Source: a plasmid
DNA: 64,000 nucleotides
Direction: 5' to 3' (one strand)
Sequence record: NZ_CP092205.1
The notes beneath the pieces are model-generated. The model saw only the letters and a list, made by a program, of their open reading frames with translations, was not told the DNA's origin and did not search any database. This document shows positions 1-64,000 of this stretch, piece after piece; position 1 is the stretch's first letter; the number at the start of each line of letters is the position of its first letter. The position numbers and the translations under genes were made by a program.

Positions 1-72
1 GCGATACGAGTATTTTTGAACCTTCACAGATAAATAAAAAAGATACAGTCTTAAATACAAGACAGAGAGAAA

Positions 73-750
73 TTGAACGAGGAATGCATGAAAAGTCGAA
101 TACAAGATTATTTAAGAATCGGCCTATCTGCAAGACATAACCCAACTTCCCAAAAAGTATATTTCCCTTTGATTCACATTGTGGTCGAGGAAGTTTATTA
201 CGAGGAAAGTGCAATAAAATACTACGCAACGTGTTTGGAATATTCCCAGGGTTACGAAAGCGATGCGCCCCAAGAAGCGGTCGCAGGAATCATCAATCTT
301 ATGTTCGAATATTTTTTCACTTCGATCAAGAAATTAGGCTACGAATCTCTTTTTGATTGCGTTGAAGAGCCTGTAAATGAAGAACTCTGGGGAAAGGTAA
401 GGCGTTTCCTCGCTGAAAAATATTCCGAGAGTCTGAACTTTGTCCAAAAGTCTTTTGAGAACGCAAGCCGGGAGGAACTGGTTGAACTTGGAAAAAAAAT
501 CCAGGATCCTCTTTCGGTTGGGGAGTATATTTCGAAAGATGAGCATGATAAAATTTCGAGTGAAAAAGACAAAGAGTTAAAACGTAAAGATGAGTTAATC
601 AAAAAGATTCTGAGTATTTTAGAAGAGAGAGAAAAGAAAATCAAGGAATTAATTAAATCCAACAACGCTTTGAAAAATGGATTAGAGGGGCAACAAGAGT
701 GGGCTGAAGCCCGACCTAAGATACACAGCCTTTCCCTTCAAGGCGTTTAA
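73..750 (+). CDS. hypothetical protein with C-terminal coiled-coil (K/E-rich)
   Basis: 225-aa ORF; charged heptad-like C-terminus; no recognised catalytic motif. Confidence 0.45.
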   Translation: MNEECMKSRIQDYLRIGLSARHNPTSQKVYFPLIHIVVEEVYYEESAIKYYATCLEYSQGYESDAPQEAVAGIINLMFEYFFTSIKKLGYESLFDCVEEPVNEELWGKVRRFLAEKYSESLNFVQKSFENASREELVELGKKIQDPLSVGEYISKDEHDKISSEKDKELKRKDELIKKILSILEEREKKIKELIKSNNALKNGLEGQQEWAEARPKIHSLSLQGV

Positions 751-834
751 TTAGTTGAAGAAAATTTCATTTCAAAGTTTAAATAGCCTTCAGTGAATCC
801 TTGACAAAAACCAAATTTAATCTATTTTCGATAT

Positions 835-1059
835 ATGGATTATAAAAATAGATTAAGTGCCAATCCAAATGTTATGTTAGGGAAGCCGGTTATAAAAGGA
901 ACCCGGATTACTGTAGAACTTATCCTCGAAAGATTAGGAGAGGGATTGTCAATTGAAGAAATTCTAACCGCAACTCCTGGAATCGTTAGAGATGATATTT
1001 TGGCATGTCTATCTTACTCTAGCGAAGTTATATCACGAGAAAGTTTGCTTGCAAGTTAA
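835..1059 (+). CDS. DUF433-family antitoxin-like protein
   Basis: 74 aa; motif GKPVIKGTRITVELILERLGEGLSIEEIL typical of DUF433. Confidence 0.6.
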   Translation: MDYKNRLSANPNVMLGKPVIKGTRITVELILERLGEGLSIEEILTATPGIVRDDILACLSYSSEVISRESLLAS

Positions 1060-1411
1060 CATTCTTGCGGATGAAAACGTTGATTTTCGAATAATTCAAG
1101 AACTGAGAAATTCAGGGTATCATGTTAAATCTGTAATCGAAGACTATCGTGGTTATAGTGATTCAGAAGTTCTTAATGTTGCTAAAGAATTTAATTCAAT
1201 AGTCTTAACCTTAGACAAAGATTTTGGTGAATGGGTATTTGCTCATAATGCAAATCCACTTGGTATTATACTATTGCGTTATCATCCAAAAGATTTTTTA
1301 GAAATTACTAAAACACTTTTAAAACTTATCAATCAACACGGTTCTGATCTTATCGGAAAATTTGCGGTTTTAACAATTTCGAAAGTGAGAATCAGAGAAA
1401 TACATTTGTAG
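1046..1411 (+). CDS. DUF5615 (PIN-like) toxin-like partner of DUF433
   Basis: ILADENVDFRIIQELRNSGYHV...LTLDKDFG pattern; overlaps stop of DUF433 gene; start uncertain (TTG near 1046; ORF track opens at 992). Confidence 0.5.
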   Translation, partial: CLQVNILADENVDFRIIQELRNSGYHVKSVIEDYRGYSDSEVLNVAKEFNSIVLTLDKDFGEWVFAHNANPLGIILLRYHPKDFLEITKTLLKLINQHGSDLIGKFAVLTISKVRIREIHL

Positions 1412-1545
1412 CAATTCAACCCCGTCAATTGTAATTTATATTATGTCTCTTTAATATAATGACACAATTGTTTTAAAATAATTTGACTCCTATGACACAT
1501 TCGTTTTATTTTGCCAAAATTAAAATAATATGACGAGGGTGTGAA

Positions 1546-1758
1546 ATGAATATCAATAAAGCCTTAGATAAGCCATTCGAAACAAAGAAGCTTTTGGAGA
1601 TCGCAGATTCTCCAGTATCGGCATTACAGGGATTGAGCGAAGGCGATGCGGAATATCTCCAAAAAGCGTTTAACATAAAAACAGTTCGAGATTTAGCAAA
1701 TTTAAAATATGTTAAATGGGCTCAATCCATAGTTGCCTTGGCGGATTCAGAGCAGTAA
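1546..1758 (+). CDS. small hypothetical protein
   Basis: 70-aa ORF only. Confidence 0.3.
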   Translation: MNINKALDKPFETKKLLEIADSPVSALQGLSEGDAEYLQKAFNIKTVRDLANLKYVKWAQSIVALADSEQ

Positions 1759-2602
1759 AAAACGTATGGCAATACCTATAAAAGTTTTTGAAAGGATCTC
1801 TGCTGGTTTAAAGAAATTTCAACCAATCTTAAATTCGGCGAAAACAAGGGATGTAAATGAATCGGATACTGTAGTCGTGATTACAGATATGCTCTCGGAA
1901 GTTTTTGGTTATGACAAGTACTCAGAAATAACAACAGAACATGTGATCAAAAAAACATTCTGTGATTTGGCTATCAAGATCGATGGCAAGATTAAACTCT
2001 TGATGGAGATTAAGGCCATTGGCTTGGATTTAAAAGACGATCACATTAAGCAGGCTGTTGATTACGGTGCAAACGCTGGCATAGAGTGGGTTATCCTAAC
2101 CAATGGAATGAATTGGCAAATCTATAGAATAACGTTTTCCAAGCCAATAGATAAGGAACTTGTATATGAGATTAATTTTTCTAATATCAACCCGAAGAAC
2201 GAAAATCATATCGAACCTATTTATTATCTTTGTAAAGAGGCGCTTGGAAAATCCCTTCTTGACGAGTATCATTCTCAAAAGCAAGCCTTAAGTAAATATT
2301 ATGTAGGTCAGATGATATTGACTGAAACGATCTTGGACGTTATAAAGAGAGAGTTAAAACGACTCACTCCGGGCGTTAAGATTGAGAATGAAGAAATCGA
2401 AGAAGTTTTAAGATCCGATATCATCAAAAGAGATGTATTGGAAGGGGATAAGGCTTTGGACGCTAAGAAAAAAATACAGAAGGCCGCCAACACCTATCTT
2501 AGAAGTTCTTCTCCAGTACCGAAAAAAGAAAACGTTGCATCAACAAATAATGAGTCTCAACTTGAAAAGGATCTCCCAGATCCCGAACCAGCCTCGACTT
2601 AA
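1733..2602 (+). CDS. HsdR-N-like restriction-endonuclease-fold (PD-(D/E)XK) domain protein
   Basis: Segment DLAIKIDGKIKLLMEIKAIGLDL...QAVDYGANAGIEWVILTNGMNWQIY matches HsdR N-terminal nuclease-like domain pattern (D..EVK..Q..Y..TNG..W); alternative start at 1766. Confidence 0.5.
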   Translation: MPWRIQSSKKRMAIPIKVFERISAGLKKFQPILNSAKTRDVNESDTVVVITDMLSEVFGYDKYSEITTEHVIKKTFCDLAIKIDGKIKLLMEIKAIGLDLKDDHIKQAVDYGANAGIEWVILTNGMNWQIYRITFSKPIDKELVYEINFSNINPKNENHIEPIYYLCKEALGKSLLDEYHSQKQALSKYYVGQMILTETILDVIKRELKRLTPGVKIENEEIEEVLRSDIIKRDVLEGDKALDAKKKIQKAANTYLRSSSPVPKKENVASTNNESQLEKDLPDPEPAST

Positions 2603-2702
2603 TTAATTTTGAAAAACGATTATCAAAGAAATTGGAGCAAATCGCCTGTGCTTTTTGCTTCAATCATTTTAGAATCGAATTCACATTTATCAGGAAAAAA
2701 TT

Positions 2703-3116
2703 ATGAAAGAAATCACGTTACTAACAGATGAAAAAAAGGTCTTTGAACTCGAAGCTGATTTTTGGAATAGAGGGAATAACCTAATACAAAGGGCTCTTGG
2801 AAATACTTTTAGAATTATCGCAAAGTTTTTTGGAACAAGAATACACGGAAAACTTATTATTACGAATTTAAGAGCTTTAGAGGTCAAAGAGACTATTCAA
2901 TGGTATTGCATTCCTACAAAAAGAGAAGTTAAACTTTTAACGAAAAATAGCATTAAAGAAATTGGGTATGAAATGGATAAAGTTTGTTTAGTTTTTTGTC
3001 CAACTTATTATTTATATTATGAGGCACATACACAATCAACTACCATCGCCGTTCAAAATGGATCTGACGAACAAATGTTAGATCTATTGGCAAAGTTTTA
3101 TAACGTTATTGAGTAG
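2703..3116 (+). CDS. hypothetical protein
   Basis: 137-aa ORF, no recognisable motif. Confidence 0.4.
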   Translation: MKEITLLTDEKKVFELEADFWNRGNNLIQRALGNTFRIIAKFFGTRIHGKLIITNLRALEVKETIQWYCIPTKREVKLLTKNSIKEIGYEMDKVCLVFCPTYYLYYEAHTQSTTIAVQNGSDEQMLDLLAKFYNVIE

Positions 3117-3170
3117 AAACAAGATCAGTGAATTATTCTAACAAGATGCGTTCACTGATAAATAAAGATA

Positions 3171-3602
3171 ATGATCACTACTATAGATAAAATAAGACTT
3201 TCTATTTTTCCGCTAATCATTTTACTTTTGAATGCAATATTTTTTTATACTATATTCATTTTTACGGATAATCTATTTTACAGATTACTTACTTGTTTTG
3301 TTTGTATTTACCCTATTCTGATTTCGGTTAGGTTATTTCGGACGTTACCTTTAAAAGTAAGATCGGTATTAATTCTTTTTCGAAAAAACAGATTAAGTAT
3401 CAAACCGGTTTCATTTGAAAATTATATGGTTGCCCCTTGTGGACGACAAGTAGTCAAAATCGTTCTTAATAAATTAAATCGAACTGAACAATATCCCATA
3501 TTAAGAAAAAAATTTCCTATAAGTATTTTTCTTAAGAAAAGACCACGAACACGTATCGTTTACTATAAAGATGGTGAACAAATTAATCTTTTGCAAAAAT
3601 AA
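3171..3602 (+). CDS. hypothetical membrane protein
   Basis: two N-terminal hydrophobic helices; basic C-terminal part. Confidence 0.35.
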   Translation: MITTIDKIRLSIFPLIILLLNAIFFYTIFIFTDNLFYRLLTCFVCIYPILISVRLFRTLPLKVRSVLILFRKNRLSIKPVSFENYMVAPCGRQVVKIVLNKLNRTEQYPILRKKFPISIFLKKRPRTRIVYYKDGEQINLLQK

Positions 3603-3788
3603 ATGAATCGATTAACAATTATTTCTGTAGCCGTATCTGATTATAATCATTTAAAAAAATTGAATGGCCCAACGTCCGATATTCAAAAATTAAAGTTTTT
3701 ATTAGAACCCATCTCAAAAACCAACAAATGATAAGTACAATTTATTTTTAAAGTTGTACACAATCGTAAAATAAAAATCACTGAAAGA

Positions 3789-4558
<770 letters not shown>

Positions 4559-4642
4559 GATGGGTTCTAGTAGAAAACCCGGAAACTGCAGTTTGCAATG
4601 CAGAAAATTATATTGAAATCATAAATCCACAATCAGGTGATA

Positions 4643-5637
<995 letters not shown>

Positions 5638-5860
5638 CAGAGTTTGGGCCTGAACTCCGAGAACCTTTTTCTAAAAAGATTAAAGGCTATTCTGGATTAT
5701 TTGAACTAAGAATTAAACAAGGTTCTAATATTTTTAGGTTATTTTACTTTTTTGAAAAGGAGCGGGTTGTTATAATAACTTCTGGTTTCGTGAAAAAAGA
5801 ACAAAAAACTGATAAAGATGAATTAGTTCGAGCGTTTAAATTAATGAAAACTTATAAAGG
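5638..5860 (+). pseudogene. 3' remnant of gp49/HigB-2-like (RelE/ParE superfamily) toxin gene truncated by IS630 insertion
   Basis: reads ...GLFELRIKQGSNIFRLFYFFEKERVVIITSGFVKKEQKTDKDELVRAFKLMKTYKGE*, typical C-terminus of phage gp49-like toxins; no N-terminus or start present. Confidence 0.45.
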
Positions 5861-5869
5861 AGAGTAGGT

Positions 5870-6169
5870 ATGAAACTTAAAACTAAAGATTTTAATTCAC
5901 TTTTGAATAAAGAACTAAAAAAGGAAGATTTTAAGAAAGAGTATGATGCCCTTTCTAATGAATTTACTCTTGCTAAAGAGATAATTAAACTTAGAAAAAA
6001 GAGAAACTTAACTCAGAAAGATTTAGCGGAAAAAATTGGCACTTCCCAACCTGCAATTGCAAGAATTGAATCTGGGAATTATAATAATTTATCTCTTTCT
6101 TTTATTAATCGCCTTGCCAAGGCACTAGATGCGGAAACTGTCATCCATTTAAAGAACAAGGGCGTTTAA
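5870..6169 (+). CDS. XRE-family HTH antitoxin (HigA-2-like), now orphaned
   Basis: LTQKDLAEKIGTSQPAIARIESGN HTH; immediately follows toxin remnant. Confidence 0.6.
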   Translation: MKLKTKDFNSLLNKELKKEDFKKEYDALSNEFTLAKEIIKLRKKRNLTQKDLAEKIGTSQPAIARIESGNYNNLSLSFINRLAKALDAETVIHLKNKGV

Positions 6170-6312
6170 ACTTGCTAGCCGCTTCAGTTTAATTACCGGA
6201 TATGTATGTGAGTCTTAGCGAGCGATCACAAGCCGAACGTCAAAGCAAATGTGGCTTTAGCCCGGAGCGAGGAAACGAAGTTAAGCGTAGTTCAATTACT
6301 TTGACCTAATCC

Positions 6313-6894
6313 TTACGATAAATTATCTTTGTTCGCGTCTTTCCATTCAGAAAATTCGTCTGGAAATTTTTTATAGTTTTTCCAAAACCAAATATCATTT
6401 GAATTATCTCGCCTTTCAAATTCATCAAGAGTTTCACCTAATCTGATCGATAATATATATTCTCGTGCACCGACGTTATCATTTAGATTCATCCTAAGTA
6501 AGTGTCTAAAAATGAAAAGAGATAAGACGTTCTCATTTTTTCCCCATAGTGTAACTGCTTTATTAAACAAAGTTCTTATTATATGACGATTCTCTAAGTA
6601 TCCCCACATTAATTCATCTGGCCAAGTGCCATTTTTATCTACCATAAGCCTTAATGCATTTCCAAAAGCGCGATCTAAAAGAGACGCTGCTTCTTCGTAT
6701 TTTCCAAGGTGAATAAATAATTCATAGAGAACTAGATATGAATCTAGAAAATCAGGGTCCTTCATTATTAATTTTCTAAGCTCCTTCTCTTTCCTCGAAT
6801 TGTCAAAACTGTCTAATTTTTCAATTAAATCATAATAAATACCTTGGACAGGCCGGTCAATATCGACGAATCTCTTAAATCCCTTTTTCGACAT
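6313..6894 (-). CDS. hypothetical protein
   Basis: 193-aa ORF, helical, no recognised motif. Confidence 0.45.
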   Translation of the reverse strand: MSKKGFKRFVDIDRPVQGIYYDLIEKLDSFDNSRKEKELRKLIMKDPDFLDSYLVLYELFIHLGKYEEAASLLDRAFGNALRLMVDKNGTWPDELMWGYLENRHIIRTLFNKAVTLWGKNENVLSLFIFRHLLRMNLNDNVGAREYILSIRLGETLDEFERRDNSNDIWFWKNYKKFPDEFSEWKDANKDNLS

Positions 6895-7358
6895 ATATGT
6901 AACTACTCCAAATCTGATTTTCTAACAATGGTAAAATAACCATAAAATGAACTTTTTGATTTAATGACATATTACTACTCGGACGCGTGAAAATGATACT
7001 CGAAAATAAGCGGTCGATTTTGCAAAAGTACAGCGGTTCTCAAAAATTAAGTCAAATCGGAAAAACCCGACTTTTTAAAAGAATATTCAAATATTCTAAT
7101 TTTAGAAATAAGTTTGTCATGGTATTCTATTCTTGCGTTCGAGTAATAACTGAAAGCGCAAATTGATCATGTGCTTCTCGCATATTTTTTGCATTTCCAG
7201 CCAATCCAGACAGTGAAGCTAACAGCAACCGATAATGGGTCATTTTTCTCTTTGCCATTCCGCTTTGATTTGTGAAGTTTTAGTAAACACGGGATTGATG
7301 CTCAAATTAACAGTATTCTATTTTACAGGGATCAGTAATAACAACCAAATATACCTTA

Positions 7359-7499
7359 GAGACCGTCTCAAAACCTTAAAAAGACACTTCTAAACGATCC
7401 GGCAAGTTTCTAAAAAAACGTGGGAGTTTTCACAGATTACATCGTATTGCCGGTTTTCTTGTCGTTTAAGATTGTAGTAGTTCCACATTTTGATGTTTT
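7359..7499. mobile_element. 141-bp MITE-like element with IS5-family-like terminal inverted repeats
   Basis: gagaccgtctcaaaac ... gttttgagacgggttc termini (same TIR family as IS at 43453-44317), flanked by TTA/TTA 3-bp direct repeats (7356-7358, 7500-7502); no ORF. Confidence 0.5.
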
Positions 7500-7533
7500 G
7501 AGACGGGTTCTTAGTCGCTTTGATACTAAAATT

Positions 7534-7935
7534 CTAAATAAAAACTGCAGGAGAAACATTAAATCTTTTAGACAAAACTTTGATTTGTCTTACATTTAAT
7601 TCCCTTTTACCATTTAAAATTTCCGATACAACGCCTTGGCTACCGAGTTCTTTCATATCTTTTTGAGATAACCCATGCTCTTCCATTAAAGATTTTAAAA
7701 TTTCAATTGGATCAGATTCAATCTCTATAAAGTGATCAAATTCATATGATTCAATGATATTTCCAATTGTTTCCATTAATGGAGCCAACGAATGCTTTTC
7801 GTTGTTACCTACCTCATCAATTAGATTATCTAATATTTCTACAAGTTTCTTATATTGCTTCTGAGTTCTCGGATATGAAATAACTTCTTTAATCTCAGAC
7901 CATACGTTTTTTACTTTTTCTAATTCAGCTATCAT
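7534..7935 (-). CDS. higA: HigA antitoxin (XRE HTH)
   Basis: 133 aa; C-terminal HTH LSQKDMKELGSQGVVSEILNGKRELNVRQI; 1-bp gap to upstream higB. Confidence 0.7.
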   Translation of the reverse strand: MIAELEKVKNVWSEIKEVISYPRTQKQYKKLVEILDNLIDEVGNNEKHSLAPLMETIGNIIESYEFDHFIEIESDPIEILKSLMEEHGLSQKDMKELGSQGVVSEILNGKRELNVRQIKVLSKRFNVSPAVFI

Positions 7936-7936
7936 T

Positions 7937-8224
7937 TCACACCTTCCATTTTTCTTTGTTATATTCAGAATGGGTTAGAATTTCTCTGATGTAAACTTTC
8001 TTCCTATTAAAGTGAATAGCAGCAATAAGCCTATAATTATTCCCAGATATATTAAAAACGAATAAATTTTGTACAATATCTGTTGAAGGAAAGACCTTTC
8101 TTAAATGAGGAAAATTATCAAAATCCGTTTTACTAAAGACTTTATACCATAATTCCAATGAAGATCTCGATTTTGGATATTGTTCAATAAATTCTGTAAT
8201 TTTTCGCTTACTTATTACATGCAC
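7937..8224 (-). CDS. higB: HigB toxin (RelE/ParE superfamily mRNA interferase)
   Basis: 95 aa; LELWYKVFSKTDFDNFPHLRKVFPSTDIVQNLFVFNISGNNYRLIAAIHF...YIREILTHSEY strongly HigB-like. Confidence 0.8.
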   Translation of the reverse strand: MHVISKRKITEFIEQYPKSRSSLELWYKVFSKTDFDNFPHLRKVFPSTDIVQNLFVFNISGNNYRLIAAIHFNRKKVYIREILTHSEYNKEKWKV

Positions 8225-8231
8225 AAAATAA

Positions 8232-8260
8232 ATTATATCTCATATTGAGATATTTTACAA
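8232..8260 (-). promoter_or_regulatory. sigma70-like promoter of higBA (-35 TTGTAA, 17-nt spacer, -10 TATAAT) with 19-bp palindromic operator
   Basis: minus-strand reads cTTGTAAaatatctcaatatgagaTATAATttattttgtgcATG; palindrome atatctcaatatgagatat (8235-8253) spans the spacer/-10. Confidence 0.5.
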
Positions 8261-8368
8261 GTTTATTTTTTCATCAGAAGAATTTTAAGAGACTACAGTT
8301 AACGAAAGAGGCTAAACGACATTGCGAGCGAAGCTTTTAGTTGGAAGTTTGCGCCATTACCATGGCAG

Positions 8369-8744
8369 TTATCGCGACGGATAAAGCCCCGGAATCGGGC
8401 CGCTAACTTGGCCTTCGGGTTTACCACCCCAGTATATCATTCCATGAACACGACGGACACACTCGTCAAGATCGTCCTGATTCGCCCAGTATTCTCCGAT
8501 TGTTCCGTGTTCGTTGTACCGTGAAATATTGAACCCTTCTTCAATGTCATTGTACCAAATGACATGTTCGCCAAAGATAAACGACCCAGAACTTGGAAGC
8601 TAAAACCGGGCTAGTCCGATGTTGCCAATGGGCGGGATAAACAACGATGAGCTCCCAGAGGTTCGCGAGATCACCACGTAGACGCGATTCACCTTCGCGG
8701 ATCTTTACGAAAAGGGAGTCGATGTTGATTGGTTTGAAGCTCAT
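8369..8744 (-). pseudogene. frameshifted hypothetical gene in a locally GC-richer segment
   Basis: N-part ORF 8547-8744 and C-part readable in another frame to stop at 8369 (...GEHVIWYNDIEEGF...GPIPGLYPSR*). Confidence 0.25.
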
Positions 8745-9022
8745 GCTGATCGGTGCCTTGCATCGCTATATAATGGCGCATAACTTGATTTTAACGAATT
8801 TCGCATAGCAATCCATATCTTACAAGATATATGAATGTCATTTATTTCTATCTAATTTAAAATACAATGTCTTTTAAACTCCGGAATAAATTGGTACCGG
8901 CGGGGAGGGGACCAAGTGTAAGCGAGGCGCAATGTGTATGTGAAGTTAGACGAAGTTCGCTGAATTCCTACGGGACGAAGTTGCCCAAATCCCAGATTGA
9001 AAAGAACGAACCCGAATTGACT

Positions 9023-9463
9023 TTAACACCGATTACCTCCTCGCCGTATTTTGAAAAAGATAGCCAAGCTGAACGCGATACATCGCGCAGAGGCACCCAG
9101 TGGAGGGTTGTCGGTCCGATTGATCCGAAAGCGGCATGAAGCTGGCCAATAGAAGTGATACTCAATGCTAGAAATAGTTTGTCGAGGAATGAAATGATGG
9201 GGTTTACTACGCCGCAGAATGTGAATTCCATCAGCATGTAATTCGACTGTCGTCTGAGAAGAGAACAGGAGGCGAACAGTCTCATAGAGTATGACTGATG
9301 CCGCAATCGGGGAAAAGAAAAAGATGACGACCAAGAGGGACCCCAGGTCGAAGAGAAATCCAAGCACACACAGCCAAGCAAAGGCGGCGATGTTAAATGC
9401 AACGCGTATCATTGTCGCCTTCCAACTGTTCTTCAACTCGGAGAATGAAAGTGAGCTTGTCAT
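9023..9463 (-). CDS. hypothetical membrane protein
   Basis: two predicted TM helices; several overlapping alternative ORFs in GC-richer DNA make the call weak. Confidence 0.3.
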   Translation of the reverse strand: MTSSLSFSELKNSWKATMIRVAFNIAAFAWLCVLGFLFDLGSLLVVIFFFSPIAASVILYETVRLLFSSQTTVELHADGIHILRRSKPHHFIPRQTISSIEYHFYWPASCRFRINRTDNPPLGASARCIAFSLAIFFKIRRGGNRC

Positions 9464-9831
9464 GGCTCAGGAACTTTAGAACATAGTTGAAAATTTACGT
9501 TATTCGAATTTGATGAAATTTTTCTAAATGTGCGCTTGACTGTTTTCCTTATATTTAAATCCGCCTCTTTTTTCATCCCTGCGACTTTTTCCCAACTCGG
9601 CATTTTTTTAATCGATCGTTTTCCGTTTTCAAATAACACTAAAAACAGAAAGCAGGTCCGCCCTGGGAAGACGGTACCCGCTTTTTAAATGAGGTTGCAC
9701 CACAGTTTAGAACTGAAGCCGATTTTTGTTTAGTAAATTTGTACTATTAAACGATAGGTCGAATTGGCAAATCTGTCAATCGAAGATTCTAACTGTGGCG
9801 CTCCTCAAAAATTTTAAGGAGGCCAATTTAA

Positions 9832-10133
9832 TGGCATTTGAAAACACAGGGATAATCCAATCCCTTCGGGATGACATTACACAAGAGTTTGGATTATATC
9901 AAAATCCAACTAGTAAAGAAATCCATTTCGTTAGAGTGACAAAAGACGCTTACGGGAAATACCATCCGACAGATTTTTGTTCGGTCTGTGAACGGATTCA
10001 GTTTGGTAGGACGGTTACTTTACTTCCAAGAGACTTCGAGAAAGGAAAAAAGGCTTTCGCCGAAGCCTATTTAAATTACGGAAGAAGACTTTGTTCTTGG
10101 TGCGGAGCGCGATTCTTATCTTCAATTCAATAA
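9832..10133 (+). CDS. small zinc-ribbon-like hypothetical protein
   Basis: AAGGAGG RBS at 9815-9821 before ATG 9832; CSVCE...CSWCG cysteine pairs. Confidence 0.4.
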
Positions 10134-10267
10134 GAATCTCAGAAGGGGGAATGTTATAGCTCTCCCTTCTGATTTGATCCAGTACAACAGGCCACTTCCG
10201 ATAATGTAGATTTGGTCTCATTAGTGAACATTTGTTCATAAACGTACCCATTCATCCTTTACACATC

Positions 10268-11592
<1,325 letters not shown>

Positions 11593-12140
11593 TTACCTTC
11601 ATAAACGTACCCATTCATCCTTTAGCGCATCGGTAACACTCTATACCGGAAACATGAGTTACACTTTATTCGTTGTAGTTGTACACAGGTGTTTCGTATT
11701 TCAATACTTTTCCTGTAAATAAATCTTACACAAACGCAATCGAATCTATGAATATGGGCCTGAGGAAAATTATCAAGAATCGAGATTCGTTGCCCAACGA
11801 TAAAGCCGCAGTCAAATTTTTATTTGGCTTTGAATAATATGTCCAAAAAATGGGCTATGCCCATTCAAGATTGGGATGACGAGCGATCCTTAGAGCGAGT
11901 CGCTGAGTTCAAGCGATGAATCAGTTTTCGATTCTTTTCGGAGAGTTACTGAGATTAGATTCGTTTTAAAGTATGTCATTTATACAATATTGCTGACACT
12001 TCAAAGATTGCGGGAACTCCTCTCACAATCTTTGAAAAAATCCGTCGCTATTTGCACTTATTTTTGTAATGAGCAAATTAAACGAAAGAACTTCGTCTAC
12101 AAAGAATACGGGCAATACCTGCCACTCTAATTACACGCGT

Positions 12141-12350
12141 CTATTTTTTACTTAGAATGTCTGAGTCTCGAAGATCTTGCTCCGTGAGGCCTGTGATTTC
12201 CAGGATAGTCTTTAGATCGATCCCTTTTTGAAGCATTTTACCGGCTGTTTCTAGTTTCCCTTTTTCAATACCCTTCTCGATACCCTGGCGCATCCCTTCA
12301 GAAATGAGCCTTTCCGCGGTTGTCATCGTCAATTCCTCATATTGTTCCAA
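12141..12350 (-). CDS. standalone duplicate of Rpn C-terminal domain (RpnS-like small protein)
   Basis: 69 aa, ~75% identical to the last ~75 aa of the upstream Rpn protein ([51 protein letters not shown]); lies in a diverged ~250-bp tandem repeat of the gene's 3' end. Confidence 0.55.
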
Positions 12351-12362
12351 TTTAGATCTGCT

Positions 12363-13325
12363 TTAGAGAAATCCATTTTCCTTGAGGGTCTTTTCGGTAA
12401 GGCCTGTGATTTCCAGGATAGTCTTTAGATCGATCCCTTTCTTTAGCATCTTACCGGCATCTTCCAGTTTCCCTTTTTCAATACCTTTTTCAATGCCCTT
12501 CTCGATACCTTGCTCGATACCCTTCTCGATACCTTGTTGTATCCCTTCCGAAATGAGTCTTTCCGCGGTTGTCATCGTCAATTCCTCATATTGTTCCAAT
12601 TTAGATCGTTGAAGGACTCCCTTCAATTCCGATGGCTTCAAATCTCGAACCCAGTAAATATACAATAACAGTTTCCGTAAGATTGCAACCCTTTTCGATT
12701 CTTCCTCGACTCCAAGTAATAGGGAAAATAACCCCGGTAAGTGAGAAATGAGTTCCAAATCCCCTTCCCGGATTTTTTGAACCACTCCCAGAGTCACTTG
12801 AAACGTGATACTTTCCAACTTCTCCTTCAATTCTATTCCTTTCAAATCGAACAAGTCGATCCTAAAATCCGGAATAAAGTCCTTGAGAATTTCCGTTTCT
12901 TGTTTCGTTAGAATGAATTGTTCCAAAAATCGATCTCCCAATTTCCATTCCTTTTCTCCGTGATAGAATACGAACGGAATGACTACGGAAAGAGGCTCTC
13001 CATTCCTTTGTTGGTTTCGATAGATTTCTGTGAGATATCCGAGTAGTTGGATGTAGATGCTATTTTCTAAATAACTTTTGTGTTCGAAGAGTAAATACAC
13101 GTTGGTCCGATTTCCGGACCTGAGCGGGATTTGGAACAGTAGATCGGTTTGTTCTTGTTTTAATTCTTCGCTTACAAAACTCGATTCGGACAATTCTAAG
13201 TTTTCCAAGTCAAGTAGTTCTACCACTTCCCGCGGGAGTGTGTTTTTGAAGAAAGTGGCTGCCTCTTTTTTGTCTTGAAATGTTTCTCGGATCAATCGAT
13301 CGTGCGGATTGTTCACTTCGGTCAT
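12363..13325 (-). CDS. Rpn/YhgA-like PD-(D/E)XK recombination-promoting nuclease (putative transposase family TIGR01784-like)
   Basis: 320 aa; N-terminal HDRLIRETF...DLLFQIP...YLLFEHKS nuclease motifs; C-terminal (GIEKGIE)n repeat tail typical of Rpn proteins. Confidence 0.7.
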
Positions 13326-13573
13326 CCGATATCTTTGGGATATCGTTTGGGCAGGTCAATTGCATTTAGGAATGTGCTTCTTCTCGGATTTGGCTTTTTT
13401 TCCGGGACAACGAAATAATTTTCTCCCAAAGTTTTTTCGGAATTTCTGAATCATATTTGTTCATTTTATAAATATATTTTTACTCTTCAATAGTAGAAGC
13501 AGTTTTGAGATCGGCTTTAAAAATCACCAAAAAATAAAAGTAACAACTCTAGTGTTAAAATTCAAGATCCATT

Positions 13574-14464
13574 CTATCGGATACGTCGACTAAAAATACT
13601 AGCGACGATTTCCGCCCTTTTAGCTTTATCAATGGATGGATGTCTTATCGTAAAATCATAATGTGCATCCACAATGTTAAGCGTGACATTAGCTTTGGAT
13701 GCGATAAGTTTCAACTGGTACCCGTGATTATCTATGATTCGATACAAACCTAAGACGCCGAAAGAAAAAATTCGGCTTAAAAAAGGCAAAGGCGAACCTT
13801 CCATAACCAATTCTCGAATTTCGAAAGCGTCGTAATGCAAAATCGCGACTGACCACAGAATTGCAAAAATCAATAAACCGAAAGCAGAATAGGAACCTAA
13901 AAAAATAGATCGTAACGGTAAAACGTAGTTGAATACAAGAATGGTTAATAATGCGATCAAGATTCCTGAAAGCATCAAAAAAGAACGAATCCTTTTATCC
14001 CCTCGCTTTTTAATCATAGCATTACCTAATTCCAGGGAACTTTTAATAACAGATAAAAAACCAAACATCATAAGCAAGTGGTAACTAAATAAAGGCGAGA
14101 ACGAATAGTCTGACATATTATCGATCTTTGCATAACCACCGAAAAGAGAAATAAACGAGAAGGTAGGCAAAAGAATATATATTAAAATTGTTCTATAAAG
14201 ATTTAGCTTAAATTTTTTACCGATGATTAAGCATACGACCAAGTCAAGGAAAAGTGAAATGAATGGAATCGGAAATAAAATCCAATTCGCAAATATTTCT
14301 CGAATTGCAATCGGCACTTGCATTCGCATACCGAAGCCGATCATCCAGCCGGAAAGCATTAAACATAAGCCGAGGAAATATTTCTGAACTCTTGCACGCG
14401 GTGGTATGCGGAAAACATAAATTCCAAGGTATAGAATAAAGAATCCGGCTACATAAGTTATCAT
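13574..14464 (-). CDS. polytopic (about 7-TM) membrane protein with short cytoplasmic C-terminal domain
   Basis: 296 aa, 6-7 hydrophobic helices. Confidence 0.5.
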   Translation of the reverse strand: MITYVAGFFILYLGIYVFRIPPRARVQKYFLGLCLMLSGWMIGFGMRMQVPIAIREIFANWILFPIPFISLFLDLVVCLIIGKKFKLNLYRTILIYILLPTFSFISLFGGYAKIDNMSDYSFSPLFSYHLLMMFGFLSVIKSSLELGNAMIKKRGDKRIRSFLMLSGILIALLTILVFNYVLPLRSIFLGSYSAFGLLIFAILWSVAILHYDAFEIRELVMEGSPLPFLSRIFSFGVLGLYRIIDNHGYQLKLIASKANVTLNIVDAHYDFTIRHPSIDKAKRAEIVASIFSRRIR

Positions 14465-14497
14465 TCAAAAATCCTAAAGGGCATACTTGCCACGCCA

Positions 14498-15127
14498 TTA
14501 GAATTCTTTTGACGCAATTTTCTGTAAAGTTTCTTTTTCTAATTCTATAATAGAACAAACACAAAGTTTGCCCTTCAAATATAATCCGGGATAGTATATT
14601 TTTTCATAAAATCTGTGGGATTCGTAGGCACCGAATTTCTTATAAAATAATCCAACACTTTTAAGATTGATTGGATACATTCCATAAACGATTGAGAAAT
14701 CTTTTTCGATACAAAATTTGGCGGCAGCTTTGAAAGTTTCTCTTGCCGCTCTCCAACCCTCTAAACTATGAACAAACGCTAAAGAATTCCAATCGGCGAC
14801 ATTCTCCTCTATTACGGCGTAACGCCGTAATGGAACTTTTTCTTTTTCGTTGTAGATGACTGCATTCTCAATAGGGATAATGTTGTACGGCTTTTTTTCA
14901 ATAATACGCATGACAGAAAGAATCTCGTTATTTTTTTCAAAATAAAACCAGTAAGACCATTCATCGTAATTAAATGCACGCCAGGGAGTGTCGCTATACC
15001 CGGCATTTGCATATGAAACACGTAAGAATTCTTTGATTTTAGAAAGTTCCTCTCTCGATTCATAACCAGAAATCATTTTGATAGATTTATTTAAAATTAA
15101 TATAGACATAATTTTATTATGTCTCAT
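14498..15127 (-). CDS. GNAT-fold acyltransferase-like protein (LuxI/N-acyl amino acid synthase-like)
   Basis: 209 aa; weak pattern similarity to autoinducer synthase/NAS block (KEFLRVSYA...YDEWSYWFYFEKNNEILSVMRII); assignment tentative. Confidence 0.35.
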   Translation of the reverse strand: MRHNKIMSILILNKSIKMISGYESREELSKIKEFLRVSYANAGYSDTPWRAFNYDEWSYWFYFEKNNEILSVMRIIEKKPYNIIPIENAVIYNEKEKVPLRRYAVIEENVADWNSLAFVHSLEGWRAARETFKAAAKFCIEKDFSIVYGMYPINLKSVGLFYKKFGAYESHRFYEKIYYPGLYLKGKLCVCSIIELEKETLQKIASKEF

Positions 15128-15187
15128 TTATATTTAAAATCAAGCAAAGGTTTCTTTTTTTTATAATATTCTAATTTTCCAATCAAT

Positions 15188-15598
15188 CTATTTGTTTAAG
15201 TTTAAAACTAAATTCAATATCAATTCGTATTTATCGGATTTCGTCATTGAAAGGGCCTTTACGATTTTGAATAATTCAGCATTCTTTTTAATTTTGGTAA
15301 AAAATCGAATTTCATCATCGGTAAAATTTCCACCTCTTTTCTTATCTACAAACATATCCGCTTTACCATAGAAAACCCATTCCGCGGAAACATCTGTTAC
15401 ATATTCAAATGTTATCGCCATTGGCCAAGTCAAAGGAATTTTACGATTAGCAATTCTAGAAAGATTACTCGAAGCAATCTTCATGCGGCTTGCAATACTG
15501 TTTTGAGTTTCCCCAAAGTTTTTCTTTAAATATTCGAGGGCATAAGTAAACCGCTCTGCTATTTCCTCGCTAATTATTTCAGTATTATCATGTTCCAT
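15188..15598 (-). CDS. XRE-family HTH transcriptional regulator
   Basis: ETQNSIASRMKIASSNLSRIANRK HTH near N-terminus. Confidence 0.55.
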   Translation of the reverse strand: MEHDNTEIISEEIAERFTYALEYLKKNFGETQNSIASRMKIASSNLSRIANRKIPLTWPMAITFEYVTDVSAEWVFYGKADMFVDKKRGGNFTDDEIRFFTKIKKNAELFKIVKALSMTKSDKYELILNLVLNLNK

Positions 15599-15695
15599 AA
15601 TTTTGCACTATGCATTTTTTTATAATTGACAAAATTGCTTGATGCAATATATAAAATGAATCATCCTAAAAACTAAACATTGTCCTGGTCTATAA

Positions 15696-16469
15696 ATGTC
15701 TGATTTAGATTTAGTAAAATCCGAAACCAAAAATCTATTCGAAAGCCCCGCCGTTTTCAATTCCGCTCGAAAAATTTGTAATAGGGTATTTTTTCTACCA
15801 TTCTTTTTTAAATATTCTAAACAGATTCAAAACACTTTTGATTCTCGGTTACAAAATAATCTGCCAAAGAACATTCAAAATATCGACTTAGAACATATCG
15901 AATTCAAACTAAACTCGTTTCTCTTGAATAAAGACTATAACGACGAAGAGTTTCAAAAACCGGACTTTGCCGCTTTCCCTGGGTTATCAACACACCCAGC
16001 ATCCCATCCTTCGGATAGAAAATTAAATACCGGCTTCACGGATTTTTTGAATTTCAAAAGATTAGAGGAATCCAAACAACTGATTTCTATTTCTAAACTT
16101 CCGCATAATCTACTCAATATTGAGTTCGAATGCGGTTTTAACTCTCTCGCCACTTTCTATCGATCTTGTAATAAATTTTACAATTGTTCTCCCAAGGAAC
16201 TACATAAGTTTTTTTTAGATAATTTATCTGTTCTTAGGAAAAAAAACATATACGAAATAAGCGCAAGAAAATTAAAACTTTTTTCCTTAACTTACCGGAT
16301 TCAAATTTTCTCCTTCCTATTACTCTGGTCAATTCTTAGATCAATTTTAAGAGTCAAACACTCATACAAATTTTATTCGTCAATAGTTAGTTACCACCTA
16401 AATCAACATAATCGAATTCGTTTCCATGATTTTATAAATCAATGGCGCCCAAGTCCTTCCAATGTTTGA
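15696..16469 (+). CDS. AraC-family transcriptional regulator
   Basis: HTH_AraC signature [29 protein letters not shown] in the middle; divergent from 15598 gene. Confidence 0.6.
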
Positions 16470-17370
16470 TATGAATACTTTCGGATTTTATTATGGTGTT
16501 TTTCTTTATTCCTGTGGGGCGACATTAGTCTGTTTTAATTTTATCTTAGGAAATTTAGACAACCCCTGGAATTATTATAAACGCCTTTTATGGATTATTC
16601 CAATTACGATTTTTTTTTCTTATTTTATTCCGAATTTTTATTTTGTATCCATTATTGATATTCTTGGTTTCGGAATTTCTTTATTTACTACCGTCTGGGC
16701 TTTTAGAAAATTATTAATAACTCAAAAGCCGTTTTCTTACTTCAACCTTCCTGTGATTTCCCTCTTCATTTCTATTTGTTTTGTTTTAGATTTTCTTGGC
16801 GCGATTTTCGATAATAAAGATTTCTTACTGATTTCGGAATTGATTTCCGGTTTGGTGATCTGCTACACGGTTATTTTAGAACGGATATTTCCATTTTTGT
16901 TTTGTAAGGTGATCAGCTTAGATTTAGAGAATCCAATTCCAGATCATTTGTCCGAAAGCAAGCATCCTTCGAAACACAATCTATTGGATGGCGTCGACTT
17001 AATCAAAGTCGAAATGAAACTGAATTCTTTTTTAGCGTCCAAAGGTTTTAAAGACGAGGAGCTTAGACTCCCCGATTTCGCGTCAGCCTTAGGTCTTTCC
17101 ACTCATCAGGCCTCTCATTATTTGAACAAGTATCTGAGCATGAGTTATAATGATTTTTTAAATCATCACAGAATCAATGAGGCAATCAATATGCTCCGTA
17201 CCCATTCTAAATTTAATCTTTTAGATATCGCTTTTGAATGTGGATTCAATTCTTCCTCGTCTTTTCATAGGGCTTGCATTAAATTCACGGGAAAATCCCC
17301 TTTTAAACTTAAGAGGTATATTCAGCTGAATTCCGAATCGAATATAGAAGTAGATACTCAAAATACGTAA
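16462..17370 (+). CDS. membrane-anchored AraC-family regulator (4-5 TM N-terminus + AraC HTH)
   Basis: hydrophobic N-terminal 150 aa; C-terminal [28 protein letters not shown]; 8-nt overlap with upstream AraC gene. Confidence 0.6.
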
Positions 17371-17529
17371 ATAACGTGAGTTTCGGCCTAAGAAAGTTTG
17401 GGCGAATCGCTCGCGACCGCGCTTTAACTCAATGTTGCTGCCTACGGTCGCAACATATAATTCGTTTTCGCATTTTGTTATACCGAATTCACGTTAATTT
17501 ATACGAGACTCAGGTTACGAAAGTAATTA

Positions 17530-17985
17530 TCAAAGTTCGCCATAAACAGATGTTGAAGTAAATTGATTGAAATCAAATAATTCGGAAGACTTATTAGCAC
17601 CTGGAATTCCTGTTGAAGTATCGACACGATCAAATCCAGATGCTATAAAAATTTTCGATCCATTAACTAAATTAGCCGTATGTCCCGATCTCTTCGTTTG
17701 CATCTGTCCAGACCCTACAACTGTCATACTTCCTGTATCATATAACTCACAAGAAGAAAGAATAGGAGATCCCGTAAGAATTTGATTCCCCCCACATAAT
17801 ATAATTCTATTTGAGGCAGTAGAGACGGCAGTATGCCCTACCCTAAACTCACTTATATTTCCTACCGAAGAAAATGTATTCAAACCTGAATCATATAATT
17901 CCACTACTTTCGTATTCGATACGAAAGGCGGAGTTGTTACTTTATAAGTAACCACCCAACTAACCACACCTTCCGCTAATTTCAA
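17530..17985 (-). pseudogene. 3' fragment of kelch-repeat lipoprotein gene split by IS66 element
   Basis: first 13 codons are IS-derived, the rest (YKVTTPPF...) continues in frame the N-terminal fragment at 20354-21134. Confidence 0.7.
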
Positions 17986-18006
17986 AAATCTGTTAAAATC
18001 CTTTTA

Positions 18007-18294
18007 ATGAAAAAACCGAATATCGATTGGCAAAAAGAGTTTGAAGATTTTTCCAAAAGCGGACTTTCCCAGCCTCAGTATTGTAAAGAAAAAGGGATTA
18101 AATATACGACGTTTCGTTACCATTGGGAGAGACGATTAAAAAAACAGGACAAAGACGGCTTTGTAGAAGTGCCTCACTCAGCATTAAACGTTAGCTCTGC
18201 TTCAGGGTCTGAATTTTTGACTCTAAAAATAGATTCGTCAGGTAAGGCGCATCTTCAAATGAATCTTCAGTTTAGTCTTGGTATATGGAGCTAA
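18007..18294 (+). CDS. IS66 Orf1 (TnpA-like HTH protein)
   Basis: 95 aa; position and size typical of IS66 orf1. Confidence 0.6.
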   Translation: MKKPNIDWQKEFEDFSKSGLSQPQYCKEKGIKYTTFRYHWERRLKKQDKDGFVEVPHSALNVSSASGSEFLTLKIDSSGKAHLQMNLQFSLGIWS

Positions 18295-18632
18295 ACCCGG
18301 GTAGCAGAAAAGTGTATTTGAGACCTGGGGTCACAGATTTAAGGAAGTCAATCAATACACTTGCGATCATCGTAGAGGGCAGAATGAAGAAGGACCCATA
18401 TTCAGAGAGCCTATTTTTATTCTGCAATCGTAAGAAGGACAAACTGAAAATGCTTTATTGGGACAAGAGTGGATTTTGTCTTTGGCAGAAGAGATTGGAA
18501 GAAAGCAAATTTCCGTGGCCGAACACGGAGGAAGAAGTTCAAAAGATTCCCGTGGAAAGATTTCATTGGCTATTGAACGGAATTGATTTTTTCAAGGAAC
18601 ACAAGAAACTAAAATATCAGAAAGTAAGCTGA
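18285..18632 (+). CDS. IS66 Orf2 (TnpB)
   Basis: 115 aa; LRPGVTDLRKSINTLAIIVEG...LFLFCNRKKDKLKMLYWDKSGFCLWQKRLE matches IS66 TnpB family. Confidence 0.75.
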   Translation: MELNPGSRKVYLRPGVTDLRKSINTLAIIVEGRMKKDPYSESLFLFCNRKKDKLKMLYWDKSGFCLWQKRLEESKFPWPNTEEEVQKIPVERFHWLLNGIDFFKEHKKLKYQKVS

Positions 18633-18674
18633 AACGATTGACTAAAACTTTGTGTTGATTACAACTTCATCATC

Positions 18675-20336
<1,662 letters not shown>

Positions 20337-21203
20337 TCGCTTACCTTTATAACCTCCGGTTACTAAAACATTTCCATTAGATAAAAGATTCGCCACATGC
20401 AAAGTTCGAGAAACACTTAAACTTCCTGATGAGGAAAATGTCAACGTGGTCGGATCAAAAAGCTCAGAAGTAGCGACAGTAGCTTGGCCATTATCCAATC
20501 CGCCAATGATTAAAATTTTACCATTGTTTAATTTGGTAGAAGTATGAAGGCAACGATTGAAATTTAAATTACCAGCAGGAGCAATTGTAAGGTTAGTAGG
20601 ATCAAATAGTTCTACACTTCTTAAAATAGAATCTGCCTTTCCTCCTGCAATAAGCACTCTACCATCATTCAAAAGATCTAAACTAAAATCTGAACGGCCT
20701 TGATTTAAATTTGGCCCACTAATTATAGAATTTGTTAAAGGATCGTAAATTTCAGTTTGAATTAAAGGAGGAGCAGCATTCGACGCCGCGCTTAACGGAC
20801 TAGGATTACCGCCAACGATAAAGACTCTTCCATCCAATAGACGAATAGATTTAAAATTTGAACGCGCAAACCTCATGCTATTTACTTGAAATATAGTATT
20901 TTGAATAGGATCAAATTGAAAGATATCATTATATACTTTGAAACCATTTTGACCGCCTATTATCAAAATATTATTCCCGATCGGGACAGAAACATGGCCA
21001 TATCTACCATATTTCTGCGCATTAATTAACAAAAGAGCAAGTAAACCTAATTTTTTAGTATCATCGTCATCTGATGGATTACATTGCAAAAAAAGAAATG
21101 CCCCAATCAGAAATTTAACAAATAAGTATTTCATACAACTACCGCGTTTTTATTTATAATTTATTATATCAATATTCAATTTTTTGAAAATTTTAAGACC
21201 TAT

Positions 21204-21941
21204 CTAATTCGGTGGTTCAACAGACTTGTTGTCCTCATCTAAGATCAGTCCAGAGCTGCTTTCATTTTCAGAAGGCGGCGGAATTGTTGGAGTCGCAGGT
21301 TCATCCGGAGCTGGCAATGGGCATGCTGGGGAAGGATAAACAATACATTCTCCGCACTGAATAACCCCTTGAACCATTTGACAAGTCGGGTTATCGTTTT
21401 TTGGTTTATTATTATCATTCGTGGTTCCATTTCCCCCACTTTTTAAATACGGATTTGAAAAATAAATGATTTCCATAATATGGCTTCGCAGACTTCTTCT
21501 TTTTTCTCTACTTTTCAGTGCTTGGCCATTTTGATTATTACGAGTTGTTCTTTGTGTCCATTTTAGAATGCCCTTATAAGCGTTTTCTAAACCTTTCGTT
21601 ATATCTTTCGCATTAACTTTCTTTCCTATATAGCTACGATGAAAATCTTTTCCAATACTTTTTGTACTAGGTCTATTTCCATTATGAAAATCCTTCCCGA
21701 TCGCATGACCAACAATCCGATTCACCATGTGCATCAAACCGGCAACGCTTACATGACCGCTCGGATCTCGATAACTCACCGGATTTCCAGCTCCGTCCGT
21801 GATCATCGTAATTGAGCCCAAATGATCCGGATGATAGAAATACATTCCGGTTACCGACATTCCTCCCACACTTCCACCGCCTGTCATTCCTACTCCCGGG
21901 TTTTGAATACTAGAAACTCCAGGCGCAACATTCGCTCCCAT
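21204..21941 (-). CDS. orphan rhs C-terminal toxin cassette 2 (rhs-CT2)
   Basis: N-terminus GDKEGDPPWLLAMGAN...TGMYFYHPDHLGSITMITDGAGNP matches main Rhs 39073-43446 near its core end, then a divergent toxin tail; open frame extends to 21980 without ATG. Confidence 0.65.
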   Translation of the reverse strand: MGANVAPGVSSIQNPGVGMTGGGSVGGMSVTGMYFYHPDHLGSITMITDGAGNPVSYRDPSGHVSVAGLMHMVNRIVGHAIGKDFHNGNRPSTKSIGKDFHRSYIGKKVNAKDITKGLENAYKGILKWTQRTTRNNQNGQALKSREKRRSLRSHIMEIIYFSNPYLKSGGNGTTNDNNKPKNDNPTCQMVQGVIQCGECIVYPSPACPLPAPDEPATPTIPPPSENESSSGLILDEDNKSVEPPN

Positions 21942-22011
21942 TGCAAGGAGCCAAGGAGGATCTCCTTCTTTATCGCCATTTCACCATCCACTAATTTAAT
22001 TCTTACGAGAC

Positions 22012-22581
22012 TCAACTGAAACAAATATTAGTTAAAAAAATATTAACCGCTAATCCTATAACTTCGTTTTGTTTTTTTTCGACGTTTGAAAAAGGATACA
22101 ATATTCCACCCCATAGAGAATAGTATGCACTCCATGGAATTTTGATATCCAAGGCATGTATTTTCTGATTTTGCTTTGAATCAAATACAGCCATAGATAT
22201 GTTGGAAATTCGATTAGAATGAATTGGAAATATTCCCGCTGAGAGTGTCCCAACTATATTAAAAAAATTAAATGGTATGCTTGCCTCTTCCGAATATATC
22301 ATCTTATATTTAAGATTATTTAATTTCTTATTTGAAGATAGTTTAGTTTCTATATATGTTACCATCGTATCCCTATTTATATTATCAAAAAATCTAAATC
22401 TATCTTTTCTATTTTCATTTATTTTTTGATCTGGAAATTCCAATTTAATTTCTGAAAAAGACATACAGGAATTCGTGATATTTGAATTAACCAGATGATC
22501 ATAATTCTTAATTCTTCCTGTAAATACGCAGCCATGGAAAATGAAAATTGAAATGATTAACGTGCTAACTTTGTGAGTCAT
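22012..22581 (-). CDS. lipoprotein, candidate immunity protein for rhs-CT1
   Basis: 189 aa; signal peptide + lipobox IFIFHGC; starts at stop of CT1. Confidence 0.45.
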   Translation of the reverse strand: MTHKVSTLIISIFIFHGCVFTGRIKNYDHLVNSNITNSCMSFSEIKLEFPDQKINENRKDRFRFFDNINRDTMVTYIETKLSSNKKLNNLKYKMIYSEEASIPFNFFNIVGTLSAGIFPIHSNRISNISMAVFDSKQNQKIHALDIKIPWSAYYSLWGGILYPFSNVEKKQNEVIGLAVNIFLTNICFS

Positions 22582-23331
22582 CTAAAACATTCCTCCCGAA
22601 GACATTCCAATTCCAAAAGCCCCACCACCCGTGCCTGTTGTAGTTCCAACTACGCAGTTATAGGTCATTTGATAAGTTGTTATTGGATCATTAGTTGATA
22701 ATGAACCTAAGTTCTTTTGAAAATGATTATTCATAAAAACATATGCACACGCTTGTGAATTAGGAATATGTCGACGGGAATTAGAATAATCTATTAGATC
22801 TTCTGCATCTCTCCCAATTTTAGCCAACTGATAAGCGATAATGTATGGGTTTTTGACAATTATTATAGTTACAATGCCTGCGACTGCGTCGCTTAAATCA
22901 ATTGCCCATTTAACCATTTTCCGTTTAGAATCAAGCTTCTCTTGATCCATGGCATTTCCCCACAGATAACCATCATACATACCGTCCATAGTTCCCGTTG
23001 TTAGATATCCTAAAATAGCTCCCTTAGTTGAGCTTTTCATTCCTCTAAGTTTCGTTGGATTATGAAAGAACGTTCCATTATGGAAAAAACGATTTCCGCC
23101 AGTCGAAATTCCATTTGCACTCAATCTTTTGTCCATGTCCTTCGAATCAAAATCCTTCCCGATCACATGACCGATCATCCGATTCACCATGTGCATCAAA
23201 CCGGCACCGCTAACATGACCACTCGGATCACGATAACTTACTGGATTCCCATCCATATACATATAACGATTCATACCATTCACATTAGTCGGCACAACAA
23301 CAGAATCCGCTTGCAAGAACCTTCCTAACAT
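22582..23331 (-). CDS. orphan rhs C-terminal toxin cassette 1 (rhs-CT1)
   Basis: homology block SGLYYYKSRYCEPMLGRFLQADS...GNPVSYRDPSGH to main Rhs core end (TGLYYYKARYYEPMLGRFLQADS...GGNPIDRIDSTGY); open frame to 23379; divergent tail. Confidence 0.65.
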   Translation of the reverse strand: MLGRFLQADSVVVPTNVNGMNRYMYMDGNPVSYRDPSGHVSGAGLMHMVNRMIGHVIGKDFDSKDMDKRLSANGISTGGNRFFHNGTFFHNPTKLRGMKSSTKGAILGYLTTGTMDGMYDGYLWGNAMDQEKLDSKRKMVKWAIDLSDAVAGIVTIIIVKNPYIIAYQLAKIGRDAEDLIDYSNSRRHIPNSQACAYVFMNNHFQKNLGSLSTNDPITTYQMTYNCVVGTTTGTGGGAFGIGMSSGGMF

Positions 23332-23669
23332 TGGCTCGCAATACCTCGATTTGTAATAATATAAACCGGACTCTTTCTGTTATTGTAATTTTTGCGAGGC
23401 TCAGGTAAATTATTGCTTTCAACCGGCAAAGACTCACACCATACTTCTCTAGGTGCATTCCTATAGAAACTCGCAAAAACCATACGATCTTTCCCGCAAG
23501 ACTTAAATAAATCCACATCATCAACAAAAAAGGATGATCTCGCCTTACGTGGCACTTTTACCTTTTTTACTTTACTCTCATCAAAATTGTCGACAAGCCG
23601 TACGCTATAAGTTCTACAAGATAGCCCAAGTAATATTAACGCCAATAAATACAATTTAATGCACTTCAT
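23325..23669 (-). CDS. small lipoprotein (MKCIKLYLLALILLGLSC...)
   Basis: internal Met of 157-aa ORF gives SPII-type signal; 3' end overlaps rhs-CT1 homology region in another frame. Confidence 0.4.
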   Translation of the reverse strand: MKCIKLYLLALILLGLSCRTYSVRLVDNFDESKVKKVKVPRKARSSFFVDDVDLFKSCGKDRMVFASFYRNAPREVWCESLPVESNNLPEPRKNYNNRKSPVYIITNRGIASQC

Positions 23670-23973
23670 TTTCGGCTTCCTCACATTCAATTCCAACTGT
23701 GTGTGGACAAAAAAGCAATAATGTGCTTCCACAGATAATTCCATTAAAAAAACTATCGTGCATATTGATAACTCGTATATTACTACTTGGGCAAACATTC
23801 GCTCTATTAAGACTGTTATCTAAAGATACCCAACCTGCTAAAAAGAACGCTTTAAAATAGATTGTTTCAGATTTTCTTGGCTTTTTACTGTCCAAAACTA
23901 TATATCGATGATTCACACAAGAAATGCTTAATAAGCCTGTGGCAATTGATAACACTGCAATAATTTTTTTCAT
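23656..23973 (-). CDS. small lipoprotein (lipobox LLSISC), orphan immunity candidate
   Basis: 105 aa with N-terminal signal peptide/lipobox. Confidence 0.45.
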   Translation of the reverse strand: MKKIIAVLSIATGLLSISCVNHRYIVLDSKKPRKSETIYFKAFFLAGWVSLDNSLNRANVCPSSNIRVINMHDSFFNGIICGSTLLLFCPHTVGIECEEAENEVH

Positions 23974-24303
23974 TTTTCCTCTTACTATAGTTATTAATCC
24001 ATCGCGCTTGACGAAAGTGCCTCTTCGAGGTTACGTCTCTGAAGCACCTGTGGCAAGGAATTTAATCTATACGCCTTTTAATTTATCTATATTGCCGGAG
24101 GCGTAGCCTACTGATTCCTATAAAATAGAGTAACCGTTAATTTGAGCACAAATCCGCGTTTAGACGCAGAATTTTGGACACTCTATTATGTAGTAATTAG
24201 TAATTTCTATATTTTAGCTATTTTACGAATGCTTAGACTTATCACACTATGCTTTCCCGTAATTGAAATAAGTGATCGTCCCTGAAAAAATAAGATTATA
24301 AAT

Positions 24304-24504
24304 TTAAAAGTTGCGAAAAAAGGAAAATTGATCGAGAAACAAAAAGAAAGCTCGGAATGGCTTATTGAAATTACACCCTGAAGCAACTAAGATTGCATTG
24401 ATACGATCTTCTTCTTTGCTTTTGAGAAAATTACGAATCATATTGTGATCGTATTTGAAATGAGAAATGATTGACTCAATGGCAGATCTTTTGTTCATCC
24501 ACAT
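24304..24504 (-). pseudogene. transposase C-terminal remnant (IS4/IS5/IS1380-type DDE_Tnp_1 tail)
   Basis: RSAIESIISHFKYDHNMIRNFLKSKEEDRINAILVASGCNFNK resembles conserved C-terminus of DDE transposases; no upstream catalytic part. Confidence 0.4.
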
Positions 24505-24511
24505 CCTTTGT

Positions 24512-24543
<32 letters not shown>

Positions 24544-24682
24544 TTGGATTTTCTACTTTTCGCTCTATGTCTCGTTTTACGCAACCCAAATACGTTTTTA
24601 ACCGTTTCGTCTCCTTGTTGGCCCGTTTACTTTGTCTTGCATAAAGGCAACATAATTTAAAAGTGATTCTTTAAAAGAAAAT

Positions 24683-24952
24683 TTAAAATGGATGACTTGT
24701 ATCACAATCATTCACACAGGTTTGCTTTGCATCAACGCAAAACAAAGGATTATAGAATATGGAAAGAATTGGATTTTGACTTGTGCTTGTCTGCGGATTA
24801 CTGTCCAACAAAGTCTTAAGCAATTCTGCACCCATCAAGCAATCCATGACAGCAGTGTTGCATGAATTATCCAGGTAGCATTTGTGCCTTGGTGAAATGT
24901 ATTCACTGCAACTAATTCCAAATAACAAACTCAAAATTAGAATTCTCTTCAT
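24683..24952 (-). CDS. small Cys-rich lipoprotein, candidate immunity protein for main Rhs C-terminal toxin
   Basis: 89 aa; lipobox LLFGISC; immediately downstream of rhs 3' end (in copy 2). Confidence 0.45.
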   Translation of the reverse strand: MKRILILSLLFGISCSEYISPRHKCYLDNSCNTAVMDCLMGAELLKTLLDSNPQTSTSQNPILSIFYNPLFCVDAKQTCVNDCDTSHPF

Positions 24953-25024
24953 TACTCTCTCGGCTCCCTATATATACTTTTGAAAAAGATATATTAAAAA
25001 TTTAAATTTTTCCAGAAACAATAA

Positions 25025-25198
25025 TTAGCGTGATCCAAAACATTCATTCGACCCGTAAACCGCATCTACACTATAATAAATTCCCGCAATCTCAGATGCC
25101 TCAAAAGCTTCAGCTAACGAGAAAACGACCCCCTCGCCAGTAGCCAAAGCAAAAAGTGATATCGCTACAGATGCACAACCTGCAATTCTTTTTCTTTC
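25025..25198 (-). pseudogene. duplicated last ~58 codons of rhs gene at tandem-duplication junction
   Basis: identical to 39073-39246; fused to IS481 interior at 25199. Confidence 0.7.
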
Positions 25199-25200
25199 TT

Positions 25201-25640
25201 CGCCCAATTGTGCTTACCGAAGGCCAATTTTTAACCTTTGGGAATTTACCTTTCAATGAAGCTAAAAGTTTTCGCGCTCCCCAATTCGGATGTCTATCCC
25301 GCGCGCTGATAACGAGTTGTACGACATTTTGTTTTGTAGTCTTCGGGTGGCTTTTGGGAGTCTTTGGTTTATCCTTTAATCCATCGATCCCAAACAACTC
25401 ATATTGACTTAGGTATTTGTAACCCGTAACTCGGCTGATCCCAAATTCTTTGCAAAGATCCGTGATGGACCAGCCCCTTGCTTCCAGGCTACTACAAACT
25501 TCATTCTTTCTTGATGCACACAAGTCTCCTTCCAAGGCATTGGGTTTCCTCCAATGCCAAGATTTTGCAAGAGACATAATCCGTTCAAAAGATTTGTAAA
25601 GGATGTAATGAGTTAGTTTTGTAAGCGATGAAATGAGTAC
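25201..25640 (-). mobile_element. partial IS481-family copy (5' 440 bp incl. transposase N-terminus with 1-bp frameshift)
   Basis: identical to 11152-11592 except C4 vs C5 run at 25473-25476. Confidence 0.75.
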
Positions 25641-26188
25641 TTACCTTCATAAACGTACCCATTCATCCTTTAGCGCATCGGTAACACTCTATACCGGAAA
25701 CATGAGTTACACTTTATTCGTTGTAGTTGTACACAGGTGTTTCGTATTTCAATACTTTTCCTGTAAATAAATCTTACACAAACGCAATCGAATCTATGAA
25801 TATGGGCCTGAGGAAAATTATCAAGAATCGAGATTCGTTGCCCAACGATAAAGCCGCAGTCAAATTTTTATTTGGCTTTGAATAATATGTCCAAAAAATG
25901 GGCTATGCCCATTCAAGATTGGGATGACGAGCGATCCTTAGAGCGAGTCGCTGAGTTCAAGCGATGAATCAGTTTTCGATTCTTTTCGGAGAGTTACTGA
26001 GATTAGATTCGTTTTAAAGTATGTCATTTATACAATATTGCTGACACTTCAAAGATTGCGGGAACTCCTCTCACAATCTTTGAAAAAATCCGTCGCTATT
26101 TGCACTTATTTTTGTAATGAGCAAATTAAACGAAAGAACTTCGTCTACAAAGAATACGGGCAATACCTGCCACTCTAATTACACGCGT

Positions 26189-26398
26189 CTATTTTTTACT
26201 TAGAATGTCTGAGTCTCGAAGATCTTGCTCCGTGAGGCCTGTGATTTCCAGGATAGTCTTTAGATCGATCCCTTTTTGAAGCATTTTACCGGCTGTTTCT
26301 AGTTTCCCTTTTTCAATACCCTTCTCGATACCCTGGCGCATCCCTTCAGAAATGAGCCTTTCCGCGGTTGTCATCGTCAATTCCTCATATTGTTCCAA
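26189..26398 (-). CDS. copy 2 of RpnS-like small protein
   Basis: identical to 12141-12350. Confidence 0.55.
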
Positions 26399-26410
26399 TT
26401 TAGATCTGCT

Positions 26411-27373
26411 TTAGAGAAATCCATTTTCCTTGAGGGTCTTTTCGGTAAGGCCTGTGATTTCCAGGATAGTCTTTAGATCGATCCCTTTCTTTAGCATCTT
26501 ACCGGCATCTTCCAGTTTCCCTTTTTCAATACCTTTTTCAATGCCCTTCTCGATACCTTGCTCGATACCCTTCTCGATACCTTGTTGTATCCCTTCCGAA
26601 ATGAGTCTTTCCGCGGTTGTCATCGTCAATTCCTCATATTGTTCCAATTTAGATCGTTGAAGGACTCCCTTCAATTCCGATGGCTTCAAATCTCGAACCC
26701 AGTAAATATACAATAACAGTTTCCGTAAGATTGCAACCCTTTTCGATTCTTCCTCGACTCCAAGTAATAGGGAAAATAACCCCGGTAAGTGAGAAATGAG
26801 TTCCAAATCCCCTTCCCGGATTTTTTGAACCACTCCCAGAGTCACTTGAAACGTGATACTTTCCAACTTCTCCTTCAATTCTATTCCTTTCAAATCGAAC
26901 AAGTCGATCCTAAAATCCGGAATAAAGTCCTTGAGAATTTCCGTTTCTTGTTTCGTTAGAATGAATTGTTCCAAAAATCGATCTCCCAATTTCCATTCCT
27001 TTTCTCCGTGATAGAATACGAACGGAATGACTACGGAAAGAGGCTCTCCATTCCTTTGTTGGTTTCGATAGATTTCTGTGAGATATCCGAGTAGTTGGAT
27101 GTAGATGCTATTTTCTAAATAACTTTTGTGTTCGAAGAGTAAATACACGTTGGTCCGATTTCCGGACCTGAGCGGGATTTGGAACAGTAGATCGGTTTGT
27201 TCTTGTTTTAATTCTTCGCTTACAAAACTCGATTCGGACAATTCTAAGTTTTCCAAGTCAAGTAGTTCTACCACTTCCCGCGGGAGTGTGTTTTTGAAGA
27301 AAGTGGCTGCCTCTTTTTTGTCTTGAAATGTTTCTCGGATCAATCGATCGTGCGGATTGTTCACTTCGGTCAT
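26411..27373 (-). CDS. copy 2 of Rpn/YhgA-like nuclease
   Basis: identical to 12363-13325. Confidence 0.7.
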
Positions 27374-27621
27374 CCGATATCTTTGGGATATCGTTTGGGC
27401 AGGTCAATTGCATTTAGGAATGTGCTTCTTCTCGGATTTGGCTTTTTTTCCGGGACAACGAAATAATTTTCTCCCAAAGTTTTTTCGGAATTTCTGAATC
27501 ATATTTGTTCATTTTATAAATATATTTTTACTCTTCAATAGTAGAAGCAGTTTTGAGATCGGCTTTAAAAATCACCAAAAAATAAAAGTAACAACTCTAG
27601 TGTTAAAATTCAAGATCCATT

Positions 27622-28512
27622 CTATCGGATACGTCGACTAAAAATACTAGCGACGATTTCCGCCCTTTTAGCTTTATCAATGGATGGATGTCTTATCGTA
27701 AAATCATAATGTGCATCCACAATGTTAAGCGTGACATTAGCTTTGGATGCGATAAGTTTCAACTGGTACCCGTGATTATCTATGATTCGATACAAACCTA
27801 AGACGCCGAAAGAAAAAATTCGGCTTAAAAAAGGCAAAGGCGAACCTTCCATAACCAATTCTCGAATTTCGAAAGCGTCGTAATGCAAAATCGCGACTGA
27901 CCACAGAATTGCAAAAATCAATAAACCGAAAGCAGAATAGGAACCTAAAAAAATAGATCGTAACGGTAAAACGTAGTTGAATACAAGAATGGTTAATAAT
28001 GCGATCAAGATTCCTGAAAGCATCAAAAAAGAACGAATCCTTTTATCCCCTCGCTTTTTAATCATAGCATTACCTAATTCCAGGGAACTTTTAATAACAG
28101 ATAAAAAACCAAACATCATAAGCAAGTGGTAACTAAATAAAGGCGAGAACGAATAGTCTGACATATTATCGATCTTTGCATAACCACCGAAAAGAGAAAT
28201 AAACGAGAAGGTAGGCAAAAGAATATATATTAAAATTGTTCTATAAAGATTTAGCTTAAATTTTTTACCGATGATTAAGCATACGACCAAGTCAAGGAAA
28301 AGTGAAATGAATGGAATCGGAAATAAAATCCAATTCGCAAATATTTCTCGAATTGCAATCGGCACTTGCATTCGCATACCGAAGCCGATCATCCAGCCGG
28401 AAAGCATTAAACATAAGCCGAGGAAATATTTCTGAACTCTTGCACGCGGTGGTATGCGGAAAACATAAATTCCAAGGTATAGAATAAAGAATCCGGCTAC
28501 ATAAGTTATCAT
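27622..28512 (-). CDS. copy 2 of 7-TM membrane protein
   Basis: identical to 13574-14464. Confidence 0.5.
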   Translation of the reverse strand: MITYVAGFFILYLGIYVFRIPPRARVQKYFLGLCLMLSGWMIGFGMRMQVPIAIREIFANWILFPIPFISLFLDLVVCLIIGKKFKLNLYRTILIYILLPTFSFISLFGGYAKIDNMSDYSFSPLFSYHLLMMFGFLSVIKSSLELGNAMIKKRGDKRIRSFLMLSGILIALLTILVFNYVLPLRSIFLGSYSAFGLLIFAILWSVAILHYDAFEIRELVMEGSPLPFLSRIFSFGVLGLYRIIDNHGYQLKLIASKANVTLNIVDAHYDFTIRHPSIDKAKRAEIVASIFSRRIR

Positions 28513-28545
28513 TCAAAAATCCTAAAGGGCATACTTGCCACGCCA

Positions 28546-29175
28546 TTAGAATTCTTTTGACGCAATTTTCTGTAAAGTTTCTTTTTCTAATTCTATAATA
28601 GAACAAACACAAAGTTTGCCCTTCAAATATAATCCGGGATAGTATATTTTTTCATAAAATCTGTGGGATTCGTAGGCACCGAATTTCTTATAAAATAATC
28701 CAACACTTTTAAGATTGATTGGATACATTCCATAAACGATTGAGAAATCTTTTTCGATACAAAATTTGGCGGCAGCTTTGAAAGTTTCTCTTGCCGCTCT
28801 CCAACCCTCTAAACTATGAACAAACGCTAAAGAATTCCAATCGGCGACATTCTCCTCTATTACGGCGTAACGCCGTAATGGAACTTTTTCTTTTTCGTTG
28901 TAGATGACTGCATTCTCAATAGGGATAATGTTGTACGGCTTTTTTTCAATAATACGCATGACAGAAAGAATCTCGTTATTTTTTTCAAAATAAAACCAGT
29001 AAGACCATTCATCGTAATTAAATGCACGCCAGGGAGTGTCGCTATACCCGGCATTTGCATATGAAACACGTAAGAATTCTTTGATTTTAGAAAGTTCCTC
29101 TCTCGATTCATAACCAGAAATCATTTTGATAGATTTATTTAAAATTAATATAGACATAATTTTATTATGTCTCAT
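28546..29175 (-). CDS. copy 2 of GNAT-fold acyltransferase-like protein
   Basis: identical to 14498-15127. Confidence 0.35.
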   Translation of the reverse strand: MRHNKIMSILILNKSIKMISGYESREELSKIKEFLRVSYANAGYSDTPWRAFNYDEWSYWFYFEKNNEILSVMRIIEKKPYNIIPIENAVIYNEKEKVPLRRYAVIEENVADWNSLAFVHSLEGWRAARETFKAAAKFCIEKDFSIVYGMYPINLKSVGLFYKKFGAYESHRFYEKIYYPGLYLKGKLCVCSIIELEKETLQKIASKEF

Positions 29176-29235
29176 TTATATTTAAAATCAAGCAAAGGTT
29201 TCTTTTTTTTATAATATTCTAATTTTCCAATCAAT

Positions 29236-29646
29236 CTATTTGTTTAAGTTTAAAACTAAATTCAATATCAATTCGTATTTATCGGATTTCGTCATTGAAA
29301 GGGCCTTTACGATTTTGAATAATTCAGCATTCTTTTTAATTTTGGTAAAAAATCGAATTTCATCATCGGTAAAATTTCCACCTCTTTTCTTATCTACAAA
29401 CATATCCGCTTTACCATAGAAAACCCATTCCGCGGAAACATCTGTTACATATTCAAATGTTATCGCCATTGGCCAAGTCAAAGGAATTTTACGATTAGCA
29501 ATTCTAGAAAGATTACTCGAAGCAATCTTCATGCGGCTTGCAATACTGTTTTGAGTTTCCCCAAAGTTTTTCTTTAAATATTCGAGGGCATAAGTAAACC
29601 GCTCTGCTATTTCCTCGCTAATTATTTCAGTATTATCATGTTCCAT
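29236..29646 (-). CDS. copy 2 of XRE HTH regulator
   Basis: identical to 15188-15598. Confidence 0.55.
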   Translation of the reverse strand: MEHDNTEIISEEIAERFTYALEYLKKNFGETQNSIASRMKIASSNLSRIANRKIPLTWPMAITFEYVTDVSAEWVFYGKADMFVDKKRGGNFTDDEIRFFTKIKKNAELFKIVKALSMTKSDKYELILNLVLNLNK

Positions 29647-29743
29647 AATTTTGCACTATGCATTTTTTTATAATTGACAAAATTGCTTGATGCAATATAT
29701 AAAATGAATCATCCTAAAAACTAAACATTGTCCTGGTCTATAA

Positions 29744-30517
29744 ATGTCTGATTTAGATTTAGTAAAATCCGAAACCAAAAATCTATTCGAAAGCCCCGCC
29801 GTTTTCAATTCCGCTCGAAAAATTTGTAATAGGGTATTTTTTCTACCATTCTTTTTTAAATATTCTAAACAGATTCAAAACACTTTTGATTCTCGGTTAC
29901 AAAATAATCTGCCAAAGAACATTCAAAATATCGACTTAGAACATATCGAATTCAAACTAAACTCGTTTCTCTTGAATAAAGACTATAACGACGAAGAGTT
30001 TCAAAAACCGGACTTTGCCGCTTTCCCTGGGTTATCAACACACCCAGCATCCCATCCTTCGGATAGAAAATTAAATACCGGCTTCACGGATTTTTTGAAT
30101 TTCAAAAGATTAGAGGAATCCAAACAACTGATTTCTATTTCTAAACTTCCGCATAATCTACTCAATATTGAGTTCGAATGCGGTTTTAACTCTCTCGCCA
30201 CTTTCTATCGATCTTGTAATAAATTTTACAATTGTTCTCCCAAGGAACTACATAAGTTTTTTTTAGATAATTTATCTGTTCTTAGGAAAAAAAACATATA
30301 CGAAATAAGCGCAAGAAAATTAAAACTTTTTTCCTTAACTTACCGGATTCAAATTTTCTCCTTCCTATTACTCTGGTCAATTCTTAGATCAATTTTAAGA
30401 GTCAAACACTCATACAAATTTTATTCGTCAATAGTTAGTTACCACCTAAATCAACATAATCGAATTCGTTTCCATGATTTTATAAATCAATGGCGCCCAA
30501 GTCCTTCCAATGTTTGA
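29744..30517 (+). CDS. copy 2 of AraC-family regulator
   Basis: identical to 15696-16469. Confidence 0.6.
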
Positions 30518-31418
30518 TATGAATACTTTCGGATTTTATTATGGTGTTTTTCTTTATTCCTGTGGGGCGACATTAGTCTGTTTTAATTTTATCTTAGGAA
30601 ATTTAGACAACCCCTGGAATTATTATAAACGCCTTTTATGGATTATTCCAATTACGATTTTTTTTTCTTATTTTATTCCGAATTTTTATTTTGTATCCAT
30701 TATTGATATTCTTGGTTTCGGAATTTCTTTATTTACTACCGTCTGGGCTTTTAGAAAATTATTAATAACTCAAAAGCCGTTTTCTTACTTCAACCTTCCT
30801 GTGATTTCCCTCTTCATTTCTATTTGTTTTGTTTTAGATTTTCTTGGCGCGATTTTCGATAATAAAGATTTCTTACTGATTTCGGAATTGATTTCCGGTT
30901 TGGTGATCTGCTACACGGTTATTTTAGAACGGATATTTCCATTTTTGTTTTGTAAGGTGATCAGCTTAGATTTAGAGAATCCAATTCCAGATCATTTGTC
31001 CGAAAGCAAGCATCCTTCGAAACACAATCTATTGGATGGCGTCGACTTAATCAAAGTCGAAATGAAACTGAATTCTTTTTTAGCGTCCAAAGGTTTTAAA
31101 GACGAGGAGCTTAGACTCCCCGATTTCGCGTCAGCCTTAGGTCTTTCCACTCATCAGGCCTCTCATTATTTGAACAAGTATCTGAGCATGAGTTATAATG
31201 ATTTTTTAAATCATCACAGAATCAATGAGGCAATCAATATGCTCCGTACCCATTCTAAATTTAATCTTTTAGATATCGCTTTTGAATGTGGATTCAATTC
31301 TTCCTCGTCTTTTCATAGGGCTTGCATTAAATTCACGGGAAAATCCCCTTTTAAACTTAAGAGGTATATTCAGCTGAATTCCGAATCGAATATAGAAGTA
31401 GATACTCAAAATACGTAA
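30510..31418 (+). CDS. copy 2 of membrane-anchored AraC regulator
   Basis: identical to 16462-17370. Confidence 0.6.
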
Positions 31419-31995
31419 ATAACGTGAGTTTCGGCCTAAGAAAGTTTGGGCGAATCGCTCGCGACCGCGCTTTAACTCAATGTTGCTGCCTACGGTCGCA
31501 ACATATAATTCGTTTTCGCATTTTGTTATACCGAATTCACGTTAATTTATACGAGACTCAGGTTACGAAAGTAATTATCAAAGTTCGCCATAAACAGATG
31601 TTGAAGTAAATTGATTGAAATCAAATAATTCGGAAGACTTATTAGCACCTGGAATTCCTGTTGAAGTATCGACACGATCAAATCCAGATGCTATAAAAAT
31701 TTTCGATCCATTAACTAAATTAGCCGTATGTCCCGATCTCTTCGTTTGCATCTGTCCAGACCCTACAACTGTCATACTTCCTGTATCATATAACTCACAA
31801 GAAGAAAGAATAGGAGATCCCGTAAGAATTTGATTCCCCCCACATAATATAATTCTATTTGAGGCAGTAGAGACGGCAGTATGCCCTACCCTAAACTCAC
31901 TTATATTTCCTACCGAAGAAAATGTATTCAAACCTGAATCATATAATTCCACTACTTTCGTATTCGATACGAAAGGCGGAGTTGTTACTTTATAA

Positions 31996-34393
<2,398 letters not shown>

Positions 34394-35251
34394 TTTATAA
34401 CCTCCGGTTACTAAAACATTTCCATTAGATAAAAGATTCGCCACATGCAAAGTTCGAGAAACACTTAAACTTCCTGATGAGGAAAATGTCAACGTGGTCG
34501 GATCAAAAAGCTCAGAAGTAGCGACAGTAGCTTGGCCATTATCCAATCCGCCAATGATTAAAATTTTACCATTGTTTAATTTGGTAGAAGTATGAAGGCA
34601 ACGATTGAAATTTAAATTACCAGCAGGAGCAATTGTAAGGTTAGTAGGATCAAATAGTTCTACACTTCTTAAAATAGAATCTGCCTTTCCTCCTGCAATA
34701 AGCACTCTACCATCATTCAAAAGATCTAAACTAAAATCTGAACGGCCTTGATTTAAATTTGGCCCACTAATTATAGAATTTGTTAAAGGATCGTAAATTT
34801 CAGTTTGAATTAAAGGAGGAGCAGCATTCGACGCCGCGCTTAACGGACTAGGATTACCGCCAACGATAAAGACTCTTCCATCCAATAGACGAATAGATTT
34901 AAAATTTGAACGCGCAAACCTCATGCTATTTACTTGAAATATAGTATTTTGAATAGGATCAAATTGAAAGATATCATTATATACTTTGAAACCATTTTGA
35001 CCGCCTATTATCAAAATATTATTCCCGATCGGGACAGAAACATGGCCATATCTACCATATTTCTGCGCATTAATTAACAAAAGAGCAAGTAAACCTAATT
35101 TTTTAGTATCATCGTCATCTGATGGATTACATTGCAAAAAAAGAAATGCCCCAATCAGAAATTTAACAAATAAGTATTTCATACAACTACCGCGTTTTTA
35201 TTTATAATTTATTATATCAATATTCAATTTTTTGAAAATTTTAAGACCTAT

Positions 35252-35989
35252 CTAATTCGGTGGTTCAACAGACTTGTTGTCCTCATCTAAGATCAGTCCA
35301 GAGCTGCTTTCATTTTCAGAAGGCGGCGGAATTGTTGGAGTCGCAGGTTCATCCGGAGCTGGCAATGGGCATGCTGGGGAAGGATAAACAATACATTCTC
35401 CGCACTGAATAACCCCTTGAACCATTTGACAAGTCGGGTTATCGTTTTTTGGTTTATTATTATCATTCGTGGTTCCATTTCCCCCACTTTTTAAATACGG
35501 ATTTGAAAAATAAATGATTTCCATAATATGGCTTCGCAGACTTCTTCTTTTTTCTCTACTTTTCAGTGCTTGGCCATTTTGATTATTACGAGTTGTTCTT
35601 TGTGTCCATTTTAGAATGCCCTTATAAGCGTTTTCTAAACCTTTCGTTATATCTTTCGCATTAACTTTCTTTCCTATATAGCTACGATGAAAATCTTTTC
35701 CAATACTTTTTGTACTAGGTCTATTTCCATTATGAAAATCCTTCCCGATCGCATGACCAACAATCCGATTCACCATGTGCATCAAACCGGCAACGCTTAC
35801 ATGACCGCTCGGATCTCGATAACTCACCGGATTTCCAGCTCCGTCCGTGATCATCGTAATTGAGCCCAAATGATCCGGATGATAGAAATACATTCCGGTT
35901 ACCGACATTCCTCCCACACTTCCACCGCCTGTCATTCCTACTCCCGGGTTTTGAATACTAGAAACTCCAGGCGCAACATTCGCTCCCAT
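35252..35989 (-). CDS. copy 2 of orphan rhs-CT2
   Basis: identical to 21204-21941. Confidence 0.65.
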   Translation of the reverse strand: MGANVAPGVSSIQNPGVGMTGGGSVGGMSVTGMYFYHPDHLGSITMITDGAGNPVSYRDPSGHVSVAGLMHMVNRIVGHAIGKDFHNGNRPSTKSIGKDFHRSYIGKKVNAKDITKGLENAYKGILKWTQRTTRNNQNGQALKSREKRRSLRSHIMEIIYFSNPYLKSGGNGTTNDNNKPKNDNPTCQMVQGVIQCGECIVYPSPACPLPAPDEPATPTIPPPSENESSSGLILDEDNKSVEPPN

Positions 35990-36059
35990 TGCAAGGAGCC
36001 AAGGAGGATCTCCTTCTTTATCGCCATTTCACCATCCACTAATTTAATTCTTACGAGAC

Positions 36060-36629
36060 TCAACTGAAACAAATATTAGTTAAAAAAATATTAACCGCTA
36101 ATCCTATAACTTCGTTTTGTTTTTTTTCGACGTTTGAAAAAGGATACAATATTCCACCCCATAGAGAATAGTATGCACTCCATGGAATTTTGATATCCAA
36201 GGCATGTATTTTCTGATTTTGCTTTGAATCAAATACAGCCATAGATATGTTGGAAATTCGATTAGAATGAATTGGAAATATTCCCGCTGAGAGTGTCCCA
36301 ACTATATTAAAAAAATTAAATGGTATGCTTGCCTCTTCCGAATATATCATCTTATATTTAAGATTATTTAATTTCTTATTTGAAGATAGTTTAGTTTCTA
36401 TATATGTTACCATCGTATCCCTATTTATATTATCAAAAAATCTAAATCTATCTTTTCTATTTTCATTTATTTTTTGATCTGGAAATTCCAATTTAATTTC
36501 TGAAAAAGACATACAGGAATTCGTGATATTTGAATTAACCAGATGATCATAATTCTTAATTCTTCCTGTAAATACGCAGCCATGGAAAATGAAAATTGAA
36601 ATGATTAACGTGCTAACTTTGTGAGTCAT
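36060..36629 (-). CDS. copy 2 of 189-aa lipoprotein (immunity candidate)
   Basis: identical to 22012-22581. Confidence 0.45.
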   Translation of the reverse strand: MTHKVSTLIISIFIFHGCVFTGRIKNYDHLVNSNITNSCMSFSEIKLEFPDQKINENRKDRFRFFDNINRDTMVTYIETKLSSNKKLNNLKYKMIYSEEASIPFNFFNIVGTLSAGIFPIHSNRISNISMAVFDSKQNQKIHALDIKIPWSAYYSLWGGILYPFSNVEKKQNEVIGLAVNIFLTNICFS

Positions 36630-37379
36630 CTAAAACATTCCTCCCGAAGACATTCCAATTCCAAAAGCCCCACCACCCGTGCCTGTTGTAGTTCCAACTA
36701 CGCAGTTATAGGTCATTTGATAAGTTGTTATTGGATCATTAGTTGATAATGAACCTAAGTTCTTTTGAAAATGATTATTCATAAAAACATATGCACACGC
36801 TTGTGAATTAGGAATATGTCGACGGGAATTAGAATAATCTATTAGATCTTCTGCATCTCTCCCAATTTTAGCCAACTGATAAGCGATAATGTATGGGTTT
36901 TTGACAATTATTATAGTTACAATGCCTGCGACTGCGTCGCTTAAATCAATTGCCCATTTAACCATTTTCCGTTTAGAATCAAGCTTCTCTTGATCCATGG
37001 CATTTCCCCACAGATAACCATCATACATACCGTCCATAGTTCCCGTTGTTAGATATCCTAAAATAGCTCCCTTAGTTGAGCTTTTCATTCCTCTAAGTTT
37101 CGTTGGATTATGAAAGAACGTTCCATTATGGAAAAAACGATTTCCGCCAGTCGAAATTCCATTTGCACTCAATCTTTTGTCCATGTCCTTCGAATCAAAA
37201 TCCTTCCCGATCACATGACCGATCATCCGATTCACCATGTGCATCAAACCGGCACCGCTAACATGACCACTCGGATCACGATAACTTACTGGATTCCCAT
37301 CCATATACATATAACGATTCATACCATTCACATTAGTCGGCACAACAACAGAATCCGCTTGCAAGAACCTTCCTAACAT
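36630..37379 (-). CDS. copy 2 of orphan rhs-CT1
   Basis: identical to 22582-23331. Confidence 0.65.
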   Translation of the reverse strand: MLGRFLQADSVVVPTNVNGMNRYMYMDGNPVSYRDPSGHVSGAGLMHMVNRMIGHVIGKDFDSKDMDKRLSANGISTGGNRFFHNGTFFHNPTKLRGMKSSTKGAILGYLTTGTMDGMYDGYLWGNAMDQEKLDSKRKMVKWAIDLSDAVAGIVTIIIVKNPYIIAYQLAKIGRDAEDLIDYSNSRRHIPNSQACAYVFMNNHFQKNLGSLSTNDPITTYQMTYNCVVGTTTGTGGGAFGIGMSSGGMF

Positions 37380-37717
37380 TGGCTCGCAATACCTCGATTT
37401 GTAATAATATAAACCGGACTCTTTCTGTTATTGTAATTTTTGCGAGGCTCAGGTAAATTATTGCTTTCAACCGGCAAAGACTCACACCATACTTCTCTAG
37501 GTGCATTCCTATAGAAACTCGCAAAAACCATACGATCTTTCCCGCAAGACTTAAATAAATCCACATCATCAACAAAAAAGGATGATCTCGCCTTACGTGG
37601 CACTTTTACCTTTTTTACTTTACTCTCATCAAAATTGTCGACAAGCCGTACGCTATAAGTTCTACAAGATAGCCCAAGTAATATTAACGCCAATAAATAC
37701 AATTTAATGCACTTCAT
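37373..37717 (-). CDS. copy 2 of small lipoprotein (MKCIKL...)
   Basis: identical to 23325-23669. Confidence 0.4.
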   Translation of the reverse strand: MKCIKLYLLALILLGLSCRTYSVRLVDNFDESKVKKVKVPRKARSSFFVDDVDLFKSCGKDRMVFASFYRNAPREVWCESLPVESNNLPEPRKNYNNRKSPVYIITNRGIASQC

Positions 37718-38021
37718 TTTCGGCTTCCTCACATTCAATTCCAACTGTGTGTGGACAAAAAAGCAATAATGTGCTTCCACAGATAATTCCATTAAAAAAA
37801 CTATCGTGCATATTGATAACTCGTATATTACTACTTGGGCAAACATTCGCTCTATTAAGACTGTTATCTAAAGATACCCAACCTGCTAAAAAGAACGCTT
37901 TAAAATAGATTGTTTCAGATTTTCTTGGCTTTTTACTGTCCAAAACTATATATCGATGATTCACACAAGAAATGCTTAATAAGCCTGTGGCAATTGATAA
38001 CACTGCAATAATTTTTTTCAT
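37704..38021 (-). CDS. copy 2 of 105-aa lipoprotein
   Basis: identical to 23656-23973. Confidence 0.45.
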   Translation of the reverse strand: MKKIIAVLSIATGLLSISCVNHRYIVLDSKKPRKSETIYFKAFFLAGWVSLDNSLNRANVCPSSNIRVINMHDSFFNGIICGSTLLLFCPHTVGIECEEAENEVH

Positions 38022-38351
38022 TTTTCCTCTTACTATAGTTATTAATCCATCGCGCTTGACGAAAGTGCCTCTTCGAGGTTACGTCTCTGAAGCACCTGTG
38101 GCAAGGAATTTAATCTATACGCCTTTTAATTTATCTATATTGCCGGAGGCGTAGCCTACTGATTCCTATAAAATAGAGTAACCGTTAATTTGAGCACAAA
38201 TCCGCGTTTAGACGCAGAATTTTGGACACTCTATTATGTAGTAATTAGTAATTTCTATATTTTAGCTATTTTACGAATGCTTAGACTTATCACACTATGC
38301 TTTCCCGTAATTGAAATAAGTGATCGTCCCTGAAAAAATAAGATTATAAAT

Positions 38352-38552
38352 TTAAAAGTTGCGAAAAAAGGAAAATTGATCGAGAAACAAAAAGAAAGCT
38401 CGGAATGGCTTATTGAAATTACACCCTGAAGCAACTAAGATTGCATTGATACGATCTTCTTCTTTGCTTTTGAGAAAATTACGAATCATATTGTGATCGT
38501 ATTTGAAATGAGAAATGATTGACTCAATGGCAGATCTTTTGTTCATCCACAT
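38352..38552 (-). pseudogene. copy 2 of transposase C-terminal remnant
   Basis: identical to 24304-24504. Confidence 0.4.
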
Positions 38553-38559
38553 CCTTTGT

Positions 38560-38591
<32 letters not shown>

Positions 38592-38730
38592 TTGGATTTT
38601 CTACTTTTCGCTCTATGTCTCGTTTTACGCAACCCAAATACGTTTTTAACCGTTTCGTCTCCTTGTTGGCCCGTTTACTTTGTCTTGCATAAAGGCAACA
38701 TAATTTAAAAGTGATTCTTTAAAAGAAAAT

Positions 38731-39000
38731 TTAAAATGGATGACTTGTATCACAATCATTCACACAGGTTTGCTTTGCATCAACGCAAAACAAAGGATTA
38801 TAGAATATGGAAAGAATTGGATTTTGACTTGTGCTTGTCTGCGGATTACTGTCCAACAAAGTCTTAAGCAATTCTGCACCCATCAAGCAATCCATGACAG
38901 CAGTGTTGCATGAATTATCCAGGTAGCATTTGTGCCTTGGTGAAATGTATTCACTGCAACTAATTCCAAATAACAAACTCAAAATTAGAATTCTCTTCAT
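38731..39000 (-). CDS. copy 2 of 89-aa Cys-rich lipoprotein, immediately downstream of the intact rhs 3' end
   Basis: identical to 24683-24952; 72-nt gap to rhs stop. Confidence 0.45.
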   Translation of the reverse strand: MKRILILSLLFGISCSEYISPRHKCYLDNSCNTAVMDCLMGAELLKTLLDSNPQTSTSQNPILSIFYNPLFCVDAKQTCVNDCDTSHPF

Positions 39001-39072
39001 TACTCTCTCGGCTCCCTATATATACTTTTGAAAAAGATATATTAAAAATTTAAATTTTTCCAGAAACAATAA

Positions 39073-43449
<4,377 letters not shown>

Positions 43450-43467
43450 TAAGAACCGGTCTCAAAA

Positions 43468-43974
43468 CTACCTATTAAAAAAGTTAAAAACAATGATTGA
43501 GCTTGCAAGATAAAGAGAAGCCAGATAGTTTTCTGCTTTTCTTTCCCAGCGAATCAAAATAGCTCTGAATCGATTATGCCAACTATTTGTTCTTTCAACG
43601 ACCCAACGTCTAGGTTTTCCTTTGTATTTACCAATGAGAGGTTTTTCACCTTTTTTCCGAATATGAGGTCGAATGTTTCTTCTTTTGATTAATGCTTCTA
43701 TATCTTTGAAGTCATAACCTTTATCTAAACAAAGGTGTTTTGGTTTTTTTCTTTTTCTTCCGGAAAAAACCAAGATGGAATTCAATGTATCTTTTACATT
43801 GCGTTTATCATGAACGTTCGCTCCACTCAACGTAATTGCCAATGGAATTCCGTTTCCATCCGTAAGAATATGCCGTTTAACTCCCAATTTGGCACGGTCT
43901 GTAGGATTTTTCCCGGTTAAACTCCCCCTTTGGGAGCCTTGACCATTGCGGAATCCATCGAAGCCCAATCCCAA
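43468..43974 (-). CDS. IS5-family transposase OrfB (DDE part)
   Basis: DKGYDFKD...RWVVERTNSWHNRFRAILIRWERK motif. Confidence 0.75.
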   Translation of the reverse strand: MGLGFDGFRNGQGSQRGSLTGKNPTDRAKLGVKRHILTDGNGIPLAITLSGANVHDKRNVKDTLNSILVFSGRKRKKPKHLCLDKGYDFKDIEALIKRRNIRPHIRKKGEKPLIGKYKGKPRRWVVERTNSWHNRFRAILIRWERKAENYLASLYLASSIIVFNFFNR

Positions 43975-44264
43975 GCTATCTTATTCTTCACATCATAATA
44001 TTTTAAAATAGATTTATAAATCTTTTTGAATACTCCCGCTCGTTCCCATTCTTGAAATCTTCTGTGACAAGTTTGACCCGATCCAAAGTCATTCGGAATT
44101 GCACGCCACTGACAGCCTGTTTTCATTCGATAGATGATACCTGCCATTACGACTCTTGTTGGAACGCGATTGCGACCACCTTTCGGCTTTGACTTCTCTT
44201 TTGGGATCAAAGGGGCTATTTGTTTCCAAAGTCCCTCGGGAATCTCTGAATAATATTTGTCCAT
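43917..44264 (-). CDS. IS5-family transposase OrfA (DUF4096-like)
   Basis: [29 protein letters not shown] motif; overlaps orfB (frameshift). Confidence 0.75.
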   Translation of the reverse strand: MDKYYSEIPEGLWKQIAPLIPKEKSKPKGGRNRVPTRVVMAGIIYRMKTGCQWRAIPNDFGSGQTCHRRFQEWERAGVFKKIYKSILKYYDVKNKIAWDWASMDSAMVKAPKGGV

Positions 44265-44317
44265 TTCACAATTATAGTATTACACTCTCAAAGTACAAGG
44301 AGTTTTGAGACCGGTTC

Positions 44318-46798
<2,481 letters not shown>

Positions 46799-47149
46799 TT
46801 AAAAAACCTCTAAAATCTTTGTTCGGCAAATTCTAGTTAGTTGCAGATTCCCTAATCTCTCTATACAAAACTCAAATAGAAGACTTCACGTTTTGTAACG
46901 TTTTTGCCACTTTTACTTGAACAAATGATTTCTAGGAAATACTTTTTCGTTTTTAAATCGCATTGATGAATGTTTTATATTTTTTAATTATAATATTCAC
47001 TTAATTATTATTATGAATTTCTGTTTAATTTTTTTATTTTATAAAATGATGATATTTCAAATTATAAACATTTGAAATACTAAGAATATTCTATTTACAA
47101 GAAAACGCATTTCATACTTTTGGATGTAATTTATGAATGGTTTTATCCA

Positions 47150-48037
47150 ATGTTATTGAAAAGAAAATTATATATTCTAATTTTTACATGTCTTTTGCAC
47201 ATATCCCCCGCCCTATATTCTTCCGAACTCCTTCTCAAATCGGGGGAAGCTTTTTTAATCGAAGAGGTAAACGAAAACGCAGACGTAGTTAACGTTCGCT
47301 GGAAAGGAAGACAATTTAGAATCCCAAAATCCGAGATTCAAAGAATCGATTATTCTAAAAAAGGACCTGAATCTTCTTACAATTATTCCGAATTCCGGTT
47401 AACGGATGGGAGTTCTATTCGTGGGATTATTGTAGAAACTAAAAAAGACAAATTAGTCTTTCGAACCGAACTAGGATTTGTCGAAATAGAAAAATCTAAA
47501 ATTCAAAACCTAAATGCTAATTTCTTAGAGTCTGAAACGGAATCTCCCGAATTACCTGACAAATATCTCTCCGGAAGATCCGGTGAAAATCTACTCTATG
47601 TAGGCGGAAGTTTGCTAGTCCAAGCAAGTCACGGTAGTTGGCATCGGAACAATCCTGCAGTTGGCGGGGCTGGTTTGTTTATCGAAAAAAGTTTTCTCAA
47701 TCATCCTCTTTGGTTTTTCGGATTTCTTTCCGAGTATTCCGTCGCACCCAACACATTAAATTCTGTTACGCTTTGGAATCAATCCGCGTATTTCGGCAAA
47801 CAATTCGGCGCTTCTGCGCCCTACTTTCTTTTCGGCGGAGGCATAACTTCGGTTCAGTGGAAAGGAGATTCCAAATCGTACAACGGAACTGATCCGGAAC
47901 TTTTAGGAGAATTCGGTTGGGCTTGGGAATTTGGAAACGGCTCGAGGCTCAGGTTAGGACTCAGATCTCAATGTACGATCGAGTCGGGTGATTCTTTTTG
48001 CAGAACCGGCCTGGGTATGAACCGGGAACATAGGTAA
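47150..48037 (+). CDS. secreted hypothetical protein (possible outer-membrane protein)
   Basis: signal peptide MLLKRKLYILIFTCLLHISPALYSS (ORF track start 47120); G/aromatic-rich C-terminal half; stop lies inside a duplicated IS481 end sequence. Confidence 0.45.
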   Translation: MLLKRKLYILIFTCLLHISPALYSSELLLKSGEAFLIEEVNENADVVNVRWKGRQFRIPKSEIQRIDYSKKGPESSYNYSEFRLTDGSSIRGIIVETKKDKLVFRTELGFVEIEKSKIQNLNANFLESETESPELPDKYLSGRSGENLLYVGGSLLVQASHGSWHRNNPAVGGAGLFIEKSFLNHPLWFFGFLSEYSVAPNTLNSVTLWNQSAYFGKQFGASAPYFLFGGGITSVQWKGDSKSYNGTDPELLGEFGWAWEFGNGSRLRLGLRSQCTIESGDSFCRTGLGMNREHR

Positions 48038-48045
48038 CAAAATAG

Positions 48046-49284
48046 ACCAGGAACATAGGTAACACTAAAATTAATGCAAAGGAGGGTTAATCCTTTGCCA
48101 TGGAAAGAGGTGTCACCGATGGACGAGAAAGTAAAATTCATTGCGGCAGTCTGCGACGGAAGTGTTTCAATCACTTCGTTGTGCGAGACGTTTGGAATCA
48201 GTAGAAAGACCGGTTACAAATGGTTGAATCGATATCGACAAGAAGGTCCAAACGGACTTTTAGACAGAAGCAAATCTCCTCATACGAATCCCAATCGAGT
48301 TAGTTTTGCGGAAGAGAGATTCATCCTTGCACTTCGTAAACGACATCCGACTTGGGGACCGAAGAAGCTGCTTGTCATATTAGAAAAGGAGAATCCTGAA
48401 ATCACTTGGCCTTCAGCAAGCACGATCGGCAATATTCTTCAGAAAAGAGGTTTGGTAAAATCTCGAAAGAAGAAGCGAGAGATGATTGCTCGCTCCTTCC
48501 CGTTTCGAGGTTACGATCATCCGAATGCGGTTTGGTGCGCGGATTTCAAAGGAGATTTCAAACTCAAAGATGGAATTCGATGTTACCCTTTGACAATTTC
48601 GGACGGTTACAGTCGATTCTTACTTTGTTGTAAAGGTCTTTCAGGCACAAAAACCTACGATACCAAGAAAGAATTCGAAAGATGTTTTCGAGAATACGGA
48701 TTGCCGAATGCGATTCGAACGGACAATGGCGTCCCGTTTGCGGCGGGATTAGGAATGTCTCTGCTTTCCACTTGGTGGATTAAACTGGGAATTCTTCCTG
48801 AAAGAATTCGTCCCGGTAAACCTCAAGAGAACGGACGACACGAGAGAATGCATCGCACCTTAAAAGCGGAAGCAGTATATCCGATCCGTTCTTCTATGAA
48901 ACAACAACAGAAATCTTTTGATCGATTTAGAGCGGAATACAATTTTGAACGTCCGCATGAAGCATTGGGTCAAAAAACTCCTTCCCAGCTTTACAAACAT
49001 TCAACGAGAATATTTCCGAATCGTATTCCTGAAATACGTTATCCGGATCATTTTGAAATCCGGAAAGTGGATGATGGTTGCTTTTATTGGAAAAATCAAA
49101 GATACTTCATCACGAAGAGTTTAGCCGGGGAAAGAATCGGATTTGAGCCGGTCGAAGACGGCCTTTGGCGAATCTACTTCAGCTTTGTAACAATCGGATA
49201 TTTTGATGAACGAATTCGAAAAGTAACTAGGACTTTAAAAGTGTAACCCATGTCGTTGGTTTAAACTGTTACCTATGTCCCAGG
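48046..49284 (+). mobile_element. second IS481-family insertion sequence (different species from 10268-11592)
   Basis: TIRs ccaggaacataggtaaca / tgttacctatgtcccagg; extra tandem copy of the left TIR at 48021-48039. Confidence 0.7.
48074..49246 (+). CDS. IS481-family DDE transposase
   Basis: 390 aa; NAVWCADFKGDF...IRTDNGVPF...QENGRHERMHRTLK. Confidence 0.85.
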   Translation: MQRRVNPLPWKEVSPMDEKVKFIAAVCDGSVSITSLCETFGISRKTGYKWLNRYRQEGPNGLLDRSKSPHTNPNRVSFAEERFILALRKRHPTWGPKKLLVILEKENPEITWPSASTIGNILQKRGLVKSRKKKREMIARSFPFRGYDHPNAVWCADFKGDFKLKDGIRCYPLTISDGYSRFLLCCKGLSGTKTYDTKKEFERCFREYGLPNAIRTDNGVPFAAGLGMSLLSTWWIKLGILPERIRPGKPQENGRHERMHRTLKAEAVYPIRSSMKQQQKSFDRFRAEYNFERPHEALGQKTPSQLYKHSTRIFPNRIPEIRYPDHFEIRKVDDGCFYWKNQRYFITKSLAGERIGFEPVEDGLWRIYFSFVTIGYFDERIRKVTRTLKV

Positions 49285-49317
49285 ATGTACACTGCGTGTT
49301 TCTTGGGGGCTTTTGTT

Positions 49318-50688
49318 ATGATTTTAATTTATGATATTTTGATATTAGTCCTTACTTTTATCTTTTGCAACTGTCTAAATTCCCCTCTTTCGCACATTCA
49401 AGATGCACAAAATGAAAAGGTTACATTGGCCCTTGTTTCTCAAATTAGGTCCCAATCGGCTACAATCACATGGGAATGTTCCAGTTCCCTTCCCGGTTCT
49501 ATTTTGTATGGAAAGACCGGAATTGAATCCGTTGTTACTAGTTTACAAAATTCTAAAATTCATTCTATGGCACTTCCAAATTTGGAGCCAAATACAGAAT
49601 ATTTCGCTTTTGTTTTTTGTTCTAACAATACGAAAAATCTGCGTGGAATTCCCCTGTCCTTTAAAACTTGGATCAGCGATTTTCCCAATCGAACTCGCGG
49701 GCTTTGGGTTGTGGGTGGAATCGGCGCGGACGCTTCTCCCGTTTCTGAAATTGATTTTTTTGATCCAGTTACTTCCACTTGGTATCCCGCGGCGACTTCG
49801 ATTCCCACGCCTCGCGCTTTTGCAAACATAGTCTCTCACAAAAATAAAATCTATGTTATCGGCGGAATGGAAAAACAAGGAATCAATTACGTTGCCTCTA
49901 AAAAAACCGAAGTCTATGATCCTTACATCAATCAATGGACAACTCTTGCAGATATACCCGTCGCCAACCAAGGAGGAGTCATCGCTTCAGTGGGAGAAGA
50001 AATTTTTATCATCGCGGGAACGACAACTACAGACATGACAACCGGTACGATTTTAAATACGGTTTCTCGTTTTGCTCCTGGAATCGGACAAAACGGCCTT
50101 TGGCAAAGTTATCTTTCTTTAACTGCTATTTTTTCAAGAGTAGACATGTCCGGTTGTGGTCTGAATGGAAATATCTTTTTTACCGGGGGAAGATTTACAA
50201 ACGACGGAACTTCTCAAGCCACATCCGATTCTTATTCCCCTTCAATCAATTCTACTTCCGCCGCTGGGGAACCTTCCATTACAATCGCAAGACATGGCGC
50301 AGGTTCCACTTGTGTAAAACCTTTGAATCATGATCCCTACCCTACCGATCCCGAATGGGTTGCGGTCATCGGAGGATCCACTGGAACAAGTACACTCCAA
50401 CCGATCACATCCATTACTACAACGAACAGAACCGATTTTTTTCAAAACGGAACTCTTGTGTTTACAATTGGTCCGATCCTTCCCGTTTCCGTATATCATC
50501 CGGGAGTCCAAGCTTCGTATGAAACGCGGAAACTGTTCGTTTTTGGGGGAGCGACCGCTCTCAATATCCCGACCGATTCCGTTTATTCCATCGGTCTTCA
50601 AAATCCGATCGCAAGCATTTGGACTCTTGATCCTCAAAAGATGCCGAGGGCTCGTTACGGTCACAAGGCAATTCGAATCGACAGGTAA
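49318..50688 (+). CDS. kelch-repeat beta-propeller lipoprotein with N-terminal FN3-like domain
   Basis: signal/lipobox ...LTFIFCNC; VIGG/IIAG/FTGG/VFGG blade motifs; ORF track start 49285 abuts IS end. Confidence 0.6.
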   Translation: MILIYDILILVLTFIFCNCLNSPLSHIQDAQNEKVTLALVSQIRSQSATITWECSSSLPGSILYGKTGIESVVTSLQNSKIHSMALPNLEPNTEYFAFVFCSNNTKNLRGIPLSFKTWISDFPNRTRGLWVVGGIGADASPVSEIDFFDPVTSTWYPAATSIPTPRAFANIVSHKNKIYVIGGMEKQGINYVASKKTEVYDPYINQWTTLADIPVANQGGVIASVGEEIFIIAGTTTTDMTTGTILNTVSRFAPGIGQNGLWQSYLSLTAIFSRVDMSGCGLNGNIFFTGGRFTNDGTSQATSDSYSPSINSTSAAGEPSITIARHGAGSTCVKPLNHDPYPTDPEWVAVIGGSTGTSTLQPITSITTTNRTDFFQNGTLVFTIGPILPVSVYHPGVQASYETRKLFVFGGATALNIPTDSVYSIGLQNPIASIWTLDPQKMPRARYGHKAIRIDR

Positions 50689-50694
50689 ATTCAT

Positions 50695-51297
50695 ATGATT
50701 TTTTTACAAAAGTTATCCCTTTCCCTACTTTTATTCATTCTTTCTTTTGGCTTACTTTCAGAAGAGAACGTTATAGCTGGAACTCATGAAGACGGCGAAA
50801 GATTCCTCGAAGAAAGTCAATATACCAAAGCCGAGAATCTTGCAATCTCACTTCTCACAAATAATCCTTCGGACCCTAAAGCGGAGTTTATTTTGACAAG
50901 AGCCTGGATTGGAATTGCCAGAGAAGAAAGGAAACGCGGGAATTACGACCGAGCGAAACAGTTTTTTCAAAAAGCGTATCTAAAATGGCCTCTAAACCAG
51001 GAATTGAAAGCAGAAATGGAAAATTTGCGAAAAATGCCGAATCAAACTCGTTTTGGGCAGACTTCTTTCGGAAAATCTTTAGGCCCTCCTAATACCGTGA
51101 TTCTATTAGATTCTGAAATCTATCGGTCGGTACAAAATATTAGGGAAGAACTCAATTCGATTCTTTCGCAAATAAAGACAAATAACGTAGAAAATGATTC
51201 TTCAAAAGACCGAATCTATCAATTTGCATTCATGTTTATCGGGGGCATTTCTCTTTTAAATCTAATCATGAATTTTTTGATTTGGAGAAAGAAATGA
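50695..51297 (+). CDS. secreted TPR-like protein with C-terminal TM anchor
   Basis: signal peptide, helical repeats, hydrophobic C-terminus FAFMFIGGISLLNLIMNFLIW. Confidence 0.45.
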   Translation: MIFLQKLSLSLLLFILSFGLLSEENVIAGTHEDGERFLEESQYTKAENLAISLLTNNPSDPKAEFILTRAWIGIAREERKRGNYDRAKQFFQKAYLKWPLNQELKAEMENLRKMPNQTRFGQTSFGKSLGPPNTVILLDSEIYRSVQNIREELNSILSQIKTNNVENDSSKDRIYQFAFMFIGGISLLNLIMNFLIWRKK

Positions 51298-51298
51298 A

Positions 51299-51496
51299 TT
51301 GGAGAAATTTTCAAAAAAATTAAGCCAGGAGGTCGAATTTTACTTTGTTCTGTTTCAAAAAAGTTTTTTTGTAGATGAAGTCATATCCGAAGGGATTTTA
51401 CGACTTGGAACCGGCTTTGGAGCAAAATTGAGGTCTCTGTCGCAATACGGGCTATTTTCCGTTACAGGAACAATTTTCAGGAATACACCCGCATAG
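51299..51496 (+). CDS. small hypothetical protein
   Basis: 65-aa ORF tightly following previous gene. Confidence 0.3.
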   Translation: MEKFSKKLSQEVEFYFVLFQKSFFVDEVISEGILRLGTGFGAKLRSLSQYGLFSVTGTIFRNTPA

Positions 51497-51508
51497 CGCT
51501 AAACTATA

Positions 51509-51538
51509 TATCCGACGGGCCGTTTTTTTAGTCGGATA
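51509..51538 (+). terminator. possible hairpin after 51299-51496 gene (atypical: T-run in loop)
   Basis: tatccgac-gggccgttttttta-gtcggata. Confidence 0.2.
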
Positions 51539-51698
51539 AAATCCAACTCTACTGTATTCGAAACCGAAACCATTGGCATCCCCTTCCCTATATTTCCTTA
51601 TCCTATCCGAAAATATTCGTAAACATTGTTATTCTCATTTACTTATTAGACTTCTTGTTCGAGGAGGCATCAACTTCGAACAAAAGACAAAGAATAGG

Positions 51699-52826
51699 TC
51701 AAGCCGCCGAGTGAAAATGTATTCGATTCTCCATAAACACGGGCGCTATCACTGATTTTGTTTTATGGTAAAAGTATTCTCTTATATGGTTTTTAAGTTT
51801 TTCGGGAATCGGATCAAAAAATGTTATCTTCTCAAAATTATAATGGATTCTTACGTTTCTAAGTATTTCCAAATCCGGGCGATTTAGTTTTAAGGAAGAG
51901 TAGTCCAAGAATCCCCGAATTGACTCGTCTCTAAATCTAATATTGTGAAAATACTCATATTGAATTTCTGGATTAAATTTTGGTTTTGTGCCGACCGTAT
52001 TTTTAACGATTTCTCCTTCTAACTGCGTTTGCTCACAAACTAATTCAACGTTTGTCTGATTTGTTTCGGAACTTGAATTCTCCGATTTTTCTTCTTTAAA
52101 TTTGATTTTCTGGATTTGAACAATAAGTGGCAATTTTAATTGCTCTTGGAAATACTTTGAAATCACGAGTAAAAGTGAATCGGATACTTCATCCAATAAG
52201 TTCAAAGTTTTGCCGTCTGATTTTACTTTTAACTTGTGCAAAACTCCCCTACTACTTTTAGAAAGAACCTCGTCTGCATAGTTTAAGAACTTTCCCCATT
52301 CAATTCCAGTTTCATCAAAAATAGCAGGTACATAAGTTGGTACAGAAGTCTCTAGGGAAGTACGACTAGGAGGCGGATTATTGTACGGGTCTGCCCCGTA
52401 CCTTTGTCTTTGGGTTAAGTGACCGTCTGCGCTAGGCTTTTGATCGAGACTAGGATTTTTGTACGCTTCTTTTCTTGATTTCGCAAGTTCTATATTCCGT
52501 GTTCTCTCTTCAATAATTGCGAAATACAATTCATCTGATATACGTAAAGTTCGATAGCTTCCATGAAAAGAAGTTTGGTGAACGAGCTTTTCTTTTCGAA
52601 ACTCTCGAATATATTTGGATACGGTCGTTTCAGCCAGATCTACATACATACCTAGTTTTTTATTTTTCGTTATACAGCCGCCGTACTGACTTCTTCCATT
52701 TATATCCAATTCTGCAATCTTCGAAAGAAGATCCTTTTTACTTCTTGCCATTTTCAATACATCAATAGGCCCAGGGCGGTATTTGCCCTGAGTCGGTCTT
52801 TGATATGTTTCCATATTCACGCTCAA
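51699..52826 (-). CDS. putative plasmid/phage replication or maintenance protein with HTH
   Basis: 375 aa; HTH-like DLAETTVSKYIREFRK; located upstream of parA-like partition operon; function inferred from context only. Confidence 0.35.
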   Translation of the reverse strand: MSVNMETYQRPTQGKYRPGPIDVLKMARSKKDLLSKIAELDINGRSQYGGCITKNKKLGMYVDLAETTVSKYIREFRKEKLVHQTSFHGSYRTLRISDELYFAIIEERTRNIELAKSRKEAYKNPSLDQKPSADGHLTQRQRYGADPYNNPPPSRTSLETSVPTYVPAIFDETGIEWGKFLNYADEVLSKSSRGVLHKLKVKSDGKTLNLLDEVSDSLLLVISKYFQEQLKLPLIVQIQKIKFKEEKSENSSSETNQTNVELVCEQTQLEGEIVKNTVGTKPKFNPEIQYEYFHNIRFRDESIRGFLDYSSLKLNRPDLEILRNVRIHYNFEKITFFDPIPEKLKNHIREYFYHKTKSVIAPVFMENRIHFHSAA

Positions 52827-53233
52827 TTTTACCTATGCGGACATAATTCGGGCGCAGCATGGTAAAAGTTTAAATTACCCTACTCTATTCAGAAACGGGG
52901 AGCATAGTTAGGCGTAGAGCCTTTTGGATGGTCCTCGATTCGTTTTCAGACGGCAAAATGTGAGATCAGCCGCGCTTTAGTTATGTCTCCTAAAGCTATT
53001 TCAAATTCGGACTAGAATATGGTACTAAACGATAGTCAAGTAAAATTATGTCACTTTAAGTAAAAAAAGGTAGGAATGCCTGCGAAGTATCTCACCACTT
53101 CGCAGGCTCTTTCTGAAAACGAATCTCGTAAGGAGATTACGTACGACTATAAACCATGTACTTTTTTTTGGTACTCTTTTTTGGAAAAATATTAAAAATA
53201 ATTTTAACTGGAGGATGATCTGAAATGTTGCGA

Positions 53234-53263
53234 TTCAAATGGGAATATGCGTTCCCATTTGAA
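53234..53263. promoter_or_regulatory. 30-bp palindrome ttcaaatgggaatatgcgttcccatttgaa (centromere/operator candidate)
   Basis: near-perfect inverted repeat abutting 3' end of partition operon; second copy at 54719-54748. Confidence 0.45.
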
Positions 53264-53902
53264 TTACAGAAAAAGTTTTAAATCATTTTGAAGATTAGAA
53301 ATGATTTTAGTATGTTTATTATTTTCTTTTTCAATTTCCTCTTCAATAAATCTTCTAATGTAGTCTGCAACAGGCTTCTTCAGGCCTTTTTTTCCTTTGC
53401 TTTTCTTTTTGAATAAATGATATAGCTTCTTTGCTTTCGTATAATTATATTCAAGTGGATTTACTTCTTTTTCAAGTCGCTTTTCTACATCTGGGTCCGG
53501 TAATCCTTTTGTGGCTATCCTGATATCATTAATCGCTTCCTGAATAGTCTTAGCATCTTTGCTGATAAATTGCTGAAATTGATAAATTCTTAAATAATTA
53601 CTTGCGGCACGTCTATCGAAACCTAAGTAGGCCTTATTTTTTTCGATATAATCAATGAAACCTCCGTGACCAATGGAAATTTTAGTGTTATATAATTGTT
53701 CGCCAAATTCAATTGATGCGGAAATGGTCCTTCTGTGAGCGTTAAGCAATGATTTAAAAAAATCTCTAAGTTTTTCAAGCTGCGGGTCAATTGACTTAAC
53801 ATCATTATTTGTTAAAGGGTTCGTTAACTGTTCTACATCCTTATTCTTTTTTAAGGATGCTTTAACTAGTTCTCTTCTGCTTAGTTTATTTTTTTCTGCC
53901 AT
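53264..53902 (-). CDS. DUF3102-like partition partner protein (ParB/ParG-role candidate)
   Basis: 212 aa; ISIGHGGFIDYIEKNKAYLGFDRRAASNYLRIYQ resembles DUF3102 signature; overlaps parA by 17 nt. Confidence 0.5.
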   Translation of the reverse strand: MAEKNKLSRRELVKASLKKNKDVEQLTNPLTNNDVKSIDPQLEKLRDFFKSLLNAHRRTISASIEFGEQLYNTKISIGHGGFIDYIEKNKAYLGFDRRAASNYLRIYQFQQFISKDAKTIQEAINDIRIATKGLPDPDVEKRLEKEVNPLEYNYTKAKKLYHLFKKKSKGKKGLKKPVADYIRRFIEEEIEKENNKHTKIISNLQNDLKLFL

Positions 53903-54641
53903 TGGAAACCTCGTTAGCTAAAATTAAAAAACGATTAAATGCAGAGTGTTTTTTCGGGTTTAAAAATTCACCTAAATTTGACGCTGTATGGACGGTGTTG
54001 TCATTAATATTCGCAAATTTACTAACGTTTAATCCGTTATATTCGCAAACTTCAATTAGCTCCTCTATTTTATTTTTAGGGATTCTTGAGGGAACCACGG
54101 TGAAGTTGATTTTTTTCTTTAAAGCTGCTTCTGTTTCTTTGAAAATTTTTAGCATGTCATCTGTGCCGTCAAAACTCCATGCTCCATATTCGATGGGAGA
54201 AATTACGTGATCTGCGCTATGAAGGGCAGCTAATAGAACTACGTTTACGACGTTATGGAGATCTAATAGGATAAAATCGTAGTCTAATTTCCTTAGCAAT
54301 TTTTCAAATCTGAATTTAAGTCTTGGGTCGTCATAAAATTCTAAATCAACTTTTTTAAGTCTTTCGACGGCAGGAATAAAGTCGATTCCATGTCCAGTTT
54401 TGAAAATGTAATTTTCGTAACTTTCAGCATCCATAAGCATATTGAAGGAGTTTTTGTAAATGGCCTCCCGCTCGTCTATTTTGAAATGAGAGAACATGAA
54501 TTTGCTGAGACTTCGATTGAAATCAAAGTCAATGGCCAGAACTTTGTTTCCTAGATGAGATAGGGTTTGCCCTAAGTATATAGTATTTGTGGTTTTGCCC
54601 ACACCACCTTTCCCCGAACAAATTGGTATAATTTTCATCAA
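53886..54641 (-). CDS. parA: ParA/Soj-family partition ATPase
   Basis: deviant Walker A CSGKGGVGKTT; 251 aa. Confidence 0.85.
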   Translation of the reverse strand: MMKIIPICSGKGGVGKTTNTIYLGQTLSHLGNKVLAIDFDFNRSLSKFMFSHFKIDEREAIYKNSFNMLMDAESYENYIFKTGHGIDFIPAVERLKKVDLEFYDDPRLKFRFEKLLRKLDYDFILLDLHNVVNVVLLAALHSADHVISPIEYGAWSFDGTDDMLKIFKETEAALKKKINFTVVPSRIPKNKIEELIEVCEYNGLNVSKFANINDNTVHTASNLGEFLNPKKHSAFNRFLILANEVSNGRKK

Positions 54642-54718
54642 TTAGAAAGAGTAAAAAACGAAGAAATTTGAGAAAGCGCAAAAATAAAAAACTGGAAAAT
54701 TTTAGGAATATTTTTCCA

Positions 54719-54748
54719 TTTCAAATGGGAATGCGCATTCCCATTTGA
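54719..54748. promoter_or_regulatory. perfect 30-bp palindrome ttcaaatgggaatgcgcattcccatttgaa upstream of parA (parS/operator candidate)
   Basis: perfect inverted repeat 78 bp upstream of parA start; sister site at 53234-53263. Confidence 0.5.
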
Positions 54749-55615
54749 ATATGATGAAAGATTAAGTTTTCAATAGGTGGCTAAATCTAAATATTTAAGC
54801 TTTTGAACAGTTAATAAAATAACTAAAATTAAACAAAAAAACTATAAGCTAAATATATTTCAATTGAATCAAAATATTACGGAACTGGTTTTGAACTGAT
54901 ATTTAAGAAGGCGTTATAAAGTATTTCCTTTCAAAAAGGATGCTTAGCAGGAGCCAAGGGATCGAAAAGGTACTAACTGAATATTTTTTAAGGGACATAA
55001 TACTAAGAGCCGGTCTCAAAATCTAAAAATGGTACACTCATACAAAGAAAAATCCTTTAAAAAAAACGTTTGGATTTACCGGTAAAGGGTAGCTTTTGCG
55101 GGGACTCCCACTTGAATTCCGGCAGATCGTTATTTAAGAGAGGGCCGTAGCCCGGAAAGGAAATGGAAGCTACACTGATTGTTTTTTGCGGGATTTTCTT
55201 GGTTGGCGGGGTAGGGTGTTCATCCTTCCAAAAAACGAACCGATCAGAATATCCTGAAAAGCTTAAATAACGTGAGTTCGGCGGTTGAGAATGAGAAAGA
55301 ATTTTCTAAATTCTAAAGGAGAGAAATTCCTAACAATTTTAGAATTTGTTCGCAAAATCGTGACTTACGGTAGTTCCCGCATTTTAAGAATAGATTTACA
55401 AAGTCCAAGTTCGGCTTTTTTCAGAAAAATGAATCAAATATTCTTACATCGAACTCACGTTAACCGGGATATTTTGAATCGCATAACGAAAGTCTTTTTC
55501 CGGGTGTTGAAAAATCGATGCTTTTGTGATATTTTATTTGACGTGCATCACAAAAGAAAACAAAATCGTCATTGATTGAGTATTTTCTTTTAAAATTCAA
55601 TAAAGGAATCAACTC

Positions 55616-55888
55616 TTGGAAAATTTGCTTTCTCCGAATTCTTCTCTTTCCGTTTCGAGTGCAATCTCCCTGCCGGATTCTTCCCCTATTGAAAAACTCC
55701 TCACTGAGTATCGTTTCCTGAAAAGTCCACCGGAATCCTCTACGTATAAGAGTTCTCGGATTACGGGACTTACGGTTGAAATAGGGGAGGTGGCAATCTT
55801 TAGGGATAGAGGATTTCTTTTCTACTTCACGGATTCAATGGAGCGGTTCCGTGAGATATTGGCGGCTCTCTCGGTGCCTGGGATTTGA
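55616..55888 (+). CDS. hypothetical protein
   Basis: 90-aa ORF. Confidence 0.3.
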   Translation: MENLLSPNSSLSVSSAISLPDSSPIEKLLTEYRFLKSPPESSTYKSSRITGLTVEIGEVAIFRDRGFLFYFTDSMERFREILAALSVPGI

Positions 55889-55970
55889 GAACAGATTTGG
55901 GAATCCAAGCTCCGTTTTCGTGTTTTGAAGTGGTATCCGATTTATTTCGAAACGAGAAGAGCGCAAGTGT

Positions 55971-57371
55971 ATGATTCTCTTTTCAAAAAAACAAAGGATA
56001 TTTCATACTAAAGAAATCAAACAGGACTTTACAATTTCTTCGAATATATGGATTCGAGATCATCGCCTAAGCTGGAAGGCCCGTGGCCTTTTAATCTTTA
56101 TTTTACAACTTCCTCCCGACTGGTCTGTAAATAGCGAGGAGTTGCAAACTCATGCTTCGGACAAAAGAGAAAGTACGATCGCCGGACTCCGGGAGCTTGA
56201 GCATTTTGGTTACGCTGAGCTAAGCCGTGAAAGGGATCCACAAACCGGAAGAATCACACAAGCCTGGTATTTTTTTGAGACTTCCAAGAAACCGTACGTT
56301 TTGACGGCTAAGGAAAGTAACAAAAAGGTTAAATCGAAGGCCGACTTAGGGCCTGGATTATTTGACATACCGGAAGAGCCGGAACCGAAATCACCAGGAA
56401 CGGTTTTTCCAGTCCCGGTGGATCCGGCACCGGTTTTCCCAGAAGTGGAAAGCCCGGCTTCGGTAAAACAGCCCTTACTAAGTACTAAAAACAAAGTACT
56501 AATGGACCAAATCCTAAAAAACCAAAACTCAAATACTTCTAGAGAGAAGGACTTGGCAGAACGTCTTCATAAAAACGTAAACAGTCCAAATGAAAAACAC
56601 ACACCCTGGAACTTCCCGGCTCTTTGGCTTGAATCCTTCCAAAGGGTGTACAGCCAGGAACATGGAATGTCTATGGGGGAGCCGATTTCCGAACTCAAGA
56701 GTTTGCAATGGATATACAAGACTACAAACGGAGATTGGAGCCAGGTTCATTTCAAAATTCAAATCCTAATACAACTTAGAAGCGAAGACGGGAATTTTTG
56801 GGCAAAGCAGGCAGTGAGTCCGGAAACACTTTCTAAATTTTGGACGCGGTTATTTCCTCAGGATCAAAGAAGACAAGCTTCAAAAGAAAGATATCCAAAA
56901 AGAAAAAATGAAACTGCGCCAAATAAAAAAGACATCCCGCTACGAAGGCCTTCCGAGTGTTTTATCGATCCGGATAAACCGGAGCCTAAAACTAGGCATG
57001 AATGTTTTTTGCAGTGGGCAGAGAGAAATCTTTATAATTCATTGATCAACTTCTACAAACAAAATAGGGACCCAGCGACGTATGTGGACGGAAAGAAGAT
57101 TATCTATGAAAAATACTTTAGGGAATGCGCTCCACCCAAGTTTCGAAATTCAGAATTCGAAATAAGGAAAGAATTAACTCGGGGAGCTGCAAAAGAGGAT
57201 GAATCGGATTGTTTAGAAAAATCTGGAACCGGAATCGAAAGTAAAACGACACGTGTCGTTTTACCCTTACTTGCTCCACTTTCAAATGAGGAATTTTCAA
57301 AATCGGATGAGAGGGGGCCAGGAGGCGGCCATGAATACCCGACGGGCGCCAGATTGGCTTTGGTGAAGTAA
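55971..57371 (+). CDS. phage/plasmid replication protein-like (N-terminal winged-helix as in replisome organizer/RepA-type proteins)
   Basis: IWIRDHRLSWKARGLLIFILQLPPDWSVNSEEL...TIAGLRELEHFGY pattern; P/E-rich linker; assignment tentative. Confidence 0.4.
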   Translation: MILFSKKQRIFHTKEIKQDFTISSNIWIRDHRLSWKARGLLIFILQLPPDWSVNSEELQTHASDKRESTIAGLRELEHFGYAELSRERDPQTGRITQAWYFFETSKKPYVLTAKESNKKVKSKADLGPGLFDIPEEPEPKSPGTVFPVPVDPAPVFPEVESPASVKQPLLSTKNKVLMDQILKNQNSNTSREKDLAERLHKNVNSPNEKHTPWNFPALWLESFQRVYSQEHGMSMGEPISELKSLQWIYKTTNGDWSQVHFKIQILIQLRSEDGNFWAKQAVSPETLSKFWTRLFPQDQRRQASKERYPKRKNETAPNKKDIPLRRPSECFIDPDKPEPKTRHECFLQWAERNLYNSLINFYKQNRDPATYVDGKKIIYEKYFRECAPPKFRNSEFEIRKELTRGAAKEDESDCLEKSGTGIESKTTRVVLPLLAPLSNEEFSKSDERGPGGGHEYPTGARLALVK

Positions 57372-57634
57372 TGAACCGGATTTTAAAGGAAGAGTTTCAT
57401 ATTTACCAACACTTGCCGCCAACTACCAATACTCCCCGGCTATGGGGGGCGATAGGGCAGTGTTTTGAAGGACCAGAAGGAATGGAGAAAGCGATCTCGA
57501 CGGCTACTGAACTTCAAGGAATCGCACCCGAAGGAGTTGAGTATTCGGTCCAGCGATACGAATACGGAATCCACCGGAAAAATCGACCGAGTAAAACAAA
57601 AATCTGGCGAAACGGAATTTTAATCGATGCGTAA
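57371..57634 (+). CDS. hypothetical protein
   Basis: 87-aa ORF overlapping stop of previous gene. Confidence 0.3.
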   Translation: MNRILKEEFHIYQHLPPTTNTPRLWGAIGQCFEGPEGMEKAISTATELQGIAPEGVEYSVQRYEYGIHRKNRPSKTKIWRNGILIDA

Positions 57635-58070
57635 GAAAATATTTTTCCAAAATGAGAGAAGAATTTCGTATAATCTTTCTGGATCTTGGGCCCATGGGTT
57701 AAAATCTATCGAAACCGGATTGATCCATTTGATTTGGGGGCCTACAATTTTGGATTTCAAATCTTTTTAGTTCTCTCATAAACCCTGAAACGCCGATTTC
57801 ACAGTAGGCAACAAAGATTCACGGGATTACGGATGAAAGAGTGCAAACGCTCCAAAGCTTTCGGATATCAAAGACAGGATTAAGGATTTTATTTCCGATC
57901 TTCCCCTTTGTGGTTACAATATCATCAAATTTCATATTTCCTTGATGAAGAACGATTTTGCTCGAATCGGAGACTTGTGCTTCCTTTGCTTGTAATTGAT
58001 CCTTAAGGGAGTCTTCTCCGATAAAGTAGTGTAATTTACATTCTGATTTGCCAAAGAAGGTCCAGTCAGG

Positions 58071-59102
58071 ATGGAACAAAATTTAAGAAACCAAATTTTC
58101 ATTGGAGATGCTTTAGAACATCTTCGCACATTCCCATCGAATTATTTTCATGTCGTCGTTTGCTCGCCTCCTTACTTTCGCTTACGTGACTATGGCCATC
58201 CGGGACAGATCGGACTGGAAGATGCTCCCGGAGAATATCTGAATCGACTGGTCGAAGTCTTTCGAGAAATCAGACGAGTTTTGCATCCGGAAGGTACGGC
58301 CTGGGTAAACCTTGGGGATTCTTATAATTCTGGAAGCAAGAAGGAAAATGGACCGAATCAAATAAGTTCTTCTATCACCCAGAGTAAAAAAGGTTCGATG
58401 AACCAGTCGTCATTTAATTTGGCGACAAGGGTTGCGGGACTTAAGAAAAAAGATTTGATAGGGATACCTTGGCGAGTCGCATTTGCCTTACAAGAAGACG
58501 GTTGGTATCTCAGGCAGGATATTATTTGGAATAAACCAAATCCAATGCCTTCACCTGTGAAAGACAGATGTACAACAGCACATGAATATATCTTTCTTCT
58601 GACTAAAGAATCCAGTTATTATTTCGATGCGGATGCAATTTCAGAACCGGCAGTAAGTTTGATACCGGGTCACAAAAGTTTTCGCTCCAATGCTTTAGAA
58701 ATTGCAAATCAAGGTAGAACTGTGTTTCACAGCAAAAGGGGGACGTCCGCTCGCGTTTATCGGGAGCGCCGAAATAAAAGATCGGTTTGGACTGTTACAA
58801 CAGCCCCATCCAAAACTTCACATACCGCGACTTTTCCTAGGGAATTAATCTCAAGTTGTATCAAAGCTGGAACGAGTAGAATCGGTGTTTGCAAAATTTG
58901 TGGGAGCCAATACAAAGAAAAGTCTGTCTCATCTTGTGAACATCCATACGACCCCGTACCGCCGCGTGTTTGTGATCCATTTTTTGGATCGGGAACTACG
59001 GGAATCGTGGCTTTGGATTTAGGTTGCGAATTTACAGGGATAGAAATCGTCCCAAAATTTGCGGATGAGGCGGAAAAAAGAATCGGTCCGAGGCTTTTCT
59101 AA
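58071..59102 (+). CDS. DNA methyltransferase, beta-class amino-MTase (N6A or N4C)
   Basis: motif IV VVCSPPYF near N-terminus and motif I DPFFGSGTTG near C-terminus. Confidence 0.85.
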   Translation: MEQNLRNQIFIGDALEHLRTFPSNYFHVVVCSPPYFRLRDYGHPGQIGLEDAPGEYLNRLVEVFREIRRVLHPEGTAWVNLGDSYNSGSKKENGPNQISSSITQSKKGSMNQSSFNLATRVAGLKKKDLIGIPWRVAFALQEDGWYLRQDIIWNKPNPMPSPVKDRCTTAHEYIFLLTKESSYYFDADAISEPAVSLIPGHKSFRSNALEIANQGRTVFHSKRGTSARVYRERRNKRSVWTVTTAPSKTSHTATFPRELISSCIKAGTSRIGVCKICGSQYKEKSVSSCEHPYDPVPPRVCDPFFGSGTTGIVALDLGCEFTGIEIVPKFADEAEKRIGPRLF

Positions 59103-59176
59103 GTCTTGTAACTTTGAGGTTTTGGAAAGAAAAATGACTTTACTAAATTTTATCCGGAACCAGAAATTTAGTCCGT

Positions 59177-59923
59177 ATGAAAATAGACTACTCAGACTCC
59201 TTTCAAATTAAACAATCTGATCTTATAAAACATCCAAATTTGATATCCCGAGAAGTTCCCAAAGAGGAAGAAGACGCATTCAACGAGAATATCAAAAATA
59301 ACGGGGTTACAGAAGCCATAATTGTCGTAAAACACCCGACAAAAAACGGGAAATATTGGCTCTTAAACGGAGACCGTCGATCAAAGGGTAACAAAAAGGC
59401 AAATCATCCGACGATTTTAGCAAAAATGGTTCTTTCGGACCTTACTGATGATGTTCGCCGGTATGTAATGTATTCGGTTAATAATTCCGGTCTTGCGATG
59501 AGCGATGAAGATACGGTAAAAGCAATCATCAAAGAATTTGGAAAGGAAAGAATACTCAAAGAGTTTCGTGGGAATATTTCACCGGAGGAAAGAAAGAAGT
59601 TAGGACCTCCTTTGTCTGAAGTTTTAACAAAAACTTTCGGAAGATCTCAGAGGACTAACCAGCGCTACCTAAAAGCGGCAAAAGCGATCCTTTCGGGAAA
59701 TGAATCGACTCCGATTCAACTCAAAGATCTTGATAAAAAGAAACTTTCGACCATACACAAAATTGTGAAACAAGTTCAAAGTATTGATTCGCAAACAAAA
59801 AAACTGCAAATCGAAAAAGCTAAATTAGCAAAACAACTCCGTCCATACGGCGGATTAAAACACGCAATCGAACTGGACTTGGAGAATCAAAAAAAGAAGA
59901 AGAAATTAAAAACAAAAAAATAG
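59177..59923 (+). CDS. ParB-like nuclease-domain protein
   Basis: N-terminal region resembles ParB/Srx domain; K-rich C-terminus. Confidence 0.4.
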   Translation: MKIDYSDSFQIKQSDLIKHPNLISREVPKEEEDAFNENIKNNGVTEAIIVVKHPTKNGKYWLLNGDRRSKGNKKANHPTILAKMVLSDLTDDVRRYVMYSVNNSGLAMSDEDTVKAIIKEFGKERILKEFRGNISPEERKKLGPPLSEVLTKTFGRSQRTNQRYLKAAKAILSGNESTPIQLKDLDKKKLSTIHKIVKQVQSIDSQTKKLQIEKAKLAKQLRPYGGLKHAIELDLENQKKKKKLKTKK

Positions 59924-60163
59924 ACAGTCCTTAAAATTTTTTTGTTCTTCCAGGATCCAGAATGGACCCTTTCGGGGCTATAAAGATACGCATGGGGTGT
60001 GCAAGATCAAATCAAACCCCGTTTAATTCTTACGGTGTAATCGGAGGCAAATCCTCCAATCGCACAAATTCCACTGGACCGGATTCAGTTCCATCCAAAG
60101 AACTCAGAACTCTTTGAACGAAAATCCGAGGCCTTTATTCGAAATTTATCGATCGACATCGAT

Positions 60164-60910
60164 ATGTTCGGCTTGCAAGAGCCGATTTCCGTCAGGTATA
60201 TCGAGGAAAATAATACCTATATTTGTCTCTCCGGTGAAAACCGGGTCAACGCAGTCAAGCTTCTTGGATGGACGTTCATTTCCGGTTATATCGTTTCACC
60301 CAAAAATGAAATCGGATATATCATTTCTCGGAATACGAAAAGAAGACATTTCGGACATCAAGGAAGAGTTCGAATCTATCAAGTGTATTGTCCTGAATTT
60401 TTCACAGGGAACAAAATCAAAAACAATCGTTTAGATATAATCTCAAGCGATACCGGAATTTCAATTGCCACTATAAAATCCGATTTAAAGAAAATTCGGT
60501 CGGGTAGCAGTAAAGAAGTCACACTTGAAGAATTACGAGGACTTTGGGAAAAGAAAAAAATTCGAGGACTTCGGGTAAGTATATCCGACTTGTCAGACGG
60601 TAACTTCCTTCTCCAAGTGAACGGTAAAAACCTAAATTATGAGTGGAAAGGAAAATTTAAGGACGTAATTCGGGATTCGGCGGACGCGGCCCGGTCAAAG
60701 TCATTTAATAAGAATTTTAAATTTGAGAATTCAGAAACGGCCTCGAGGATCCGGGAGTTACGAAAAGATGCTCGGATGACTCAGTTTGAACTCGCGCAAG
60801 CTCTCGGATACTCTCAATCCTATATCGCTGAACTAGAAGGCGGAAAGTGGGAATGTTCCACGGCCTTGTTTGAAGACATTGCAATACTCTGCGAGGATAG
60901 AATGAAATGA
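60164..60910 (+). CDS. ParB-like N-terminal domain + XRE HTH protein (N-terminus probably extends upstream to ~60041)
   Basis: in-frame upstream sequence IAQIPLDRIQFHPKNSELFE...EPISVRYIEE has no ATG; C-terminal HTH MTQFELAQALGYSQSYIAELE. Confidence 0.5.
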   Translation: MFGLQEPISVRYIEENNTYICLSGENRVNAVKLLGWTFISGYIVSPKNEIGYIISRNTKRRHFGHQGRVRIYQVYCPEFFTGNKIKNNRLDIISSDTGISIATIKSDLKKIRSGSSKEVTLEELRGLWEKKKIRGLRVSISDLSDGNFLLQVNGKNLNYEWKGKFKDVIRDSADAARSKSFNKNFKFENSETASRIRELRKDARMTQFELAQALGYSQSYIAELEGGKWECSTALFEDIAILCEDRMK

Positions 60911-60923
60911 ATTACAAAATTTC

Positions 60924-61886
60924 GTGCGGAGCATCGGATCGGATTTTACAAAGGACTTTTTCGAAAGTGATCACGAGAACAGCATCGACTGTATCGTAAC
61001 GTCCCCGCCTTACTTTCAGAAACGAAACTATTTGCCCGAAGGACATTCTTTAACTGATTTAGAAATTGGAAGAGAGGCCGCACCTTGGGAATATTTTTTC
61101 CGCCTTGGACTGGTTTTTCGAGAGGCAAAGAAAAGACTTAAAAACTCAGCAACCATCTTCGTCAATATTGGCGACTCGTTTCAGCATGGCCGTGCACTTC
61201 GTATTCCGTCCGGATTTGTGGACATGATGGAAGAAGAGGGATATACCTTTGTCCAGGAAATCGTATGGGCAAAATCGATTTCAACAGATGAGGGGAACAT
61301 AGGTTCATGTAAACCTGAATCCGTAAAAAGGAGATTTACTCAATCTCATGAATACGCTCTTCTTTTTGTTTTGGATCTCGAGAAATATTATATGGATGCT
61401 CGCTCAGTCGCGGTTCCACTCGGAGGAATTCATCACGGGGAAACGGCGCTACCCGCTATTTTGAAATCGATGGGTGCTAACGAACACGGAGAGTATGAGG
61501 GGATGAGTTTAAAGAACTATTCGGATCACAAAGCGGAAAGCCCTTCCGAAATCAAAAAACGAATCTTACAAAACAAAGCTCGATCAAAGGATTTCACTGC
61601 AAGACGGAGGTCAGTTTGGCAGATAGCTACCCCGAATTCGAAAGGTAGGCATACTGCCGTCGGTCCTAAACGTCTATTCGAAATCTGTGTATTGGCCGGG
61701 TGTCCGGAAGGTGGTACAGTTCTCGATCCGTTTATGGGGGAAGGAACCGTAGGAGAGGTTTCGCTAAAGAATGGAAGGAAATTTATTGGAATCGATCTGG
61801 ATGAGAGAAGTTGTTCGGAGGCCGATGATCGATTGTATCGTATTTCAAAGAAATTAGAATATTCTTCCCATTCAATATGGACCTAA
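60924..61886 (+). CDS. second beta-class DNA methyltransferase
   Basis: CIVTSPPYF (motif IV) and DPFMGEGTVG (motif I). Confidence 0.85.
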   Translation: MRSIGSDFTKDFFESDHENSIDCIVTSPPYFQKRNYLPEGHSLTDLEIGREAAPWEYFFRLGLVFREAKKRLKNSATIFVNIGDSFQHGRALRIPSGFVDMMEEEGYTFVQEIVWAKSISTDEGNIGSCKPESVKRRFTQSHEYALLFVLDLEKYYMDARSVAVPLGGIHHGETALPAILKSMGANEHGEYEGMSLKNYSDHKAESPSEIKKRILQNKARSKDFTARRRSVWQIATPNSKGRHTAVGPKRLFEICVLAGCPEGGTVLDPFMGEGTVGEVSLKNGRKFIGIDLDERSCSEADDRLYRISKKLEYSSHSIWT

Positions 61887-61944
61887 ACTTTATCCTTGAA
61901 ACCGTGATTATGATAAAACGAATTCTGTTATAGTTTTTCCCTGA

Positions 61945-62580
61945 ATGGTAGCTAAAAAGAAAGTTCCTGCCCGAAAGACGAAGGGTAGCAAAGACAATGC
62001 GTTATCAAAACGCACGTCTGAATCTGAAAAGCTCCCGGCGAAGATAAAAGAAAAAATTAGGATAGCATACATTCAAGGTGCTACTTCGAGAGAAGAACTC
62101 TGCCGCAAATATAATATCGATTACAAGAAGCTCGACAACTTAATCCAAAGAAACGGTTGGAACGCAGATCGTGAGGAAATTGTAGGAAAAGTGAGGGAAA
62201 AAATGGAGTTTTCCCTGATTTCCAGCGCTTCTACGGCTCTTGCGCGGATGAATACCGAATCTACTGAACTCTTAGATCTTATCCAAAAACGAATCTATGA
62301 TCCTGAGATTTCCAACGAGGATCTTGCCCATCTGATTAAATCTCGAAATACGCTCCTCAGGGAACTACTCCGATCATTGGGTTTACCTGATACTATCCGA
62401 AACGAGTCCGGATCTCCGGATGAGAAAAGCCAATTCAACATTCAGATTATCGCCGGAGTTGGCGAGCTCCCTGGATCGATCGAGAAGGTGATTGGCGGGA
62501 AAACGATTAGTGTCGGCAAGAAAGAAGCTTCTAAAGATAGATCCGGCAAAAGCCAAGACGGAGACGATCCACAGGGATAA
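61945..62580 (+). CDS. hypothetical protein; terminase small-subunit candidate by position
   Basis: HTH-like REELCRKYNIDYKKLDNLIQRNGW; directly upstream of and overlapping terminase large subunit. Confidence 0.3.
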   Translation: MVAKKKVPARKTKGSKDNALSKRTSESEKLPAKIKEKIRIAYIQGATSREELCRKYNIDYKKLDNLIQRNGWNADREEIVGKVREKMEFSLISSASTALARMNTESTELLDLIQKRIYDPEISNEDLAHLIKSRNTLLRELLRSLGLPDTIRNESGSPDEKSQFNIQIIAGVGELPGSIEKVIGGKTISVGKKEASKDRSGKSQDGDDPQG

Positions 62581-63946
62581 GTATTTTTCAGAAAAACAGT
62601 CTCTTGCCCTAGACGAAGATTGGGCAAATCATTCCATCCAAGAACTTTGCTACGACGGTGGAGCTCGTAGCGGGAAAACCTACCTTATAATCAAGGCGAT
62701 TATTTCTCGCGCTTGGATCTCCGCCGGTTCAAGGCACTTAATAGCCAGATACAGACTCAATCATCTAAGGATGAGTGTTTGGAGACAGACCCTTCTTCCG
62801 TGTTTGAAGGAGATGGGATTTTTAAAGGATCGGGATTATACAACCAATGAGAGCGACCATGTTATCACATTCACAAACGGAGCTGAAATCTATGGAGCGG
62901 GCCTTGATGATTCAGATCGTGTTGAGAAGATTATGGGAACGGAATTCAATACCATATTTCTCAACGAAGCGACACAAATTTCTTATCCCACATTTCAAAA
63001 AATAAAAACCAGACTTTCTTATGTAAGGGAAGAACTCACAAACAAACTGATCGTCGATTGTAATCCGAGAAATCGGTTTCATTGGATTTACAAGTATTTT
63101 GTATTAAAACAAGATCCTGAAACGGGAGAAGTTCTTTCCTCCCGAAGACTTAGCAGAATGGCGCGTCGTCATTGGACGCCACTAGATAATCCTTTTATCA
63201 CAGACGAGTACAAACAAATGCTCTCGGAACTAACAGGAGTCGAAAGAGACCGGTTGTATCTGGGACTTTGGATAGACGTTGAAGGTCTGGTCTATCCGAT
63301 GTTTGAGTCGGCAATTGTCGAGCCATTCAAAATTCCGGATACATGGGACTGCGCCGGTGCCGTGGATTTCGGATATACAAATCCGTTTGTTTTCCTTTGG
63401 TTATTTTTCGATAAAGCAAACGAAACCTGGTATTTGGCGGATGAACATTATCTCACAGAACAAACAGTTCGTAAGCACTGTGAACTAATCGGGGATAGAA
63501 GAAAGCCGAATCTTTGGATCGTTGCCGATCACGACGCGGAAGACCGCGCGACGATGGCGGAATGTGGATATGTAACTTTTGCGGCTGATAAAGACGTTTC
63601 AACCGGGATCCAGGCTCTCATAAAATTATTAGAGTCAGACCAGGGTGTAAAATTAAAGATATTTCGAACTTGTGTTCATACGATCGAAGAATTTTCAATT
63701 TATTCTTGGGAACCTCAAAAGGACGGGAGAAACGCGAAAGAGGTGCCTATCAAAAATCACGATCACGCGATGGATGCCTTGCGCTATTGGGCTTTAAAAG
63801 TTATCGGAAGAAAAAAAGATATAATAACAAGATCATATACTACTGTAAAAAATGAAGTAGAAAGTAAACCCAAAACAGCGTCGGATATACGAAACAAGAG
63901 ATTGGGACTGTTTGGGATAGACCCAAATAAATTTTCAAAAAGATAA
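62492..63946 (+). CDS. phage terminase large subunit
   Basis: Walker A YDGGARSGKT, Walker B IFLNEAT, C-terminal nuclease region with conserved D/H residues. Confidence 0.8.
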   Translation: MAGKRLVSARKKLLKIDPAKAKTETIHRDKYFSEKQSLALDEDWANHSIQELCYDGGARSGKTYLIIKAIISRAWISAGSRHLIARYRLNHLRMSVWRQTLLPCLKEMGFLKDRDYTTNESDHVITFTNGAEIYGAGLDDSDRVEKIMGTEFNTIFLNEATQISYPTFQKIKTRLSYVREELTNKLIVDCNPRNRFHWIYKYFVLKQDPETGEVLSSRRLSRMARRHWTPLDNPFITDEYKQMLSELTGVERDRLYLGLWIDVEGLVYPMFESAIVEPFKIPDTWDCAGAVDFGYTNPFVFLWLFFDKANETWYLADEHYLTEQTVRKHCELIGDRRKPNLWIVADHDAEDRATMAECGYVTFAADKDVSTGIQALIKLLESDQGVKLKIFRTCVHTIEEFSIYSWEPQKDGRNAKEVPIKNHDHAMDALRYWALKVIGRKKDIITRSYTTVKNEVESKPKTASDIRNKRLGLFGIDPNKFSKR

Positions 63947-63955
63947 AAGAAGGAT

Positions 63956-64000
63956 ATGATTTTTGACGACTATGACTTCAGTAAACGAGCGCGGATTATA
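63956..64000 (+). CDS. start of next phage gene (partial, runs off window)
   Basis: ATG at 63956 after terminase stop; only 15 codons visible. Confidence 0.2.
   Translation, partial: MIFDDYDFSKRARII

Follow-up and report, generated by a model that had tools for sequence, protein, structure and literature searches.

In a plasmid of the pathogenic spirochaete Leptospira weilii, a gene encoding a full-length Rpn nuclease (RpnL) is followed directly by a small open reading frame (ORF) that repeats the C-terminal tail of the nuclease. Taken as a whole, the explanation that we favour, with a probability of about 70%, is that this small ORF is a gene of the "RpnSs" type, that the arrangement had a single origin in L. 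weilii, and that the gene is expressed without being the chief brake on the adjacent nuclease. The pair lies in a window of 64,000 nucleotides (the whole stretch of DNA that was analysed) from the plasmid sequence record NZ_CP092205.1. While the preliminary description of this DNA proposed that a detached RpnS would be a variation on the theme, separately encoded downstream tail copies have already been described in E. coli as "RpnSs" (ypaA/rpnESs after rpnE, and rpnCSs after rpnC; Zhong et al. 2023, PMC10400941), and the window pair is, by its sequence, a further example of that arrangement.

The small ORF is a tandem duplicate of the rpn 3′ end

Both ORFs are present in the ORF list as previously reported. 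The rpnL gene (12363..13325, minus strand; 320 aa) encodes an Rpn/YhgA-like PD-(D/E)XK nuclease and ends in a TAA stop at 12363-12365. Its N-terminal nuclease domain (aa 6-208, Pfam PF04754 envelope) occupies 12702..13310 (-), and the attached tail, which is the predicted internal RpnS of 70 aa with six four-residue units, occupies 12363..12575 (-). Within this tail lies a tract of 12-nt repeats coding for the four-residue units GIEK/GIEQ (12472..12535 (-); Tandem Repeats Finder: period 12, 5.3 copies). At the duplication junction (12351..12365 (-)) the TAA is followed in frame by AGC AGA TCT AAA (S-R-S-K), and then by the RpnSs-type detached tail ORF (12141..12350 (-)), which has 69 aa, a TTG start and three four-residue units; the likelier translated form has 61 aa and begins at the ATG at 12326-12324 (12141..12326 (-)). 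Straight-through translation was used to confirm that the small ORF is in frame with rpn, with only the TAA and the S-R-S-K codons in between, so that the gap from the rpn stop to the small ORF is 12 nt.

That the last ~250 nt of rpn are tandemly repeated, as had been noted, is borne out by head-to-tail direct repeats shared with the small ORF. Positions 12259-12358 match 12508-12607 with 91% identity at a spacing of 249 nt, and 12181-12286 match 12394-12499 with 87% identity at a spacing of 213 nt; the difference between the two spacings, 36 nt, equals three 12-nt units. A 46-nt landmark had been reported in two copies, and exact copies do exist, although at positions that differ by 1-2 nt from those first given: they lie at 12313-12358 and 12562-12607, and again at 26361-26406 and 26610-26655, where zero matches would be expected by chance. 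At the protein level, the 69-aa ORF and the rpn tail are identical in 54/78 columns (69%; E = 1e-30), with one 12-residue gap, or in 54/66 (82%) of the ungapped columns, which makes the earlier figure of about 75% a fair one. In their final ~14 codons the attached and detached tails are of different types, the detached tail ending in SDILSKK. The window contains two copies of the pair, 11150-25202 being repeated in tandem at 25199-39250; the second copies of rpnL (26411..27373 (-); tblastn 100% identity, window self-blastn) and of the 69-aa ORF (26189..26398 (-); window self-comparison) are identical to the first.

We propose that the 69-aa ORF arose as a tandem in-frame duplicate of the rpn 3′ end that took with it an internal ribosome-binding site and start, the duplicated unit starting ~12 codons ahead of the internal start and ending a few bases past the stop. 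Such an array probably arose once in the L. weilii lineage, to be remodelled later by unequal crossing-over (yielding one or two detached tails), by slippage of the 12-nt repeats, and by deletion or fusion.

Domain content and predicted fold of RpnL and the detached tail

The assignment of the large gene to the Rpn/YhgA nucleases holds, the 320-aa protein matching PF04754 (Transposase_31; E = 1.9e-62, aa 6-208, 210.9 bits against a cut-off of 21) and TIGR01784 (E = 7.9e-45, 153.8 bits against a cut-off of 52.1). In a pairwise alignment, D9, D61, E81 and K83 of RpnL stand opposite D11, D63, E82 and Q84 of E. coli RpnA, residues whose mutation abolished all phenotypes (PMC5350276). Judged from this alignment, RpnL carries residues equivalent to those needed for RpnA activity, and with K83 in place of Q84 it has a canonical E-x-K motif. 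The close relatives of RpnL are all Leptospira Rpn proteins, those of L. weilii and L. mayottensis being 89-91% identical, and the lengths of its homologues step by four residues (300, 304, 308, 312 and 316 aa). The six GIEK/GIEQ-type units of the RpnL C-terminal tail lie in a long helix; in an AlphaFold 2 (AF2) model of the attached tail, this first helix spans residues 3-45 and is followed by two short helices.

The small ORF was likewise correctly recognised as a detached copy of the Rpn C-terminal domain. It matches TIGR01784 positions 212-272 (E = 5e-13) and RpnA residues 239-289, and PF27070 (HTH_Rpn_C) is the precomputed domain on the records of identical and near-identical proteins. 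One of these, annotated in L. weilii as a 'hypothetical protein' (P0121 / WP_239248395.1), has exactly the sequence of the 69-aa ORF (100% identity). In a Pfam scan that did not include PF27070 the tail itself gave only sub-threshold HTH_7 matches, and PADLOC matched the tail only weakly, to a 'putative invertase' model, and returned no matches for the genes adjoining the rpn array.

The AF2 model of the 61-aa form has a mean pLDDT of 83, with helices at residues 3-33, 38-45 and 49-54. Its top Foldseek match in the PDB is E. coli RpnA-S (7TH0; probability 1.00, 38% identity, E = 0.08), with a TM-score of 0.73 normalised to target length. Thus, as modelled, the detached tail would adopt a compact three-helix RpnA-S-like fold with a long first helix, through which the 61-aa protein may dimerise. 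RpnA-S was found by the fold search alone; it was not among the matches when the PDB was searched by sequence with full-length RpnL.

Tail arrays across Leptospira

To compare tails, four-residue units were counted between ...ISEG and KLE... in each array. The window has six attached and three detached units, and the corresponding numbers are five and three in L001a, in which the detached copy is frameshifted, and seven and three in L002. Two further arrays have two detached tails each: L003 (plasmid CP092210), with four attached units followed by detached tails of five and three, and L038 (plasmid pLiSL17), with five attached units followed by detached tails of five and three. At L039-L041 the tails are single and there are no detached tails. 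The L038 set of 5/5/3 is present in three segmental copies on pLiSL17, and the proteins encoded by its first detached tail and its attached tail are identical; some detached tails are thus cognate. The detached ORF is intact in 4/5 independent L. weilii arrays; the frameshift in L001a implies that its loss is tolerated.

A common junction, in which the TAA stop is followed at once by AGC(A/C)GATCTAAATTGG, was found in every L. weilii array examined (the window, L001, L002, L003 and L038), while single-tail rpn genes read on as TAAaatcgaattc in its place. Other Leptospira species, each represented by one genome, have single tails, save for a decayed double array in L. alexanderi (L011; NZ_AHMT02000059.1, 3001-5900). 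There, two tandem frameshifted rpn genes are each followed by a short one-unit detached tail that lies 113 nt downstream in a different frame. Because this junction is unlike that of L. weilii, the L. alexanderi array probably had an independent origin.

A fused form was also identified at a second locus in L001 (L001b/P0003; 307 aa), in which the nuclease domain is joined straight to an SDILSKK-type tail. The locus shares its flanks with the window, and the DNA of the nuclease-domain region is 98.7% identical. These data fit both possible orders, with the array preceding the fusion or a single gene preceding the array. Another route to encoding the tail domain by itself is seen in P0147 (L. 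weilii serovar Ranarum; 115 aa), where an unrelated N-terminal segment is joined to an Rpn-type tail (…TEQDLRDHGIDF).

Signals for expression of the detached tail

In E. coli, M244 is the translation start of RpnA-S and codons K240-E241 contain its ribosome-binding site, as shown by mutation (PMC10400941). By pairwise alignment, RpnL M251 falls opposite RpnA M244, and E247-E248 opposite K240-E241. In the DNA, this internal RpnS start is the ATG at 12575-12573 (M251), with GAGGAA upstream at 12582-12587, giving GAGGAA-TTGACG-ATG. The motif occurs in the attached and detached tails alike; in the latter, the ATG lies at 12326-12324 and GAGGAA at 12333-12338, GAGG being separated from the ATG by 8 nt. 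Of the 39 Leptospira tails compared, 31 have ATG and 8 have GTG at the start position, with no other valine codon, and a GAGGA motif lies upstream of the start in all except one (38/39), which has AAGGA. Annotations of other L. weilii genomes include the 61-aa form (P0126, P0127). From these features we infer two products, a 70-aa internal RpnS (ATG 12575) and a 61-aa detached protein (ATG 12326).

In a consensus scan, a weak terminator-like hairpin with a T-rich tail was found at 12123-12111 on the minus strand (12111..12123), 18 nt past the stop of the detached tail, and no terminator-like site was found between rpn and the small ORF. A hairpin after the small ORF, with none between the genes, fits co-transcription, the hairpin being only a weak consensus match. 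Taking these signals together, the small ORF is probably co-transcribed with rpn and translated. An internal promoter was considered and set aside, as the best matches in a consensus scan scored 9 of 12 (including one at 12859-12830 (-) inside rpn) and were too weak; an RNA element was likewise rejected as an explanation, Rfam having given no credible match in 11000-14000.

A serious rival to an expressed gene, if an unlikely one in our judgement, is an inert relic: a leftover of recombination at a hypervariable gene end, lacking effective translation and in slow decay. This would fit the frameshift in the L001a orthologue, the decay of the L. alexanderi arrays (L011), the single tails of most Leptospira species, the annotation of E. 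coli ypaA as a pseudogene by NCBI, and a region rich in IS elements and segmental duplications. Inertness is harder to square with an ORF that is intact in four of the five L. weilii arrays and has kept its ribosome-binding site and ATG, with the detection by tagging of translation of the E. coli counterpart RpnESs (PMC10400941), and with an excess of silent over amino-acid-changing differences. Between strains, pN/pS of the detached tails ranges from 0 to 0.4, on small counts; the L002 and L003 detached tails differ by 6.5 silent and 4.5 amino-acid-changing differences, where the neutral expectation is about 1:3.5. This low pN/pS could also come from gene conversion by the selected attached tails, and not from selection on the detached ORF.

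A mismatch in repeat number separates the detached tail from its neighbour

The useful point of these arrays is a mismatch: the terminal detached tail has three units in 5/5 arrays, while the attached tails have four to seven. In E. coli, RpnS proteins block RpnL, and RpnC-L is blocked only by an RpnS of equal repeat number, a one-unit difference having abolished inhibition (PMC10400941, Fig. 4D); according to a published commentary, a repeat mismatch prevents complex formation. Under this specificity rule, a detached copy of three units should not inhibit a neighbour that carries four to seven. The rule itself rests on E. coli RpnC and on a one-unit difference, and may not transfer to Leptospira. 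In the window, the detached tail has three units against the six of the adjacent RpnL, and in the AF2 models its first helix has 31 residues against 43 in the attached tail. Since the detached helix is shorter by 12 residues (three units), the cognate inhibitor would be the internal RpnS (ATG 12575), which is matched by construction because its sequence is common to RpnL.

The preliminary description had raised the possibility that the detached tail is an extra antitoxin, which would bind and restrain the adjacent 320-aa Rpn. We regard such a role as doubtful. It has on its side the E. coli precedent, in which RpnS blocks RpnL and RpnESs is translated (PMC10400941), together with the intact ORF, the retained ribosome-binding site and ATG, the low pN/pS, the RpnA-S-like predicted fold, and the presence in L038 of a detached and an attached tail with exactly equal repeat numbers. 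Set against these, the terminal detached tail, with three units, is unmatched in every array seen (attached units 6, 5, 7, 4 and 5), a single-repeat difference was enough to abolish RpnC inhibition (PMC10400941), and the internal RpnS already provides a perfectly matched antitoxin.

In the explanation that we favour, an RpnSs-type gene that is not the main brake, the detached copy would be at most an RpnS of a second specificity, or a spare tail that recombination could fuse to the nuclease domain, and the recombination that diversifies Rpn tails would both have produced the array as a side effect and act upon it. The mismatch makes the question of what RpnSs copies are for a simple matter of co-expression, with no new kind of system involved.

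More speculative, and to our mind improbable, is a role for the array as a working store of alternative tails, or for the mismatched tail in trans. In the first case, recombination in the identical ~60-nt head of all tails would swap, fuse, expand and delete cassettes, re-setting the specificity of RpnL/RpnS pairing, and might be promoted by the Rpn nuclease itself; were this true, it would represent cassette-based diversification of a toxin-antitoxin or defence system. In the second, the mismatched tail would act on the RpnL of a co-resident Leptospira plasmid, in plasmid competition or cross-immunity. A census of pLiSL17 found no RpnL with a three-unit SDILSKK-type tail that could be the trans match for the detached tail; it covered the plasmid except for its fourth annotated rpn gene, which the search pattern missed, and left chromosomal copies aside.

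Comparison with known RpnS and RpnSs systems

The E. coli RpnSs genes were inferred to have originated independently from their respective upstream genes and to have been lost by deletion or fusion (PMC10400941). The rpnE-ypaA pair resembles that of the window in having a small gene right after the rpn stop, which encodes the C-terminal domain a second time and in frame: the K-12 sequence reads ...IPNCH*KERLMTIAERL..., in frame past a single stop. In both systems the duplication takes in the internal ribosome-binding site and start, and the unit number of the detached copy differs from that of the attached tail, ypaA having one unit (KLEG) more than the rpnE tail and the window copy three fewer, so that the mismatch is larger in the Leptospira window. 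The loss that occurs in E. coli when the nuclease domain becomes fused to the downstream copy has a counterpart in P0003/L001b. In contrast to E. coli, Leptospira belongs to the Spirochaetota, the locus is plasmid-associated, and arrays have up to two detached tails. The C-terminal end of the terminal detached tail in Leptospira is also of a type unlike that of the attached tail, whereas each E. coli copy groups with the tail upstream of it. The window pair thus extends the RpnSs arrangement from E. coli to the plasmid-borne rpn of a pathogenic spirochaete, and the Leptospira arrays show that up to two detached tails are possible.

The intragenic RpnS of E. coli (RpnA-S, 7TH0) has a homologous domain of three helices, with the repeats in the long first helix, and the positions of its start codon and ribosome-binding site align with those found here. 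The detached tail differs from it in lying outside rpn, where it is no longer obliged to co-evolve with RpnL, and in its unmatched repeat number. Standalone small proteins with DUF4351 (PF14261) have also been reported as separately encoded and RpnS-like (PMC10400941). The 69-aa ORF differs from these in that the Pfam scan (E <= 1) gave it no PF14261 match, the domain recorded for its relatives being PF27070 (HTH_Rpn_C). By analogy, the arrays may also be likened to the orphan toxin modules of rhs/cdiA, which are likewise spare C-terminal cassettes placed downstream with a conserved 5′ recombination handle; unlike those modules, the rpn cassette would be a regulatory or oligomerisation domain and not a toxin, and there is neither an immunity gene nor homology.

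The in-frame layout raises the possibility that read-through or suppression of the stop codon could generate an Rpn with two tail domains, since a single TAA separates the ORFs here, as it does in K-12 rpnE-ypaA, L003 and L038. We rejected this as very improbable: a junction would fall in frame by chance one time in three, and the L. weilii arrays all inherit one and the same junction; the L. alexanderi detached tails lie 113 nt off in another frame; and no read-through signal was found, TAA being an efficient stop. Misassembly of the tandem tail from a repetitive gene end, which the near-perfect 14-kb duplication in the window might have suggested, its sole difference being a homopolymer length of the kind typical of long-read assemblies, is next to impossible and was rejected, as an array with the identical junction is present in four or more further independent assemblies, complete plasmids among them.

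The 14-kb duplication and the plasmid neighbourhood

Window self-blastn places the pair within a 14,048-bp head-to-tail tandem duplication (11150-25202 and 25199-39250), whose copies differ only in a C5 versus C4 homopolymer (11429 versus 25477) and meet at a junction with a 4-nt TTCG microhomology. Its left end cuts an IS481-family transposase ORF at 10317..11540 (-), of which a truncated copy lies at 25110..25577. The duplication is either very recent or an artefact of long-read assembly. Three GenBank accessions on a single 133,952-bp L. weilii contig correspond to the small ORF protein, suggesting that the source replicon has three copies of the small ORF. Further genes in the 14-kb unit encode an intact IS66-family transposase, a Kelch-repeat protein and two AraC-type regulators (18675-20336 (+), 20223-21134 (-) and 15696-17370 (+)).

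Just downstream of the detached tail, and at the same position in L001, lies an ORF at 11679-11837 (+) (…NAIESMNMGLRKIIKNRDSLPNDKAAVKFLF), which we take, as an impression only, to be a C-terminal remnant of an IS256/mutator-family transposase. On the other side, at 13574-15127 (-), rpn adjoins genes for a ~209-aa protein without a family match and a ~300-aa HisKA_7TM membrane protein without a kinase domain. These two are usually found together with a small HTH regulator and occur also at L001, L003 and L038-L042; the trio adjoining rpn is conserved on plasmids of L. weilii, L. mayottensis and other Leptospira, in an orientation to rpn that varies.

The 170-kb L. weilii plasmid pLiSL17 (NZ_CP092204.1) contains, at L044-L047, segmental repeats of 15-17 kb, each with an rpn gene and two detached tails. 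Its rpn arrays adjoin RHS toxin arrays with orphan C-terminal and immunity modules, and the plasmid also carries many type II toxin-antitoxin genes, a phage portal gene, and a reverse transcriptase beside a restriction endonuclease.
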